Assembly (NCBI GenBank): GCA_964585045.1
Contig: CAZPCF010000002.1
Location: 1 to 34,079 of the forward strand
Reading direction: 5' to 3'
Source of the DNA: an uncultured bacterium
GTDB taxonomy: Bacteria > Omnitrophota > Omnitrophia > Omnitrophales > Aquincolibacteriaceae
DNA: 34,079 nucleotides
A program made the position numbers and the translations under genes. Positions 1 to 34,079 of this stretch are shown here, piece after piece. Within the stretch, counting starts at the first letter, position 1, and the number at the start of each line of letters is the position of its first letter. The notes under the pieces are model-generated. The model did not search any database and was not told the origin of the DNA. It saw only the letters and a list, made by a program, of their open reading frames with translations.

Positions 1-1
1 A

Positions 2-292
2 ACCTATTGGTGTGAAAAAGATTTTGACAAGGTCGTCCGGGGTTGCCCTGTGCCGGTCGTGATGGCCGGGGGTCCCAAATGCGAGACCGACCTTGAGGTG
101 CTGGAATTTGTCGCGGACGGAATGCAAAAGGGCGCGGTCGGGATCAATCTCGGAAGGAACGTATGGCAGAACCCGAATCCCGTGCCCATGGCGAAGGCTT
201 TGAACGCAATTGTCCACCAGAATGCGACCGCCAAGGAAGCTTTTGCTGTCTTCTCTGAGGCTAAACACGGCGCTAAGACTCGCAAAAAATAA
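2..292 (+). CDS. DhnA/LsrF-family class I (TIM-barrel) aldolase, C-terminal fragment; 5' end lies outside the window
   Basis: The reading frame is open from the window edge (..TYWCEKDFDKVVRGCPVPVVMAGGPK..GAVGINLGRNVWQ..). The VPVV-AGG-K and G-x-GRN motifs are typical of the C-terminal strands of DhnA-type aldolases. Stop TAA at 290-292. Confidence 0.6.
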   Translation, partial: TYWCEKDFDKVVRGCPVPVVMAGGPKCETDLEVLEFVADGMQKGAVGINLGRNVWQNPNPVPMAKALNAIVHQNATAKEAFAVFSEAKHGAKTRKK

Positions 293-296
293 CTTC

Positions 297-335
297 TTGA
301 GGGGACAGACCGTCAATGAATGCCTGTCCCCTAAG
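297..335. repeat. Copy 1 of a conserved about 40-nt hairpin element (GGGGACAG-N15-CTGTCCCC), placed directly 3' of a stop codon
   Basis: TTGAGGGGACAG (297-308) pairs with CTGTCCCCTAAG (324-335). About 33/40 nt are identical to the reverse complement of the element at 28252-28291, including the loop core GTCAAnnAAT. Confidence 0.7.
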
Positions 336-357
336 ATCAACCCGGAAAAAACCCCTT

Positions 358-1335
358 ATGAAAGTCGCCGTTTATTACCGCAATAATGACATCCGCCTCG
401 AAGAACACCCTGTCCCCAAGATCGGTGAGGGTGAGATCCTTGTTAAGATCAAGGCGAGCGGGATCTGCGGCACTGATGTCATGGAATGGTACCGGATCAA
501 AAAAGCTCCACGGATCCTGGGCCATGAAATAAGCGGCGATATCGCCCTCTCAAACTCTTCGAAATACAAAGTGGGCCAGCGGGTCTTTGTCAGCCATCAC
601 GTTCCCTGCTACCAATGCAAGTACTGCAAAGAAGGCCATCCTACGGCCTGTGAAACCCTGCATACCGGCAATTATGATCCGGGCGGTTACAGTGAATTTG
701 TCAGGATCCCAAAGATCAATGTCGATCATGGGGTTTATGTCCTGCCGAAGAATGTCTCCTACGAAGAAGGGACCATGATCGAACCCCTGGCCTGTGCGCT
801 CAGGGGCCAGGAGACTATTGGCGTCAAAAAGGGGCAAACGGTCCTGATCCTGGGCTGCGGGATCTCCGGCTTACTTAATATCCGGGTCGCCAAATTAAAT
901 GGGGCCAAGGTCATTGCGACCGATATGGAAGAATGCCGGCGCGGAAAAGCCAAGGAATGCGGCGCTGATGAAGTTTTTAACCCAAAGGACCTTCCCCCCT
1001 TAAAAGCAGAAAAAGTCATTCTCTGCACGGGGGCTCTCCCGGCGGTAAAACAAGCCTTTCAATCCCTTGACCGGAAAGGCGCTCTCCTGCTCTTCGCGAT
1101 CCCGGACACGGATATTCAGCTCCCAACCGTGGATCTATGGAGGAATGAGATGACGGTAACTTCTTCTTATGGCGCGGCGCCGGACGACCTGAAAAACGCG
1201 ATCAAGTTGATCGCAAAAGGCAAGATCCCCGTGAAGGACATGATCACCCACAGACTTCCGCTCGAACAAGCTCAGGAAGGTTTCCACCTCGTCACCGAGG
1301 CCAAACAAACCTTGAAGGTCGTTTTAGTCCCTTAA
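358..1335 (+). CDS. Zn-dependent medium-chain alcohol/polyol dehydrogenase (threonine/sorbitol dehydrogenase-like)
   Basis: GICGTDVMEW..GHEISG matches the catalytic Zn motif. CYQCKYCKEGHPTAC matches the structural Zn CxxCxxCx7C motif. GCGISG is a Rossmann motif. ATG 358 (MKVAVYY) is preferred over ATG 316, which lies inside the hairpin repeat. Confidence 0.85.
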   Translation: MKVAVYYRNNDIRLEEHPVPKIGEGEILVKIKASGICGTDVMEWYRIKKAPRILGHEISGDIALSNSSKYKVGQRVFVSHHVPCYQCKYCKEGHPTACETLHTGNYDPGGYSEFVRIPKINVDHGVYVLPKNVSYEEGTMIEPLACALRGQETIGVKKGQTVLILGCGISGLLNIRVAKLNGAKVIATDMEECRRGKAKECGADEVFNPKDLPPLKAEKVILCTGALPAVKQAFQSLDRKGALLLFAIPDTDIQLPTVDLWRNEMTVTSSYGAAPDDLKNAIKLIAKGKIPVKDMITHRLPLEQAQEGFHLVTEAKQTLKVVLVP

Positions 1336-1340
1336 CCTTC

Positions 1341-1490
1341 TTACGCTTTCCCGCTCTTTACCAATCTTTCAGCCTCGAGCCAGATCTCAAGATCTTTGTT
1401 TTGAACGCATCCTTTTTGTTCCCAAAGCTCCTTGGCCTTCTTCTGAATGCGTTCGGTCATTTCTTCTTTTGAAAGTTTCGGCTTTGCCAT
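1341..1490 (-). CDS. Small DUF2934-like protein (49 aa), absent from the supplied ORF track
   Basis: Hand translation gives MAKPKLSKEEMTERIQKKAKELWEQKGCVQNKDLEIWLEAERLVKSGKA. A strong SD (GGGAGGAAC) lies 5 nt upstream of ATG 1490. The A-x-x-LWE..G...G...D-W..AE pattern is the DUF2934 signature as I recall it. Confidence 0.55.
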   Translation of the reverse strand: MAKPKLSKEEMTERIQKKAKELWEQKGCVQNKDLEIWLEAERLVKSGKA

Positions 1491-1559
1491 GTTTTGTTCC
1501 TCCCTTTTTAGACCCGCGTTGGATGATACTACTTCCCGTCACTTTAATAAAGCGGGAGA

Positions 1560-2738
1560 TTAATCCACCTCACAGAGAAGCCCTTTCAAATATTCCCCTT
1601 CCGGATGGTAGATGTTGATCGGGTGATCGAACGCGTGAGAGGTTTTTTTGAGGATCCTCACGTTGCGTTTGGCGTCCGAGGCAGCGCCGAAGATGATCTT
1701 TTGAAAAAGATCCGGCGTGATGTAGGACGAACACGAGAACGTGAAAAGGAGGCCACCTTTCGGGAGCTGCCTCAAGGCCTGCAGGTTGATATCCTTGTAA
1801 CCGCGCGCGGCATGTTGGACCTGGTTTTTACTTTTACAAAAGGCCGGCGGATCGAGGATGATCATGTCGAATTCTTTTTTCGTCGCACGCAAATAATCAA
1901 ACACGTCCTGTTGGGCCCAGACGCTCTGCTCCGCGCTTAGCCCGTTCCTTTCAAAATTTTTACGCCCCATAGCCACTGCGAGCTCGGACGATTCTACGGA
2001 CACAACTTCTTTTGCCCCGCCCTTGGCTGCGTAAACGGAGAATCCTCCCGTGTAGGCAAAACAATTGAGCACCCGTTTGCCGGCGCTCAGCCCCCTTACG
2101 ATTTCCCGGCTCTCGCGTTGGTCGATAAAAAATCCGGTCTTCTGTCCGCTTTTGATATCCACACCAAAGAAAATCCCATTTTCCTGGACCTCAATCGCCT
2201 CTGGAGGTTCCTTCCCCGCAAGCACGCCCACGGAGCGTTTAAGCCCCTCCCATTTGCGGAGATCCGAATCGCTTCGTTCAAAAATCGAATGCGTGGGGAA
2301 ATATTTTTGAAGGGATTTTACGATCACCGGCTTCCACGCATCGATCCCGGCTGTATTGAACTCCGCGACCAAGAAGTCCCCATAAACGTCCACGACGAGC
2401 CCCGGTAGAAGATCCCCCTCGGAATGGATCAGGCGATAAGTATTTGTGCCGCCCGGCATGAATCTTTTCCGAATCTCCAGTGCCTGGACGATCCTTGCGT
2501 CAAAGAGGGCTTCGTCGACAGGAACGTCCTCAAAAGCCAGCATCCGGACCACGATCTGGGATTCGGGATTGAGATAACCCATTCCGAGGAATTCTTCTTT
2601 GTCGGAAAGAACGCGGACAAGGTCGCCGGCCTCGAATCCCTCGTCGATCCGGTCGATCGCGCCCGAAAAGATCCAGGGATGACGGTTTTTGACGGGCCGT
2701 TCTTTACCTCTTTGGAGGATACAACGAACGGTTTTCAT
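1560..2738 (-). CDS. rlmI: Class I SAM-dependent rRNA (cytosine-C5) methyltransferase, RlmI-like (PUA domain plus methyltransferase domain)
   Basis: N-terminal RHPWIFSGAI is the RlmI/PUA hallmark. CFAYTGGFS is SAM-binding motif I, and IILDPPAF is the catalytic DPP motif. ATG 2738 is chosen because the TTG at 2759 would overlap the uppP stop. Confidence 0.8.
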   Translation of the reverse strand: MKTVRCILQRGKERPVKNRHPWIFSGAIDRIDEGFEAGDLVRVLSDKEEFLGMGYLNPESQIVVRMLAFEDVPVDEALFDARIVQALEIRKRFMPGGTNTYRLIHSEGDLLPGLVVDVYGDFLVAEFNTAGIDAWKPVIVKSLQKYFPTHSIFERSDSDLRKWEGLKRSVGVLAGKEPPEAIEVQENGIFFGVDIKSGQKTGFFIDQRESREIVRGLSAGKRVLNCFAYTGGFSVYAAKGGAKEVVSVESSELAVAMGRKNFERNGLSAEQSVWAQQDVFDYLRATKKEFDMIILDPPAFCKSKNQVQHAARGYKDINLQALRQLPKGGLLFTFSCSSYITPDLFQKIIFGAASDAKRNVRILKKTSHAFDHPINIYHPEGEYLKGLLCEVD

Positions 2739-2742
2739 TTCT

Positions 2743-3573
2743 TCAGGAAAGGATGACAAAGGTCAGGGCAAAAAGACTCGCGGCGATACAGTAATAACCA
2801 AAGAGGAAAAAACGGCCCTGCCGGATAAGCCCCATAAGCCAACGTATCACAAAATATCCCGTGACCGCGGCAGCCAAGAATCCGGTCAGGACGATCGCCG
2901 CATGCGCTGAGAAATATTGGATCCCTTCTTTCCAGTCCATTATGATCGCTCCCGTTATTGCGGGAATGGCGATCAGAAATGAGAATTTCGCGGCATCTTC
3001 TTTTTTGATCCCCAGCAACATACCCGCAAGGATCGTGCTACCCGAACGCGAGATCCCGGGCAAAAGGGCGATCCCTTGGGCCAGGCCGATCCAGAACGCG
3101 TCCCCATAATGGATCACAGAAAGGTCTTTTTGCCCCTTCTGGAACCGTTCGCTTAAGATCAGAAGGAGCCCCATCACGAACCACGCCGCGGCAACAAAGA
3201 TAAGTTTCGAAAAAGCGGCCACAAAGAGATGCTTGAAACAAACAGCCATGATCCCGGTTGGGATGAGCGTGATCAGAATACAGACCCAAAGGCCTCGATG
3301 CGGAGGTTGAATGTCAGAGGCGAAAGCAGGCTTTTTTGAAACAGCTTTTTGAATGCTCTGTATGAAATCTTTGAGGATATCAAGGATCTCTTTATGAAAG
3401 AACACCAGGATCGCGAGGAGAGTTCCACCGTGCACAGCAATATCGAACGCTAGTAGCGGTTCTTTCATTCCAAAAAGGTTTTGAAAAAGCACCAAATGAC
3501 CGGAACTGGAGATTGGAAGGAATTCCGTTAGGCCTTGGACAATACCTAAAATGAGCGCTTGAAGGAGAGTCAT
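2743..3573 (-). CDS. uppP: Undecaprenyl-diphosphate phosphatase (BacA/UppP)
   Basis: GLTEFLPISSSGHL and PGISRSGSTI are the two conserved BacA motifs. The protein is polytopic and about 276 aa. Confidence 0.9.
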   Translation of the reverse strand: MTLLQALILGIVQGLTEFLPISSSGHLVLFQNLFGMKEPLLAFDIAVHGGTLLAILVFFHKEILDILKDFIQSIQKAVSKKPAFASDIQPPHRGLWVCILITLIPTGIMAVCFKHLFVAAFSKLIFVAAAWFVMGLLLILSERFQKGQKDLSVIHYGDAFWIGLAQGIALLPGISRSGSTILAGMLLGIKKEDAAKFSFLIAIPAITGAIIMDWKEGIQYFSAHAAIVLTGFLAAAVTGYFVIRWLMGLIRQGRFFLFGYYCIAASLFALTFVILS

Positions 3574-3706
3574 TTAATTTTCATATTTGGTTAAGTGATA
3601 CACCTTCGTTCAACGCAACGAGCGCCCTCAGATGGAGCTCACCTTGCCGGAAGATAACCGCCTTTGGAGAAAAACGTCTGCTTTTTGCGGCATCCGGGAA
3701 ACATCT

Positions 3707-4072
3707 TCACTCCCCGAGTGTTGCGATGGGCCCCATCGGCACATCTTTGGCCGGAGCCGGGGTTTCCTCTTCGGCTTCATGGGGGGCGGCAGGCACCGGG
3801 GTAACGATCGGTTGCACGAAAACACCGGGATCGCGGCCTGAGGCAATGGGCCCTCCCTGGGTTTGTTGAGCCGAAATGCCACCCGAACCTGCCGCCATAG
3901 AAGGAACCACCGTCACCACCGCCTCACCGCAACTGCTTATCGTGATCCCCATGGGTGTGAAATACCGGCGTTTACACTCGTCGCCTTTTTCATTCTTGTA
4001 GTAGCTTGTGACGCAACCCGAAAGCATCAGGATCGGAAGAACCAGAGCTAAGAACTTGATCGATGTCTTCAT
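3707..4072 (-). CDS. Lipoprotein of unknown function with a Pro/Ala/Glu-rich C-terminal tail
   Basis: Signal peptide with lipobox (MKTSIKFLALVLPILMLSGC). SD GGGGAG lies upstream of ATG 4072. Confidence 0.6.
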   Translation of the reverse strand: MKTSIKFLALVLPILMLSGCVTSYYKNEKGDECKRRYFTPMGITISSCGEAVVTVVPSMAAGSGGISAQQTQGGPIASGRDPGVFVQPIVTPVPAAPHEAEEETPAPAKDVPMGPIATLGE

Positions 4073-4089
4073 GACAGATCTCCCCTTTT

Positions 4090-5238
4090 TTAAAGAAAAC
4101 GATGCATGTTCCTTTTCTGAAGTTCGATAACGATTTTACGGATAGATTCAGTTTTGTTCACCGGGCAGACCAAGACCGCATCGCCGGTGTCGACCACCAC
4201 ATGGTCCTTGAGACCCACGGTCGCGATCAAACGCCCTGATCCTTTCACAACATTGCCCGAACTTTCCACCAAGATATTGTTGCCAATGGTAAGATTTCCT
4301 TTTTTGTTGACAGGAAGAACTTCTTTAAGCGTTGACCAACTTCCGACATCGTTCCAACCCATCGCGACCCGGATCGCCAAAATTCCGCCGGAGAGCTTTT
4401 CCATCAATCCATAATCGATGGAGATATTCGGAACTTTGGCAAAAAGTTTTTTAACAACCGCCGCAGAGATCCCCCCAGCCGCGATCTTTACGACCGCCTT
4501 AAAAACAGCAGGAAGCTCACGGCGCGTGGTCTCAAGCAGGCAATCCGCACGCCAAATGAAGATCCCGGAATTCCAGAGGAATTTTTTTGAACGGAAATAA
4601 GCTCGGGCCCACGCGAGCCGGGGTTTTTCATGAAAACACTTGAGAAAAAAGACAGGCGTGCTGCGAACCGTGGCTTTTTTTCCGGCTATTTCAAGATAGC
4701 CATACCCCGTGTGAGGCTGATCAGGTTTGATCCCGAGCGTCACAGGCATCCCCTCTTCATCCGCCTGCTCATAAGCGACCCGAAGAACTTTCGTGAATGT
4801 GGTCTCATCTTTAATAAAATGATCCGCAGGAAAAATACCCAGGACCGCTGAGGGGTCTTTTTTCAAGATCAGGGACGCGGCCCACGCGGCGCACGGTGCG
4901 GTGTTGCGCCCGACCGGCTCTCCGATCACTTGCGAACGTGGAATATGAAGCAATTTCGCGGTCGAAGCAGCTTTATCCAGCGCGGTAAAAACAAGAATTT
5001 GGGAAGGAGGTATTACTTTTTTGACGCGGTCGAAAGTTTGTTCAAGTAATGTCTTTGGGCCAAAGAGGTTCAGGAATTGCTTGGCGCGATGCCTACGGCT
5101 TTCCGGCCAGAAACGTGTGCCGCTCCCGCCTGCCATAATAACCGCCCAAGCATTTGACTTCTTTTTCCGAATGGTTGCTTGGACGGCCCCAATCTTCGTT
5201 CTGCTCCGATTGATCGGTATTGGGACCGCCCGATTCAT
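4090..5238 (-). CDS. manC: Mannose-1-phosphate guanylyltransferase (GDP-mannose pyrophosphorylase)
   Basis: AVIMAGGSGTRFWPESR is the nucleotidyltransferase G-loop, supported by FPADH and YGYLE motifs. ATG 5238 is the only canonical in-frame start upstream of the G-loop. It overlaps the manB stop as ATGA. Confidence 0.8.
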   Translation of the reverse strand: MNRAVPIPINRSRTKIGAVQATIRKKKSNAWAVIMAGGSGTRFWPESRRHRAKQFLNLFGPKTLLEQTFDRVKKVIPPSQILVFTALDKAASTAKLLHIPRSQVIGEPVGRNTAPCAAWAASLILKKDPSAVLGIFPADHFIKDETTFTKVLRVAYEQADEEGMPVTLGIKPDQPHTGYGYLEIAGKKATVRSTPVFFLKCFHEKPRLAWARAYFRSKKFLWNSGIFIWRADCLLETTRRELPAVFKAVVKIAAGGISAAVVKKLFAKVPNISIDYGLMEKLSGGILAIRVAMGWNDVGSWSTLKEVLPVNKKGNLTIGNNILVESSGNVVKGSGRLIATVGLKDHVVVDTGDAVLVCPVNKTESIRKIVIELQKRNMHRFL

Positions 5239-6611
5239 CAGCTCATCTCACGCATCACGGTCTTGAGCTCATTCTCCACGATCGCCCGGATCTCATCAAG
5301 GCGCTTCTGGGTCTGGGCCTCAAAACGCATCACAAGCACCGGCTGAGTGTTCGAAGCGCGTACCGGCCCCCATCCGTCAGGAAATTGAACGCGAGCACCG
5401 TCAATATCAATAACTTCATATTTCTTTTTGAGGTTCGTGACGACCTGGGCGATCACTTTGAATTTGATCTCTTCAGGCAGTTCGAAGCGGATCTCCGGCG
5501 TATTCACAAGCTGCGGCACATCGGCAAGAAGCGACGAGAACGGCGCGTTCGCCTTGTCCAGGATCTCGAGAATCCGGCATGCCGCGTAGACCGCGTCATC
5601 GAAGCCAAGCCAGCGATCTTTAAAGAACATATGCCCGCTCATCTCGCCCGCCATTTCGGCGCCGGTTTCTTTCATCTTGGCCTTGATCAACGAATGTCCT
5701 GTCTTCCACATCAGGGGTTTTCCGCCGCGTTTGGCGATATCATCATAGATCTGCTTGGAACTTTTTACGTCCCCGATAATGATCGCTCCGGGTTTGCGGG
5801 TAAGGATCTCGCGGGCATAGAGAAGAAGGAGTTTATCGCCAAAAATGATCTGCCCTTTTTCATCGACAACGCCAATGCGGTCTGCATCTCCGTCGAATGC
5901 GATCCCGATGTCCGCCTGGAGCTCGACGACTTTTTTCTGTAAGTCTTTTAGGTTTGCGGGAACCGACGGATCGGCTTGGTGATCCGGCATTTTGGGGTCG
6001 AGATTTTCATAAAGCACGGTCACATCATGCCCAAACCGGCGGATAAGTGCCGGCGCCGTAAGCCCGCCCATGCCATGGCCGGTGTCCAGGACAACTTTGA
6101 GCTTTTTGGTGAATCTAAAGTCTCTCGCGATAAAATCCTCGTAAGTTTTGAGGACTTCCTCATGGTCCGGCCGTTCAACTTTGCCTTGGCCGGTCGCAAA
6201 ATCATTTTTATCGATCAGCCGTTTGAGATTCTGTATTTCTTTTCCGTAGAAGGACCTGCTGGCATGCTGGAATTTGAACCCATTTTCATCCGGAGGATTG
6301 TGGGAACCCGTCACCGAGATCCCGGCGTCGAGCTTATTGTTCGTGACATAAAAATAAAGAAGCGGCGTCGGGGCAAGTCCGACATCGATCACTGTAAGAC
6401 CACAACTTTGAAGACCGTTCGATAGCCCGCGGAAAAGAAATTCCCAGCTCCAGCGATGGTCATGGGCGATCGCAACGGTTTTTTTGCCTTCGCGGGCAAG
6501 GACCGTGCCAAACGCCTTGCCGATCGCCAACGCGACCTCTTCGGTAAGCTCTTTTCCTGCAATACCGCGAATATCGTATTCCCTAAAAATATAGGCTGGG
6601 ATCATGATCAT
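5238..6611 (-). CDS. manB: Phosphomannomutase/phosphoglucomutase (alpha-D-phosphohexomutase family)
   Basis: IFREYDIRG is present. VTGSHNPP is the catalytic phosphoserine loop, DGDADR is the Mg loop and GEMSGH is the sugar loop. Start taken at ATG 6611 (or 6605), because the longer ORF to 6680 would run through a palindromic repeat and abut the tRNA. Confidence 0.85.
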   Translation of the reverse strand: MIMIPAYIFREYDIRGIAGKELTEEVALAIGKAFGTVLAREGKKTVAIAHDHRWSWEFLFRGLSNGLQSCGLTVIDVGLAPTPLLYFYVTNNKLDAGISVTGSHNPPDENGFKFQHASRSFYGKEIQNLKRLIDKNDFATGQGKVERPDHEEVLKTYEDFIARDFRFTKKLKVVLDTGHGMGGLTAPALIRRFGHDVTVLYENLDPKMPDHQADPSVPANLKDLQKKVVELQADIGIAFDGDADRIGVVDEKGQIIFGDKLLLLYAREILTRKPGAIIIGDVKSSKQIYDDIAKRGGKPLMWKTGHSLIKAKMKETGAEMAGEMSGHMFFKDRWLGFDDAVYAACRILEILDKANAPFSSLLADVPQLVNTPEIRFELPEEIKFKVIAQVVTNLKKKYEVIDIDGARVQFPDGWGPVRASNTQPVLVMRFEAQTQKRLDEIRAIVENELKTVMREMS

Positions 6612-6625
6612 GCCCAATATTCTGG

Positions 6626-6678
6626 GCGCAACGCTCAACGATTTTAAGACGTTGTGCGTAGACCGTTGCGCGTTGTGC
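6626..6678. repeat. GC-rich palindromic repeat built from GCGCAACG/CGTTGCGC units (copy A)
   Basis: The sequence is GCGCAACGCTCAACG-ATTTTAAGA-CGTTGTGCGTAGACCGTTGCGC-GTTGTGC. It shares GCTCAACG and GACCGTTGCGC blocks with 8543-8611. It lies between tRNA-Leu and manB. Confidence 0.6.
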
Positions 6679-6685
6679 AAAATAA

Positions 6686-6767
6686 TGCGCGGGACAGGAC
6701 TTGAACCTGCACTCCTTGCGGAACCAGCCCCTCAAGCTGGCGTGTCTGCCAGTTTCACCACCCGCGC
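6686..6767 (-). tRNA. tRNA-Leu (anticodon GAG), type II with a long variable arm; CCA is not encoded
   Basis: The reverse complement folds as acceptor GCGCGGG/CCCGCGC and anticodon stem CCAGC/GCUGG with loop UUGAGGG. It also has variable arm UUCCGCAAGGAGU and T-arm GCAGG-UUCAAGU-CCUGU. It closely resembles E. coli tRNA-Leu. Confidence 0.9.
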
Positions 6768-6786
6768 TCAAATTAAAACCTGCTCT

Positions 6787-7173
6787 TTATTCCGAAGACT
6801 TGCCCGTGCGCTTCCGTACGGCCTTCAGCTTGGCTGCTTTGACGACGCTGACCTTGCGTTCTTTTTCAAGCACCGCCTCGACCTGTCCATGTTCGGTGTC
6901 GAGCTTCTTGATCTCCCCGATCACTTTCTGGATCTCCGGAGCCCCAAGATCGAGCTTTTCTGCCTGCCTCACCGTCGTTTGATAGACCTGACTGCCCAGC
7001 TGGGAGAAGGCCTTCGCCATCTGATGCTCCAGGGTCGCTTTCTGGATCAGAAGCCGCGTGACATGTGCCGCTTCCCCTGTTTTTTCCGCCACAACCTTCG
7101 CGTACTTTTTGACGGTCTCGAAGGTCTCATTGATGATCTTTTCCGACTTTGCGTAGAACTCTTTTTTATCCAT
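6787..7173 (-). CDS. Hypothetical coiled-coil protein with a basic C-terminal tail
   Basis: SD GAGGTGG lies upstream of ATG 7173 (MDKKEFYAK..). The sequence has helical, heptad-like composition. I recognise no diagnostic motif. Confidence 0.5.
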   Translation of the reverse strand: MDKKEFYAKSEKIINETFETVKKYAKVVAEKTGEAAHVTRLLIQKATLEHQMAKAFSQLGSQVYQTTVRQAEKLDLGAPEIQKVIGEIKKLDTEHGQVEAVLEKERKVSVVKAAKLKAVRKRTGKSSE

Positions 7174-7477
7174 AGTCCACCTCATTGGATTGCGCTGTCC
7201 TGGCTTTTGTTATCTTCTGTTCAAGGACAGCCAGGGCTGCCCCAATTTCCGCTATCGCTCCAATTGATAGGTATTGGGACCGGGCAGGTTCTCAAAACAG
7301 GCCTTTGCTGATCTGACGGCACTATGTTCTATCATATTTTTTGAAGATATCAAGCGTAGAATACTATCAAAACGGTAGGTTGTATGTGGTAGGTAGTAGG
7401 TGAAAAGCATTTCGGCCCAAAGTTGAAACAACAGGGATCTTACGGTGAACGACATACTCCATACTGCATACTTTTGG

Positions 7478-8524
7478 TTAAGGATTTTTCCTTTTCAGGA
7501 AATGCGGCGAATCACCCCACTCGCCTTGACCGATCTCAACGCCTGCCACCCGGATACGGCGCTCAAGACAGCTCTTGCACTGACGGGCGTTTTCATCAAG
7601 ACAAGGTTTATTATCATAAAGCTGATAGAATTTCCGGTAATCCGTGGGTGTAATGTTCGGCATGATGATATTGGCGCCGGCCTGGACCCCTTTTTCCCGT
7701 CCTGAGGGATCCAGTGTTTGAAGCGCGGTCGTGGCAGCAATATTCACGTCCTTAAGAACCAATCGTGTGAGAGCGATCATCACCAATCCAAGCCGAAAAT
7801 TTTCAACAGGGTCATGATCCCCGGGGACAAGCGGTGTGTCTTCATGCGGGACATAAGGACCCATGCCTACCATGTCGATGTCTTCTTCTTTAAAAAACAG
7901 TATATCCTCGACCAGATTTTCATGGGTCTGGAACGGCAGCCCGATCATGACACCCGTTCCGACCTGATAGCCGATCTTCCGCAGCATCCGGAGGCATTCC
8001 CGACGTGTTTCGAAAGAATGGTCTTCCGGATGAAGCTTTTTGTACAGGACGGGAGAACTCGTCTCGATCCTCAAAAGATAGCGATGAGCGCCTGCCTTGA
8101 ACCATCGCTTATAAGTTTCTTCGGTCTGTTCCCCTAGCGAAAGCGTGATCCCAAGTTTCCCGGAGGTTGCGGTTTTGATCTTATGAAGAATATCCTCGAC
8201 AAAACGGACATAAGTCTCGTCCTGGCGCTCGCCGGATTGCAGAACGATGGAACCATAGTCCATTTCATGAGCCGCCTCTGCACATTCCAGGATCTCCTTT
8301 TCATCCATAGTGAAACGGATAGCGTTGGCGTTGCTCTTCCGGATGCCACAGTAGTAACAATCTTTCACGCAAAGGTTGCTAAACTCAATGATGCCGCGGA
8401 AATAGACCTTGGGGCCCACATACCGGACGGCACACGCACGCGCTTCCCTGAAAAGCTCCTCGAGCTTAGCTGGGTTTTTCTCGTTCAGCCAACGCAGCAT
8501 TTCGGTGGAATCTAATGTCTTCAA
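7478..8524 (-). CDS. hydE: [FeFe]-hydrogenase H-cluster radical-SAM maturase HydE
   Basis: IIEFSNLCVKDCYYCGIRKSN contains the CX3CX2C motif. LQSGE and the C-terminal AGANIIMPNITPTDYRKFYQLYDNK are also present, with gene context next to hydG/hydF. The TTG start at 8524 is preceded by GAGGTG at 5 nt; ATG 8500 is the alternative. Confidence 0.85.
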   Translation of the reverse strand: MKTLDSTEMLRWLNEKNPAKLEELFREARACAVRYVGPKVYFRGIIEFSNLCVKDCYYCGIRKSNANAIRFTMDEKEILECAEAAHEMDYGSIVLQSGERQDETYVRFVEDILHKIKTATSGKLGITLSLGEQTEETYKRWFKAGAHRYLLRIETSSPVLYKKLHPEDHSFETRRECLRMLRKIGYQVGTGVMIGLPFQTHENLVEDILFFKEEDIDMVGMGPYVPHEDTPLVPGDHDPVENFRLGLVMIALTRLVLKDVNIAATTALQTLDPSGREKGVQAGANIIMPNITPTDYRKFYQLYDNKPCLDENARQCKSCLERRIRVAGVEIGQGEWGDSPHFLKRKNP

Positions 8525-8542
8525 TTTAGCACCTCGGAGATA

Positions 8543-8611
8543 GCTCAACGCGCAAAGCGCAACGCACAACGAAAAGATTTTACATCGCGCATTGAGCGTT
8601 GACCGTTGCGC
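8543..8611. repeat. GC-rich palindromic repeat built from GCGCAACG/CGTTGCGC units (copy B); it fills the hydG-hydE spacer
   Basis: GCTCAACGCGC pairs with GCGCATTGAGC, and GCGCAACGCACAACG pairs with CGTTGACCGTTGCGC. The two pairings are interleaved (X-Y-X'-Y'). The element shares blocks with 6626-6678. Confidence 0.6.
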
Positions 8612-10096
8612 TTAAAGAAAAAGATCCCTCTCTCCCTTGCGGACACGTTCAAGGAATTGATAAAAGACGGGGAAACCCTGGGGATTTCTCGTCTTGATCT
8701 CTTCGAGCTCTTTTTCGAGCACCCGGAGCCCCGCTTCGCGCGTCGTGGGAGTCGCAAAATCATCCATCCATTCTTGAAACGTCAGCACGGCGTTCAGTTT
8801 GCAGAACTTCCCTTCCTGGCCGCTACGCAAAAGGTCCATGATGCATTTCCCCGTCCGGCCGCATCGATACCCGGCCGTGCAAAACGAAGTAATGTGCCCC
8901 ATTTCCGCAAAATCCCGAACCAACTCATCCAGGCTTCGCGTGTCGCCGAGCATGAACTGTTGGCGCTCGGATTCCTGCCCCTTCCCCTCTTCGCTGTAAC
9001 TTCCGATCCCGATCTTGGTGGAGGCATCGGTCTGTGTGATCCCGAGCCCGATCGCATCACGCCGCATTTGGGCAGTCTCACGTGCCGTAATGATCATGCC
9101 CGTGTAAGGGATGGCAAGACGGATGAGCAGAATGATCTTTTTGAAATCCTCGTCGGATACCTTATAGGGAGAATGTTCGGCATATTCGGAGTTAAGGGCC
9201 GGCTCCATGCGCGGGAATGACACGGTATGCGGCCCAATCCCCATTTTCGCTTCAAGGTGGATCGCGTGATAAAGGAGTGCCATCACCTCAAAGCGCCAGT
9301 CATAAAGCCCGAACAGGACCCCGATCCCCACATCATCGATCCCCGCTTCCATTGCGCGGTGCATGGCATAAAGCCGCCAGCGATAATCGGATTTGAGCGT
9401 CCCCTTCGGATGGAGCTTCGCGTAGGTCTCATGATGATAGGTTTCCTGAAATACCTGATAGGTCCCGAGCCCGCCGTCACGGAGGCGTGTGAGCTCTTCG
9501 ATTGACATCGGCGCAGCGTTCACATTGATGCGACGAATATTGCCATAACCATGCTTGGTCGGCGTCTTCACGTCATAGATCGTTTTCATGCTCTCAAGGA
9601 TATAATCGATCCCGGTCAGCGGATGCTCCCCGTAGACAGCAATGATGCGCTTGTGACCGATCTTTCCGGTCAGGCTCTCGGTCTCTTTACGGATCTCATC
9701 CATGGAAAGAACGCGGCGCTTTGCTTTAAGATTCTCATGTTTGAACCCGCAATAAGCGCAGTTATTAACGCAATAATTTCCCATATAAAGGGGTGCGAAA
9801 GTCACGATGCGGTTGTCGTAGACCTTTTTCTTGATCTGAAAAGCCGCAACCTCCATCTCCCGGAGCATACCGGGATCCTTCACTCGGATCAGTATCGCGA
9901 GCTCTTCCGGCGTAAGCGTTTGGATGGCAAGTGAGCGCGCGAGAACAGCACGCACGACGGATGCTCCGGGCTCCCGGGCCATTTCGATCTTTTTCCAGAT
10001 CGCGGCATCATCAATAAAATCGCGGCCCTGCTCGAGATAGCGGTTGATCTGATCCTGCTTGATACGCCCGGCGATCCAAGCAGTTTCGGCGGTCAT
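8612..10096 (-). CDS. hydG: [FeFe]-hydrogenase H-cluster radical-SAM maturase HydG (tyrosine lyase)
   Basis: YCVNNCAYCGF is the CX3CX2C motif in a ThiH-like core, with a C-terminal Fe-S domain (..SFCTAGYRCGRTGKC..KFC..). Length is 494 aa. The start overlaps the hydF stop as ATGA. Confidence 0.9.
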   Translation of the reverse strand: MTAETAWIAGRIKQDQINRYLEQGRDFIDDAAIWKKIEMAREPGASVVRAVLARSLAIQTLTPEELAILIRVKDPGMLREMEVAAFQIKKKVYDNRIVTFAPLYMGNYCVNNCAYCGFKHENLKAKRRVLSMDEIRKETESLTGKIGHKRIIAVYGEHPLTGIDYILESMKTIYDVKTPTKHGYGNIRRINVNAAPMSIEELTRLRDGGLGTYQVFQETYHHETYAKLHPKGTLKSDYRWRLYAMHRAMEAGIDDVGIGVLFGLYDWRFEVMALLYHAIHLEAKMGIGPHTVSFPRMEPALNSEYAEHSPYKVSDEDFKKIILLIRLAIPYTGMIITARETAQMRRDAIGLGITQTDASTKIGIGSYSEEGKGQESERQQFMLGDTRSLDELVRDFAEMGHITSFCTAGYRCGRTGKCIMDLLRSGQEGKFCKLNAVLTFQEWMDDFATPTTREAGLRVLEKELEEIKTRNPQGFPVFYQFLERVRKGERDLFL

Positions 10097-11355
10097 GACA
10101 GAACTTCCCTTGTTTTCATTTGACTGTCACGATAGGCTGCTATCGCCTCCGGGAATGGTTCAATAACACGTTCCAGCACGCCTTGAAGGTAGGAAATACA
10201 AAGCCCGTAATTCGTGATGGGAACGCCCTTCCGTTTCGCATGCTGGATCCTCGCGAGGGTTTCCCTCCGGGTTAACATACACGACCCGCATTGAATGATC
10301 AGTTTATAATTTTTGAGATCGTCCGGAAAATCGCGCCCCGCGCAGACATCGACCACGACCTCAAACCCAAGATACTTCTGGATCCACTTCGGGATCTTGA
10401 TGCGACCGATATCCCCCTCAATGGCATGATGACTGCAGGATTCGGCGATCAGGATCTTGTCGCTCGCTTTGAGCCTGTCGATCGCAAGCGCCCCTTTTGT
10501 CATTTCCGCAATATCTCCTTTGAGCCGCGACAAAAGGATCGAAAAGGTCGTGCATTTCACACCTGCAGGTGTCTCCGCCACCATCCGGTCCACGACCTGG
10601 GAATCGCAGACCACAAGGTCCGGAGACGTCTTTAATTTCAACAAGGCAGCCTTATATTCACTTTCCTTTACGACGAGCGTCATCGAATCATGGTCCAAGG
10701 CGTCACGGATCGCCTGGACTTGCGGCAGAATGATCCTTCCTTTCGGGGCTTCAAAATCGATCGGGATGATCAGCACCGCCAGCCCTCCTTTCGGCATGAT
10801 GTCTCCCAGCATCGCCGGGGCAGCCAAAAAATCCTCGGGGCACACCTCGAGCAAAAATTGTTTCAGGAGATTCACGGTGCCGTCACGTTTTGAACGATCC
10901 GTACTCGAGCAGATCAGAACTCTGGGGGTCTTTTGTTTCAAGTCCTGCAGAAAATGATCAGAAGGAGTTTTAAGGTCGCTCTTATTCACCACAAGAATAA
11001 GCGGACTTTTCCGGATCCCCGCTTCGCGGACCACTTCCTCTTCAAATTCCGTCCATTGATCCGCCTCGAGGATCAGCAGAGAAACATTCGACCGGTCAAA
11101 GATCTTCCGGGTCCGTTCGAGCCGTTTAGCGCCCAACACAGACACGTCATCCATACCCCCCGTATCAAGAAAAACCACCGGACCCACCGGCAAAAGTTCC
11201 ATGACCTTTTCGACAACATCGGTGGTCGTACCGGGTACAGGCGAGGTGATCGCCACATCCTGACCGGCCACCACATTGAGAAAACTCGACTTCCCGACGT
11301 TGGTGCGGCCAAAGATCCCGATCTGCAACCTTAAACTCTTAGGTGTGTTTTGCAT
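10093..11355 (-). CDS. hydF: [FeFe]-hydrogenase maturation GTPase/scaffold HydF
   Basis: G1 is GRTNVGKSS, G3 is DTGG and G4 is NKSD. The C-terminal cluster motifs are CSHH...QCGSC. Confidence 0.9.
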   Translation of the reverse strand: MQNTPKSLRLQIGIFGRTNVGKSSFLNVVAGQDVAITSPVPGTTTDVVEKVMELLPVGPVVFLDTGGMDDVSVLGAKRLERTRKIFDRSNVSLLILEADQWTEFEEEVVREAGIRKSPLILVVNKSDLKTPSDHFLQDLKQKTPRVLICSSTDRSKRDGTVNLLKQFLLEVCPEDFLAAPAMLGDIMPKGGLAVLIIPIDFEAPKGRIILPQVQAIRDALDHDSMTLVVKESEYKAALLKLKTSPDLVVCDSQVVDRMVAETPAGVKCTTFSILLSRLKGDIAEMTKGALAIDRLKASDKILIAESCSHHAIEGDIGRIKIPKWIQKYLGFEVVVDVCAGRDFPDDLKNYKLIIQCGSCMLTRRETLARIQHAKRKGVPITNYGLCISYLQGVLERVIEPFPEAIAAYRDSQMKTREVLS

Positions 11356-11390
11356 GGCTCCTTTTGCGGAGTCTGGCTCCTTTTTTGTAG

Positions 11391-11429
11391 AGGGACAGGC
11401 ACCGTTCTAAAAGAACGGAGCCTGTCCCT
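11391..11429. repeat. Copy 2 (variant) of the GGGACAG...CTGTCCC hairpin element, a long and nearly perfect stem
   Basis: AGGGACAGGCACCGTTCT-AAA-AGAACGGAGCCTGTCCCT forms a 9 bp plus 7 bp stem with a small internal loop. It lies between the stop of the TM1266-like gene and hydF. It is flanked by a duplicated TGGCTCCTTTT (SD-like AAAAGGAGCCA on the coding strand) at 11355-11365 and 11374-11384. Confidence 0.65.
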
Positions 11430-11453
11430 GAAAAGGTGCCTGACCCCTCTATT

Positions 11454-11702
11454 CTAGTTTTTCGTCAGCGCCGACTTTACGGAAACACCCTCCAGCGCGC
11501 CGAGCTTACCGGTCAAGCCTCCGAGTTGATCGGTCGTCATATCCACTACAAGGGTGATGATCGAAACGTTCTTTTCGTGGTACGGGATCCCCACCCGCGC
11601 CACAATATGATCCCCATAATCCGCGAGCACATGATTGACCTTGTCCGCGGCCTTCTTCCGATCTTCCACTACGATCCCGACGAATCCAACGCGTTTATCC
11701 AT
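11454..11702 (-). CDS. TM1266-family putative iron-only hydrogenase system regulator (small ACT/NikR-C-like protein)
   Basis: 82 aa, with VGIVVEDR...NHVLADYGDHIVARVGIPY...VSIITLVVD.T.D....LTGKLG. This matches my recollection of the TM1266 family. It sits directly upstream of hydF-hydG-hydE. SD is GGGAGGTGAT. Confidence 0.7.
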   Translation of the reverse strand: MDKRVGFVGIVVEDRKKAADKVNHVLADYGDHIVARVGIPYHEKNVSIITLVVDMTTDQLGGLTGKLGALEGVSVKSALTKN

Positions 11703-11730
11703 ATCACCTCCCTAAGGACGTTATAAAAAC

Positions 11731-11762
11731 GAAAATCCCAGCTTCTTCGGAAAGAAGCTGGG
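11731..11762 (-). terminator. Rho-independent terminator/attenuator after the third receiver gene
   Basis: On the minus strand, CCCAGCTTCTT-TCCG-AAGAAGCTGGG forms an 11-bp perfect stem and is followed by ATTTTCGTTTTTAT. Confidence 0.6.
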
Positions 11763-11861
11763 ACCGGAAATTTTTCGATTTTTCCTTCCCTTGGCTTCAG
11801 GAACCTTGCGGCCCCTCTTCCTCAGAAAATTTGATCTGAAACAACCCGTTCAGATATTTTT

Positions 11862-12248
11862 TTATTTCTTGATGTGTGTTTCTACTGCCTTTAACAAAAC
11901 ATCCGGCTTGACCGGTTTTTCCAAAACCGCTTTGACCGGCAGCCAAGTTTCGTCCGGTTCATACTTGAAACCAATATTGGTGGCCTTACTGATCCCGGTC
12001 ACCGTAATGACGGGGACATCTTTGGTCTCCGCATCGTCATGCAGTTGACGCGCGATATCAAATCCCTCGGTATTATGAGCCATCATCACATCGAGCATGA
12101 TCAGATCTGGTCTTTCCATTTTCGCCTTTTCAAAGCCCTCTTCACCACTCTCAGCCATTACAACATCATATCCCCGGGCTTTTAACAAAGTCGACACGGA
12201 GTCCCTGAATTCATCGTCATCATCCACCACAAGAACTTTCTTTTTCAC
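11862..12248 (-). CDS. Stand-alone response-regulator receiver (REC-only, CheY-like) protein 1
   Basis: VVDDDD is the acidic pocket, LIMLDVMM carries the phospho-acceptor Asp, VITVTG carries the Thr, and LEKPVKP carries the Lys. There is no output domain. GTG 12248 is preceded by GGGGAGGGGG. Confidence 0.85.
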   Translation of the reverse strand: MKKKVLVVDDDDEFRDSVSTLLKARGYDVVMAESGEEGFEKAKMERPDLIMLDVMMAHNTEGFDIARQLHDDAETKDVPVITVTGISKATNIGFKYEPDETWLPVKAVLEKPVKPDVLLKAVETHIKK

Positions 12249-12348
12249 CTGCAACCCCCTCCCCGTTTATTACCTCTAGATCTTCACTCTTCTGACTGCA
12301 AGATTTTAACTCAACTTTTAAAAAAAATCTCGGATTTTCCTGAAACTC

Positions 12349-14100
12349 TCACTTGCGATACGCCAAACGGGCTTTATACCGTGTGTGAAGAAGATGTTCG
12401 GAATGTTCTCCCAAGGGTTTCCCGAGAAATTCCTTGTAAAGTTGTTGTACGTGCGGGTTCTCATGCGAACAACGCACCGTTTGGGCCTCATCATCCGAAT
12501 AAAGACCCCTGGCGCGCGCAATACGTAATTCATCGGTCACACCATAGGGCTGCCCGCCACCGCCCACGCAGCCGCCCGGGCAGGCCATAACTTCGATAAA
12601 ATGATACGGGAGCGGTTTGCCTTCCTTTTGCGCTTTCCGGACCTGATTAAGCACATGCTCCACGTTCGCCAAACCGTGCGCAACAGCGATCTTTACCTCC
12701 GCACCTTCGATGTTGATCGAAGTCTCCTTGATGCCTTTTAAGCCCCGGACATCCTCGAATTCAACTTTAGGAAGTTTTTTTCCCGTCATAAAAGCGTAAG
12801 CCGTTCGAAGCGCAGCTTCCATCACACCGCCCGTCGTCCCGAAGATCGTCCCGGCACCGCTGTAATCACCCAGAATGGGGTCACATTCTTCGTCCGGAAG
12901 ATTCGAGAAATCGATCCCCGCCTGTTTGATCATACGGGCGAGTTCCCGGGTCGTGAGTACCACGTCCACATCCTGGAATCCGGAGGCCGACATTTCGTGG
13001 CTGCGTGAGATCTCGAATTTCTTGGCCGTACACGGCATCACCGAGATCACCTTCATCTTTGCCGGATCGATCTTGTTCTTTTCCGCATAGTAGGTCTTGA
13101 CCAGCACTCCCATCATTTCATGCGGCGACTTCGTAGAAGAAAAATGCGGGATCATGTCATGATGGAATTTTTCCATAAAATCCACCCATGAAGGACAGCA
13201 GGTCGTGATCAGGGGCAGCACGCCTTTTCTATTTGTAAATCGTTCGATAAATTCACTCGCTTCTTCCATGATCGTGACATCCGCACTGAAATTCGTATCG
13301 AAGATCGCCTTGAAACCCATGCGCCGGAGCGCCGTATAGATCTTTTTCGTTACGTTAGCTCCGAGTGGAAATCCGAAGGCTTCTCCGAGCGCCACACGCA
13401 CCGCGGGAGCGATCTGGACCACGCAATATTGTTCCGGATCGCGAAGTGCTCTCCACGCGAGCACGGAATCGTCTTTTTCAAAGATCGCGCCGGTTGGGCA
13501 GTGGGCAGCACATTGGCCGCAGCGTACGCAAGGCGAGTCCGCGAGGCTGATATCTCCTGCAGGCGCCATCCGAGTATTGAACCCACGGTGAAGAAAGGTC
13601 AACGCCCAAACGTCCTGGACATTTTGGCAAACATCGACGCACCGGCCGCAATTAATGCATTTACGCGGCTCCAAAACAATATTGCCGGTTGAGTCATCCT
13701 TGGGGATGTCTTTGACTATTTTTTCGAAAAATTCTTCCCGGATCCCGAAATCCGCCACAAGAGACTGCAATTCGCAATTATTGTTCCGTCCACACGTCAG
13801 ACATTCGTTGGGATGGTTGGAAAGAAAGAGCTCCACCACGGTCCGGCGGATCGACACGATCTCGGGATCATGGGTAATGATATCCATACCTTCTACAAGA
13901 GGTGTGCAGCAGGCCCGGAGCATTTTTTTGGATCCTTTAACCCGCACAAGACAAATACCGCAAGCTCCCGAAGCGTGAAGGTATGAGTCCGGATGCTTGC
14001 AAAGCGTCGGGATCTTGATCTGCGCTTTCCGTGCCGCATCCAAGATCGTCGTATTCTCAGGGACTTCGACCTTGATTCCATTGATAAGGGCTTTAACCAT
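12349..14100 (-). CDS. hndD: [FeFe]-hydrogenase catalytic subunit, M3-type with C-terminal small-subunit-like domain (HndD/HydA of an NAD(P)-linked multimeric enzyme)
   Basis: The N-terminus has a 2Fe-2S domain, a His-ligated cluster region (HPNECLTCGRNNNC) and 2x[4Fe-4S] (CINCGRCVDVC, CVRCGQCAAHCP). H-cluster motifs are TTCCPSW, MPCTAKKFE and EVMACPGGCVGGGGQP. ATG 14100 has an AAGGA SD. Confidence 0.9.
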   Translation of the reverse strand: MVKALINGIKVEVPENTTILDAARKAQIKIPTLCKHPDSYLHASGACGICLVRVKGSKKMLRACCTPLVEGMDIITHDPEIVSIRRTVVELFLSNHPNECLTCGRNNNCELQSLVADFGIREEFFEKIVKDIPKDDSTGNIVLEPRKCINCGRCVDVCQNVQDVWALTFLHRGFNTRMAPAGDISLADSPCVRCGQCAAHCPTGAIFEKDDSVLAWRALRDPEQYCVVQIAPAVRVALGEAFGFPLGANVTKKIYTALRRMGFKAIFDTNFSADVTIMEEASEFIERFTNRKGVLPLITTCCPSWVDFMEKFHHDMIPHFSSTKSPHEMMGVLVKTYYAEKNKIDPAKMKVISVMPCTAKKFEISRSHEMSASGFQDVDVVLTTRELARMIKQAGIDFSNLPDEECDPILGDYSGAGTIFGTTGGVMEAALRTAYAFMTGKKLPKVEFEDVRGLKGIKETSINIEGAEVKIAVAHGLANVEHVLNQVRKAQKEGKPLPYHFIEVMACPGGCVGGGGQPYGVTDELRIARARGLYSDDEAQTVRCSHENPHVQQLYKEFLGKPLGEHSEHLLHTRYKARLAYRK

Positions 14101-14123
14101 AAAAGTTTCCTTAAGATGATGCC

Positions 14124-14188
14124 TGTCATTCCCGCGAAAGCGGGAATCCATTTTTTTGGATCCCCGATAAAAGCATTCGGGGATGACA
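14124..14188. repeat. Composite REP-like element with two adjacent hairpins (ATTCCCGC-GAAA-GCGGGAAT and ATCCCCGA-N9-TCGGGGAT), bracketed by GTCAT/ATGAC
   Basis: The element is inserted in the 120-nt hndC-hndD spacer. It creates the spurious peptides MDSRFRGNDR / IPAFAGMT / VIPAKAGIH / GSPIKAFGDD seen in the ORF track. Confidence 0.75.
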
Positions 14189-14220
14189 ATCTGTTAATTG
14201 GTATTTATTCCACTCTCGAA

Positions 14221-15960
14221 TTAGCTCCGGCTAATCGCACGCGGCTTGCAAACCTCAAAGCATTGACCGCAACGGGTGCATTTTGTCTGATCGATCAGAT
14301 AACCGCTTTCACGATTCCCGGAAATAGCGCCTACCGGGCAGGCCTTGAAACACATACCGCATTTCACGCATTTTTCGCTCATAATCCTGAACCGGATCAA
14401 TTTTTCACACTTGCAGGCCGGACACTTTTTCTTGTTCACATGAGCATCATATTCGGCGCGGTAATAGTGCAATGTCGAAAGCACCGGATTGGGAGCCGTT
14501 TGCCCCAGGCCGCAGAGCGACGCTTTTTGCATGGCGATCGAGATCTGTTCCAGCTGATCAAGATCTTTTTGAGTCCCTTCCCCGTCCGTGACTTTCCTGA
14601 GAAGTCTCAACATTTGCGTCCCGCCGATACGGCACGGAGCACACTTCCCGCAAGACTCATCCACGCAAAAGCCCAAATAGAATTTCGCGATATCCGCCAT
14701 GCAGTCATCCTCATCCATGACGATCATGCCGCCGGATCCCATGATGGAACCCATCTTTTGCAAACTTTCGTAATCCACCTTCGTTTGGAAAAATTCTTTT
14801 GGGATCACCCCGCCGGAAGGACCGCCGGTCTGGATCGCTTTGACGTTTTTCCCACTCATGGCGCCGCCGCAGATCCCATAAACGATATCTTCGATCGCGG
14901 TACCCATGGGGACCTCCACAAGACCTGAATTCTTCACTTTCCCGGTGACCGCGAACACTTTGGTCCCCTTGGAGCTTTCGGTCCCGATACCGGCGAACCA
15001 GGCCCCGCCTTTTATAAAAATGACCGGGATATTCGCCAGCGTCTCAACGTTATTGATACAGGTCGGTTTTCCCCAAAGCCCTTTAATGGATGGGAAAGGC
15101 GGACGGGGGCTCGGATAACCGCGCTTCCCTTCGATTGAGGCGATCAGCGCTGTTTCTTCACCGCACACGAAAGCCCCGGCGCCAAGCCGGATCTCCAGAT
15201 CTAAATTAAAAGACGAGCCCAGAATACCTTCACCCAGGATCCCGCGGTCGCGGCATTGCTGGATGGCCTTTTCGATCCTCTCGATCGCAAGCGGGTATTC
15301 CGCGCGAATATAGAAATACCCTTTGGAAGCACCGATCGCATAAGCTCCGATGATCATCCCCTCGATCACGGAATGCGGATCGCCCTCCAACACACTGCGA
15401 TCCATGTAGGCGCCCGGATCACCTTCGTCACCATTGCAAATGATATATTTCTGATCGCCCGGCGCCTTGCGCGTAATGTCCCATTTCAGCCCTGTTGGGA
15501 ACCCGGCGCCGCCGCGGCCACGAAGCCCGGAGGTTTTTATTTCCTGGGCAACCTTCTCCGGCGTATAACTGCTCAGAACCTTCGCAAGGGCCTGATATCC
15601 ATCCCGCGCGATATAATCCTCAATACTTTCCGGATCGATCACACCGCAATTGCGAAGCACGATACGAAGCTGTTTGGAAGGCTGCGTGATCGATTTACCT
15701 TCGACAGGCTTGCCGCCAATCACGCTTTCCAGAACGATCGCCGGGATATCATTTTCCTGGACGTTCGTATAGAGAAAGCTTTCCGGCAACACCCGGACAG
15801 TCATGCCTTGTCCGTAGATGCCAATATCCGCGACACGCACGAGCTGGACCTCATTCTCCAACCCTTTTTCCCTCAGGTTGTTGAGAAACACCCCGTAAAA
15901 GTCCCTCGTCTTATCCTTTCCGGTAATCGCCGTGTCTTTAATGAAAACTGTCTTCCCCAT
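14221..15960 (-). CDS. hndC: NuoF-like flavoprotein subunit (FMN/NAD(P)H-binding) of the multimeric [FeFe]-hydrogenase, HndC/HydB-type
   Basis: GLRGRGGAGFPTGLKW is the NADH/FMN site. ESCGKCAPCR...LCGLGQTAPNP is the N3 [4Fe-4S] site. The C-terminus has 2x[4Fe-4S] ferredoxin motifs (CVKCGMCFKACP, CTRCGQCFEVC). The N-terminal Trx-like domain has no Cys. Confidence 0.9.
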   Translation of the reverse strand: MGKTVFIKDTAITGKDKTRDFYGVFLNNLREKGLENEVQLVRVADIGIYGQGMTVRVLPESFLYTNVQENDIPAIVLESVIGGKPVEGKSITQPSKQLRIVLRNCGVIDPESIEDYIARDGYQALAKVLSSYTPEKVAQEIKTSGLRGRGGAGFPTGLKWDITRKAPGDQKYIICNGDEGDPGAYMDRSVLEGDPHSVIEGMIIGAYAIGASKGYFYIRAEYPLAIERIEKAIQQCRDRGILGEGILGSSFNLDLEIRLGAGAFVCGEETALIASIEGKRGYPSPRPPFPSIKGLWGKPTCINNVETLANIPVIFIKGGAWFAGIGTESSKGTKVFAVTGKVKNSGLVEVPMGTAIEDIVYGICGGAMSGKNVKAIQTGGPSGGVIPKEFFQTKVDYESLQKMGSIMGSGGMIVMDEDDCMADIAKFYLGFCVDESCGKCAPCRIGGTQMLRLLRKVTDGEGTQKDLDQLEQISIAMQKASLCGLGQTAPNPVLSTLHYYRAEYDAHVNKKKCPACKCEKLIRFRIMSEKCVKCGMCFKACPVGAISGNRESGYLIDQTKCTRCGQCFEVCKPRAISRS

Positions 15961-15975
15961 ATCGCGCCTAACTCC

Positions 15976-16326
15976 TCAATTAAGCTTCAGATCGTAGATC
16001 CGGTCGTTCACAAGCATCTTGCCGCCTACGTGTTTTTCCATGATCTTGATCGCAACTTCTTTATCCACTTTACCGTAAAACACCGTCGGCATATTCTTGA
16101 CATGGACTTCCATGAGCGGTTCCGCCGAACACATCCCTACGCATCCACACTTTTTGATCTCCACATCCGCGTTATGCTTACGGCTTTCCTCGACGAGCGT
16201 GTCGTAGACTTCCTTGGCCCCAGCCGCGATCCCACAGGTACTGTAACCTACCTTGATCCAGTTACGGTCGACCTCGCCGTGTTTCTGCTTGATGGATTCC
16301 AGGTCCTTTTTTGTCATTTTATTCAT
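15976..16326 (-). CDS. hndB: Thioredoxin-like [2Fe-2S] ferredoxin subunit, HndB-type
   Basis: 116 aa, with STCGIAAGA...KKCGCVGMCSAEP. SD is GGGAGGAAG. Confidence 0.8.
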   Translation of the reverse strand: MNKMTKKDLESIKQKHGEVDRNWIKVGYSTCGIAAGAKEVYDTLVEESRKHNADVEIKKCGCVGMCSAEPLMEVHVKNMPTVFYGKVDKEVAIKIMEKHVGGKMLVNDRIYDLKLN

Positions 16327-16344
16327 GCAGGCACTTCCTCCCTA

Positions 16345-16833
16345 TCACGCAGCCACTTGGGCTTCGGCTTCTTCAGAATAATGCGCGATAATATCGCCGA
16401 TATCTTTTTTCTTCACACCGCCATAAACCTTCTCCCCGATCTTCAACACCGGCGCCAACCCGCAGCACCCCAAACAACGGACCATTTCCAAATGGAATTG
16501 GCCGTCCTTGGTCGTCTCTCCGGGTTTGACACAGAGGAGATGTTCCAACTCCGCCATAATTTCGGCACCCCCTTTAAGATAACAGGCCGTTCCCATACAA
16601 ACAGAGATCGTGTGTTTTCCCGGAGGGGTCAGGCGGAAAAAGTGATAGAACGTGATCACTTCATAGATCCGGGCAAGGGGCACATCCAGGATCTCGGAAA
16701 GTATGAGCGAAACTTCGCGCGGCACGTACCCGTAGCGGTTCTGGATCTCATGAAGGATCATGATGAGATTACCTTCTTTATCCTTCCATTTTTCGGTCAA
16801 GCTGACGATATTCGCCCGCATGGTTTCATCCAT
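16345..16833 (-). CDS. hndA: NuoE-like [2Fe-2S] subunit, HndA/HydC-type
   Basis: VCMGTACYLKG...RCLGCCGLAP is the NuoE CX4C...CX3C pattern. Confidence 0.85.
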   Translation of the reverse strand: MDETMRANIVSLTEKWKDKEGNLIMILHEIQNRYGYVPREVSLILSEILDVPLARIYEVITFYHFFRLTPPGKHTISVCMGTACYLKGGAEIMAELEHLLCVKPGETTKDGQFHLEMVRCLGCCGLAPVLKIGEKVYGGVKKKDIGDIIAHYSEEAEAQVAA

Positions 16834-16876
16834 GATGCCATCCCTTCATCTCTGCGTTTAAAACACCCCGGTCATT

Positions 16877-17260
16877 CTACTTCAAAATTTCCTCGATGGC
16901 TTTAAGAAGCTTTTCCGGTTTGACCGGCTTTTCCAATACTGTTTTGACGGGAAGCCAATGATCATCGGCTTCAAAACCGAAGGGGAGGTTGAATTCCTTC
17001 CGGATCCCGGTGACCATTACCACAGGAATATGGGATGTGACCTCATGGCTTTTCAGCTGCCGCGCCACATCAAAACCTTCTGTTTTCCGGGTCATCATCA
17101 CATCCAGCAAGATCAGGTCCGGTTTTTCGCCTTGCGCCTTTTCAAATCCGTCCGTTCCGTTGTAAGCCGTAGCTGTGGCATACCCCTTCGCCGCAAGCAT
17201 TGCCGCGACAGCATCTGAAAACTCCTTATCATCCTCGATGATCAATATCTTCTTGGCCAT
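16877..17260 (-). CDS. Stand-alone response-regulator receiver (REC-only) protein 2, a close paralogue of REC 1
   Basis: IIEDD, LILLDVMM, VVMVTG and LEKPVKP are present. By-eye alignment to 11862-12248 is roughly half identical, including the unusual WLPVK-x-VLEKPVKP C-terminus. Confidence 0.85.
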   Translation of the reverse strand: MAKKILIIEDDKEFSDAVAAMLAAKGYATATAYNGTDGFEKAQGEKPDLILLDVMMTRKTEGFDVARQLKSHEVTSHIPVVMVTGIRKEFNLPFGFEADDHWLPVKTVLEKPVKPEKLLKAIEEILK

Positions 17261-17315
17261 TCCATTCCTCCGTCAATGATCCCTGTTGTTTTGATAATCC
17301 TGCTGGAGCACAGCA

Positions 17316-17699
17316 CTAACCCACCCGACGGATCAACTCCAACAAGGTGGCCGGTTTCACGGGTTTGTCCAAAACCCCTTTGACATTGGTCCAGCTCTGG
17401 ATCATTTTACTTTCCTTGTCCGTCATCGTCACACGTTTAAAATATCCCGTCAGAAAGATCACGGGGATATGCTTCAGCTTCTCCTCCCGAAACATCCTGT
17501 CCGCAACTTCAAAGCCCAGCATTTGGTTTTGCATGAGAACATCCAAAAGAACCAGATCCGGGAGCGTTTCCTGAACCTTTGAAAAAACTGCCTGCCCCTG
17601 GGTTTCATGGTCCACTCGATACCCTTCCGCTTCCAGGACATTCTGGCAGGCCTCGATAAAATCCAAGTCATCATCGACCATGAGGATTCTTTTGATCAT
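17316..17699 (-). CDS. Stand-alone response-regulator receiver (REC-only) protein 3
   Basis: MVDDD, LVLLDVLM, VIFLTG and LDKPVKP are present. ATG 17699 has a GAGGAA SD. Confidence 0.8.
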   Translation of the reverse strand: MIKRILMVDDDLDFIEACQNVLEAEGYRVDHETQGQAVFSKVQETLPDLVLLDVLMQNQMLGFEVADRMFREEKLKHIPVIFLTGYFKRVTMTDKESKMIQSWTNVKGVLDKPVKPATLLELIRRVG

Positions 17700-17721
17700 C
17701 CGTCGTTCCTCTTTTGGGCCG

Positions 17722-18294
17722 CTAAGCGACGGCCGCAAGCTCCTTCTTTGTTGAGGATTTTTTTTTGCACTGGCCGGTGCATTTCCGATATTTTTTCAGA
17801 ACCCGGCCGACTTTTTCCGGCACCATACGGACATGCACGTCATCGTTGACCTGCATCACAGGCGAAAGGCCGCAACATCCGAGGCAACGGGTGATATCCA
17901 AACTGAACATCCCGTCTGCCGTAACATCACCCTCTTCGATCCCGAGCTCCTTTTTCATTTTCTCCAGGATCCGCGCTCCGCCCCCGACATAACAGGCCGT
18001 TCCTTTGCAAACGTGGATCTTGTTACGCGCCTTAGGTTTCAGGGAAAAATAATTATAAAAAGTTGCCATACCGTAAATGTGCGCCGTGGGAACATCCATT
18101 TTCTCTGAAACAAAATCCATGGCTTCGCGGGAGATGTGTCCAAAGAGTTCCTGGACTTTATGAAGAACACCCATCAGATGTCCTTTTTTGTCCGCTGTCG
18201 GAGGCTTTGCTCTGATGAATCTCTCAAGTTCCTTGAATTTTCCCTGCCATTCATTAGGGATCACTTTTTTTTGAGCGTGAACTTTCATTTTCAT
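17722..18294 (-). CDS. NuoE-like [2Fe-2S] subunit (HydC-type) of the second [FeFe]-hydrogenase, with a Cys-containing basic C-terminal tail
   Basis: VCKGTACYVGG...RCLGCCGLSP is present. The tail is ..KKYRKCTGQCKKKSS. Confidence 0.85.
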   Translation of the reverse strand: MKMKVHAQKKVIPNEWQGKFKELERFIRAKPPTADKKGHLMGVLHKVQELFGHISREAMDFVSEKMDVPTAHIYGMATFYNYFSLKPKARNKIHVCKGTACYVGGGARILEKMKKELGIEEGDVTADGMFSLDITRCLGCCGLSPVMQVNDDVHVRMVPEKVGRVLKKYRKCTGQCKKKSSTKKELAAVA

Positions 18295-18312
18295 CTTTCC
18301 TTTCTTCCCTCG

Positions 18313-20100
18313 TTACTGAAACAAATTGATGGCCTCTTTAACGTTCGTCGGAACCCCGCGCGGGTTTCGCGAATGGTAATGAGTATGAAGTAGTTTGTGC
18401 GACATGGGTCCCAGCGGCTTTTTGAGGAACTCTTCGTAGATCCTGGTAATGTCGGGATTCAAATGAGCTTTCCGGATCGTTTTCTTCTCGTCAATATTGT
18501 AGAGACCCTCCGCGCGTTTTTTGTAGACACTTGTATTCAAAGCTTCGGTGTCCCCCTGAGGATAAGGTTGCCCGCCGCCTCCCAGGCACCCTCCCGGACA
18601 GGCCATGATCTCAACGAAGTGGTATTGCCGCTTTCCCTCCTGGACCTCCGTCAGCAGTTTATGCACGTTGACAAGCCCGGAGGTGACCGCCACCCTCACA
18701 TCCAAACCGTCGACAGGGATCGTCGCTTCTTTGACGCCTTCCAAGCCCCGGACCTGTGTAAAATTGATATTGGGGAGCTCTTTGCCCGTGATCACTTCGT
18801 ACGCTGTCCGGAGCGCTGCTTCCATAACGCCTCCGGTCGCGCCAAAAATGGGTGCCGCGCCGCTCGATTCTCCCATTGGGGTATCGAATTCGGACTTTTT
18901 GAGGCTGTTGAATACGATCCCCGCCTCTTTGATCATTTTGATCAGTTCCCGGGTGGTCAGGACAGCATCCACATCCTGGAACCCGCTGGATCGCATCTCG
19001 GGTCGCACGGCCTCGAATTTCTTGGCGGTACAGGGCATGATACTTACGCTATAGATCTTTGCCGGGTCGATACCGGCTTTTTTCGCGTAATAAGTCTTGA
19101 TCAGCACCCCCATCATCTGCTGTGGGGACTTGCAAGTCGAGATATTCTCCAGAAATCCCGGGTGAAAAGTTTCGCAGAATTTGATCCATCCCGGCGAACA
19201 CGAGGTGATCATGGGAAATTTTCCGTTATTCTTCAAACGGTGGATGAATTCATTTCCCTCTTCAATGATCGTAAGGTCGGCCGAAAATTGCGTGTCAAAA
19301 ATAAAATCAAAGCCCAGCATGCGAAGGGCAGTCACTGTTTCGTAGGTCATGTCCTTGCCGGGTTCGTTCCCAAAACCTTCACCGATCGCCACACGGACAG
19401 CCGGGGCGATCTGAACCATCACGATCTTTTCGGGGTCATGAATGTTGCGCCATACTTCGTCCGTCATGTCACGTTCCACAAGCGCTCCGGTGGGACAAAC
19501 GTTCACGCATTGCCCGCAATTCGTGCAAACACTTTCGCCAAGCCCCATCCCGTAAGCGGGAACCACGTTGGTCTTGAATCCGCGATGAGAAAAAGTAAGG
19601 GCATTCGCTCCCTGGATCTCTGAACAAACACGCACGCATTTACCGCAAAGGATACATTTTTCAGAGTCGCGGACCACCGAAGGCGAGGTGTTGTCCACCG
19701 GAAAGATCTTTCGCTCTCCTTCAAAGGAAAATTCTTTGAGACCCATTTGCTCCGAAAGCTCCTGCAGGTCACAATCCCCGTTCTTGCCGCAGATCTGGCA
19801 ATCTTTGGGGTGGTTGCTTAATAAAAGCTCAAGAATGTGTTTGCGGGATTTGAGTACCCCCGCCGAATGCGACCGGACCACCATGCCATCCCTCACCTGT
19901 GTGGCGCAAGCGGGCGGATACGTCTTCATCCCGTCGACTTCTACGATACAGACCCGGCAGCCTCCAAAAGAACTCAACTTCGAGTGGTAACACAATCGGG
20001 GGATACGTATCCCGATCTGATCGGCCGCTTCCATAATGGTAGAGCCTTCTGGCACGGTCACCGGAATTCCGTCGATCACCACTTTTGCCTCTTTATTCAT
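18313..20100 (-). CDS. Second [FeFe]-hydrogenase catalytic subunit (M3-type plus small-subunit-like domain) with a non-canonical L1 motif
   Basis: Its Fe-S domain series matches hndD (HPKDCQICGKNGDC, CILCGKCVRVC, CTNCGQCVNVCP). Motif L2 is MPCTAKKFE and L3 is EIMACPGGCLGGGGQP, but L1 reads TSCSPGW instead of TSCCPxW. ATG 20100 overlaps the upstream stop as ATGA. Confidence 0.85.
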   Translation of the reverse strand: MNKEAKVVIDGIPVTVPEGSTIMEAADQIGIRIPRLCYHSKLSSFGGCRVCIVEVDGMKTYPPACATQVRDGMVVRSHSAGVLKSRKHILELLLSNHPKDCQICGKNGDCDLQELSEQMGLKEFSFEGERKIFPVDNTSPSVVRDSEKCILCGKCVRVCSEIQGANALTFSHRGFKTNVVPAYGMGLGESVCTNCGQCVNVCPTGALVERDMTDEVWRNIHDPEKIVMVQIAPAVRVAIGEGFGNEPGKDMTYETVTALRMLGFDFIFDTQFSADLTIIEEGNEFIHRLKNNGKFPMITSCSPGWIKFCETFHPGFLENISTCKSPQQMMGVLIKTYYAKKAGIDPAKIYSVSIMPCTAKKFEAVRPEMRSSGFQDVDAVLTTRELIKMIKEAGIVFNSLKKSEFDTPMGESSGAAPIFGATGGVMEAALRTAYEVITGKELPNINFTQVRGLEGVKEATIPVDGLDVRVAVTSGLVNVHKLLTEVQEGKRQYHFVEIMACPGGCLGGGGQPYPQGDTEALNTSVYKKRAEGLYNIDEKKTIRKAHLNPDITRIYEEFLKKPLGPMSHKLLHTHYHSRNPRGVPTNVKEAINLFQ

Positions 20101-23100
20101 GACTCCACCTCCACCATTTCTTTGCGGTCGCAGCGTAAACACCGGTCCGCCTCTTCACAAGCCTTTTTCTTGGAATAACACCGCTCCACTTCTTTAAAAG
20201 TCCGGATCCGTTGATGATCCGGTAATCGGGCCGGTTCCGGACGGAAGCGGACAGCCACCTCGGCAGTGGGCTCTACATAGGTTACTTCATGCCGTGTGCC
20301 ACGTATGACAAAGCGATCATGCGCCATATCTTCTCCTTTAAAATAACGATCGATGGAGACTGCCGCCCGCTCACCATCTGCGATCGCTTCCACGACCGTG
20401 GCGCCTCCTGTAACAGCATCCCCCCCGGCAAAGATCCCTGGAATATTCGTCGCCAAAGTCACCGGATCCACTTTCAAAGTGCCTGCTTTGGTCACTTCCA
20501 TGTTTAAATTTTTCGACCTGAACTCGGAAAGCTGCGGTTCGGCCCCGATCGCCATGATCACAACATCCGCGGAAAGGGACACCCTTTCCTCCGTCTGAAC
20601 CGCTTTCCTTCTCCCGCTAAGATCAAATTCTCCCGGCCGCATGCGCACACAATCCAGTTCGGAAACCCTGCCGTCTTTGCCTTTGATCGCTATCGGGTTC
20701 AACAGGAAATGGATCCGGACACCTTCCCGTTCTGCCTCCGCGATCTCTTCCGAAAAAGCCGGCATCGCGTCCTTAGTCCTCCGGTAGACAATATTGACTT
20801 CTTTGGCCCCGTAACGAAGCGCAGTACGGACTACATCGGTTGCCGCATTTCCTCCTCCGACCACCGCTACTTTTTTCCCGGTCAGGACCAGCGGCTCTTT
20901 CCCGGCCGCCATCGCATAAACACCTTTGACCTTTTTCACTTTTGAGGTCCTGCAATATTTTAAAAATATCAGGCTGTTCATGACCCCCGAAAGATCCATG
21001 CCTGGGATCGAAAGCCCTTTTTCCTGCCACGCACCCATCCCGAGAAAGGTCGCCTTGAAACCCTGTTTCTTCAGCTGCTCGAGAGAAATGTCCCGGCCGA
21101 TCCGGACGCCGGTTCTGATCTTCACCCCGGCTTTTTTAATACGCTCAATGTCCCGGTCCAGGATCTTATGCGGCAGCCGGTATTCCGGGATCCCGAGCGC
21201 CAGCATTCCTCCGACAACTTTTTCAGCTTCAAAAACAGTGACTGAGTATCCACGCTTTGCGAGATGATAAGCGCAGGAAAGTCCCGCAGGACCGCTTCCG
21301 ACCACCGCTACCTTTTCGGGACGCTTGGGACCTTCCCAGGTCTTTAGGGGAACGTTGTATTTGTCCGCGTAATCCGCCGCAAACTGCTTGAGCCTCATGA
21401 TCGCGACCGATTCGTCCAATTTCCCGCGACGGCAATTCGCCTCACAGGGATGATGACACACACGGCCACAGACAGAAGGAAGCGGATTACGTTCCAGGAT
21501 CTTTGCCAAACTCTCCCGGATCTTTCCCTGGCGGATCAATCCCACATAGAGTGGGATATCAACATTCACGGGACACGCGTGTTGACAAGAAGCCACGAAT
21601 AATTCACCGCAGACGACCGCAGGACACCGCTTTTCCTTGATATGAGCTTCATACTCACTGCGAAAAAAACGGATCGTTGACAGGACCGGATTCGGAGCTG
21701 TCTGACCCAAACCGCAAAGAGACGTCTTTTTGATCGTATCGCCCAGATCCTGAAGCCGTTCGATATCCCCCGCTTGGCCCTTACCCGCCGTGATCCGGTT
21801 GAGGATCTCAAGCATCCGCTTTGTTCCCTCGCGGCAAGGAGTACATTTTCCGCAAGACTCATCCTGCGTGAATTCAAGAAAGAACCGTGCCACATCCACC
21901 ATGCAATCGGTCTCATCCATCACAATAAGTCCGCCGGAACCCATGATAGAGCCCGCTTCAACCAAAGACTCGTAGTCGACGGGTGTATTCAAATACTGCA
22001 CCGGCAAACAACCGCCGGACGGACCGCCCGTTTGCGCTACTTTGAATCTTTTATCGTCTTTGATCCCCCCGCCGATGTCAAAAATGATCTCTCCCAAAGT
22101 CGTTCCCATAGGTACTTCCACAAGCCCCGTATTCCTGACCTTACCCGCCAAAGCAAAAACCTTTGTTCCTTTGCTTTTCTCAGTCCCGATGGAAGCAAAA
22201 AATTGATACCCGTCCAAAATGATCACAGGAATATTCGCCCACGTTTCGACGTTATTGATCAAAGTGGGCTTCCCCCACAATCCCCTGACGGGCGGATACG
22301 GCGGACGGATCCGAGGCATCCCGCGTTCCCCTTGGATCGAATGGATCAAGGCTGTTTCTTCGCCGCACACAAATGCTCCGGCACCCAACACGATCTCAAT
22401 ATCAAAACAGAAGGAGGTACCAAAAATATTTTTTCCTAAAAGATTATGTTGTCTCGCCTGCCTGATAGCCCCCTTGAGACGTTCGACCGCCAAGGGATAT
22501 TCCGCGCGTATGTAAACGATCCCCTTGCGGGCACCGACGGCAAAACCTCCTATCGTCATAGCCTCGATCACCGAGAAGGGATCCCCCTCGATGGTGCTCC
22601 GGTCCATAAAGGCACCGGGATCCCCTTCATCAGCATTGCAAATAACGTATTTTTCGTCCGCTTGCTGGTCGGCCACATATTTCCACTTGGTCCCCGTTGG
22701 GAAACCGCCCCCTCCGCGTCCCCGCAGCCCGGATTTTGACACTTCGTCGATAACCCGTTCGGGAGAATACTCCGCCAGGACCTTTGCCAAAGCTTCGTAG
22801 CCACGCACACACAAATAATCCTGCAAAGATTCCGGATCGATCACGCCGCAATTCCTGAGTACGATCCTTTTCTGCTTGGTAAAGTAATCGATATCTCCGA
22901 ATATAAAACGTGACTTATCGGTAAGGCAATCCTCGCTCGCGGAATAGTGCTCCCCGTTGGGATGTTTCAGGGGTTTGTTCTTGACCAAATGGTTTAGGAC
23001 TATTTTTTTGGCCAACTTGATATCGACGTTCTCGTATTTGAAGGGAGGCCGCCCTACTTGAAAAACCTCAACGGTCGGCTCCAAATGACAACGCCCCACG

Positions 23101-23306
23101 CATCCCTTTTGCCCGATATGAACGTCCCGGATCTTTCTCCGGGCGATCTCACGCCTGAAAGTTTCCATAACGATCTTGGAGCCGGCTGCGATCTCGCAGG
23201 TCGACATTCCGATGTTGATACGGGTCGACGCGGTCCACTTTTCAATATTTTCGTGAATGGCCTTTTGTTTGATCTTTTTTAGCAATGACCTCGCATCCCC
23301 TGACAT
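20097..23306 (-). CDS. Tripartite fusion of a Trx-like [2Fe-2S] domain, a NuoF-like FMN/NADH module (HydB-type) and a GltD/NfnB-like FAD/NADPH oxidoreductase module (1069 aa)
   Basis: Residues about 1-110 carry MSTCEIAAGS...KGCVGRCHLEP. Residues about 150-590 carry GLRGRGGGGFPTGTKW, ESCGKCTPCREG and LCGLGQTAPNP. Residues about 600-1000 carry CGRVCHHPCEANC, VAVVGSGPAGLSCA, VAVVGGGNAATD and IFAGGDAVTG. The C-terminal tail is ..CEEADRCLRCD. Confidence 0.85.
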   Translation of the reverse strand: MSGDARSLLKKIKQKAIHENIEKWTASTRINIGMSTCEIAAGSKIVMETFRREIARRKIRDVHIGQKGCVGRCHLEPTVEVFQVGRPPFKYENVDIKLAKKIVLNHLVKNKPLKHPNGEHYSASEDCLTDKSRFIFGDIDYFTKQKRIVLRNCGVIDPESLQDYLCVRGYEALAKVLAEYSPERVIDEVSKSGLRGRGGGGFPTGTKWKYVADQQADEKYVICNADEGDPGAFMDRSTIEGDPFSVIEAMTIGGFAVGARKGIVYIRAEYPLAVERLKGAIRQARQHNLLGKNIFGTSFCFDIEIVLGAGAFVCGEETALIHSIQGERGMPRIRPPYPPVRGLWGKPTLINNVETWANIPVIILDGYQFFASIGTEKSKGTKVFALAGKVRNTGLVEVPMGTTLGEIIFDIGGGIKDDKRFKVAQTGGPSGGCLPVQYLNTPVDYESLVEAGSIMGSGGLIVMDETDCMVDVARFFLEFTQDESCGKCTPCREGTKRMLEILNRITAGKGQAGDIERLQDLGDTIKKTSLCGLGQTAPNPVLSTIRFFRSEYEAHIKEKRCPAVVCGELFVASCQHACPVNVDIPLYVGLIRQGKIRESLAKILERNPLPSVCGRVCHHPCEANCRRGKLDESVAIMRLKQFAADYADKYNVPLKTWEGPKRPEKVAVVGSGPAGLSCAYHLAKRGYSVTVFEAEKVVGGMLALGIPEYRLPHKILDRDIERIKKAGVKIRTGVRIGRDISLEQLKKQGFKATFLGMGAWQEKGLSIPGMDLSGVMNSLIFLKYCRTSKVKKVKGVYAMAAGKEPLVLTGKKVAVVGGGNAATDVVRTALRYGAKEVNIVYRRTKDAMPAFSEEIAEAEREGVRIHFLLNPIAIKGKDGRVSELDCVRMRPGEFDLSGRRKAVQTEERVSLSADVVIMAIGAEPQLSEFRSKNLNMEVTKAGTLKVDPVTLATNIPGIFAGGDAVTGGATVVEAIADGERAAVSIDRYFKGEDMAHDRFVIRGTRHEVTYVEPTAEVAVRFRPEPARLPDHQRIRTFKEVERCYSKKKACEEADRCLRCDRKEMVEVES

Positions 23307-23353
23307 CTTTTCCTCCGACTTTTTCTCAGATCTTTAGGCTTAAAAATGAAATT

Positions 23354-25189
23354 TCATGCCTTCGGCAATGTAAAAGCAAAAACATTTCCATCCGTCTGGG
23401 GCTCGACCCAAACCTTTCCTCCATGCTTTTCAATGATCTCTTTGATAATAAAAAGGCCCAGGCCCGTCCCCTTAATATGTTCGGACCCCGGCAACCGGGA
23501 AAACCGTTTGAACAGATGTTCTTTTTTCTCTGCCGGGACAGGACAACCTTCATTAAAAAACCGGAATTCAACATCATCCGGCCTGTCCTGGGCCGTCACA
23601 ACGATCTTCCCGCCTTGTTTCCCGTATTTTATGGCATTCCCTAACAAGTTGTTGCAGACGATCCCCAACAGGCTCTTGTCCACGGCAAGTTCAACGCCAG
23701 AGGGAACATGATCTTCAAGATTCATGTTCTTCTCTTGCTTTTGTTTTTCAAAATGCTGGATCGCCGGATGAAGAATGGCCTCTTTGAAAAGGATCTTCTC
23801 TTTTCGTGCCTCGAGTTCTCCTTTTTCGATCCTTGAGAGATCGAGATAATTTTTCACCATGCTTTCAAAGTGGTCCAGGCTTCTGGCCGCCGCATCGATC
23901 GCCTTTTTCTGGGCTGCATTCAACTCTCCCAAATAACCATCTTTCACGGAATAAACATTCATCACAATGGAGCCAAGGATACCCTTCAGCTCATGCGACA
24001 CAAATCCGATCATATCGAGGTAGCTTTTATTTAAGGCCGCCAGTTGTTCATTGGTGATCTTTAAACGAAGCTCCCTTTCTTGAAGCCTGTCTGCCATCTG
24101 GTTGAAAGATTCCGTCAGCTGTCCTATTTCCTTGATCGTTGTATGGACCTGGGCCTTGCTTTGGAGGTCCCCGTGGGCCAACCGTCTGATCGAGTGAAGC
24201 ATATCCAGGAACGAATTTGTCAGGAACCTGGAAAAAACAACGGAGAGGACGATAGCGATCAAGGTAATGCAAGTAATAATGGCGAGAATGGCGAGGAACA
24301 GATTGCGCTGCAATTCCACAAATGGTTTCTCGAGGATCCCGACGTAACGGATGCCAATAATTTTATCCTGGATGTTCTTGATCGGTTCATACGCGGTCAG
24401 ATACCAATCGGTCACTACGAACGCCCGGTCCTGCCACTTTTCCCCTTTTTCGACGACTTTTTTGTAAACGCTATCGGAGACAATAGTGCCGATCGCGCGT
24501 TCCCCGCGATCGTTCAGGACATTGGTCGTAACACGGGTGTCATCAAGAAAAATGGTCACGGTCCCGACGGGTTTCCCTTGGTAAAGTTTTTTCTCGAAAA
24601 TGGTATCGGAGATCTCATCGACTAGTTGAAAATTCTTATTGAAGATCTTCCCGCCGTAAAGAACCCCTGTGATCTCTCCTCCGGGGCCGACAAAGGGTCG
24701 CGCGTATTCAAGACCGATAGCTTTTTCCAGCCACCGGTCCGGGTGCGGGTGCGCTTTCGGCGTTGTTTTGATCTCGATCAATGCTTTTTCGAAATATTCT
24801 TTTCCCATGGAGAGCAGTTCTTCTTTTCCAAGGATCCGCTTCCCTCCCGCCGGCCGATGCGTTGCTACAGCTTTTTGAACGATTTCGCTATGGGACTTGT
24901 TCGCATCGACCGGTGTGATCTGATACAAATAATCCAACCCCAGTATCTTCTTGAGGTCTTCCAGGGAAGTATCAGGCCTCGCAAGAGTGAAAGCCGTTGC
25001 CATTTTCTCAATTTGTTTCTCATAAACAGACGGAATAGCCTTGAGGTTTTGGTTCACCTGCTTTTGGGCCTCGCCCATGATATAGGTCTTAACCACAGAA
25101 AAGCCGAGCACAGACATGGAAATGCTCAAGAGGGCCACCAAAAACAAAAATGACGCCAGAATGCTGGTTCTAAGCTTTATGGGTTTCAT
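23354..25189 (-). CDS. Sensor histidine kinase with TM, periplasmic Cache-type domain, TM, HAMP, HisKA and HATPase_c
   Basis: There are two TM segments. The periplasmic region carries DDTRVTTNV...GERAIGT...AFVVTDWYLTAYEPI (Cache-like). A HAMP domain follows, then H-box FVSHELKG, N-box NLLGNAIKYG and G-box GTGLGLFIIKE. ATG 25189 (SD AGGAG) is preferred over 25213. Confidence 0.85.
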   Translation of the reverse strand: MKPIKLRTSILASFLFLVALLSISMSVLGFSVVKTYIMGEAQKQVNQNLKAIPSVYEKQIEKMATAFTLARPDTSLEDLKKILGLDYLYQITPVDANKSHSEIVQKAVATHRPAGGKRILGKEELLSMGKEYFEKALIEIKTTPKAHPHPDRWLEKAIGLEYARPFVGPGGEITGVLYGGKIFNKNFQLVDEISDTIFEKKLYQGKPVGTVTIFLDDTRVTTNVLNDRGERAIGTIVSDSVYKKVVEKGEKWQDRAFVVTDWYLTAYEPIKNIQDKIIGIRYVGILEKPFVELQRNLFLAILAIITCITLIAIVLSVVFSRFLTNSFLDMLHSIRRLAHGDLQSKAQVHTTIKEIGQLTESFNQMADRLQERELRLKITNEQLAALNKSYLDMIGFVSHELKGILGSIVMNVYSVKDGYLGELNAAQKKAIDAAARSLDHFESMVKNYLDLSRIEKGELEARKEKILFKEAILHPAIQHFEKQKQEKNMNLEDHVPSGVELAVDKSLLGIVCNNLLGNAIKYGKQGGKIVVTAQDRPDDVEFRFFNEGCPVPAEKKEHLFKRFSRLPGSEHIKGTGLGLFIIKEIIEKHGGKVWVEPQTDGNVFAFTLPKA

Positions 25190-25817
25190 GTTGCTCCTGA
25201 CGATCCCATGCATTCACAAAATAAAGGATGGTTTCAAGCTCCCGTCCCAGATTGACATTATGGACCACGAATTTCTCGGGAGTATTCAAGCGAACCGGCG
25301 CAAAATTCAAGACCCCCTTGATCCCCGCGGCCATCATCTGGTCCAACACCTGCTGAGCGACCAACTCGGGAACCGCAAGGATCCCGACCTTGATCTTATT
25401 TTTTTTGATAAAATCTTTGAGCTCTCCGAAGGGCAGCGTCGGCACCTCGGCAGAACGATTTACTTTTTGCTCATCCGTGTCAAAAGCTGCTGCGATGTGA
25501 AGATCACTGGCAAGAAAACCCTTATAGTTCATCAAAGCTCGCCCGATATTGCCGCTTCCGACCACGATCACGGGGTACTTTTTGTCCTTGCCCAAAAGCG
25601 CATCAAGCTTCTGGATCAGCTCATCGATCTGATACCCGCCCCGCTTATTCCCCACGAGACCAAAAAGCGAGAAATCTTTCCGGACCTGTACGGCCGTCGC
25701 CCCGATCGCGTCTGCCATGTTCTCCGAGAAAACCTTCACGAATCCGAGGTATTTAAGACGTAAAAGAGCCTCCCGGTAGCTATAAAGTCGGGTGACGGAG
25801 CTTTTACTGGTTTTCAT
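25170..25817 (-). CDS. rex: Redox-sensing transcriptional repressor Rex (NADH/NAD+ sensor)
   Basis: RLYSYREAL..L......V.S..MA...G....QVRKDFS.FG..G.RG.GY is the winged-helix region, followed by the VVGSGNIGRAL Rossmann motif. SD is GAGGGAAC. A matching operator lies upstream. Confidence 0.85.
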   Translation of the reverse strand: MKTSKSSVTRLYSYREALLRLKYLGFVKVFSENMADAIGATAVQVRKDFSLFGLVGNKRGGYQIDELIQKLDALLGKDKKYPVIVVGSGNIGRALMNYKGFLASDLHIAAAFDTDEQKVNRSAEVPTLPFGELKDFIKKNKIKVGILAVPELVAQQVLDQMMAAGIKGVLNFAPVRLNTPEKFVVHNVNLGRELETILYFVNAWDRQEQHETHKA

Positions 25818-25820
25818 TTA

Positions 25821-25838
25821 TTGTTCCCTCGTTCACAT
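25821..25838. promoter_or_regulatory. Possible second, degenerate Rex half-site/operator overlapping the rex leader and SD
   Basis: On the minus strand it reads ATGTGAACGAGGGAACAA. This matches 10 of 14 specified positions of TTGTGAA-N4-TTCACAA, and one half-site (TGTGAA) is perfect. Confidence 0.3.
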
Positions 25839-25848
25839 TAATAAGGAT

Positions 25849-25876
25849 AATATAGTCTATTAATTAAATAGGTCAA
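25849..25876 (-). promoter_or_regulatory. Sigma70-type promoter candidate for rex and the downstream gene string
   Basis: On the minus strand, TTGACC (25876-25871), a 16-nt spacer and TATATT (25854-25849). It sits in the only AT-rich gap of this region. Confidence 0.45.
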
Positions 25877-25882
25877 TATTTA

Positions 25883-25900
25883 TTGTGATTTATTTCACAT
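25883..25900. promoter_or_regulatory. Rex operator (TTGTGA-TTTATT-TCACAT)
   Basis: A perfect TGTGA-N6-TCACA inverted repeat lies 7 nt upstream of the -35 element and 66 nt upstream of the rex start. It matches the published Rex consensus TTGTGAAnnnnTTCACAA at all core positions. Confidence 0.6.
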
Positions 25901-25951
25901 ATAAAACCCCTGGATTTTCGCTCCCTAAAATATGGGGGGGGGCAAAAGAAG

Positions 25952-26665
25952 TTACAGACCGAGGAAACGTATCGCTAGGCCGCAAAGGAGAATCGTGCCG
26001 CCGGCCATGGCGTGCATATAGCGTTCAAACAACTTCAAGGGAAGGAGCTGGATGCCCCACCGGGTGACGGCTACCAGGGTCATCATGGTCGCGATGGTCA
26101 CCGTACCAAAGGCTGTGGCAACCCAGAATACACCGATCAGATTGCTCCTGGCCGCCGGATACATCACAAGCGGAATAAGCGGTTCGCACGGGCCGAACAC
26201 AAAGATCGTGAAAAGGATCCATGGCGTCAGGCTGGGTTCTTCTTTGCGGGTATGAAGATGGGCATGACCTTCCTGATGGACATGGGTATGCCGGTGAACT
26301 TCCCCATCGGCATGGACGTGCAAATGGACGTGCGGCTTATTCTGGACCGCCTTCCGGATCCCCCAGACCATGTAAAGAAGCCCGAAAGCGATCAAAAGCC
26401 ATGCCGCGATCTCCCCGCGCTGGGATTCGATGAACTCTAGCTTCGAAACCGCGATCCCACAAACGATTCCCACGAAACCGAGTACGACCGAACTCAGGAT
26501 ATGCCCCACCCCGCAAAGGAATGTAACCCCCATGGTTTTCCCGAGGGACCAGTTCCTAGCTTTGGAGATAACGGTAAAGGGAACGTAATGGTCGGGCCCT
26601 ACAAGTGTGTGAATGAACCCCAAGGAAGCGGCCGTAACGGTCAGAAGCCCTAGGCTGTGTTCCAT
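25952..26665 (-). CDS. Nickel/cobalt transporter (NiCoT/NicO-superfamily-like membrane protein with a His-rich loop)
   Basis: Polytopic membrane protein. HTLVGPDH resembles the HX4DH Ni/Co signature. The central loop HVHLHVHADGEVHRHTHVHQEGHAHLH is His-rich. Context with hyp genes supports the call. The exact family is not certain. Confidence 0.6.
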   Translation of the reverse strand: MEHSLGLLTVTAASLGFIHTLVGPDHYVPFTVISKARNWSLGKTMGVTFLCGVGHILSSVVLGFVGIVCGIAVSKLEFIESQRGEIAAWLLIAFGLLYMVWGIRKAVQNKPHVHLHVHADGEVHRHTHVHQEGHAHLHTRKEEPSLTPWILFTIFVFGPCEPLIPLVMYPAARSNLIGVFWVATAFGTVTIATMMTLVAVTRWGIQLLPLKLFERYMHAMAGGTILLCGLAIRFLGL

Positions 26666-26679
26666 AACTAAAACCTCTC

Positions 26680-27981
26680 CTATTTTGCCCCAAGATCCGT
26701 GGGCGCACGACCCAGGGAACCGAGGAGCGCTACTGTCTCATCGATCTGTGTTTGGATCAATTCACTCTTCCCCGCACGATCGGGATAGATCGCATATTTC
26801 TCCCGGTATTGGAGCGGTGTGACATTCAGCATCACAGAATTTCCGCCGGCAATAAGCCCTTTCCGCCTGGCGTCTTTGCTCAGAGTTTCAAAGGCTGTAG
26901 TGATCAGCACACGGGCTTCCGTCGGCTCCACAAGCCTTGCGCCAGCGATAACCTTGAGCATTTCGTTTTCGGTTACCGGTTTCAAACCGCCAAGCGGCGT
27001 CCCGGGACTCGGGAGAAAGGGTCCAAAACTGAACATCTCGGCGTGCAATTCCCTGGTTAGATAAAGATCATTCACGACATCTTCAAGCGTCTGGCCCGGC
27101 AGCCCGACCAGCCCCCCGGTAATGATAAGATAACCCATCTCATAGGCTTTTCGGAGATGCTCCAGACGAGTCGCAAGCATCTGGCCCGGATGCAATTCCG
27201 AATAAAGCTCCGGATTGGACGTCTCAAAACGCATAAGAAGTCCGCGGGCGCCCGCGTCATAAAGCCGTTTGAGATTATCGATCCCGATCTCTCCGAAACT
27301 GATAAAAATGAGCGCCGGGAACTCATGCTTGATCGTCCGGATGATCTCCTCAAGCTCCTCCACGGAATAACCCGGGTCTTCCCCGCTCTGGAGCACAAGC
27401 GCCTTGAACCCGTAGCGCTCGACCGCCTCTTTGGCCGCCGCAAGGATTTCTTCTTTTGCCATTCGGTATCGTGGCAGCGTCTTATGATGAAGCGAAATAC
27501 CGCAGTAGTGGCAGCCTTGCTTGCAATAATTCGAGATCTCGAGAATGCCGTGCACACAACAAGCGTTTTTGAGATATTTTTGACGGAGGAAGTTGGCTGT
27601 CTTGAAAATAAGTTCTAGATGCGCCGGATCGTTGGAGCGGATAAGCTGAAGAAGTTCTTCTTTTTCAGGCGGCCTCCCTTCCATGACCCGATCAAGGACC
27701 CGCGCCGTCTTTGGTTCGATGCCCTTCATTTCGAGGTCTATTCGGGAAAGCCGAAGGTCCACTTCCTGGAGCTCAAAAAAAGTCTCTTTCCAAACGTGAA
27801 GGATTTCTTCCGCTTCGCGGGCGGGAAGTTTTTCGATAACGTAACCGCCTTGGGCATAAACGTAATCGCCGACCCCAAGGCCGTCGATCTCGTTATGCGC
27901 TTTGCGTTCTTCTCCGAAGTAATCAACGAGGACGGTTTTTTCCAGGATCTCTTTCACCTTTCCGGGAATGGCGTAGCACAT
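26680..27981 (-). CDS. Fusion of an N-terminal HypC/HupF-type [NiFe]-hydrogenase Fe chaperone domain with a full-length HydE-like radical-SAM enzyme
   Basis: The N-terminus MCYAIPGKVKEI..VDYFG......I......GDYV..QGGYVIEKL matches the HypC signature with Cys2. It is followed by ILEISNYCKQGCHYCGISLHHKTLPRYRM..EEI, VLQSGEDP and GGNSVMLNVTPLQYREKYAIY, which parallel HydE motif for motif. The ORF is a single uninterrupted 433-aa frame. Confidence 0.8.
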   Translation of the reverse strand: MCYAIPGKVKEILEKTVLVDYFGEERKAHNEIDGLGVGDYVYAQGGYVIEKLPAREAEEILHVWKETFFELQEVDLRLSRIDLEMKGIEPKTARVLDRVMEGRPPEKEELLQLIRSNDPAHLELIFKTANFLRQKYLKNACCVHGILEISNYCKQGCHYCGISLHHKTLPRYRMAKEEILAAAKEAVERYGFKALVLQSGEDPGYSVEELEEIIRTIKHEFPALIFISFGEIGIDNLKRLYDAGARGLLMRFETSNPELYSELHPGQMLATRLEHLRKAYEMGYLIITGGLVGLPGQTLEDVVNDLYLTRELHAEMFSFGPFLPSPGTPLGGLKPVTENEMLKVIAGARLVEPTEARVLITTAFETLSKDARRKGLIAGGNSVMLNVTPLQYREKYAIYPDRAGKSELIQTQIDETVALLGSLGRAPTDLGAK

Positions 27982-27986
27982 GGACG

Positions 27987-28229
27987 TTAATCGGCGTCGA
28001 AGGAAACGAGCCGGAGTTCACGAGTCGGGCTTTTCTCGATTTCAAGCACCGCGCCTTCAAGCGGCGTGCCCTGGCTGTGGGATTCGAAAAAATAGCGGAG
28101 GATCTCTTCATTGATCTCGGTAAAAGTACCCATACGAAGATAAACTTTCGTGACACGGGAAACGCTGTGCTCCTTGGTGCGGTTCAGGATGTCTTGGTGA
28201 AGATCTTTGATCACGTGCATCTCATGCAT
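27987..28229 (-). CDS. hypA: HypA-like nickel metallochaperone lacking the Zn-finger domain (80 aa)
   Basis: The N-terminal MHE Ni-binding motif is present, and MHEMHVIKDL...RVTKVYLRMGTF...L.F.F aligns to the E. coli HypA N-domain. None of the CxxC...CxxC Zn-site cysteines are present. The last strand (LRLVSFDAD) directly follows the first half. Confidence 0.65.
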   Translation of the reverse strand: MHEMHVIKDLHQDILNRTKEHSVSRVTKVYLRMGTFTEINEEILRYFFESHSQGTPLEGAVLEIEKSPTRELRLVSFDAD

Positions 28230-28251
28230 GATGTACCTCTCTAGAGCAACG

Positions 28252-28291
28252 CTTAGGGGACAAGTATTATTTGACTGCCTGTCCCCTAAAG
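28252..28291. repeat. Copy 3 of the GGGGACA...TGTCCCC hairpin element (opposite orientation to copy 1); it overlaps the endopeptidase stop codon
   Basis: TTAGGGGACA (28253-28262) pairs perfectly with TGTCCCCTAA (28280-28289), with a 17-nt loop. Its reverse complement aligns to 297-335. Confidence 0.7.
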
Positions 28292-28768
28292 ATGTGCAAA
28301 ATTTCTTTTAATAACATCCACGATCTCGTCCGCCGTTTGCCGCACTTCAGGAGAAAGTCCTTCTCCCAAAGTTACGGTCTTCGGCTGGATGCCGATAAAA
28401 ATGATCTTGGCACCCGTGCTTTCCGTGATGAGCCGCGATACCACATTCATGGGGACCATGTGCGTCGTAAGGGTGGTTTCCGGAATGGCCTCCTCCGAAA
28501 TCACCCGAACCTCGCCGGGTTTTCCGCCGAAATCCGCAGCATCCAGGATGATCACCCTCGAAGGTTTCAGTTCAGTCGCCTCATCGATAATATTCTCCGG
28601 CGTTTGTCCGGCATCGAGAAGCCTGACCGGAAGATCCATCAGAAAAGAAGCGAGATAGGATCCGACCCCATCATCGCTGCGAAAAGGATTCCCGACCGTC
28701 AGGAAAAGATCGAGGCCTTGACCGGGTTTCAGAACGTCGAGAACGTCACCGGTTAACGAATTTGACAT
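28286..28768 (-). CDS. [NiFe]-hydrogenase maturation endopeptidase (HycI/FrhD/HoxW family)
   Basis: LTVGNPFRSDDGVGSYLA is the GNxxxxDDGxG motif, together with ILDAADFG. It lies immediately downstream of the large subunit, overlapping its 3' end. Confidence 0.85.
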   Translation of the reverse strand: MSNSLTGDVLDVLKPGQGLDLFLTVGNPFRSDDGVGSYLASFLMDLPVRLLDAGQTPENIIDEATELKPSRVIILDAADFGGKPGEVRVISEEAIPETTLTTHMVPMNVVSRLITESTGAKIIFIGIQPKTVTLGEGLSPEVRQTADEIVDVIKRNFAHL

Positions 28769-30071
28769 TCAGGAAGTGCGCGGAGCAGGAAATGCAGGGG
28801 TCGTAAGCACGAACAAGCATTTCAAGAAGTAGCGTGATCTCCTCGTCCGTCTTTTCCAGGATCTCGGGGACAAGCTTTTTCATGTCATGCTCGATATTAT
28901 TGATGTTCTGTCCCGTAGGAATGATGCAATTTGCATTCATGATCATGCCCCTGGCGTCGACTTCATAATTATGAAAGAGGATCCCCCGGGGCACTTCCAC
29001 GGCGCCAACACCATTCCCGGGATGAACTTTAATCCTCCCGGTCTCATTAAGACCCACCACCACGGCCTCGCTTTGATCAACGCCCTTTTTCTTGAACTCC
29101 TCAAGGATCCGGATCGCATCTTCAAGGCAGTGAACACATTCGATCAACTGAGCTGCGGTATTAAGATAAGGGTTCTTCACGATCCCCTTCATCCCGATGG
29201 CATCCGCTACAGCCTTGGCCTTGGGGTGAAGCTTTTTCTGGTTCAGATTGAAACGAGCGAGCGCGCCCGCCATATAAGAATCACGGTTCGCTTTACAAAA
29301 TTTCGCCGAGGAATGCGAGACAATAAATTCGTTCGTCACCTGTCTGTAATCTTTTTTCTTCCAGCGCTTGCCGTCCGTGGAGCCTATGTCGCCTTCGAGG
29401 AACGGATATTCGTCCGTATCGTTCACGAGAGCGATATATTCGGTCTCACGTTCGAACTGGGGGAATTTGAGCGTCGCGGCCAGCTTCACGGTCTCATCCA
29501 TATCGGGACGCATTTTATAAAGAATGTCGAGCATCGCGTCGAGGTCTTTTTCACGCGGAAGTTTCGTAAAGCCTCCCACGATCGAAGAGATCGGGTGGAC
29601 ATGACGTCCCACAAGAACGTCACAAACGTCATTACACCACTTCTTCATCCGGAGTGCACGGCGTACGACCTCATTGTGGGTGTTGATAAGCGGAACAAAG
29701 CTCTTCACGCCAAGAAGGTCCGGGGCCACCAGAAGATAGATATGAAGGATATGGCTGTCCAGTGTCTCCATGTGGAGAAGGAATTTCCTGAGCTCTGTGG
29801 TCTGTTTGGAAGGTTTGAAGCCTATCGCATCCTCAGCGGCCTGGATAGAGGCCAAGGTATGCCCGCAGGAGCAAATGCCGCAAATGCGGCAGGTGATGTG
29901 CTGGGCCTCAAAGATCGAACGGCCTCGGATCATGCCCTCAAAAAAACGCGGCGATTCGATGATGTCCAGTTCGCACTTTTCGAGCACGCCGTCTTTCACG
30001 TTCACGACAATGTTGCCGTGCCCCTCGACGCGCGTTAAATACTCGACATTGACATTAATGTTGCGGCCCAT
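28746..30071 (-). CDS. [NiFe]-hydrogenase large (alpha) subunit, group 3b-like
   Basis: The N-terminus has RVEGHG and RICGICSCGH (RxCGxCxxxH). The C-terminus has DPCISCSAH followed by a 9-aa cleavable extension. At 441 aa it has no long insertions, which is typical of group 3. Confidence 0.9.
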   Translation of the reverse strand: MGRNINVNVEYLTRVEGHGNIVVNVKDGVLEKCELDIIESPRFFEGMIRGRSIFEAQHITCRICGICSCGHTLASIQAAEDAIGFKPSKQTTELRKFLLHMETLDSHILHIYLLVAPDLLGVKSFVPLINTHNEVVRRALRMKKWCNDVCDVLVGRHVHPISSIVGGFTKLPREKDLDAMLDILYKMRPDMDETVKLAATLKFPQFERETEYIALVNDTDEYPFLEGDIGSTDGKRWKKKDYRQVTNEFIVSHSSAKFCKANRDSYMAGALARFNLNQKKLHPKAKAVADAIGMKGIVKNPYLNTAAQLIECVHCLEDAIRILEEFKKKGVDQSEAVVVGLNETGRIKVHPGNGVGAVEVPRGILFHNYEVDARGMIMNANCIIPTGQNINNIEHDMKKLVPEILEKTDEEITLLLEMLVRAYDPCISCSAHFLNVKFVNR

Positions 30072-30816
30072 GAGACTCCTTTGTATCCTGCTCTCGCGCC
30101 TTGTTGTACATGTTCATTTTGTTCGCGATCCATTCGACGGGGATCTTGTATTTGGCAAGCACGTCCTTCGCCCCATTCTCGGCCGGATTGGTCACCATGC
30201 CCCGGCACCCGTAGCAAATGTTGTTGTTGTTCACGCACCAGGAATTGCAACCGGCCCGCGTCACCGGCCCCAGGCAGGTCAACCCCTTGTCATACATGCA
30301 TTCGTTCTCGTTCAGTTTACATTCGACACAGACCGCATTATCGGGTACCCGGTAAGGAATGCCCGCGAGAGCACATTTGAGGACTTTCACGAATTCGGGC
30401 AAATAGACGGGGCAGCCGTGCACAAAATAATCGACCGGAACGACCTGGGGAACCGAACGCGTCGGGATGGTATCAAAATACTTCGCCGCTTTTTGATAAA
30501 CATAGTTGCGAATATCATCAAGCTCGAAATTATTCTTCATGCCGTTCACGCCGCCGATCGTGGCGCAGGAACCGTAGGCGATCAGGACCTTGGCCTTCTC
30601 GCGGATCTTCTTGATACGTTCCATATCATGGGAAGTCGTGATGCTGCCTTCCACGATCGCCACATCGTATTCACCCTTTTCCGACATCACTTCCCGGAAC
30701 TCTACCACATCGATCGCACCCAGCACGTCCAGTAGCATCTCTCCCATATTCGCCACCTGGAGCTGGCATCCTTCGCAACACGCAAAATCAAAAAAAGCAA
30801 CTCTCGGTTTTCCCAT
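30055..30816 (-). CDS. [NiFe]-hydrogenase small (delta) subunit, group 3b-like, no Tat signal
   Basis: MGKPRVAFFDFACCEGCQ and GSCATIGG are present, with distal cluster Cys motifs (GCNSWC.., CYGC). ATG 30816 lies 2 nt after the gamma-subunit stop. Confidence 0.85.
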   Translation of the reverse strand: MGKPRVAFFDFACCEGCQLQVANMGEMLLDVLGAIDVVEFREVMSEKGEYDVAIVEGSITTSHDMERIKKIREKAKVLIAYGSCATIGGVNGMKNNFELDDIRNYVYQKAAKYFDTIPTRSVPQVVPVDYFVHGCPVYLPEFVKVLKCALAGIPYRVPDNAVCVECKLNENECMYDKGLTCLGPVTRAGCNSWCVNNNNICYGCRGMVTNPAENGAKDVLAKYKIPVEWIANKMNMYNKAREQDTKESHGPQH

Positions 30817-30818
30817 GA

Positions 30819-31652
30819 TCAAAGCGCCTCGATGTTGTGTCTGATGTCTGCGTAAGTAAAAACGGGACCATCTTGACAACAATAATGGTCACCGATCTGG
30901 CAGTGCCCGCATTTCCCGACCCCGCACTTCATGTGCCGCTCCAGTGACAAAATGATCTGGTTATCCGGGATCTCGCGTTTCAGGAGTTCCTGGATCACAA
31001 ATTTATACATAATGGGCGGTCCCACTACGACCGCATAGGTCTTTTTAGGATCGATCTTCACGTCCGGGATGAGCTTGGTGATCAATCCGACCTTCCCCTT
31101 CCAACCCGGCCCCCCGCGATCCACGGTCATATCCATAAAAACGTTCGGTTTTTTTACCCATTCGTCGAATTCTTCCTTAAAAAGCATCATTTCGGGAGAT
31201 TTGCACCCCATCAGAATATTGACCGTTCCGAAACGTTCCCGGTTATCCAGAACGAAAGTGATCAAAGAATGAAGCGGAATGGTCCCACAACCTCCTCCGA
31301 TCATCAGAAGGTCTTTCCCCTTGAGAAGGTCTTCCGGGAACCCTTTTCCGAAAGGACCGCGGATCCCCACAATGTCTCCCTCTTTCATACCGTGCAGGGC
31401 AACCGTCACGACTCCCGCCCGGCGGACCACAAGTTCAAAAGCCCCTTTTTTATTGGGGGAAGAGGAGACGGAAATCGGAGCTTCCCCGACGCCCGGAATA
31501 GAGATCATCACGAACTGACCCGGTTGGTGACCGAGATCTTCCCCGTTCGGAAGCCGGATCTCGAAATATTTTTCCAGATCCGTCAGCTGACGGGTACGGA
31601 TCAGTGTTGCAGCTTTGACCTCATACGACGAATGGACGGAGAGGGTCATCAT
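30819..31652 (-). CDS. Hydrogenase gamma subunit: FAD/NAD(P)-binding ferredoxin-reductase-like protein with a C-terminal [2Fe-2S] site
   Basis: GQFVMISIPGVGEAPISV is the FAD-binding barrel and GGGCGTIPL is the NAD(P) site. The C-terminal motif is CGVGKCGHCQ. The ATG overlaps the beta-subunit stop (ATGATGA). Confidence 0.8.
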   Translation of the reverse strand: MMTLSVHSSYEVKAATLIRTRQLTDLEKYFEIRLPNGEDLGHQPGQFVMISIPGVGEAPISVSSSPNKKGAFELVVRRAGVVTVALHGMKEGDIVGIRGPFGKGFPEDLLKGKDLLMIGGGCGTIPLHSLITFVLDNRERFGTVNILMGCKSPEMMLFKEEFDEWVKKPNVFMDMTVDRGGPGWKGKVGLITKLIPDVKIDPKKTYAVVVGPPIMYKFVIQELLKREIPDNQIILSLERHMKCGVGKCGHCQIGDHYCCQDGPVFTYADIRHNIEAL

Positions 31653-32704
31653 GATCTCGGCTCCTTGGCCAAGGCGTTGATCGTTTCTTTCAGACTGATC
31701 CCAGCCATGCAAGTCCGCGTGCAACGGCCACAACCAGTGCAGGTATAACGTTTGAACTTTCCGACAGGATAATTAAACTTGCGCATGTAGCGGTGCCGCT
31801 GACGCTTGCCGCGTTCTTCTCTAAAATTCTCTCCGCCCGCAACTCGGGCGAAATCCTCGTTCTGGCAGCCGTCCCAAACACGGTAACGGAACCCGGTTTT
31901 GAGATCAAGGCTCAACTCATCGCGAACGTCGAAACAATAGCAGGTGGGACACACATTCGTACAGTTTCCGCAAGAAAGGCAACGCCCCTGAAGATCTTCC
32001 CAAACTTTGCTTTCAAAAGACCGTTCGAAAAGCGGCTTCAAGTCCTCGTATTTGACGGAGACTTCGGGTTTGAAGATCTTTTCTTTTTTCTTCCGGAGCT
32101 CTTCCAGTTTTTTCTGCGCCGAATCCCCCACCGCCGTGAAAAGCCCGGTTTCCTTCACAAGCGCCTCGCCTGCCGGGGTACCGACCTGAACCATAAAAAT
32201 ATCCCCGAGATCCGTCAAAAAAAGGTCGTAACCTTCCGAAGGCAAGTGGTTCTTCATAACCGTACAGCTGGCGTACTCATCGCAATAGTCATTGCACTCC
32301 AGGCCGATCAAAACGAGTTTTTTCCTGCGCTCGGAGTAATTCACATCCTTGGGCTCGGCTTCCATCACCGTGTTCAGGAACTGGATCCCGGAAAGGTCGC
32401 AGGTATGAACCCCGAAGATCACCGTTTCCCTCTCCGTCTCAACGATGGGATCCCATCGATGGGCCACCTTGTCAAAGGCTTGGATCATTTCGTACTGCGG
32501 CATGAAATATTTCTTGGGAGAAAGCACCGTGGGCACGTACGTAAGGCAGATCTCCTGAGCGGAGGTCACGGGCTCGAAAGCAAAGTTCTTTTGACCGCGT
32601 TTGACCGGAGCCACAACCTGCCGTTTGATGGAAAGTTTTGAGATCAGGTTATTCAGATCTGTTTTTTTTAGAATGGCACTCGAACTCACGAAGAAACCTT
32701 TCAA
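31649..32704 (-). CDS. Hydrogenase beta subunit: AsrA-like 4Fe-4S protein (sulfhydrogenase beta)
   Basis: CLSCGNCTNVCPTCYC and CTGCGRCTRTC are present. The gene order beta-gamma-delta-alpha is identical to the Pyrococcus sulfhydrogenase operon. The start is uncertain (TTG 32704 or GTG 32689). Confidence 0.75.
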   Translation of the reverse strand: MKGFFVSSSAILKKTDLNNLISKLSIKRQVVAPVKRGQKNFAFEPVTSAQEICLTYVPTVLSPKKYFMPQYEMIQAFDKVAHRWDPIVETERETVIFGVHTCDLSGIQFLNTVMEAEPKDVNYSERRKKLVLIGLECNDYCDEYASCTVMKNHLPSEGYDLFLTDLGDIFMVQVGTPAGEALVKETGLFTAVGDSAQKKLEELRKKKEKIFKPEVSVKYEDLKPLFERSFESKVWEDLQGRCLSCGNCTNVCPTCYCFDVRDELSLDLKTGFRYRVWDGCQNEDFARVAGGENFREERGKRQRHRYMRKFNYPVGKFKRYTCTGCGRCTRTCMAGISLKETINALAKEPRS

Positions 32705-32817
32705 AATTAATTAAGCGCGGATGATACAGGTTTATCGCCAAAGAATCTACAGGAATCTATGAAGATCAACCCCCACCAAGATCTTCACGACCCCGCAACC
32801 TTTTGAAAAAGCGCCCA

Positions 32818-33270
32818 TCAATTCCCGTAAATGTTTAAAAACTGGATCCTGGTTGCTTCCAGACGCTGGGCAACGATCTTCATGATCTTTTTCATCAATT
32901 CATAACCAAAATCATGATCTTCTTCGCATTTTTTTCTGAGATATTTTCCGTCTAGCGCAATAACCCGTGCATCTTTTATCACCCGGCAATTAAAATGAGC
33001 CCTGTAGGGCGGGAAGAGCCAGGACCACCCCAGGAGATCATTTCCTTGAAGTGTTTCGATCACGGCGGGTTTGCTAGTATGGAGAATCTCGATTGCCACC
33101 AAACCATCCCGAATAATATGGAGGTGATCCACTTCCTGCCCCTCTTTAAAAATGACCGATCCCGCTTTAAAGTCTACGAGCGATGCACAACCAGCCAGAA
33201 TATCCAAATGCTCCTGCTTCAGGTCTTTAAAAAAAGGGTGCTCTCTGAGAACGAGTCCGATCTTTTCCAT
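32818..33270 (-). CDS. Stand-alone cyclic-nucleotide-binding (CAP effector-domain) protein without an HTH
   Basis: HPFFKDL..EHL..L......V.F.AG..IF.EG...D.L..I..G.V.I is the cNMP-binding beta-barrel. The protein has only about 150 aa. ATG 33270 is preceded by GGAGGAAA. Confidence 0.75.
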   Translation of the reverse strand: MEKIGLVLREHPFFKDLKQEHLDILAGCASLVDFKAGSVIFKEGQEVDHLHIIRDGLVAIEILHTSKPAVIETLQGNDLLGWSWLFPPYRAHFNCRVIKDARVIALDGKYLRKKCEEDHDFGYELMKKIMKIVAQRLEATRIQFLNIYGN

Positions 33271-33364
33271 GGGCTTTCCTCCGTTATTCATTAGCGCCTG
33301 TGTCTACCACCGACTCCCGTCATAGATTTTTGAGACTCTTTTGAACTATCCATTAAGCCGGAGC

Positions 33365-33394
33365 ATTATACATCCGTCAAAGATCCAAAACCAA
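33365..33394 (-). promoter_or_regulatory. Sigma70-type promoter candidate upstream of the cNMP-binding gene
   Basis: On the minus strand, TTGGTT (33394-33389), an 18-nt spacer and a perfect TATAAT (33370-33365), about 95 nt upstream of ATG 33270. Confidence 0.3.
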
Positions 33395-33447
33395 CTTAAA
33401 CCCATGGCATTTGTTTAAAAAGTCCGAACAGGCAGGGCGGAAAAGCA

Positions 33448-34079
33448 TCAGGCTGCTTTCTCCTGCAATTTTTTCTGTAAAGCTTCATGGATCGCGCGGG
33501 CAGCTGTCTTTCCGGCTCCCATAGCGAGGATCACGGTCGCAGCGCCGGTCACGATATCGCCGCCGGCATACACACCCTCTTTGGAGGTCTTCATCGTCGC
33601 TTCATCGACAATGATGCCCCCCCACTTCTGCACTTCGAGCCCTGGCGTGGTCTGGCGGATCAAAGGATTGGGGGTTCCGCCGATGGCAATGACGACCGTC
33701 TCAACTGGAAAATCAAAATTACTCCCCTTCTTCACCACGGGCCTGCGGCGGCCGGATTCATCGGGCTCGCCCAGTTCCATCTCCACGCACTCCATTCCTG
33801 TGACCCAGCCGTCTTTTCCCAGGATCTTCACGGGATTCCGGAGAAGCCGGAAAATGATCCCCTCTTCTTTTGCGTGATGGACCTCCTCAGCACGGGCCGG
33901 AAGTTCCGTCTCGCTCCTTCTGTAAACAATATAAACTTCTTCGGCGCCAAGACGCTTGGCCGTCCGGGCCGCGTCCATGGCCACATTTCCGCCACCCACC
34001 ACCGCAACGCGTTTTCCAACTTTAACCGGAGTGGGGACATTCGGGAAATCATAAGCCTTCATAAGATTAGCGCGCGTCA
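33448..34079 (-). CDS. GltD/NfnB/SudA-like NADPH-dependent FAD oxidoreductase, C-terminal two-thirds; 5' end lies outside the window
   Basis: The frame is open to the window edge (..TRANLMKAYDF..). VAVVGGGNVAMDAART, EELPA..EE..HA.EEG, GEPDESGRRRPV and VYAGGDIVTGAATVI are hallmarks of GltD/NfnB. Confidence 0.8.
   Translation of the reverse strand, partial: TRANLMKAYDFPNVPTPVKVGKRVAVVGGGNVAMDAARTAKRLGAEEVYIVYRRSETELPARAEEVHHAKEEGIIFRLLRNPVKILGKDGWVTGMECVEMELGEPDESGRRRPVVKKGSNFDFPVETVVIAIGGTPNPLIRQTTPGLEVQKWGGIIVDEATMKTSKEGVYAGGDIVTGAATVILAMGAGKTAARAIHEALQKKLQEKAA

Follow-up and report, generated by a model that had tools for sequence, protein, structure and literature searches.

A Cache-domain histidine kinase and stand-alone receiver proteins in conserved linkage with Rex and hydrogenase genes

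The closest described counterpart of the proteins studied here is MSMEG_2064/Rv3143, an orphan receiver of mycobacteria that is encoded together with the nuo genes and was resolved by cryo-EM as a subunit of Complex I. This protein binds NuoB, NuoA, NuoC and NuoI at the membrane junction, and it was reported to be specific to mycobacteria (PMC10068793, PMC9274095). The Rec-only/Rec-inter proteins of the FATGUY type, i.e., MrrA, SdrG, Sma0114, CckA-Rec and CpdR, form a second group of stand-alone receivers, in which helix alpha4 is missing or degenerate and T-G follows beta4; they are alphaproteobacterial, are tied to HWE/HisKA2 kinases and to the general stress response, and have a variable linker (PMC9981736, PMC5964349). 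A third point of comparison is CheY, a single-domain regulator that, once phosphorylated, contacts a protein target with its alpha4-beta5-alpha5 face.

In fermenters the redox balance, and in anoxic communities the supply of H2, is set by electron-bifurcating and NAD(P)H-linked hydrogenases. Among the subunits of these enzymes, HydB is homologous to NuoF of Complex I, HydC to NuoE and the N-terminus of HydA to NuoG. Hydrogenase signalling is known in the form of HydS or group-C sensory [FeFe] hydrogenases with PAS, kinase or phosphatase partners, of Rex regulons, and of the HupUV-HupT-HupR and HoxJ-HoxA systems of the [NiFe] uptake hydrogenases; the regulators HupR and HoxA are of the NtrC type and carry a DNA-binding domain. 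To our knowledge, the regulation known for the electron-bifurcating and NAD(P)H-linked enzymes is limited to Rex and to poorly understood sensory hydrogenases, and hydrogenase gene neighbourhoods have reportedly been analysed by Poudel et al. 2016 (BBA). No description of a REC-only protein or of a Cache kinase in hydABC/hnd clusters was found in the full-text papers covered, which come largely from outside the subscription journals. A conserved Cache kinase with a dedicated receiver, known mainly from uncultured lineages, would add another level of control, driven from outside.

The window, i.e., the whole stretch of 34,079 nucleotides analysed here, contains on its minus strand a unit of approx. 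14 kb in which a Rex box with a promoter-like site, rex, an sCache_3 kinase gene, a first set of hydrogenase genes, the receiver genes REC-c and REC-b, a second hydrogenase set, REC-a and a terminator follow one another (Table 1). The best explanation of this arrangement is that the RECs are phosphorylatable proteins that belong to a conserved cassette of Rex, sCache_3 kinase and REC, which brackets NAD(P)H-linked hydrogenase operons.

Table 1. Genes and regulatory features of the hydrogenase locus, with their coordinates in the window.
Feature	Coordinates	Strand	Remarks
Rex-operator-like palindrome TGTGAAATAAATCACA	25884..25899	.	7 nt upstream of the -35 of the best promoter-like site
Promoter-like site upstream of rex	25847..25876	-	TTGACC, 16-18 nt spacer, TATATT/TATTAT
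rex, redox-sensing repressor, first gene of the unit	25170..25817	-	3' end overlaps the kinase start
Sensor histidine kinase	23354..25213	-	sCache_3_3, HAMP, HisKA, HATPase_c; start ATG 25213 or ATG 25189
Set 1 flavoprotein, 1069 aa	20097..23306	-	N-terminal stretch, NuoF (Complex1_51K) and GltD-like NAD(P)H/FAD module in a single fused protein
Set 1 HydA, H-cluster subunit	18313..20100	-	ATG 20100 likely start, directly after the upstream stop; mechanical ORF to 20142
Set 1 NuoE/HydC-type thioredoxin-like [2Fe-2S] subunit	17722..18294	-	2Fe-2S_thioredx E = 1.2e-47
REC-c, stand-alone receiver, diverged paralogue	17316..17699	-	Pfam Response_reg; F-L-T-G-Y-F at beta4; tail WTNVKGVLDKPVKP
REC-b, stand-alone receiver, WLPVKxVLEKPVKP family	16877..17260	-	Pfam Response_reg; conserved loop predicted in place of alpha4
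Set 2 HndA/NuoE-type subunit	16345..16833	-	Used as NuoE2 query; matches NuoE-type genes across loci; from translation
Set 2 HndB-like small thioredoxin-like [2Fe-2S] protein	15976..16326	-	Weak 2Fe-2S_thioredx match, E = 1e-4
Set 2 HndC/NuoF-type flavoprotein	14221..15960	-	From translation; tblastn orthologues 54-66% identical
Set 2 HndD/HydA	12349..14151	-	ATG 14100 probably the true start
REC-a, stand-alone receiver, WLPVK family, last gene before the terminator	11862..12248	-	Pfam; GTG start after a GGAGG ribosome-binding site
Intrinsic-terminator-like hairpin	11734..11765	-	14-bp stem and T-run; closes the rex-to-REC-a unit
TM1266-like small ACT/NikR_C-like protein, downstream of REC-a	11454..11702	-	'Iron-only hydrogenase system regulator, putative'
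Maturase genes hydF (10093-11355), hydG (8612-10096) and hydE (7478-8569)	7478..11355	-	From translations; orthologues adjoin REC in many loci

The palindrome is the sole exact match to TGTGAN6TCACA in the window, where 0.02 would be expected, and no second Rex box was found in the window with three mismatches allowed. The adjacent promoter-like site, a consensus match only, has the top score (10/12) within positions 7000-26500, the same range in which the hairpin after REC-a has the longest stem. The approx. 14 kb from rex to REC-a would be transcribed as a single unit, since the gaps are short, internal terminators are lacking and the one strong terminator follows REC-a. The product of rex matches the NCBIfam Rex equivalog with 233.7 bits (cut-off 138) as well as Put_DNA-bind_N and CoA_binding of Pfam, and it looks canonical, with the GxGxxG motif intact. 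In the kinase, whose H-box SHELK is located at residue 406, the sCache_3_3 domain (E = 2e-31 in Pfam) is flanked by two hydrophobic segments (residues 14-43 and 301-336) and for this reason is considered extracytoplasmic, in agreement with the original prediction. A sequence search with this domain against the PDB, made for a clue to the ligand, gave marginal matches (E about 1e-3) to the ligand-binding domains of two chemoreceptors, uninformative on the ligand.

With regard to the hydrogenase genes, the N-terminal stretch of approx. 150 residues of the set 1 flavoprotein has no domain match and is read as HndB-like, as judged from position only; long NuoF proteins of this kind were also detected in loci L029, L030, L033, L094 and L095, and orthologues of the separate HndB-like protein of set 2 are present in all complete clusters. 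The HydA of set 1 matches Fe_hyd_lg_C with E = 3e-98 and the NCBIfam 'NADH-dependent [FeFe] hydrogenase' with 869 bits, and that of set 2, which is 66% identical to HydA of L027, gives E = 1.2e-95 and 805 bits (cut-off 765). Both are catalytic group-A enzymes devoid of PAS domains, and thus a HydS-type sensory hydrogenase is absent from the window, as had been stated. The TM1266-like protein is recognised by Pfam (E = 5.7e-32) and by TIGR03959 (105.9 bits versus a cut-off of 60.8), and a distant homologue follows REC in L004; the HydF domain is matched by Pfam in the orthologues of L004 and L095. No riboswitch or attenuator was detected near the terminator upstream of the TM1266-like gene in an Rfam scan of the window, which returned one tRNA only.

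The three receivers are small proteins (REC-a, 128 residues; REC-b and REC-c, 127 residues each) spanned by a Response_reg domain, with E-values of 1.3e-18, 2.1e-19 and 1.3e-17 respectively, and with no other notable domain; the PF00072 profile, whose cut-off is 30.2 bits, covers residues 5-123 and scores them at 67.6, 70.2 and 64.4 bits. As anticipated, the residues required for phosphorylation are kept in all three (DD 10-11, Asp53 within LLDVMM, Thr84 and the beta5 K111/112-P), and this catalytic quintet is invariant or nearly so in 122 family members. REC-a and REC-b are 56% identical, while REC-c shows 37-39% identity to either. Homologues of REC-b are abundant, with 1918 at E<=1e-10, the best of them being 60-74% identical; family members have 126-133 residues, and 97 of the best 120 homologues carry the family motif. 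Among the NCBIfam models, DivK-like or PhoB-like ones match best, but none reaches its cut-off; e.g., the DVU0259/DivK-like model NF045717 gives 75.7, 69.1 and 52.4 bits against a cut-off of 160. A tblastn search of the window with the three RECs revealed no fourth receiver domain and therefore no response regulator with an output domain. This part of what had been proposed on regulators stood, but the window does contain other small regulators, namely the TM1266-like protein and a protein with only a cNMP-binding domain (32818-33291).

The description of the C-terminal signatures had to be corrected. WLPVKxVLEKPVKP belongs to the proteins encoded at 16877-17260 and 11862-12248, and WTNVKGVLDKPVKP to the one at 17316-17699, an assignment that had been swapped; moreover, the KP inside the supposedly unusual tail is the canonical Lys-(cis)Pro of the receiver beta5. 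According to the alignment and the AF2 model, the distinctive feature of REC-a and REC-b is instead a loop with the consensus GIRKEMNLPFGFEPDxxWLPVK in place of helix alpha4. In the AF2 model of REC-b (pLDDT 89.6) there is no helix from beta4 to beta5, and residues 85-104, near-invariant across the 122 sequences, are non-helical with a pLDDT of 59-77; this is the appearance expected of a segment that becomes ordered upon binding. The closest solved folds to this model are RR468 of the Thermotoga maritima pair HK853-RR468 and DivK, with TM-scores of about 0.81-0.87 overall (RR468 0.85-0.87, DivK 0.80-0.83) at 28-30% identity; in contrast to REC-b, these proteins have a regular alpha4, and they have no known link to hydrogenases. 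The model of REC-c (pLDDT 88.8) shows all five helices, with a short alpha4 at 94-102. Its beta4 reads P-V-I-F-L-T-G-Y, against P-V-(I/V)-x-V-T-G-I in REC-a and REC-b, and the alignment of the REC-c family shows an invariant F-L-T-G-Y-F.

The linkage between these receivers and hydrogenases is beyond chance. Genes for [FeFe] hydrogenases or their maturases lie within 10 kb of 25 of the 32 motif-positive REC loci, i.e., those carrying WLPVKxVLEKPVKP, versus 8 of the 48 motif-negative ones (p = 4e-8; loci are counted as species representatives). A lack of conserved linkage with hydrogenase genes in related genomes, named in the original prediction as a finding that would refute it, is clearly not the case, since RECs bearing this tail lie with hydABC/hnd genes and with the same Cache kinase. 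The arrangement of kinase, hydrogenase and REC recurs in MAGs of about ten depositor-assigned phyla, and this recurrence suggests that hydrogen metabolism receives a signalling input. A conserved order on one strand, namely Rex, Cache-HK, HndB, NuoF, HydA, NuoE, (HydG/E/F) and REC, was observed in L002, L004, L006, L007, L010, L012, L015, L017-L019, L024, L026-L028, L030, L031, L055, L072, L094 and L095, with the depositor labels Omnitrophota, Planctomycetota, Fibrobacterota and Spirochaetota. Partial or Rex-less clusters are labelled Vulcanimicrobiota (L020), Actinomycetota (L029), Lentisphaerota (L039) and Deltaproteobacteria (L033), again by the depositors. Some members with the REC motif flank group-3b [NiFe] hydrogenases, e.g., in L025 and in a REC::CBS fusion (L089/L090); in L025, the REC behind the NiFe-3b operon of Ca. 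Omnitrophus fodinae shares 65% identity with REC-a. Motif-positive RECs in L022, L036 and L038 have no hydrogenase gene in the available sequence, and L032, a short contig that ends in the kinase, is uninformative on this linkage. The idea that REC could be the most conserved protein of the cluster was ruled out by an all-against-all comparison of 15 complete loci, in which the mean identity of REC is 61%, versus 74% for NuoF and 72% for HydA (72-75% for NuoF, HydA and HndB).

From these results we lean towards the view that the RECs are cognate stand-alone regulators dedicated to the hydrogenase system, which would act through contact with a partner encoded in the cluster. Rex would hold the unit repressed at the TGTGAAATAAATCACA box until NADH rises, as expected from the known behaviour of this repressor, and the Cache kinase would sense an external ligand and then phosphorylate Asp53 of REC. 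This transfer is suggested by the co-occurrence of kinase and REC in every assessable cluster and by the direct adjacency of their genes, the kinase first and REC next, in L027, L038, L089 and L092. Protein contact is proposed as the mode of action because the RECs lack an output domain, and a CheY-like output of this kind, as had been suggested, is plausible and has a published precedent in MSMEG_2064/Rv3143. The contact surface of REC-a and REC-b would be the remodelled alpha4-beta5-alpha5 face with its near-invariant loop; the likeness to CheY has its limits, given that the aromatic switch Tyr106 of CheY is replaced by Val (the residue three positions before the beta5 Lys), alpha4 is predicted to be absent in REC-a and REC-b, and no che or flagellar genes occur in the window. 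The paralogues also differ in position. RECs of the REC-c type follow NuoE of the sets with a NuoF::GltD-type protein (the window, L094 and L095; an orthologue is also found in L001), and those of the REC-b type precede hndA in the window, L027 and L095, a paralogue-specific placement that argues for set-specific partners.

Tentatively, and with low confidence, we regard the co-transcribed hydrogenase complex or its assembly as the possible target of the RECs, a preference based on analogy with the docking of MSMEG_2064 on Complex I. Both systems have a receiver-only protein without a DNA-binding domain whose gene lies inside the operon of an NADH-linked redox complex; in the window the RECs are located between and after the hydrogenase structural genes, with conserved synteny. 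Nevertheless, MSMEG_2064 acts by contact as a subunit that has been seen in the structure, while the present RECs are likened to it from gene context, and the MSMEG_2064 chain is absent among the PDB matches listed for the RECs. Furthermore, HydABC has no NuoB, NuoA, NuoC or NuoI, and the kinase of MSMEG_2064 is not known, whereas a Cache kinase is co-encoded with the RECs described here. A specific docking site on the enzyme is also awkward, because the NiFe-3b enzymes linked to REC share no homologous subunit with HydABC. If REC docks on the enzyme, the incorporation of a receiver into a redox complex, of which mycobacteria offer the single example, would prove to be a general principle. With the known signalling systems of hydrogenases the locus shares the aim of adjusting the level or activity of the enzyme to the conditions, and it has Rex in common with the clostridial and Thermotogales regulons (PMC6391272). 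No sensory hydrogenase is encoded in the window, and the locus differs from the HupR and HoxA systems in that the regulator is receiver-only and the sensor is an extracytoplasmic Cache domain.

Rex is almost as likely a target of the RECs as the hydrogenase complex, although taken by itself this possibility is doubtful. According to it, phosphorylated or unphosphorylated REC binds Rex and alters its repression of the hydrogenase operons, so that the promoter would integrate the external Cache signal with the internal NADH/NAD+ ratio, in [FeFe] and [NiFe] operons alike, and Rex, an NADH-sensing repressor, would be the DNA-binding output of a two-component system. Rex is the sole DNA-binding protein in the unit and is found at the head of 18 of the 21 clusters whose sequence extends past the kinase, as counted by hand from the maps; rex and the kinase gene overlap, stop with start, in the window, L002, L004, L094 and L095, and Rex directly adjoins REC in L032 (in the order Rex, REC, HK) and in L064, in the latter with a Rex box in between. 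A box like TGTGAAATAAATCACA is found upstream of rex also in L002, L010, L026, L031, L032 and L067, and promoters with a Rex box precede rex operons, NiFe-3b operons (L009, L017) and, in L030, a TM1266-hydFGE operon. A transcriptional output would explain why the cassette brackets unrelated types of hydrogenase, and a partial Rex heads the NiFe-3b operon of L025. In a mirror-tree analysis of 15 related loci, which is weak evidence, the distances between RECs track those of Rex best (r = 0.83, partial 0.69); agreement with HydA and HndB is poor and the partial correlations there are negative, so that the analysis hints weakly at Rex and the kinase. On the other hand, the small number and relatedness of these loci weigh against the signal for Rex, and Rex is absent from the flank in L033, L037, L038, L039 and L089; one Rex has no obvious need for three diverged RECs, and the Rex of the window is canonical, with its intact motif and a score above the NCBIfam cut-off. 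We know of no precedent for a receiver that binds Rex. The earlier statement that transcription is covered by Rex cannot be separated from the RECs: Rex is translationally coupled to the kinase, in some cases directly adjoins REC and is the protein that co-varies best with it, which makes Rex itself a candidate target of REC. Docking on Rex would represent a new route from two-component signalling to DNA.

The main rival to action by contact, which we consider unlikely, casts the RECs as intermediates, hubs or sinks in phosphotransfer, comparable to MrrA/SdrG/Sma0114 or CheY2. They would receive phosphate from the Cache kinase and either drain it or hand it on to other kinases or regulators whose genes lie elsewhere, with no direct contact with the hydrogenase or Rex. 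The window has three RECs for one kinase, and a second kinase lies just downstream of REC in L012, L015, L020, L025, L037, L067 and L083; however, most clusters have one REC and one kinase, with no Hpt, ChpT-like protein or terminal regulator nearby. Since there is no other regulator to drain from in these clusters, the phosphate sink offered in the original prediction is improbable as a general role, and a pure sink leaves the strict synteny with the hydrogenase genes unexplained. The likeness to the FATGUY-type proteins cuts both ways. A missing alpha4, as predicted for REC-b, has until now been described in Rec-only intermediaries and in CckA-Rec (PMC9981736), which favours a hub or sink, as do the F-L-T-G-Y-F of REC-c, a partial match close to the PFxFATG[G/Y] 'FATGUY' motif, and the occurrence of REC-REC fusions. 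Yet REC-a and REC-b have V-T-G-I and not F-A-T-G-Y, and lack the F..FA..Y residues, while REC-c is predicted to keep alpha4. In addition, the beta4-beta5 linker is variable in CckA-Rec (PMC9981736) but near-invariant across phyla here, which suggests a conserved binding partner.

A control of H-cluster maturation by the RECs, through HydE/HydG/HydF or the TM1266-like protein and not through the finished enzyme or transcription, is highly improbable; REC does adjoin the maturase genes where the cluster contains them (between HydE and HydF in L004, L006, L019 and L021, after HydF in L011, L023 and L028, before HydF in L027), TM1266-hydFGE follows REC-a in the window and a TM1266-like gene follows REC in L004, but in L007, L010, L018, L024, L026, L031 and L094 REC comes directly behind NuoE and the flank contains no maturase gene, the NiFe-linked members have no HydEFG nearby, and the strong terminator separates REC-a from the TM1266-like gene.

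Fusions of REC to possible partners were sought in two ways. An exhaustive profile search of 1.84 billion representatives gave multi-REC hybrid kinases for most of the best 150 matches, together with the REC-REC fusions P0121, P0122 and P0125 and one REC::CBS fusion (P0250). In the other search, REC-b, NuoE, HndB, Rex and TM1266 were joined into one artificial query for a set of 5.8 billion proteins; no fusion of REC to NuoE, HndB, Rex or TM1266 appeared among the 8000 word-sharing candidates scored, which is a weak negative, and neither search yielded a fusion to a hydrogenase subunit or to Rex. P0249 was considered as a REC-NuoE fusion and rejected; it is probably chimeric, because the gene is open-ended at a contig end and has an ArgB-like tail. 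For the annotation of such clusters in metagenomes, NLPFGFEPDxxWLPVKxVLEKPVKP is a practical marker.

With few exceptions the window's genes are on the - strand; read in the direction of transcription, the region 25900 to 7478 has the order rex box/promoter, rex, kinase, set 1, REC-c, REC-b, set 2, REC-a, terminator, TM1266-like gene, HydF, HydG and HydE. Sets 1 and 2 are the two [FeFe]-hydrogenase gene sets, the second with the gene order hndABCD; REC-a, REC-b and REC-c are receiver-only response regulators, and domains were assigned with Pfam and NCBIfam. The three receivers of the original prediction are real: each has 127-128 aa filled by one receiver domain, with the acidic pair, Asp53, Thr84 and the beta5 Lys-Pro intact in all of them. 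The Cache sensor that had been read in the kinase corresponds to sCache_3_3, located between two transmembrane segments and followed by HAMP, HisKA (H-box SHELK) and HATPase_c. No further receiver domain was found in the window, so that no response regulator with an output domain is encoded there, and a HydS-type sensory hydrogenase is absent by Pfam/NCBIfam, both as predicted. On the other hand, the C-terminal tails had been swapped among the receivers: WLPVKxVLEKPVKP, the family motif, is borne by REC-b and REC-a, and REC-c is a diverged paralogue with another tail. Nor is the KP of this tail unusual, given that K111-P112 ends the predicted strand beta5 (105-110) and is the canonical receiver Lys-Pro.

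Features of the hydrogenase region of the window
Feature	Position	Strand	Remarks
Rex-operator-like palindrome	25884-25899		followed by promoter-like site
rex	25170-25817	-	
Histidine kinase	23354-25213	-	sCache_3_3, HAMP, HisKA, HATPase_c
Set 1 NuoF-GltD fusion	20097-23306	-	1069 aa, short N-terminal extension
Set 1 HydA	18313-20100	-	
Set 1 NuoE	17722-18294	-	
REC-c	17316-17699	-	
REC-b	16877-17260	-	
Set 2 NuoE	16345-16833	-	
Set 2 HndB	15976-16326	-	
Set 2 NuoF	14221-15960	-	
Set 2 HydA	12349-14151	-	
REC-a	11862-12248	-	
Intrinsic terminator	11765-11734		14-bp stem, 3' of REC-a
TM1266-like protein	11454-11702	-	heads hydF-hydG-hydE
Group-3b [NiFe] hydrogenase cluster and maturation genes	28746-32704 and 26680-28768		upstream of rex

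The search for REC-b homologues gave 1918 at E<=1e-10; the best of them, of 126-133 aa and 60-74% identity, belong to Omnitrophota, Sedimentisphaerales and unclassified MAGs, and W-x-P-V-K-x-V-L-E-K-P-V-x-P is present in 97 of the 120 best matches. One Sedimentisphaerales genome and one Omnitrophota genome show Rex, sCache_3 kinase, HndB, NuoF, HydA, NuoE, (HydG), HydE and REC; a third inspected contig with a homologue reads HydA, NuoE, REC, REC. GTDB representatives, one genome for each species, were scanned and yielded 80 loci, on which the window proteins were placed by tblastn. Wherever the REC is at least 50% identical and the contig long enough, the hydrogenase genes are co-stranded; in loci with such a REC the kinase is found whenever the sequence extends to its position, and Rex stands at the head of 18 of 21 such clusters (hand count from maps). 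By depositor label the carriers are Omnitrophota, Planctomycetota (Phycisphaerae, Sedimentisphaerales, Planctomycetia, Pirellulales), Fibrobacterota, Spirochaetota, Vulcanimicrobiota, Actinomycetota, Lentisphaerota and Deltaproteobacteria; Aerophobetes and Acidobacteriota have kinase-REC pairs without visible hydrogenase genes. With the strict motif as family definition, HydA or HydE/F/G flanks 25/32 motif-positive versus 8/48 motif-negative loci (Fisher p = 4e-8), a comparison that undercounts both classes, as the "unlinked" motif-positive L013, L033 and L083 have NuoE and/or NuoF adjoining REC and the "linked" motif-negative L023, L027, L029 and L031 belong to the family but differ slightly in the tail. 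The association of REC and hydrogenase genes is robust, and the linkage suspected from the window alone is conserved in related genomes.

Several loci reproduce parts of the window. L027 (Planctomycetia), with Rex, HK (the histidine kinase), REC, hndABCD, REC, HydF, HydG and HydE, matches REC-b, set 2, REC-a and the maturases. L094 contains Rex, HK, NuoF::GltD, HydA, NuoE, REC-c-like and REC-b-like genes, and L095, with HypA, HypC-rSAM, Rex, HK, NuoF::GltD, HydA, NuoE, REC-c-like, HydG, HydE, REC-b-like, hndABCD and HydF, has nearly the whole architecture. The REC-c subfamily is small (about 20 clusters at >=50% identity, the named members being Omnitrophota), and its members are placed after NuoE of NuoF::GltD-type sets. 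Among the relatives seen, Ca. Omnitrophus fodinae (L025) is the closest to the window, with identities of 78% for NiFe alpha, 67% for the HypC-rSAM fusion and 65% between its REC and REC-a; this points to Omnitrophota as the probable source of the window. The full cassette (Rex, HK, HndB, NuoF, HydA, NuoE, REC) is present in L018, from Anaerohalosphaeraceae bacterium U12dextr, which may be a culture where the system could be tested.

The exact sequence TGTGAN6TCACA occurs once in the window versus 0.02 times expected by chance; it precedes by 7 nt the -35 of the best-scoring promoter-like site ahead of rex. The rex stop codon overlaps the kinase start, and no convincing terminator was found in the gaps around the REC genes, of 22-100 nt; the hairpin 3' of REC-a is the longest stem in the region. 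From these sequence features, rex through REC-a would form one transcription unit under Rex control. The strong terminator after REC-a ends about 30 nt before the start codon of the TM1266-like gene (window 11702-11765); no promoter-like site was found in this interval, and no known RNA element (Rfam) in the region. The maturase genes would therefore depend on read-through or an unseen promoter, and hydF-hydG-hydE expression may be dependent on regulated read-through.

In L025, a REC-a orthologue lies 3' of a group-3b [NiFe] hydrogenase operon, in the order partial Rex, His-rich membrane protein, NiFe beta, gamma, delta, alpha, protease, HypA, HypC-rSAM, REC and multi-TM kinase. The NiFe-3b operon of L089 and L090 is followed by a sCache_3 kinase and by P0250, in which a REC of the family is joined to a CBS pair (L089 10001-10852, L090 4215-5066; tail WLPVSRVMEKPIDP); an ACT_8 protein is encoded convergently, downstream of P0250. 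NiFe-3b genes lie <10 kb from REC in L009, L017, L029 and L083, and adjoin more distant REC-only genes in L046, L054, L056, L058 and L076. Exact Rex boxes precede rex in six loci, NiFe-3b operons in L009 (4380-4395) and L017 (12282-12297), and a TM1266-hydFGE operon in L030 (19890-19905); in L064 one is located between rex and the REC gene (9902-9917). These sites suggest that in those lineages the Rex regulon spans both hydrogenase classes and the maturases; taken together, Rex, the kinase and REC look like a portable cassette placed around NAD(P)H-linked hydrogenase operons of several kinds.

Receivers usually deliver their output through the alpha4-beta5-alpha5 face. The AlphaFold2 model of REC-b (122-sequence alignment) has a confident receiver fold, with a pLDDT of 89.6, that shows no helix between beta4 (80-84) and beta5 (105-110); residues 85-104 are modelled as coil (pLDDT 59-77). 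This predicted coil is the best-conserved stretch of the family, with R87, M90, N91, L92, P93, F94, G95, F96, E97, D99, W102, L103, P104, V105 and K106 each at least 90% conserved. Foldseek with this model retrieved generic receivers alone (RR468, RpaA, DivK; TM-scores ~0.81-0.87). So far, the absence of alpha4 is on record for CckA-Rec, whose beta4-beta5 linker is variable, and for Rec-only proteins, Sma0114 and SdrG among them (PMC9981736); in contrast, the linker of this family is near-invariant, which points to a conserved binding partner and not to neutral decay. As modelled, the alpha4 region is remodelled and conserved. For REC-c a short alpha4 is still predicted, at residues 94-102, and F-L-T-G-Y-F, invariant at beta4 in its family, resembles the PFxFATG[G/Y] "FATGUY" motif of Rec-only phosphotransfer intermediaries.

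We lean slightly towards the RECs being cognate stand-alone regulators, dedicated to the hydrogenase system, whose target would be a partner encoded in the cluster; the Cache kinase would phosphorylate them, and they would act by protein contact. As target, the hydrogenase complex (or its assembly) and Rex are almost equally probable. Docking on the former is tentatively placed first, by analogy with the mycobacterial MSMEG_2064/Rv3143, which consists of a receiver alone, is encoded with nuo and has been resolved as a Complex I subunit with its Asp buried (PMC10068793, PMC9274095). The REC gene directly 3' of the last structural gene, the set-specific placing of the paralogues and a linkage that holds in clusters without Rex are consistent with docking; nevertheless, the same motif accompanies the unrelated NiFe-3b enzymes, and REC distances follow HydA and HndB poorly. 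The best distance correlation with REC is that of Rex (r = 0.83), whose gene is translationally coupled to the kinase and adjoins REC in L032 and L064. Action on Rex, which we regard as doubtful, would give a DNA-level output suited to any hydrogenase type; however, Rex is missing from the flank in some clusters, no precedent is known, and it is hard to see why a single Rex would need three diverged RECs. The main rival to dedicated regulators is a phosphotransfer hub or sink, which would agree with the lack of alpha4, the resemblance of REC-c to FATGUY proteins, the presence in several loci of a second kinase downstream and the existence of REC-REC fusions; it is unlikely, and is weakened by the invariant linker and by the single REC and single kinase of most clusters. 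Control of maturation by the RECs is a minor and very improbable alternative.

The RECs belong to the receiver superfamily and to the broad class of stand-alone regulators; however, all three score below the cut-off of the curated DivK-like family (NCBIfam), lack the defining features of CheY and resemble FATGUY proteins in part only. The system of the window uses neither a sensory hydrogenase nor an NtrC-type regulator of the HupR/HoxA kind. In the searchable full-text literature, which covers the subscription journals only in part, no paper was found that describes a REC-only protein or a Cache kinase as belonging regularly to hydABC/hnd or NiFe-3b clusters; a gene-neighbourhood survey may have mentioned one before. 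What is new is a well-delimited family of stand-alone receivers with a new, conserved hydrogenase association, within an already known superfamily. This association is testable and bears on the regulation of H2 metabolism in widespread uncultured anaerobes.

Other genes of the window deserve mention. The set 1 "HydB" is a NuoF flavoprotein module fused to a GltD-like NAD(P)H/FAD module; its N-terminal ~150 aa have no domain match, and would be HndB-like by position only. Equally long NuoF proteins exist in L029, L030, L033, L094 and L095, which suggests an NADPH-linked or otherwise non-canonical bifurcating enzyme. In the NiFe-3b maturation part, after a short 80-aa HypA, a 433-aa protein (26680-27981, -) consists of a HupF/HypC domain fused to a radical-SAM/BATS (HydE/BioB-like) enzyme, also found at L025 5810-7168 and L095 212-1513; for such a fusion of HypC and a radical-SAM enzyme we know of no described role. 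A 237-aa membrane protein (25952-26665, -), encoded between rex and the genes for NiFe maturation, has the His-rich loop HVHLHVHADGEVHRHTHVHQEGHAHLH and no Pfam match; a homologue 29% identical is at the head of the L025 NiFe operon (L025 432-1046), and the protein may be a candidate nickel transporter. Directly upstream of the NiFe-3b beta gene, a 157-aa protein (32818-33291, -) is a cyclic-nucleotide-binding domain alone in which no HTH was detected, and is a further small regulator without obvious output. Finally, a tRNA-Leu (anticodon GAG; 6686-6767, -) lies between a phosphomannomutase-like gene and a small coiled-coil-like ORF.

Follow-up and report, generated by a model that had tools for sequence, protein, structure and literature searches.

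A BfuB-type subunit with a putative permuted GltD-type module in place of the ferredoxin domain, encoded with a predicted trimeric [FeFe]-hydrogenase in an uncultured member of the Omnitrophota

A C-terminal 2x[4Fe-4S] ferredoxin domain, with the clusters B3 and B4, has been described as conserved in all BfuB subunits (Schut et al., 2022), and in the bifurcating HydABC hydrogenases of A. woodii (PDB 7q4v), T. kivui (8a6t) and T. maritima (7p5h) it is the proposed ferredoxin site. The StnABC/NfnABC complexes, Bfu-type transhydrogenases (PDB 8oh5, 9bov, 9n5u), retain B3/B4 for ferredoxin in their BfuB and carry a GltD module inserted in the NuoG-like A subunit, where it supplies the mid-potential input, which runs from the A clusters to B1. 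StnC was found by experiment to be non-bifurcating and NADPH-specific. NfnL (NfnB), the large subunit of NfnSL/NfnAB (PDB 4ylf, 5jca), is paired with NfnS and bifurcates electrons at its FAD. An architecture in which B3/B4 is swapped for DPD_II (2x[4Fe-4S]) and a FAD/NAD(P) domain was named “sub-type I BfuB” in an in silico study centred on Hydrogenedentota (Zheng and Huang, 2024, mSystems, PMC11406978); there, sub-type I BfuABC is trimeric, contains an M3a HydA and has homologues in many bacterial phyla. An archaeal group F hybrid [FeFe]/[NiFe] hydrogenase whose HydB carries a glutamate-synthase-type domain has also been described (Greening et al., 2024, Cell, PMC11216029). No biochemistry for any member of this fusion family was found in the literature.

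The window analysed here, the whole stretch of 34,079 nucleotides, encodes such a protein. The gene hydB2-gltD (20097..23306, minus strand) is an open reading frame of 1069 aa with zero internal stops and a GGAGG sequence 8 nt 5' of its ATG, and its product is a fused flavoprotein made up of a BfuB core and a permuted GltD/NfnL-like module. The first-pass annotation had read HydB/NuoF and GltD/NfnB modules in a single frame, as the Pfam domains confirmed, and had pointed to 21500-21700 as the place where a missed stop or frameshift might be hidden; this junction was in frame, and at least 80 independent genomes share it. More than 120 homologues were found at full length (1000-1100 aa), in independent sources that included a cultured organism with a complete genome. 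A homologue is present in the cultured Thermanaeromonas toyohensis. Every one of the 80 best genome loci covered the junction (query aa 525-715), mostly over its full length, and the linker was short and conserved, with invariant residues flanking it on both sides. Because of these homologues, and because the C-terminal motif was kept at the end of 71 of the 72 fused ORFs from other genomes, hydB2-gltD is not an assembly artefact but a real gene. The alternative that separate nuoF-like and gltD-like genes were joined through an overlooked stop, a frameshift or chimeric assembly, for which no support was found and against which the unbroken frame also speaks, can be practically discounted. The architecture is not new, since it was published in 2024 as sub-type I BfuB, and the layout is widespread.

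All five Pfam domains anticipated in the first-pass annotation were matched: Complex1_51K (aa 189-360, 2.5e-45), SLBB (384-432), NADH_4Fe-4S (471-555, 4e-37), Fer4_20 (553-650, 6.7e-25) and Pyr_redox_2 (665-978, 2.7e-31). Residues 29-570 corresponded to a HydB/BfuB-type NuoF module and residues 574-1060 to a GltD/NfnL-type module; the respective PDB sequence matches were 7q4v_B (2e-212 over aa 35-570) and 9bov_A (8e-109 over aa 573-1063). The order of Fer4_20, equivalent to DPD domain II, and Pyr_redox_2 after the NuoF core is that of sub-type I. The AF2 model of the fusion reached a pLDDT of 83.6 and a pTM of 0.81.

The BfuB core is predicted to be intact, with its FMN/NAD(H) site, B1 cluster, B2 His/Cys motif and B5-type N-domain. 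The NuoF/BfuB core itself (aa 140-556; 21639..22889, minus strand; Complex1_51K, SLBB and NADH_4Fe-4S) contained the FMN/NAD(H) site GLRGRGGGGFPTG and the invariant B1/N3 [4Fe-4S] cysteines C485, C488, C491 and C531, in agreement with the NuoF module and N3 cluster proposed earlier. Its identity to the BfuB/HydB of Csac NfnABC and of A. woodii was 57% over the Foldseek alignment; the match on the StnABC/NfnABC side was 9bp5_B, with a TMt of 0.85. The B2 (Zn/“hinge”) motif H555-x5-C561-x4-C566 (AHIKEKRCPAVVC; 21609..21644, minus strand) matched that of known BfuB sequences, among them A. mobile HydB and A. woodii HydB (AHIRDKKCPAGVC), and is the same as in the bifurcating HydABC enzymes; H555, C561 and C566 were invariant, and in the solved enzymes three Cys and one His ligate this site. 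The N-terminal thioredoxin-like domain (putative B5 site; aa 28-110; 22977..23225, minus strand) aligned with the StnB/NfnB N-domain (8oh5_B, 9bov_B) from residue 29, which upheld the fold given in the first-pass annotation. Just three Cys were present in it (C37, C69 and C73, the last two invariant), with E76 as candidate fourth ligand, and Pfam 2Fe-2S_thioredx gave no match in this N-terminal domain. The B5 site of StnB/NfnB likewise has three Cys, and in Csac NfnB it binds Zn through three Cys and one Glu; the B5 metal varies among the solved structures ([2Fe-2S] or Zn).

Beyond the B2 motif the likeness to BfuB stopped. Alignments to every BfuB in the PDB ended at fusion residues ~570-574, and no Fer4 dicluster or other Fer4-type domain was detected by Pfam in hydB2-gltD, whereas HydB1, encoded in the same window, does carry a Fer4 domain. 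Instead, the permuted GltD/NfnL-type module started seven residues past the B2 motif, and in a pairwise alignment the fusion sequence ASCQHACPV fell on the first ferredoxin motif of HydB1, GMCFKACPV. The GltD-type module stands in place of the C-terminal B3/B4 ferredoxin domain, as had been noted from the sequence at the outset. In comparison with the BfuB of Schut et al. (2022) and with bifurcating HydABC, the FMN/B1 and B2 sites and the BfuA/BfuC partners were all found, but the B3/B4 domain was missing.

The GltD-type Fe-S domain (aa 574-650; 21357..21587, minus strand) was matched by Fer4_20 only from profile position 16, and contained the motifs C574-x3-C578-P and C613-x3-C617-x3-C621-E-x2-C625 together with K640, all invariant. 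The C-terminal tail (aa 1022-1060; 20127..20243, minus strand; RxFxEV...EAxRC1056LRC1059) aligned with NfnL residues 10-44 (4ylf_B) or 10-46 (5jca_L) and with NfnA/StnC residues ~540-570, and was modelled at a pLDDT of 83-91. In it, F1037, E1039, C1056 and C1059 were invariant, and C1050 and C1043 were not conserved. The tail is, on this alignment evidence, the canonical N-terminal CxxC segment of GltD/NfnL relocated to the C-terminus by circular permutation, as in StnC/NfnA, and the relocated CxxC would complete the first (distal) cluster. The motif CEEADRCLRCD had been regarded at first as the orphan start of another GltD Fe-S domain. This was rejected: the motif is colinear with the segment that follows the insert in StnC/NfnA, and belongs to the same Fe-S domain as its permuted N-terminal segment. 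The whole module aligned colinearly with 9bov_A (104-570) and 8oh5_C (103-572), and like StnC/NfnA it has CxxxCP where the Fe-S domain is entered, RCLxC where it is left and Lys as a ligand of the proximal cluster; its bit score was higher against 9bov_A (368) than against NfnL (310) or GltD (223).

By homology, the ligands of the distal [4Fe-4S] cluster were assigned as C574, C625, C1056 and C1059, and those of the proximal one as C578, C617, C621 and K640; in an ungapped alignment the latter four fell on the A7 ligands of Csac NfnA (C108, C147, C151 and K170). A Lys/Cys switch is known at the FAD-proximal cluster of StnC, and the likewise invariant C613 could substitute for K640 as ligand. 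The FAD and NADP(H) Rossmann domains (aa 665-990; 20337..21314, minus strand; Pyr_redox_2) contained the two dinucleotide folds reported earlier, GSGPAG at 670-675 and GGGNAA at 817-822. The residues Y841-R842-R843 were invariant and belong to a YRRT motif common to the NADPH-dependent NfnL, StnC and NfnA; motif homology (GGGNAA, YRRT) predicts NADPH specificity for the module. In Foldseek the fusion matched 5jca_L with a TMt of 0.81. With NfnL it has the motifs for Fe-S, FAD and NADPH in common, among them R710, which aligns with Pfu R201.

The fusion differs from NfnL at the proximal cluster and in the segment order. NfnL has Glu at the ligand position (RLERF) and the canonical order of Fe-S segments; the fusion has Lys (RLKQF), in a permuted order. 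Across 49 fused ORFs, the column of K640 showed Lys in 46 and His in three, and never Glu. The Lys ligand and the permutation, both shared with StnABC/NfnABC along with the FAD and the YRRT motif, point to a non-bifurcating NADPH input module of the StnC/NfnA type and not to a bifurcating NfnL. An identity as NfnL was rejected, with the Glu ligand replaced by K640 and the NfnS partner missing from the operon.

In NfnSL, ferredoxin is reduced via both [4Fe-4S] clusters of NfnL. By analogy, ferredoxin could still be a substrate of the fusion complex: it would dock at the GltD clusters, and the FAD would be a second bifurcation centre of the NfnL kind. The enzyme would then be a hydrogenase combined with an Nfn-type transhydrogenase. 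The “DIP” loop and the extra C613, common to the module and T. maritima NfnL but not to StnC, agree with this. Such a role has been published as a suggestion, as a second FAD centre by Zheng and Huang (2024; PMC11406978) and as a ferredoxin site drawn on the glutamate-synthase domain by Greening et al. (2024; PMC11216029). Nevertheless, Glu defines the low-potential proximal cluster of NfnL, and its absence from the 49 fused ORFs disfavours the second FAD centre. Furthermore, the module scored higher against the non-bifurcating NfnA than against NfnL, and no NfnS-like partner ([2Fe-2S] + FAD, PyrK-like) was found in the hydB2-A2-C2 operon. This explanation is considered improbable. The nearest PyrK-like gene (30819-31733) is part of a separate NiFe cluster.

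The fusion gene is followed by hydA2 (18313..20100, minus strand), which encodes an M3-type [FeFe]-hydrogenase catalytic subunit of 595 aa with the Pfam domains Fer2_4, NADH-G_4Fe-4S_3, Fer4, Fe_hyd_lg_C and Fe_hyd_SSU; its best PDB matches were the bifurcating HydA of T. kivui (8e-192) and of A. woodii. The ATGA overlap between the two genes, put forward earlier as a sign of translational coupling, was verified at 20097-20100 (hydB2-gltD stop TGA 20099-20097, hydA2 ATG 20100-20098). Downstream, the expected NuoE/HydC was found as hydC2 (17722..18294, minus strand), which encodes a BfuC-like [2Fe-2S] subunit of 190 aa (2Fe-2S_thioredx, 1.2e-47). Close homology to the bifurcating HydABC subunits extends over HydA2, HydC2 and, in the fusion, residues 29-570. 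The three proteins are assigned, from their sequences, to a heterotrimeric group A3 [FeFe]-hydrogenase, “sub-type I BfuABC”, with the hydB2-gltD product as B subunit. A link to HydDB group A2, suggested in the first-pass annotation, was abandoned. That “glutamate synthase-linked” group, for which an NAD(P)-linked function has been postulated, shares with the present locus a GltD-type flavoprotein alongside an [FeFe] hydrogenase, but its rule requires a GltD-type (GltA/GltD) neighbour “but not NuoF”; since the neighbouring protein here contains a NuoF domain, the rule leads to A3. The archaeal system of PMC11216029, likened by description, also has a NuoF-like HydB with a glutamate-synthase-type domain in a hydrogenase operon, but is a five-subunit complex with a HydA-HyhS fusion.

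The Stn complexes had been invoked at first as the parallel for the GltD subunit. They hold as an analogue, not as the same arrangement, because the Stn module sits on a NuoG-like and not on a NuoF-like subunit; in the fusion it is at the C-terminus of BfuB, replacing B3/B4, and is combined with an A subunit that is a true hydrogenase. The most economical reading would be that H2 is linked to both NAD(H) and NADP(H). Since the module replaces the B3/B4 domain, we infer that the low-potential branch would end in NADP(H). Both GltD clusters would take the functional place of B3/B4, with electrons passing between them and the mobile C1 of HydC2 (an assumed contact), and the FMN/B1/C1 bifurcation site would have a low-potential branch that runs to the FAD and on to NADP(H) instead of to free ferredoxin. 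The reaction would be 2 H2 + NAD+ + NADP+ <-> NADH + NADPH + 2 H+, without ferredoxin. A BfuABC of this kind, with a permuted GltD module and NADP(H) in place of ferredoxin, is plausible, if a little short of probable. In the H2-forming direction, a more reducing NADPH pool would help to pull the NADH pool, and H2 could then be formed, with no need of ferredoxin, to pressures of about 10^2 Pa (redox potentials from Schut et al., 2022, Table 1); an NADH-only HydAB reaches 2-40 Pa. A canonical ferredoxin-dependent HydABCD is encoded adjacent to the fusion locus, and would cover the other redox regime.

With H2 at -414 mV, the reduction of NAD+ and of NADP+ is in each case exergonic; therefore, obligatory coupling is not thermodynamically required in the uptake direction. 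H2 being reducing enough for either nucleotide, electrons from the H-cluster might equilibrate with NAD(H) or NADP(H) independently, via B1/FMN and the GltD clusters, in a plain H2:NAD(P)+ oxidoreductase that may double as an NADH/NADPH transhydrogenase, with no obligatory bifurcation or confurcation. HydB homologues lacking B3/B4 are indeed non-bifurcating NADH-dependent hydrogenases, and the GltD module here belongs to the Stn type, which does not bifurcate. However, those non-bifurcating homologues lack B2-B5, whereas three features that set a bifurcating BfuB apart from a plain NuoF are kept and invariant here, namely the His/Cys motif of B2, the putative B5 domain and a HydC partner, and the 57% core identity (Foldseek alignment) is to bifurcating BfuB/HydB. 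The uncoupled enzyme is considered rather unlikely.

A HydC homologue adjoined the fusion in most related loci, and a HydA with an H-cluster lay directly downstream in 35 of 82. The gene order in the window is B-A-C, and C-B-A in most relatives; the portion of PMC11406978 considered here gives B-A-C for its sub-type III only, and contains no mention of the permutation, the Lys ligand or non-[FeFe] partners. The fused B subunit was also found paired with [NiFe] hydrogenase and formate dehydrogenase partners, and would therefore define a general “NADH + NADPH” Bfu variant. That the present enzyme belongs to such a variant, as a ferredoxin-independent, nucleotide-to-nucleotide confurcating hydrogenase whose Bfu flavin/iron-sulfur site would split or merge electrons between NAD(H) at the FMN and NADP(H) at the fused FAD, with H2 as third substrate, is proposed tentatively. 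If true, syntrophs and fermenters with this variant would have their thresholds for H2 and formate set near 10^2 Pa.

Behind the fusion of one relative, Loki_b31 (L080), come genes for a small Fer2 protein, for a protein with a Glu_synthase domain and for glutamate dehydrogenases; L013 has ORFs of matching size. These neighbours would suit a module that, like true GltD, has a second protein as its physiological electron acceptor, for example an FMN subunit of the glutamate-synthase alpha type, and not NADP(H). For the present locus this is very improbable: the 34-kb window contains no gene with a Glu_synthase domain, translational coupling links the fusion to hydA2, an H-cluster HydA is the next gene downstream in many related loci, and the NADPH-type YRR motif is invariant. 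With the alpha partner carrying the Glu_synthase FMN domain missing from the window, GltD proper (the glutamate synthase beta subunit) was rejected as an identity.

Two single-domain response regulators (Pfam Response_reg; 16877..17738, minus strand) lie downstream of hydC2, and a response-regulator pair also follows hydC in locus L002. A candidate control region (25847..25900) combines a Rex-box-like palindrome (25883-25900) with the best sigma-70-like site (25876-25847, minus strand); the count of such pattern matches is not above chance, and the position alone is suggestive. Between it and the fusion, on the minus strand (23354..25817), Pfam matches indicated a Rex-type redox repressor (25170-25817) and a Cache/HAMP histidine kinase (23354-25213). 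The Rex...HK-hydB order is repeated in L002, and the upstream Rex gene at both loci fits a redox-balancing role.

The gene hydB2-gltD (20097–23306, minus strand) was found to encode 1069 aa with zero internal stops in translation, and a GGAGG lies 8 nt 5' of its ATG. Five domains were matched by Pfam in this single frame: Complex1_51K (aa 189–360), SLBB (aa 384–432), NADH_4Fe-4S (aa 471–555), Fer4_20, the domain II of DPD (aa 553–650), and Pyr_redox_2 (aa 665–978). The same scan did not find a ferredoxin-type Fer4 dicluster domain in the protein. The dinucleotide motifs GSGPAG (aa 670–675) and GGGNAA (aa 817–822) and the N3/B1 cysteines (C485, C488, C491 and C531) were located in the sequence, and the GC content is uniform over the NuoF/GltD junction. 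The stop codon TGA (20099–20097) overlaps the ATG (20100–20098) of hydA2 (18313–20100), which encodes a complete M3-type [FeFe] hydrogenase and is followed by the NuoE-like hydC2 (17722–18294). The single-frame fusion, its motifs and cysteines, the ATGA coupling to HydA and the following NuoE/HydC gene, all read from the sequence by the first-pass annotation, were thus borne out.

The same fusion was found in other genomes. In a protein search, more than 120 clusters of 1000–1100 aa shared its Pfam set, at identities from 91% downwards; one homologue comes from a cultured organism with a complete genome, Thermanaeromonas toyohensis ToBE, and the closest named relatives are Omnitrophota MAGs (74–76% identity). 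A genome search, using one genome per GTDB species and queried with a junction alignment restricted to aa 525–715, gave at least 596 stretches confirmed by tblastn. The best 80 of these all cover the junction query, the majority in full, and in them the NuoF core runs into the GltD part without a change of frame. These 80 loci belong to Omnitrophota, Firestonebacteria, Chloroflexota, Armatimonadota, Bacillota, Bacteroidota, many Desulfobacterota (Syntrophales, Smithella, Desulfobacterales), Planctomycetota, Verrucomicrobiota, Spirochaetota, Acidobacteriota, Nitrospirota, Alphaproteobacteria and a Promethearchaeota MAG. The fused subunit is therefore present in at least 80 species-level genomes, including many syntrophic Desulfobacterota, PVC-group bacteria and an Asgard archaeon. 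A frameshift or chimera joining nuoF-like and gltD-like genes was ruled out by the conserved continuous ORF; with more than 120 full-length clusters, one from a cultured organism's complete genome, an assembly or frame error is a scarcely credible explanation of the fusion.

When compared with solved structures, aa 29–570 aligned end to end with the BfuB/HydB subunits of bifurcating enzymes, the PDB matches being A. woodii 7q4v_B (2e-212), A. mobile NiFe-HydB 7t2r_B, StnB 8oh5_B and Csac NfnB 9bov_B. The "hinge" motif of the B2 metal site reads AHIKEKRCPAVVC in the fusion and AHIRDKKCPAGVC in A. woodii, and its residues H555, C561 and C566 are invariant in 40 family members. All of the BfuB alignments end at around residue 570–574, where the ferredoxin domain of HydB, carrying the B3 and B4 sites, would start. 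At this point the canonical paralogue HydB1, 56% identical in the core, carries its Fer4 dicluster; in the fusion, just 7 residues lead from C566 to C574. The second part (aa 573–1063) best matched the GltD-like insert of Csac NfnA (9bov_A 104–570, 368 bits), followed by T. sibiricus NfnA, StnC (8oh5_C 103–572), NfnL (4ylf_B, 310 bits) and true GltD (223 bits). An AlphaFold2 model built on a 40-sequence alignment reached a mean pLDDT of 83.6 and a pTM of 0.81. Its halves were matched separately by Foldseek, to BfuB with a TMt of 0.85–0.94 (57% identity) and to NfnL with a TMt of 0.81, and no PDB chain spanning both halves was found in this search. The enzyme is a BfuABC-type hydrogenase in which FMN/NAD(H), B1, the B2 motif, the B5-type domain and HydC are all kept, and a Stn-type NADP(H)/FAD/2x[4Fe-4S] module occupies the exact usual place of B3/B4.

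The last ~45 residues of the fusion show the pattern RxFxEV...EAxRCLRC, whose "orphan" CEEADRCLRCD had been taken for the start of another GltD-type Fe-S domain. This reading was rejected, since just 10 residues follow the CxxC, the tail aligns with the N-terminus of NfnL (4ylf_B 10–44; 5jca_L 10–46), and [RHK]C[LFM]xC ends 71 of 72 fused ORFs from other genomes. In NfnA and StnC, the stretch after the GltD insert also aligns colinearly with the tail. Canonical NfnL has the order RCLQC-x4-C-x3-CP, and the fusion enters the module at C574-x3-C578-P and exits after C1056-x2-C1059, so the GltD module is circularly permuted or, equivalently, shows a domain-insertion geometry as in StnC/NsoC. F1037, E1039, C1056 and C1059 are invariant in the family alignment, C1050 (the first cysteine of the supposed second domain) and C1043 are not conserved, and the tail is modelled with a pLDDT of 83–91. 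Cluster ligands were assigned by alignment to solved structures. In Csac NfnA, C108, C147, C151 and K170 have been published as ligands of A7, the FAD-proximal cluster. In an ungapped alignment they correspond to C578, C617, C621 and K640 of the fusion. By elimination, and following the ligand pattern of dihydropyrimidine dehydrogenase, the distal cluster would be held by C574, C625, C1056 and C1059. The module contains C613 as an additional invariant cysteine.

The proximal ligand bears on whether the FAD of the module could bifurcate. In NfnL this cluster has a Glu ligand, thought to give it a very low potential, whereas in StnC/NfnA the ligand is Lys, the FAD is non-bifurcating and the module merely feeds NADPH electrons into the chain. 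The alignment showed RLERF in NfnL versus RLKQF in the fusion. K640 is invariant in the family alignment, and across 49 fused ORFs from other genomes its column holds Lys in 46, His in three and Glu in none, so the module is of the Stn/NfnA type. Such a module weakens the published speculation on a second FAD bifurcation centre. An enzyme in which ferredoxin is still involved, together with an NfnL-like second centre, is accordingly regarded as improbable. R710 (R201 of Pfu NfnL) was also considered as a marker of bifurcating FAD and was uninformative because it is conserved in StnC as well. The motif YRRT (Y841–R843, invariant), common to the NADPH-dependent NfnL, StnC and NfnA, is by homology probably an NADPH-type motif in the fusion.

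To our knowledge, all characterised Bfu enzymes pass the low-potential electron to ferredoxin via B3/B4. In hydB2-gltD the GltD clusters would take the place of B3/B4 in exchanging electrons with the mobile C1 cluster of HydC, so that the low-potential branch would end in NADP(H) and not in ferredoxin. The reaction would be 2 H2 + NAD+ + NADP+ <-> NADH + NADPH + 2 H+, and the ferredoxin-linked regime would be covered by the neighbouring canonical HydABCD. This ferredoxin-free hydrogenase coupled to NADH and NADPH is proposed tentatively, with somewhat less than an even chance of being right; a hydrogenase using both nucleotides in an uncoupled manner is a less likely alternative. Physiological potentials of about −280 mV for NADH, −380 mV for NADPH and −414 mV for H2 have been given (Schut 2022). 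With a Nernst slope of 29.6 mV per decade, the mean of the nucleotide pair (about −330 mV) corresponds in our calculation to an H2 pressure of roughly 10^2 Pa at equilibrium, above the 2–40 Pa reached by NADH-only HydAB and below the range of ferredoxin-assisted HydABC. Control by Rex would fit a role as redox valve. If the coupling is real, the NADH and NADPH pools could be balanced against H2 or formate without ferredoxin.

The partners of the fused B subunit were surveyed at 82 loci. An H-cluster HydA lies directly downstream in 35 of them. A NuoG-like protein and a [NiFe] large subunit accompany the fused B in 10 loci (L011, 8614–12622, and nine others, mostly from Acidobacteriota). Ten further loci have a NuoG-like N-domain protein with no H-cluster or NiFe match, and molybdopterin formate dehydrogenases were detected by Pfam in all three of these that were scanned (L027, 8621–12213; L035, 8509–11223; L012, 8505–11570); in L027 the formate dehydrogenase ORF is split in two and followed by a FocA transporter. 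In the Promethearchaeota Loki_b31 locus (L080, 8599–13654), downstream of a NuoE and NuoF-GltD pair lie a Fer2_4 protein of 237 aa, a Glu_synthase-domain protein of 526 aa and a glutamate dehydrogenase, and then a second ORF as long as the last. This points to a glutamate-synthase-like complex linked to NADH and not to a hydrogenase. L013 (8786–11092) resembles this locus in the length of its ORFs (235 and 526 aa). Electron delivery to a glutamate-synthase-like partner is very improbable for hydB2-gltD itself, and no Glu_synthase-domain gene was found in the 34-kb window. With [FeFe], [NiFe], formate dehydrogenase and glutamate-synthase-like partners, the fused B is a module that can take the place of canonical BfuB.

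The usual gene order at these loci is C-B-A. Among the 82 loci, B-A-C was seen only in the window and in the relatives nearest to it, L002 and L003; the contig of L004 opens with B-A and ends thereafter. The order C, B(GltD), C', B', A, with a canonical B after the fused one, was observed in five of the 35 HydA loci (L005, L047, L056, L065 and L066, at ~4000–12600 in each). Two different B/C pairs before one HydA could form mixed complexes, or the B(GltD)C unit could stand alone.

The architecture of hydB2-gltD has already been noticed in silico. Zheng and Huang (2024; PMC11406978) describe homologues of it, as sub-type I BfuB, in several phyla and report no biochemistry, and Greening et al. 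(2024; PMC11216029) modelled an archaeal HydB whose glutamate-synthase domain was a putative ferredoxin site. GltD-fused HydB is unmentioned in Losey 2020, the "Fantastic [FeFe]-hydrogenases" review and Schut 2022, and no experimental characterisation of any fused-B member was found in the literature. The closest characterised analogue, Stn/NfnABC, differs in carrying its GltD module on the A subunit and not on B. Schut et al. (2022) define Bfu by the absolute conservation of B1–B5, and hydB2-gltD departs from this strict definition at B3/B4. The HydDB rule for class A2 excludes neighbours containing NuoF, so the HydA2 enzyme falls into A3. Its operon would be mis-sorted by the downstream-gene rule of HydDB. 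The fusion and domain reading of the first-pass annotation stood, and its reading of the tail and the link to group A2 did not, so that its interpretation was supported in part. The gene is a new, Omnitrophota-clade member of a widespread architecture; this analysis adds that the tail is a cluster segment moved by permutation, that Lys in place of Glu speaks for a non-bifurcating Stn-type FAD module, and that [NiFe] hydrogenases, formate dehydrogenases and glutamate-synthase-like proteins are also among the partners of the fused B. As a natural variant in which NADP(H) would be hard-wired in the place of B3/B4, it tests what the low-potential branch requires. Owing to its presence across so many species, the fused subunit could affect the thresholds for H2 and formate in anoxic environments, and such proteins are currently annotated as "NuoF" or "FAD-dependent oxidoreductase".

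The window is a hydrogenase island with nearly all genes on the minus strand. A hydE-like radical SAM gene, hydG and hydF (7478–11355), a strong terminator-like hairpin (11765–11734) and a response regulator (11862–12254) are found beside the canonical tetrameric cluster (12349–16833, minus strand). This comprises hydA1 (12349–14151), hydB1 with an intact Fer4 dicluster (14221–15960), a small Trx-like hydD/bfuD-like ORF (15976–16326) and hydC1 (16345–16833), all on the minus strand. It lies directly downstream of the fused cluster (17722–23306) on the same strand, and two response regulators (16877–17260 and 17316–17738) lie between them. A Cache/HAMP histidine kinase (23354–25213) and Rex (25170–25817) follow on the other side. 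The closest relatives of hydB2-gltD keep this layout: L002 has Rex, CMD, HK, hydB-gltD, hydA, hydC and two response regulators. In T. toyohensis, nuoE, two small genes, hydB-gltD and hydA are surrounded by HydS-type sensors and maturases. The fused enzyme and canonical HydABCD appear to share one gene string regulated by Rex and two-component proteins, which sets up a direct comparison of the paralogues. HydA1 and HydA2 are 51% identical. The P1 motif of HydA2 is TSCSPGW (aa 300–306; 19194–19214) instead of the usual TSCCPxW, and HydA1 has TTCCPSW. Catalytic impairment of HydA2 by this motif was dropped as an idea, because TSCSPGW also occurs in A. woodii HydA1, which is biochemically active, and in almost all HydAs beside a fused B (L001–L081); the motif is a lineage trait and not a defect.

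The best sigma-70-like site (25876–25847, minus strand) lies upstream of rex and abuts a Rex-box-like palindrome, TTGTGATTTATTTCACAT (25883–25900, one mismatch). The pattern search of the window gave this one match against ~1.3 (1.26) expected by chance, a count not above chance, and it is no more than a positional hint. Genes for three stand-alone receiver-domain proteins and the histidine kinase are scattered among the hyd genes, and no DNA-binding output domain was found in these four.

Additionally, a group-3b-like [NiFe] cluster (28286–32704, minus strand) codes for a HycI-type protease, large and small subunits, a gamma subunit (FAD/NAD) resembling PyrK/NfnS and a beta subunit with Fer4_22, so that three soluble hydrogenases are encoded in 21 kb of this genome. 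An unusual maturase fusion of 433 aa (26680–27981, minus strand), in which an N-terminal HupF/HypC domain (1–64) is joined to a radical-SAM domain (148–304), is located between the [FeFe] and [NiFe] sets. A predicted membrane protein of 237 aa (25952–26665, minus strand), with the His-rich loop HVHLHVHADGEVHRHTHVHQEGHAHLH and zero Pfam matches, may be a Ni/Co transporter for the NiFe enzyme. Near the window edge, an ORF of 204 aa (33448–34062, minus strand) matched the C-terminal half of Pyr_redox_2 only (profile 140–291) and may represent a GltD/NfnB-like gene that is truncated, is interrupted or carries a recoded stop.

Follow-up and report, generated by a model that had tools for sequence, protein, structure and literature searches.

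According to current reviews, every [NiFe]-hydrogenase owes its cofactor to a set of six Hyp proteins, and the source of the CO ligand under anaerobic conditions ranks as the most pressing open question in the field. Within this set, a conserved His of HypC (H51 in E. coli) is needed for cofactor content, and a review suggests that it may coordinate the Fe held by the HypC–HypD complex (PMC12134894). On the [FeFe] side, the reference is HydE of Thermotoga maritima (TmHydE), in which the thioether of Met224 holds an Fe(CO)2CN species. In product site S3, this species adjoins the exit towards HydF, and mutating the one threonine and two arginines of the site impairs maturation (PMC10114646). Met291 is the relay methionine of the same enzyme, and R54, T134 and R155 contact the CN ligands (PMC11826987); these three residues would be the threonine and two arginines of the described S3 site. 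An earlier sequence-only reading of the DNA considered here stated that no characterised HypC–radical-SAM fusion was known, and the openly searchable literature agrees: no description of such a fusion, or of HydG in [NiFe] maturation, was found there.

The window, that is, the whole stretch of 34,079 nucleotides that was analysed, carries such a fusion on its minus strand, at 26680–27981. It is a single open reading frame of 433 amino acids plus stop, whose ATG is the earliest start codon after the in-frame stop upstream. The sequence-only reading had reported an uninterrupted frame with a HypC domain followed by a full-length HydE-type radical-SAM enzyme (here HydE'). Open reading frame, Pfam and NCBIfam analyses all confirm that description, and every quoted motif is present: MCYAIPGKV (residues 1–9), ISNYCKQGCHYCG (Cys153, Cys157 and Cys160), RYRMAKEEI, LQSGEDP and GGNSVMLNVTPLQYREKY. 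Pfam HupF_HypC matches residues 1–64 at 48.2 bits against a gathering cut-off of 28.5, and Radical_SAM matches residues 148–304 at 73.8 bits, with a weak match to BATS. An exact look-up of the protein in a contig index gave no match. The AlphaFold2 (AF2) model has a pLDDT of 92.2 and a pTM of 0.92, which for a two-domain protein is consistent with a defined domain arrangement. Between the domains lies a linker (residues 55–91; 27709–27819, minus strand) with a long conserved helix (WKETFFELQEVDLRLSR), predicted at residues 54–79, and a loop. The linker is shortened in a second branch of the family, where the alignment places a deletion in P0133, P0137, P0138 and P0140.

The HypC domain (PF01455; residues 1–64; 27790–27981, minus strand) has an invariant M1, C2 (27976–27978) and P6. 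Cys2 directly follows the initiator Met at the true N-terminus, as the free N-terminal Cys of HypC does, and 134 of 147 members of the second branch start with MC..P. AF2 predicts strands at residues 6–13, 16–21, 24–29, 40–44 and 47–52, followed by the helix at 54–79 (block pLDDT 79–94 over residues 1–60); the prediction matches the OB-type beta-barrel and C-terminal helix of HypC. The domain reaches 39.6 bits with the NCBIfam HypC model TIGR00074, against a cut-off of 48. At the position of the conserved His of canonical HypC, the fusion has Q44 (27850–27852): 'VIVHTGF' or 'VLIHIGF' in Thermococcus kodakarensis HypC (2z1c, 3vyr) and in 3d3r aligns with 'VYAQGGY' in the fusion. None of 136 further family members has a His at this position, which is occupied by A, I, T, Q or S instead.

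The remainder of the protein is a HydE-like radical-SAM (beta-alpha)8 barrel (residues 92–428; 26698–27708, minus strand). Phmmer aligns it with TmHydE chains over residues 92–428 at E=1.3e-60, with PylB in the PDB following at 4e-26, and Foldseek superposes the AF2 model on TmHydE with an rmsd of 1.5 A and a target TM of 0.92–0.96. NCBIfam HydE (TIGR03956) matches residues 97–405 at 240.4 bits, slightly below its cut-off of 254.6. Other family members straddle that cut-off (P0121, 243.3; the distant P0137, 263.9), so that some distant members lie above it. PylB, BioB and HmdB were rejected as identities on their scores of 145 bits (cut-off 348), 111 bits (225) and 69 bits (321). The placement of the radical-SAM domain that the sequence-only reading had recommended thus comes out as HydE-type by NCBIfam scores, phmmer and Foldseek alike.

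Conservation across the barrel is selective. The CX3CX2C cluster motif (Cys153/Cys157/Cys160; 27502–27525) is invariant in 119/119 family members, as are the equivalents of TmHydE Met224 (Met316; 27034–27036) and of the relay methionine Met291 (Met384; 26830–26832), all on the minus strand. In TmHydE numbering, the invariant or nearly invariant set comprises CX3CX2C, QSGE, R159, E161, R180, T268, T269, A270, L157, V105, M224 and M291. The three S3 positions, also encoded on the minus strand, have been replaced. His144 (27550–27552) stands at the position of Arg54, which is His in 119/119 family members and Arg in 112/118 other HydE representatives; the family alignment further shows Phe226 (27304–27306) replacing Thr134 and Gly247 (27241–27243) replacing Arg155. 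The change from R54/T134/R155 to H/F/G(A) is found in 119/119 family members and in 23/23 representatives fused to HypC; the second branch has it in 129 of 147 members, while R-T-R is retained in 101 unfused HydE representatives. With the signature columns removed, and with P0198, a Y-Y-G sequence outside the clade, left out, the H-F-G type forms one clade in 149/200 neighbour-joining bootstraps. In this sequence comparison, the radical-SAM part forms a clade of its own inside HydE.

The genomic setting in the window is a [NiFe] one. Four group-3b-like hydrogenase genes (28746–32704) share the minus strand with the fusion and with genes for HycI, a HypA-like protein and a His-rich membrane protein. 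The large subunit (28746–30071) has RICGIC, DPCISCSAH and a 9-aa C-terminal extension, and is presumed to be the client of the fusion. Its top NCBIfam matches are sulfhydrogenase alpha subunits, in keeping with the group 3b-type hydrogenase recognised by the sequence-only reading. The small (delta), gamma (FAD/NAD) and beta (Fer4_22) subunits of this 3b-type enzyme occupy 30055–32704. Of the further neighbours named in that reading, the endopeptidase stands, as a HycI-type maturation protease (28286–28768) that scores 120.7 bits with TIGR00142, above its cut-off. The HypA-like gene (27987–28229) also stands, in a reduced form: its 80-aa product has the MHE Ni-binding N-terminus and matches positions 1–69 of the 112 in the PF01155 profile, so that it consists of the N-terminal Ni domain only, with no Zn-finger domain and no Zn-site cysteines. 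Its stop codon lies 5 nt upstream of the fusion ATG, and 80-aa, Cys-poor HypA orthologues occur in at least 12 loci. The Ni transporter stands only as a candidate. The 237-aa membrane protein directly downstream of the fusion (25952–26665) has no NCBIfam match, no Pfam match even at E<=1, and only a His-rich loop; it is kept after the fusion in three other loci (L001, L011 and L040) and is possibly a metal transporter.

The window also encodes two [FeFe] hydrogenases, and the canonical HydE, HydG and HydF reported by the sequence-only reading were located at 7478–11355, about 18 kb from the fusion (378, 466 and 500 bits, respectively). The HydG gene (8612–10096, minus strand; TIGR03955, 465.9 bits) is the only one in the window, and its product would supply the Fe(CO)2(CN)(Cys) synthon to the fusion while being shared with the [FeFe] pathway. 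HypB, HypD, HypE and HypF had been described as absent from the window, and tblastn with the E. coli queries was likewise empty.

The same architecture occurs in hundreds of protein clusters. More than 120 lie at 61–89% identity, clustering at 50% identity adds about 20 further representatives, and a second branch accounts for 1276 matches at E<=1e-40. Source names cover Omnitrophota, Nitrospirota, Planctomycetota (anammox bacteria, including Ca. Kuenenia and Ca. Wunengus), Deltaproteobacteria/Thermodesulfobacteriota, and Patescibacteria. Gene linkage was compared between 37 dereplicated fusion loci (504 kb) and 40 control loci with a standalone hypC, in a view of 10 kb to either side of each gene. 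HypD, HypE and HypF occur in none of the 37 fusion loci in this view. Within 5 kb, HypD is found in 0/37 fusion loci versus 22/40 controls (Fisher p = 1.2e-8). HydG shows the opposite pattern, being present in 18/37 fusion loci, and within 5 kb in 16/37 versus 0/40 controls (Fisher p = 9e-7). A [NiFe] large subunit is encoded on 25/37 fusion loci (17 3b-like and 8 group 4), within 5 kb in 19. The co-occurrence proposed as a check by the sequence-only reading is therefore found, with the fusion in or beside [NiFe] operons of groups 3b and 4, and HydG at no more than 5 kb in 16 of the 37 loci. Among the fusion loci that extend 5 kb or more to either side, six have no HydG within 5 kb of the fusion, and the same is true of the Kuenenia locus L108 and of the window.

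Individual loci show how close this association can become. Triple fusions of HypC, HydE' and HydG form 17 clusters of 881–946 aa. The contigs that encode them are independent and reach 1.5 Mb in length, and each triple fusion adjoins a [NiFe] hydrogenase. Elsewhere, the order is hypA-hypB-[hypC-hydE']-hydG (L047), the fusion and HydG stand alone as a pair (L109), or an unfused H-F-G HydE' has a [NiFe] large subunit on one side and HydG on the other. Orthologues of the window HydG (87–93% identical) directly follow the fusion in L005 and L006, and follow the fusion and membrane protein in L001. In L006/L017, a cassette of group-4 hydrogenase, HycI, HypA and fusion abuts a HydG 93% identical to that of the window; HydF is missing from the locus and HydE is reduced to a 36-aa remnant, a natural deletion. 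The fusion-adjacent HydG proteins carry canonical CX3CX2C and CX2CX22C motifs, or a CX5CX19C variant that has been reported for Clostridium HydG. These motifs are canonical or already reported and give the fusion-adjacent HydG no special feature, so that the idea of a motif-defined HydG subtype dedicated to the fusion was dropped.

Because it travels with HydG and [NiFe] genes in several phyla, the fusion probably marks an undescribed route of Fe-CO/CN assembly. The reading we prefer, with a fair degree of confidence, is that the fusion serves as scaffold and carrier in a HydG-dependent route to the Fe-CO/CN half of the [NiFe] cofactor. The sequence-only reading had proposed an extra HydE paralogue recruited to [NiFe] maturation and acting on a HypC-borne Fe-CO/CN unit, and all in-silico tests that were run agree with it. 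It had left two routes side by side, of which the diversion of a HydG-made synthon is favoured over a stand-alone CO route. The sequences show how the protein is built, which residues it conserves, how its clade is structured and which genes it is linked to; we infer the substrate, the transfer of the fragment to Cys2, and that HypD, HypE and HypF are replaced.

In the proposed sequence of events, HydG would cleave tyrosine and release the [Fe(Cys)(CO)2(CN)] synthon, as is established for HydG. By analogy with TmHydE, the upper pocket of HydE' would bind the synthon, and the 5'-deoxyadenosyl radical would strip the cysteine backbone, leaving an HS-Fe(CO)2(CN)-type fragment on the Met316/Met384 relay. 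With S3, which in canonical HydE retains the fragment and forms the exit to HydF, rebuilt (R54H, T134F, R155G), the mononuclear fragment would instead pass to the free Cys2 of the tethered HypC. HypC may then dock on its cognate apo-large subunit and insert the Fe unit, after which the short HypA, together with HypB where present, would add Ni and HycI would trim the C-terminus, both as in the canonical pathway. Two difficulties attach to this scheme. The HydG synthon has two CO and one CN, the [NiFe] site has one CO and two CN, and an extra exchange of CO for CN must therefore be assumed. Moreover, both methionines implicated in dimer formation by HydE are kept, and so the product of HydE' can only tentatively be called mononuclear. 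The most far-reaching form of the proposal, in which HydG and HypC-HydE' make up a complete, HypD/E/F-independent Fe(CN)2(CO) pathway that draws both CO and CN from tyrosine in the five named phyla, is plausible, although we lean slightly against it.

A more conservative explanation confines the fusion to an auxiliary role, supplying CO, or CO and one CN, to HypD, HypE and HypF encoded elsewhere in the genome, as an anaerobic counterpart of HypX. HydG and HydE' would load Fe-CO onto HypC, followed by docking to HypD and cyanation by HypE. This arrangement would ease the CO/CN stoichiometry problem and speaks to an anaerobic CO origin that remains open in the literature for the Hyp pathway. Some Hyp components do occur together with the fusion, HypA or HypB being encoded beside it in L044, L047 and L108. 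In addition, KO tables of Seymour et al. (2023), read for about three genomes, list hypA/C/D/E/F in at least one genome from the Omnitrophota. A second genome in these tables has an [FeFe] hydrogenase together with HydE/HydG-type KOs, and neither genome is tied there to the fusion. However, HypD, HypE and HypF are never encoded within 10 kb in 37+4 fusion loci, whereas in more than half of the control loci these genes lie beside a standalone hypC. The missing His is the very residue proposed as a possible Fe ligand on the HypC–HypD complex, and HydE' and HydG in L047 occupy exactly the place of hypD/E. An auxiliary role is improbable, if still the most serious competitor to the HydG-dependent scaffold and carrier.

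It is less probable again that the fusion builds a non-standard ligand set, such as a site of the Fe(CO)2(CN) type, or carries out sulfur or thiocyanate chemistry on Cys2, which would set these [NiFe] enzymes chemically apart from textbook ones. The HydG synthon is itself Fe(CO)2(CN), HydE chemistry is known from the literature to act on cysteine sulfur, and S3, the 'chalcogen site', has been rebuilt. The adjacent large subunits nevertheless keep the canonical RxCGxC and DPCxxCxxH motifs in 30/30 cases.

We regard it as very unlikely that the fusion is no more than an additional HydE for [FeFe] maturation, with its HypC-like OB fold a generic carrier and its [NiFe] neighbours incidental. The two [FeFe] hydrogenases and the HydE/F/G set in the window would fit such a role, as would the conserved upper-cavity residues and methionines, and PGAP often names the family 'HydE'. 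Against it, the fusion lies within [NiFe] operons of two groups in several phyla, with HydF in 2/37 loci and an [FeFe] hydrogenase in 2/37, and S3, on the exit path to HydF, is abolished. L006/L017 keep the fusion and HydG in a locus without HydF and with only the remnant of HydE, and the N-terminal domain scores above the Pfam cut-off for HypC and bears the MCxxxP signature. Finally, an assembly, frameshift or gene-calling artefact joining hypC and radical-SAM genes can be set aside, since the clusters counted above keep the architecture: nothing beyond its rarity in characterised organisms speaks for an artefact, while the homologue searches suggested by the sequence-only reading recover the fused form across phyla, with the identical frame in hundreds of independent assemblies, one a closed genome (CP070797.1), and a conserved linker helix.

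If the far-reaching, HypD/E/F-independent form of the proposal is true, two supposedly separate hydrogenase maturation systems would be cross-wired, and the anaerobic origin of CO would be answered for the fusion-bearing lineages. Under the preferred reading, the six-Hyp rule would have a natural exception, and a widespread one, in the HypC-HydE' family, where the protein, its partner HydG and its client are all defined and clonable, opening the question of CO and CN origin to direct experiment. A minimal gene set for heterologous production of a [NiFe]-hydrogenase is suggested, comprising HydG, one fusion protein, the short HypA and sometimes HycI. The preferred reading would also explain the 'HydE' and 'HydG' names that PGAP assigns in [NiFe] loci without a nearby [FeFe] hydrogenase or HydF, for example, in Patescibacteria. 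Database names for the family are inconsistent (HydE, HydG, biotin synthase, HypC), and [FeFe] maturation may therefore be over-predicted.

Compared with HypC, HybG and HupF, the fusion shares the PF01455 domain, the MCxxxP start, the predicted beta-barrel and helix, and the company of hydrogenase, endopeptidase and HypA. Different fusion variants go with 3b and group-4 enzymes, recalling the client specificity of HypC and HybG. Unlike these chaperones, it is covalently joined to an enzyme, lacks the conserved His, falls below the TIGR00074 cut-off, and is without the adjacent HypD of standalone hypC (0/37 versus 22/40). HydE of T. maritima (TM1269; PDB 3IIZ/7O1O) resembles HydE' in its (beta-alpha)8 fold, its CX3CX2C motif, an identity of about 35–40%, the checked upper-cavity residues (R159, E161, R180, T268/T269/A270) and the M224/M291 relay, and probably also in its partnership with HydG. 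HydE' differs in having no auxiliary-cluster cysteine triad, mostly R in place of K309, H/F/G in S3, a separate clade and a score below the TIGR03956 cut-off, as well as in its N-terminal HypC and its linkage to [NiFe] rather than [FeFe] or HydF genes.

PylB, BioB and HmdB, of the HydE-like radical-SAM subgroup, share the barrel superfamily with HydE', but their scores are far lower. HypE and HypF, which derive CN from carbamoyl phosphate, and HypX, which derives CO aerobically from formyl-THF, serve the same presumed end, diatomic ligands on Fe. They belong to unrelated families, however, and none is encoded near the fusion, whereas the precursor in the HydE' route would be tyrosine, supplied via HydG. 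A precedent for joining maturases in one polypeptide comes from the [FeFe] side, with P0141, a HydE-HydG protein that has the canonical R-T-R, and with the algal HydEF. These fusions stay within the [FeFe] system, while the triple fusions described here add HypC and the H-F-G site.

The HypC-HydE-like radical-SAM fusion is encoded at 26680-27981 (-) as one uninterrupted frame of 433 aa, as the sequence-only reading had claimed, and all of the motifs quoted there are found in it. No other start codon lies between the upstream in-frame stop and its ATG, which makes Met1-Cys2 the true N-terminus. In Pfam, HupF_HypC matches aa 1-64 with 48.2 bits (cut-off 28.5) and Radical_SAM matches aa 148-304. 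The top NCBIfam model is HydE, with 240.4 bits over aa 97-405, slightly under its cut-off of 254.6; the NCBIfam scores for PylB (145), BioB (111) and HmdB (69 bits) fall far below this, and these identities were rejected. NCBIfam release 20 contains no dedicated model for the fusion, and the PGAP and IMG labels for its family vary (HydE, HydG, HypC, 'radical SAM protein', 'biotin synthase').

By sequence and predicted fold, the radical-SAM half is a HydE. Thermotoga maritima HydE (TmHydE) matches aa 92-428 with E=1.3e-60 (phmmer; 4e-26 for PylB), and an AF2 model of the fusion (pLDDT 92.2, pTM 0.92) superposes on TmHydE at 1.5 A, with a target-normalised TM of 0.92-0.96. When the TmHydE residues discussed in the literature were mapped onto 119 fusion-family members, the SAM-cluster cysteines, QSGE, R159, E161, R180, L157, V105, T268, T269, A270, M224 and M291 were invariant or nearly so. 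These include M224, which holds the Fe(CO)2CN species at the product site S3, and M291, which relays it there (PMC10114646, PMC11826987). Without exception, the same members replace R54 with H, T134 with F (rarely C) and R155 with G or A. Together with T269, these three residues contact the CN ligands of the product in a QM/MM study (PMC11826987). A structural review places S3 close to the exit towards HydF and assigns it one Thr and two Arg, mutants of which are impaired in maturation (PMC10114646); we infer that these are the R54, T134 and R155 of the QM/MM study. The auxiliary-cluster cysteines are missing as well; the canonical HydE of the window has R-T-R and all three of these cysteines.

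Among the 150 best representatives, H-F/C/I/Y-G/A is found in 23 of 23 HypC-fused proteins and R-T-R in 101 unfused ones. In a 140-sequence neighbour-joining tree, 22 sequences of the H-F-G type group together as a single clade, here named HydE' (bootstrap 149/200 with the three signature columns taken out). Its only strong discriminators among barrel positions are 54 and 134.

In the HypC half, which is predicted to form a barrel of five strands and a long helix, M1, C2 and P6 are invariant. According to a 2025 review, C2 of HypC is essential, and the conserved H51 is needed for activity and may ligate Fe in the HypC-HypD complex (PMC12134894). The alignment puts Gln44 ('VYAQGGY') where solved structures have the conserved His ('VIVHTGF', 'VLIHIGF'), and none of 136 further family members has a His at this position. 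Thus, the domain has kept the cysteine that acts as carrier and lacks the residue linked to HypD.

In the window, transcription runs from four group-3b-like hydrogenase genes through HycI, a HypA-like gene and the fusion to a His-rich membrane protein, and further downstream to Rex, a Cache histidine kinase, two [FeFe]-hydrogenase modules and HydF-HydG-HydE. The sequence-only reading was right about the surroundings of the fusion and about the absence of hypB, hypD, hypE and hypF, as tblastn with the E. coli proteins gave zero matches in the window. Its HypA is only the 80-aa Ni-binding N-terminal domain (27987-28229 (-)), which begins MHE and contains no cysteine, and therefore has no Zn site. 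At least 12 Omnitrophota loci have this form beside the fusion, and L047 and L108 have full-length HypA (114 aa) there (L-numbers denote collected loci around the fusion or its relatives). The supposed Ni transporter was not borne out by any family match: the 237-aa membrane protein (25952-26665 (-)), with its His-rich loop (HVHLHVHADGEVHRHTHVHQEGHAHLH), has zero Pfam or NCBIfam matches even at E<=1. It is kept directly 3' of the fusion in L001, L011 and L040, and is a candidate metal (possibly Ni) transporter of an undescribed family.

Elsewhere in the window, HydG (8612-10096 (-)) carries the auxiliary-cluster motif C406-x5-C412-x19-C432 rather than the canonical CX2CX22C; the identical variant has been reported for a Clostridium autoethanogenum HydG (PMC9431212). 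Across 20097-23306 (-), 23354-25213 (-) and 25170-25817 (-), a 1069-aa NuoF-like plus GltD-like fusion adjoins an [FeFe] hydrogenase, preceded by the Rex repressor and the Cache-domain kinase; this block also lies 3' of the fusion in L013. Three single-domain response regulators (11862-12254, 16877-17260 and 17316-17738 (-)) sit among the [FeFe]-hydrogenase genes, and a small cNMP-binding-domain protein (32818-33291 (-)) lies 5' of the 3b operon.

Gene linkage was assessed from 41 fusion loci (GTDB genomes supplied 12, JGI metagenomes about 25 and contig look-ups the rest), with about 40 standalone-hypC loci from the same metagenome scan as controls. For annotation, all loci were compared by tblastn with the E. 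coli Hyp proteins and those of the window. Counts compare 37 dereplicated fusion loci (504 kb) with 40 controls. HypD occurs in 0/37 fusion loci and within 5 kb in 22/40 controls (p=1.2e-8), HypE in 0/37 and 9/40, and HypF in 0/37 and 16/40 (control counts within 5 kb); four later loci (L106-L109) also lack all three. Since these genes were found in controls at 35-50% identity, the E. coli queries work on diverse metagenomic DNA. HydG, in turn, is present in 18/37 fusion loci, in 16/37 within 5 kb and often 0-150 bp away, against 0/40 controls (p=9e-7). A [NiFe] large subunit occurs in 25/37 (17 3b-like, 8 group 4), with 19/37 within 5 kb against 4/40 controls. The corresponding figures are 15/37 and 2/40 (within 5 kb) for HycI, 14/37 and 0/40 for short HypA, and 2/37 and 0/40 for HydF. 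RxCGxC is present in 30/30 large subunits of the collected loci that bear a C-terminal DPCxxCxxH.

Individual loci display these associations directly. L047 reads hypA-hypB-[hypC-hydE']-hydG, with genes abutting or overlapping; the fusion-HydG pair stands by itself in L109 and is interleaved with 3b subunits in L107 (Falkowbacteria), and an unfused H-F-G HydE' lies between the [NiFe] large subunit and HydG in L023 and L024. Furthermore, 17 clusters of 881-946 aa are single HypC-HydE'-HydG polypeptides (HydG 607-631, HydE 348-371, HypC 46-51 bits), with source names from Nitrospirota and Omnitrophota. They adjoin a [NiFe] hydrogenase each time, in independent contigs of 294 kb and 589 kb and a closed 1.52-Mb Omnitrophota genome. 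In L019 (Nitrospirota-type), a second cNMP-binding-domain protein (9440-9895) separates HycI from the triple fusion.

The organism of L006/L017 is closely related to that of the window (HydG 93% identical, PGM-ManC-BacA-RlmI synteny in common). Here, a cassette of group-4 hydrogenase, HycI, HypA and fusion lies directly 5' of HydG, and the locus has no HydF and no intact HydE. The last 36 codons of HydE persist just 3' of HydG (12915-13022), as if [FeFe] maturation genes had been deleted here and HydG spared. Because this fusion shares only 69% identity with that of the window, the comparison suggests that each hydrogenase type may have its own HypC-HydE' variant, by analogy with HypC and HybG in E. 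coli.

Some loci show other unusual arrangements. The [NiFe] large subunit and HycI endopeptidase of L010 (~4245-6020) seemingly share one 622-aa frame, ordered DPCISCATH, extension and protease domain, so the protease would appear to be joined to its own substrate. The large subunits of L107 and L022 (Patescibacteria-type) stop exactly at DPCxxCxxH, without a C-terminal extension, and no HycI gene lies near them, which suggests maturation without an endopeptidase. In L108 (a Ca. Kuenenia MAG), a type I restriction-modification system separates the fusion from hypA-hypB and a 66-aa large-subunit fragment, and may have inserted into what was once a maturation operon; HydG is absent within 10 kb of this fusion.

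HydG produces [Fe(Cys)(CO)2(CN)], whose sulfur HydE attacks with a 5'-deoxyadenosyl radical. M224 holds the resulting HS-Fe(CO)2(CN)-type species at S3, where it may dimerise before it exits towards HydF (PMC11826987, PMC10114646). HypC, for its part, carries the Fe unit to the large subunit on Cys2 (PMC12134894). HydE' probably makes such a fragment, which the tethered Cys2 passes to the [NiFe] large subunit. HydE' would run the upstream chemistry of canonical HydE, its rebuilt S3 exit would hand a mononuclear fragment to Cys2, and the HypC domain would deliver it to the cognate apo-large subunit, with Ni insertion and then proteolysis following as usual. Retention of both methionines casts doubt on a mononuclear product. 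This route also entails a ligand mismatch, as two CO and one CN from HydG must become one CO and two CN.

Alternatively, the fusion could be an auxiliary supplier of CO to HypCDEF machinery encoded at a distance. This is rather unlikely: it agrees with all of the data apart from the missing His51 equivalent, the L047 operon and the fact that HypD is never linked to the fusion (0/37 loci). A hydrogenase with non-standard ligands, or one modified in some other way, is a still less likely reading. A plain [FeFe] HydE paralogue is highly improbable, as it conflicts with the linkage statistics, with the loss of the S3 site and with the L006/L017 locus.

An artefact, which the sequence-only reading had named as grounds for abandoning the fusion, is virtually inconceivable, as both domains share one protein in more than 120 clusters at 61-89% identity (word-indexed search), whose named members are mostly Candidatus Omnitrophota. 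When 1.84 billion cluster representatives were scanned exhaustively, about 20 more fused ones came to light, down to ~40% identity. A search seeded with the distant member from L047 revealed a second large branch (1276 matches at E<=1e-40), with source names from Deltaproteobacteria/Thermodesulfobacteriota, Planctomycetes (including Ca. Kuenenia and Ca. Wunengus) and Patescibacteria (including Falkowbacteria and Portnoybacteria). Taxon names are the labels that sources attach to MAGs. The fusion is not an artefact, and is not limited to one phylum.

Recent reviews treat HypA-F as universal and the anaerobic source of CO as an open question. Searches of the openly accessible full-text literature turned up no description of HydG acting in [NiFe] maturation, nor of a HypC-radical-SAM fusion, in line with the sequence-only reading, which knew of none characterised. 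Being both surprising and directly testable, the proposal is of high interest. The fusion would act as a HydE with a HypC attached, yet it fails tests that define each of these families. Unlike HydE, it falls under the equivalog cut-off and lacks the S3 residues and linkage to HydF/HydA; unlike HypC, it falls under the TIGR00074 cut-off and lacks the conserved His and linkage to HypD. The fusion can be described as a cross between the two hydrogenase maturation systems known so far.
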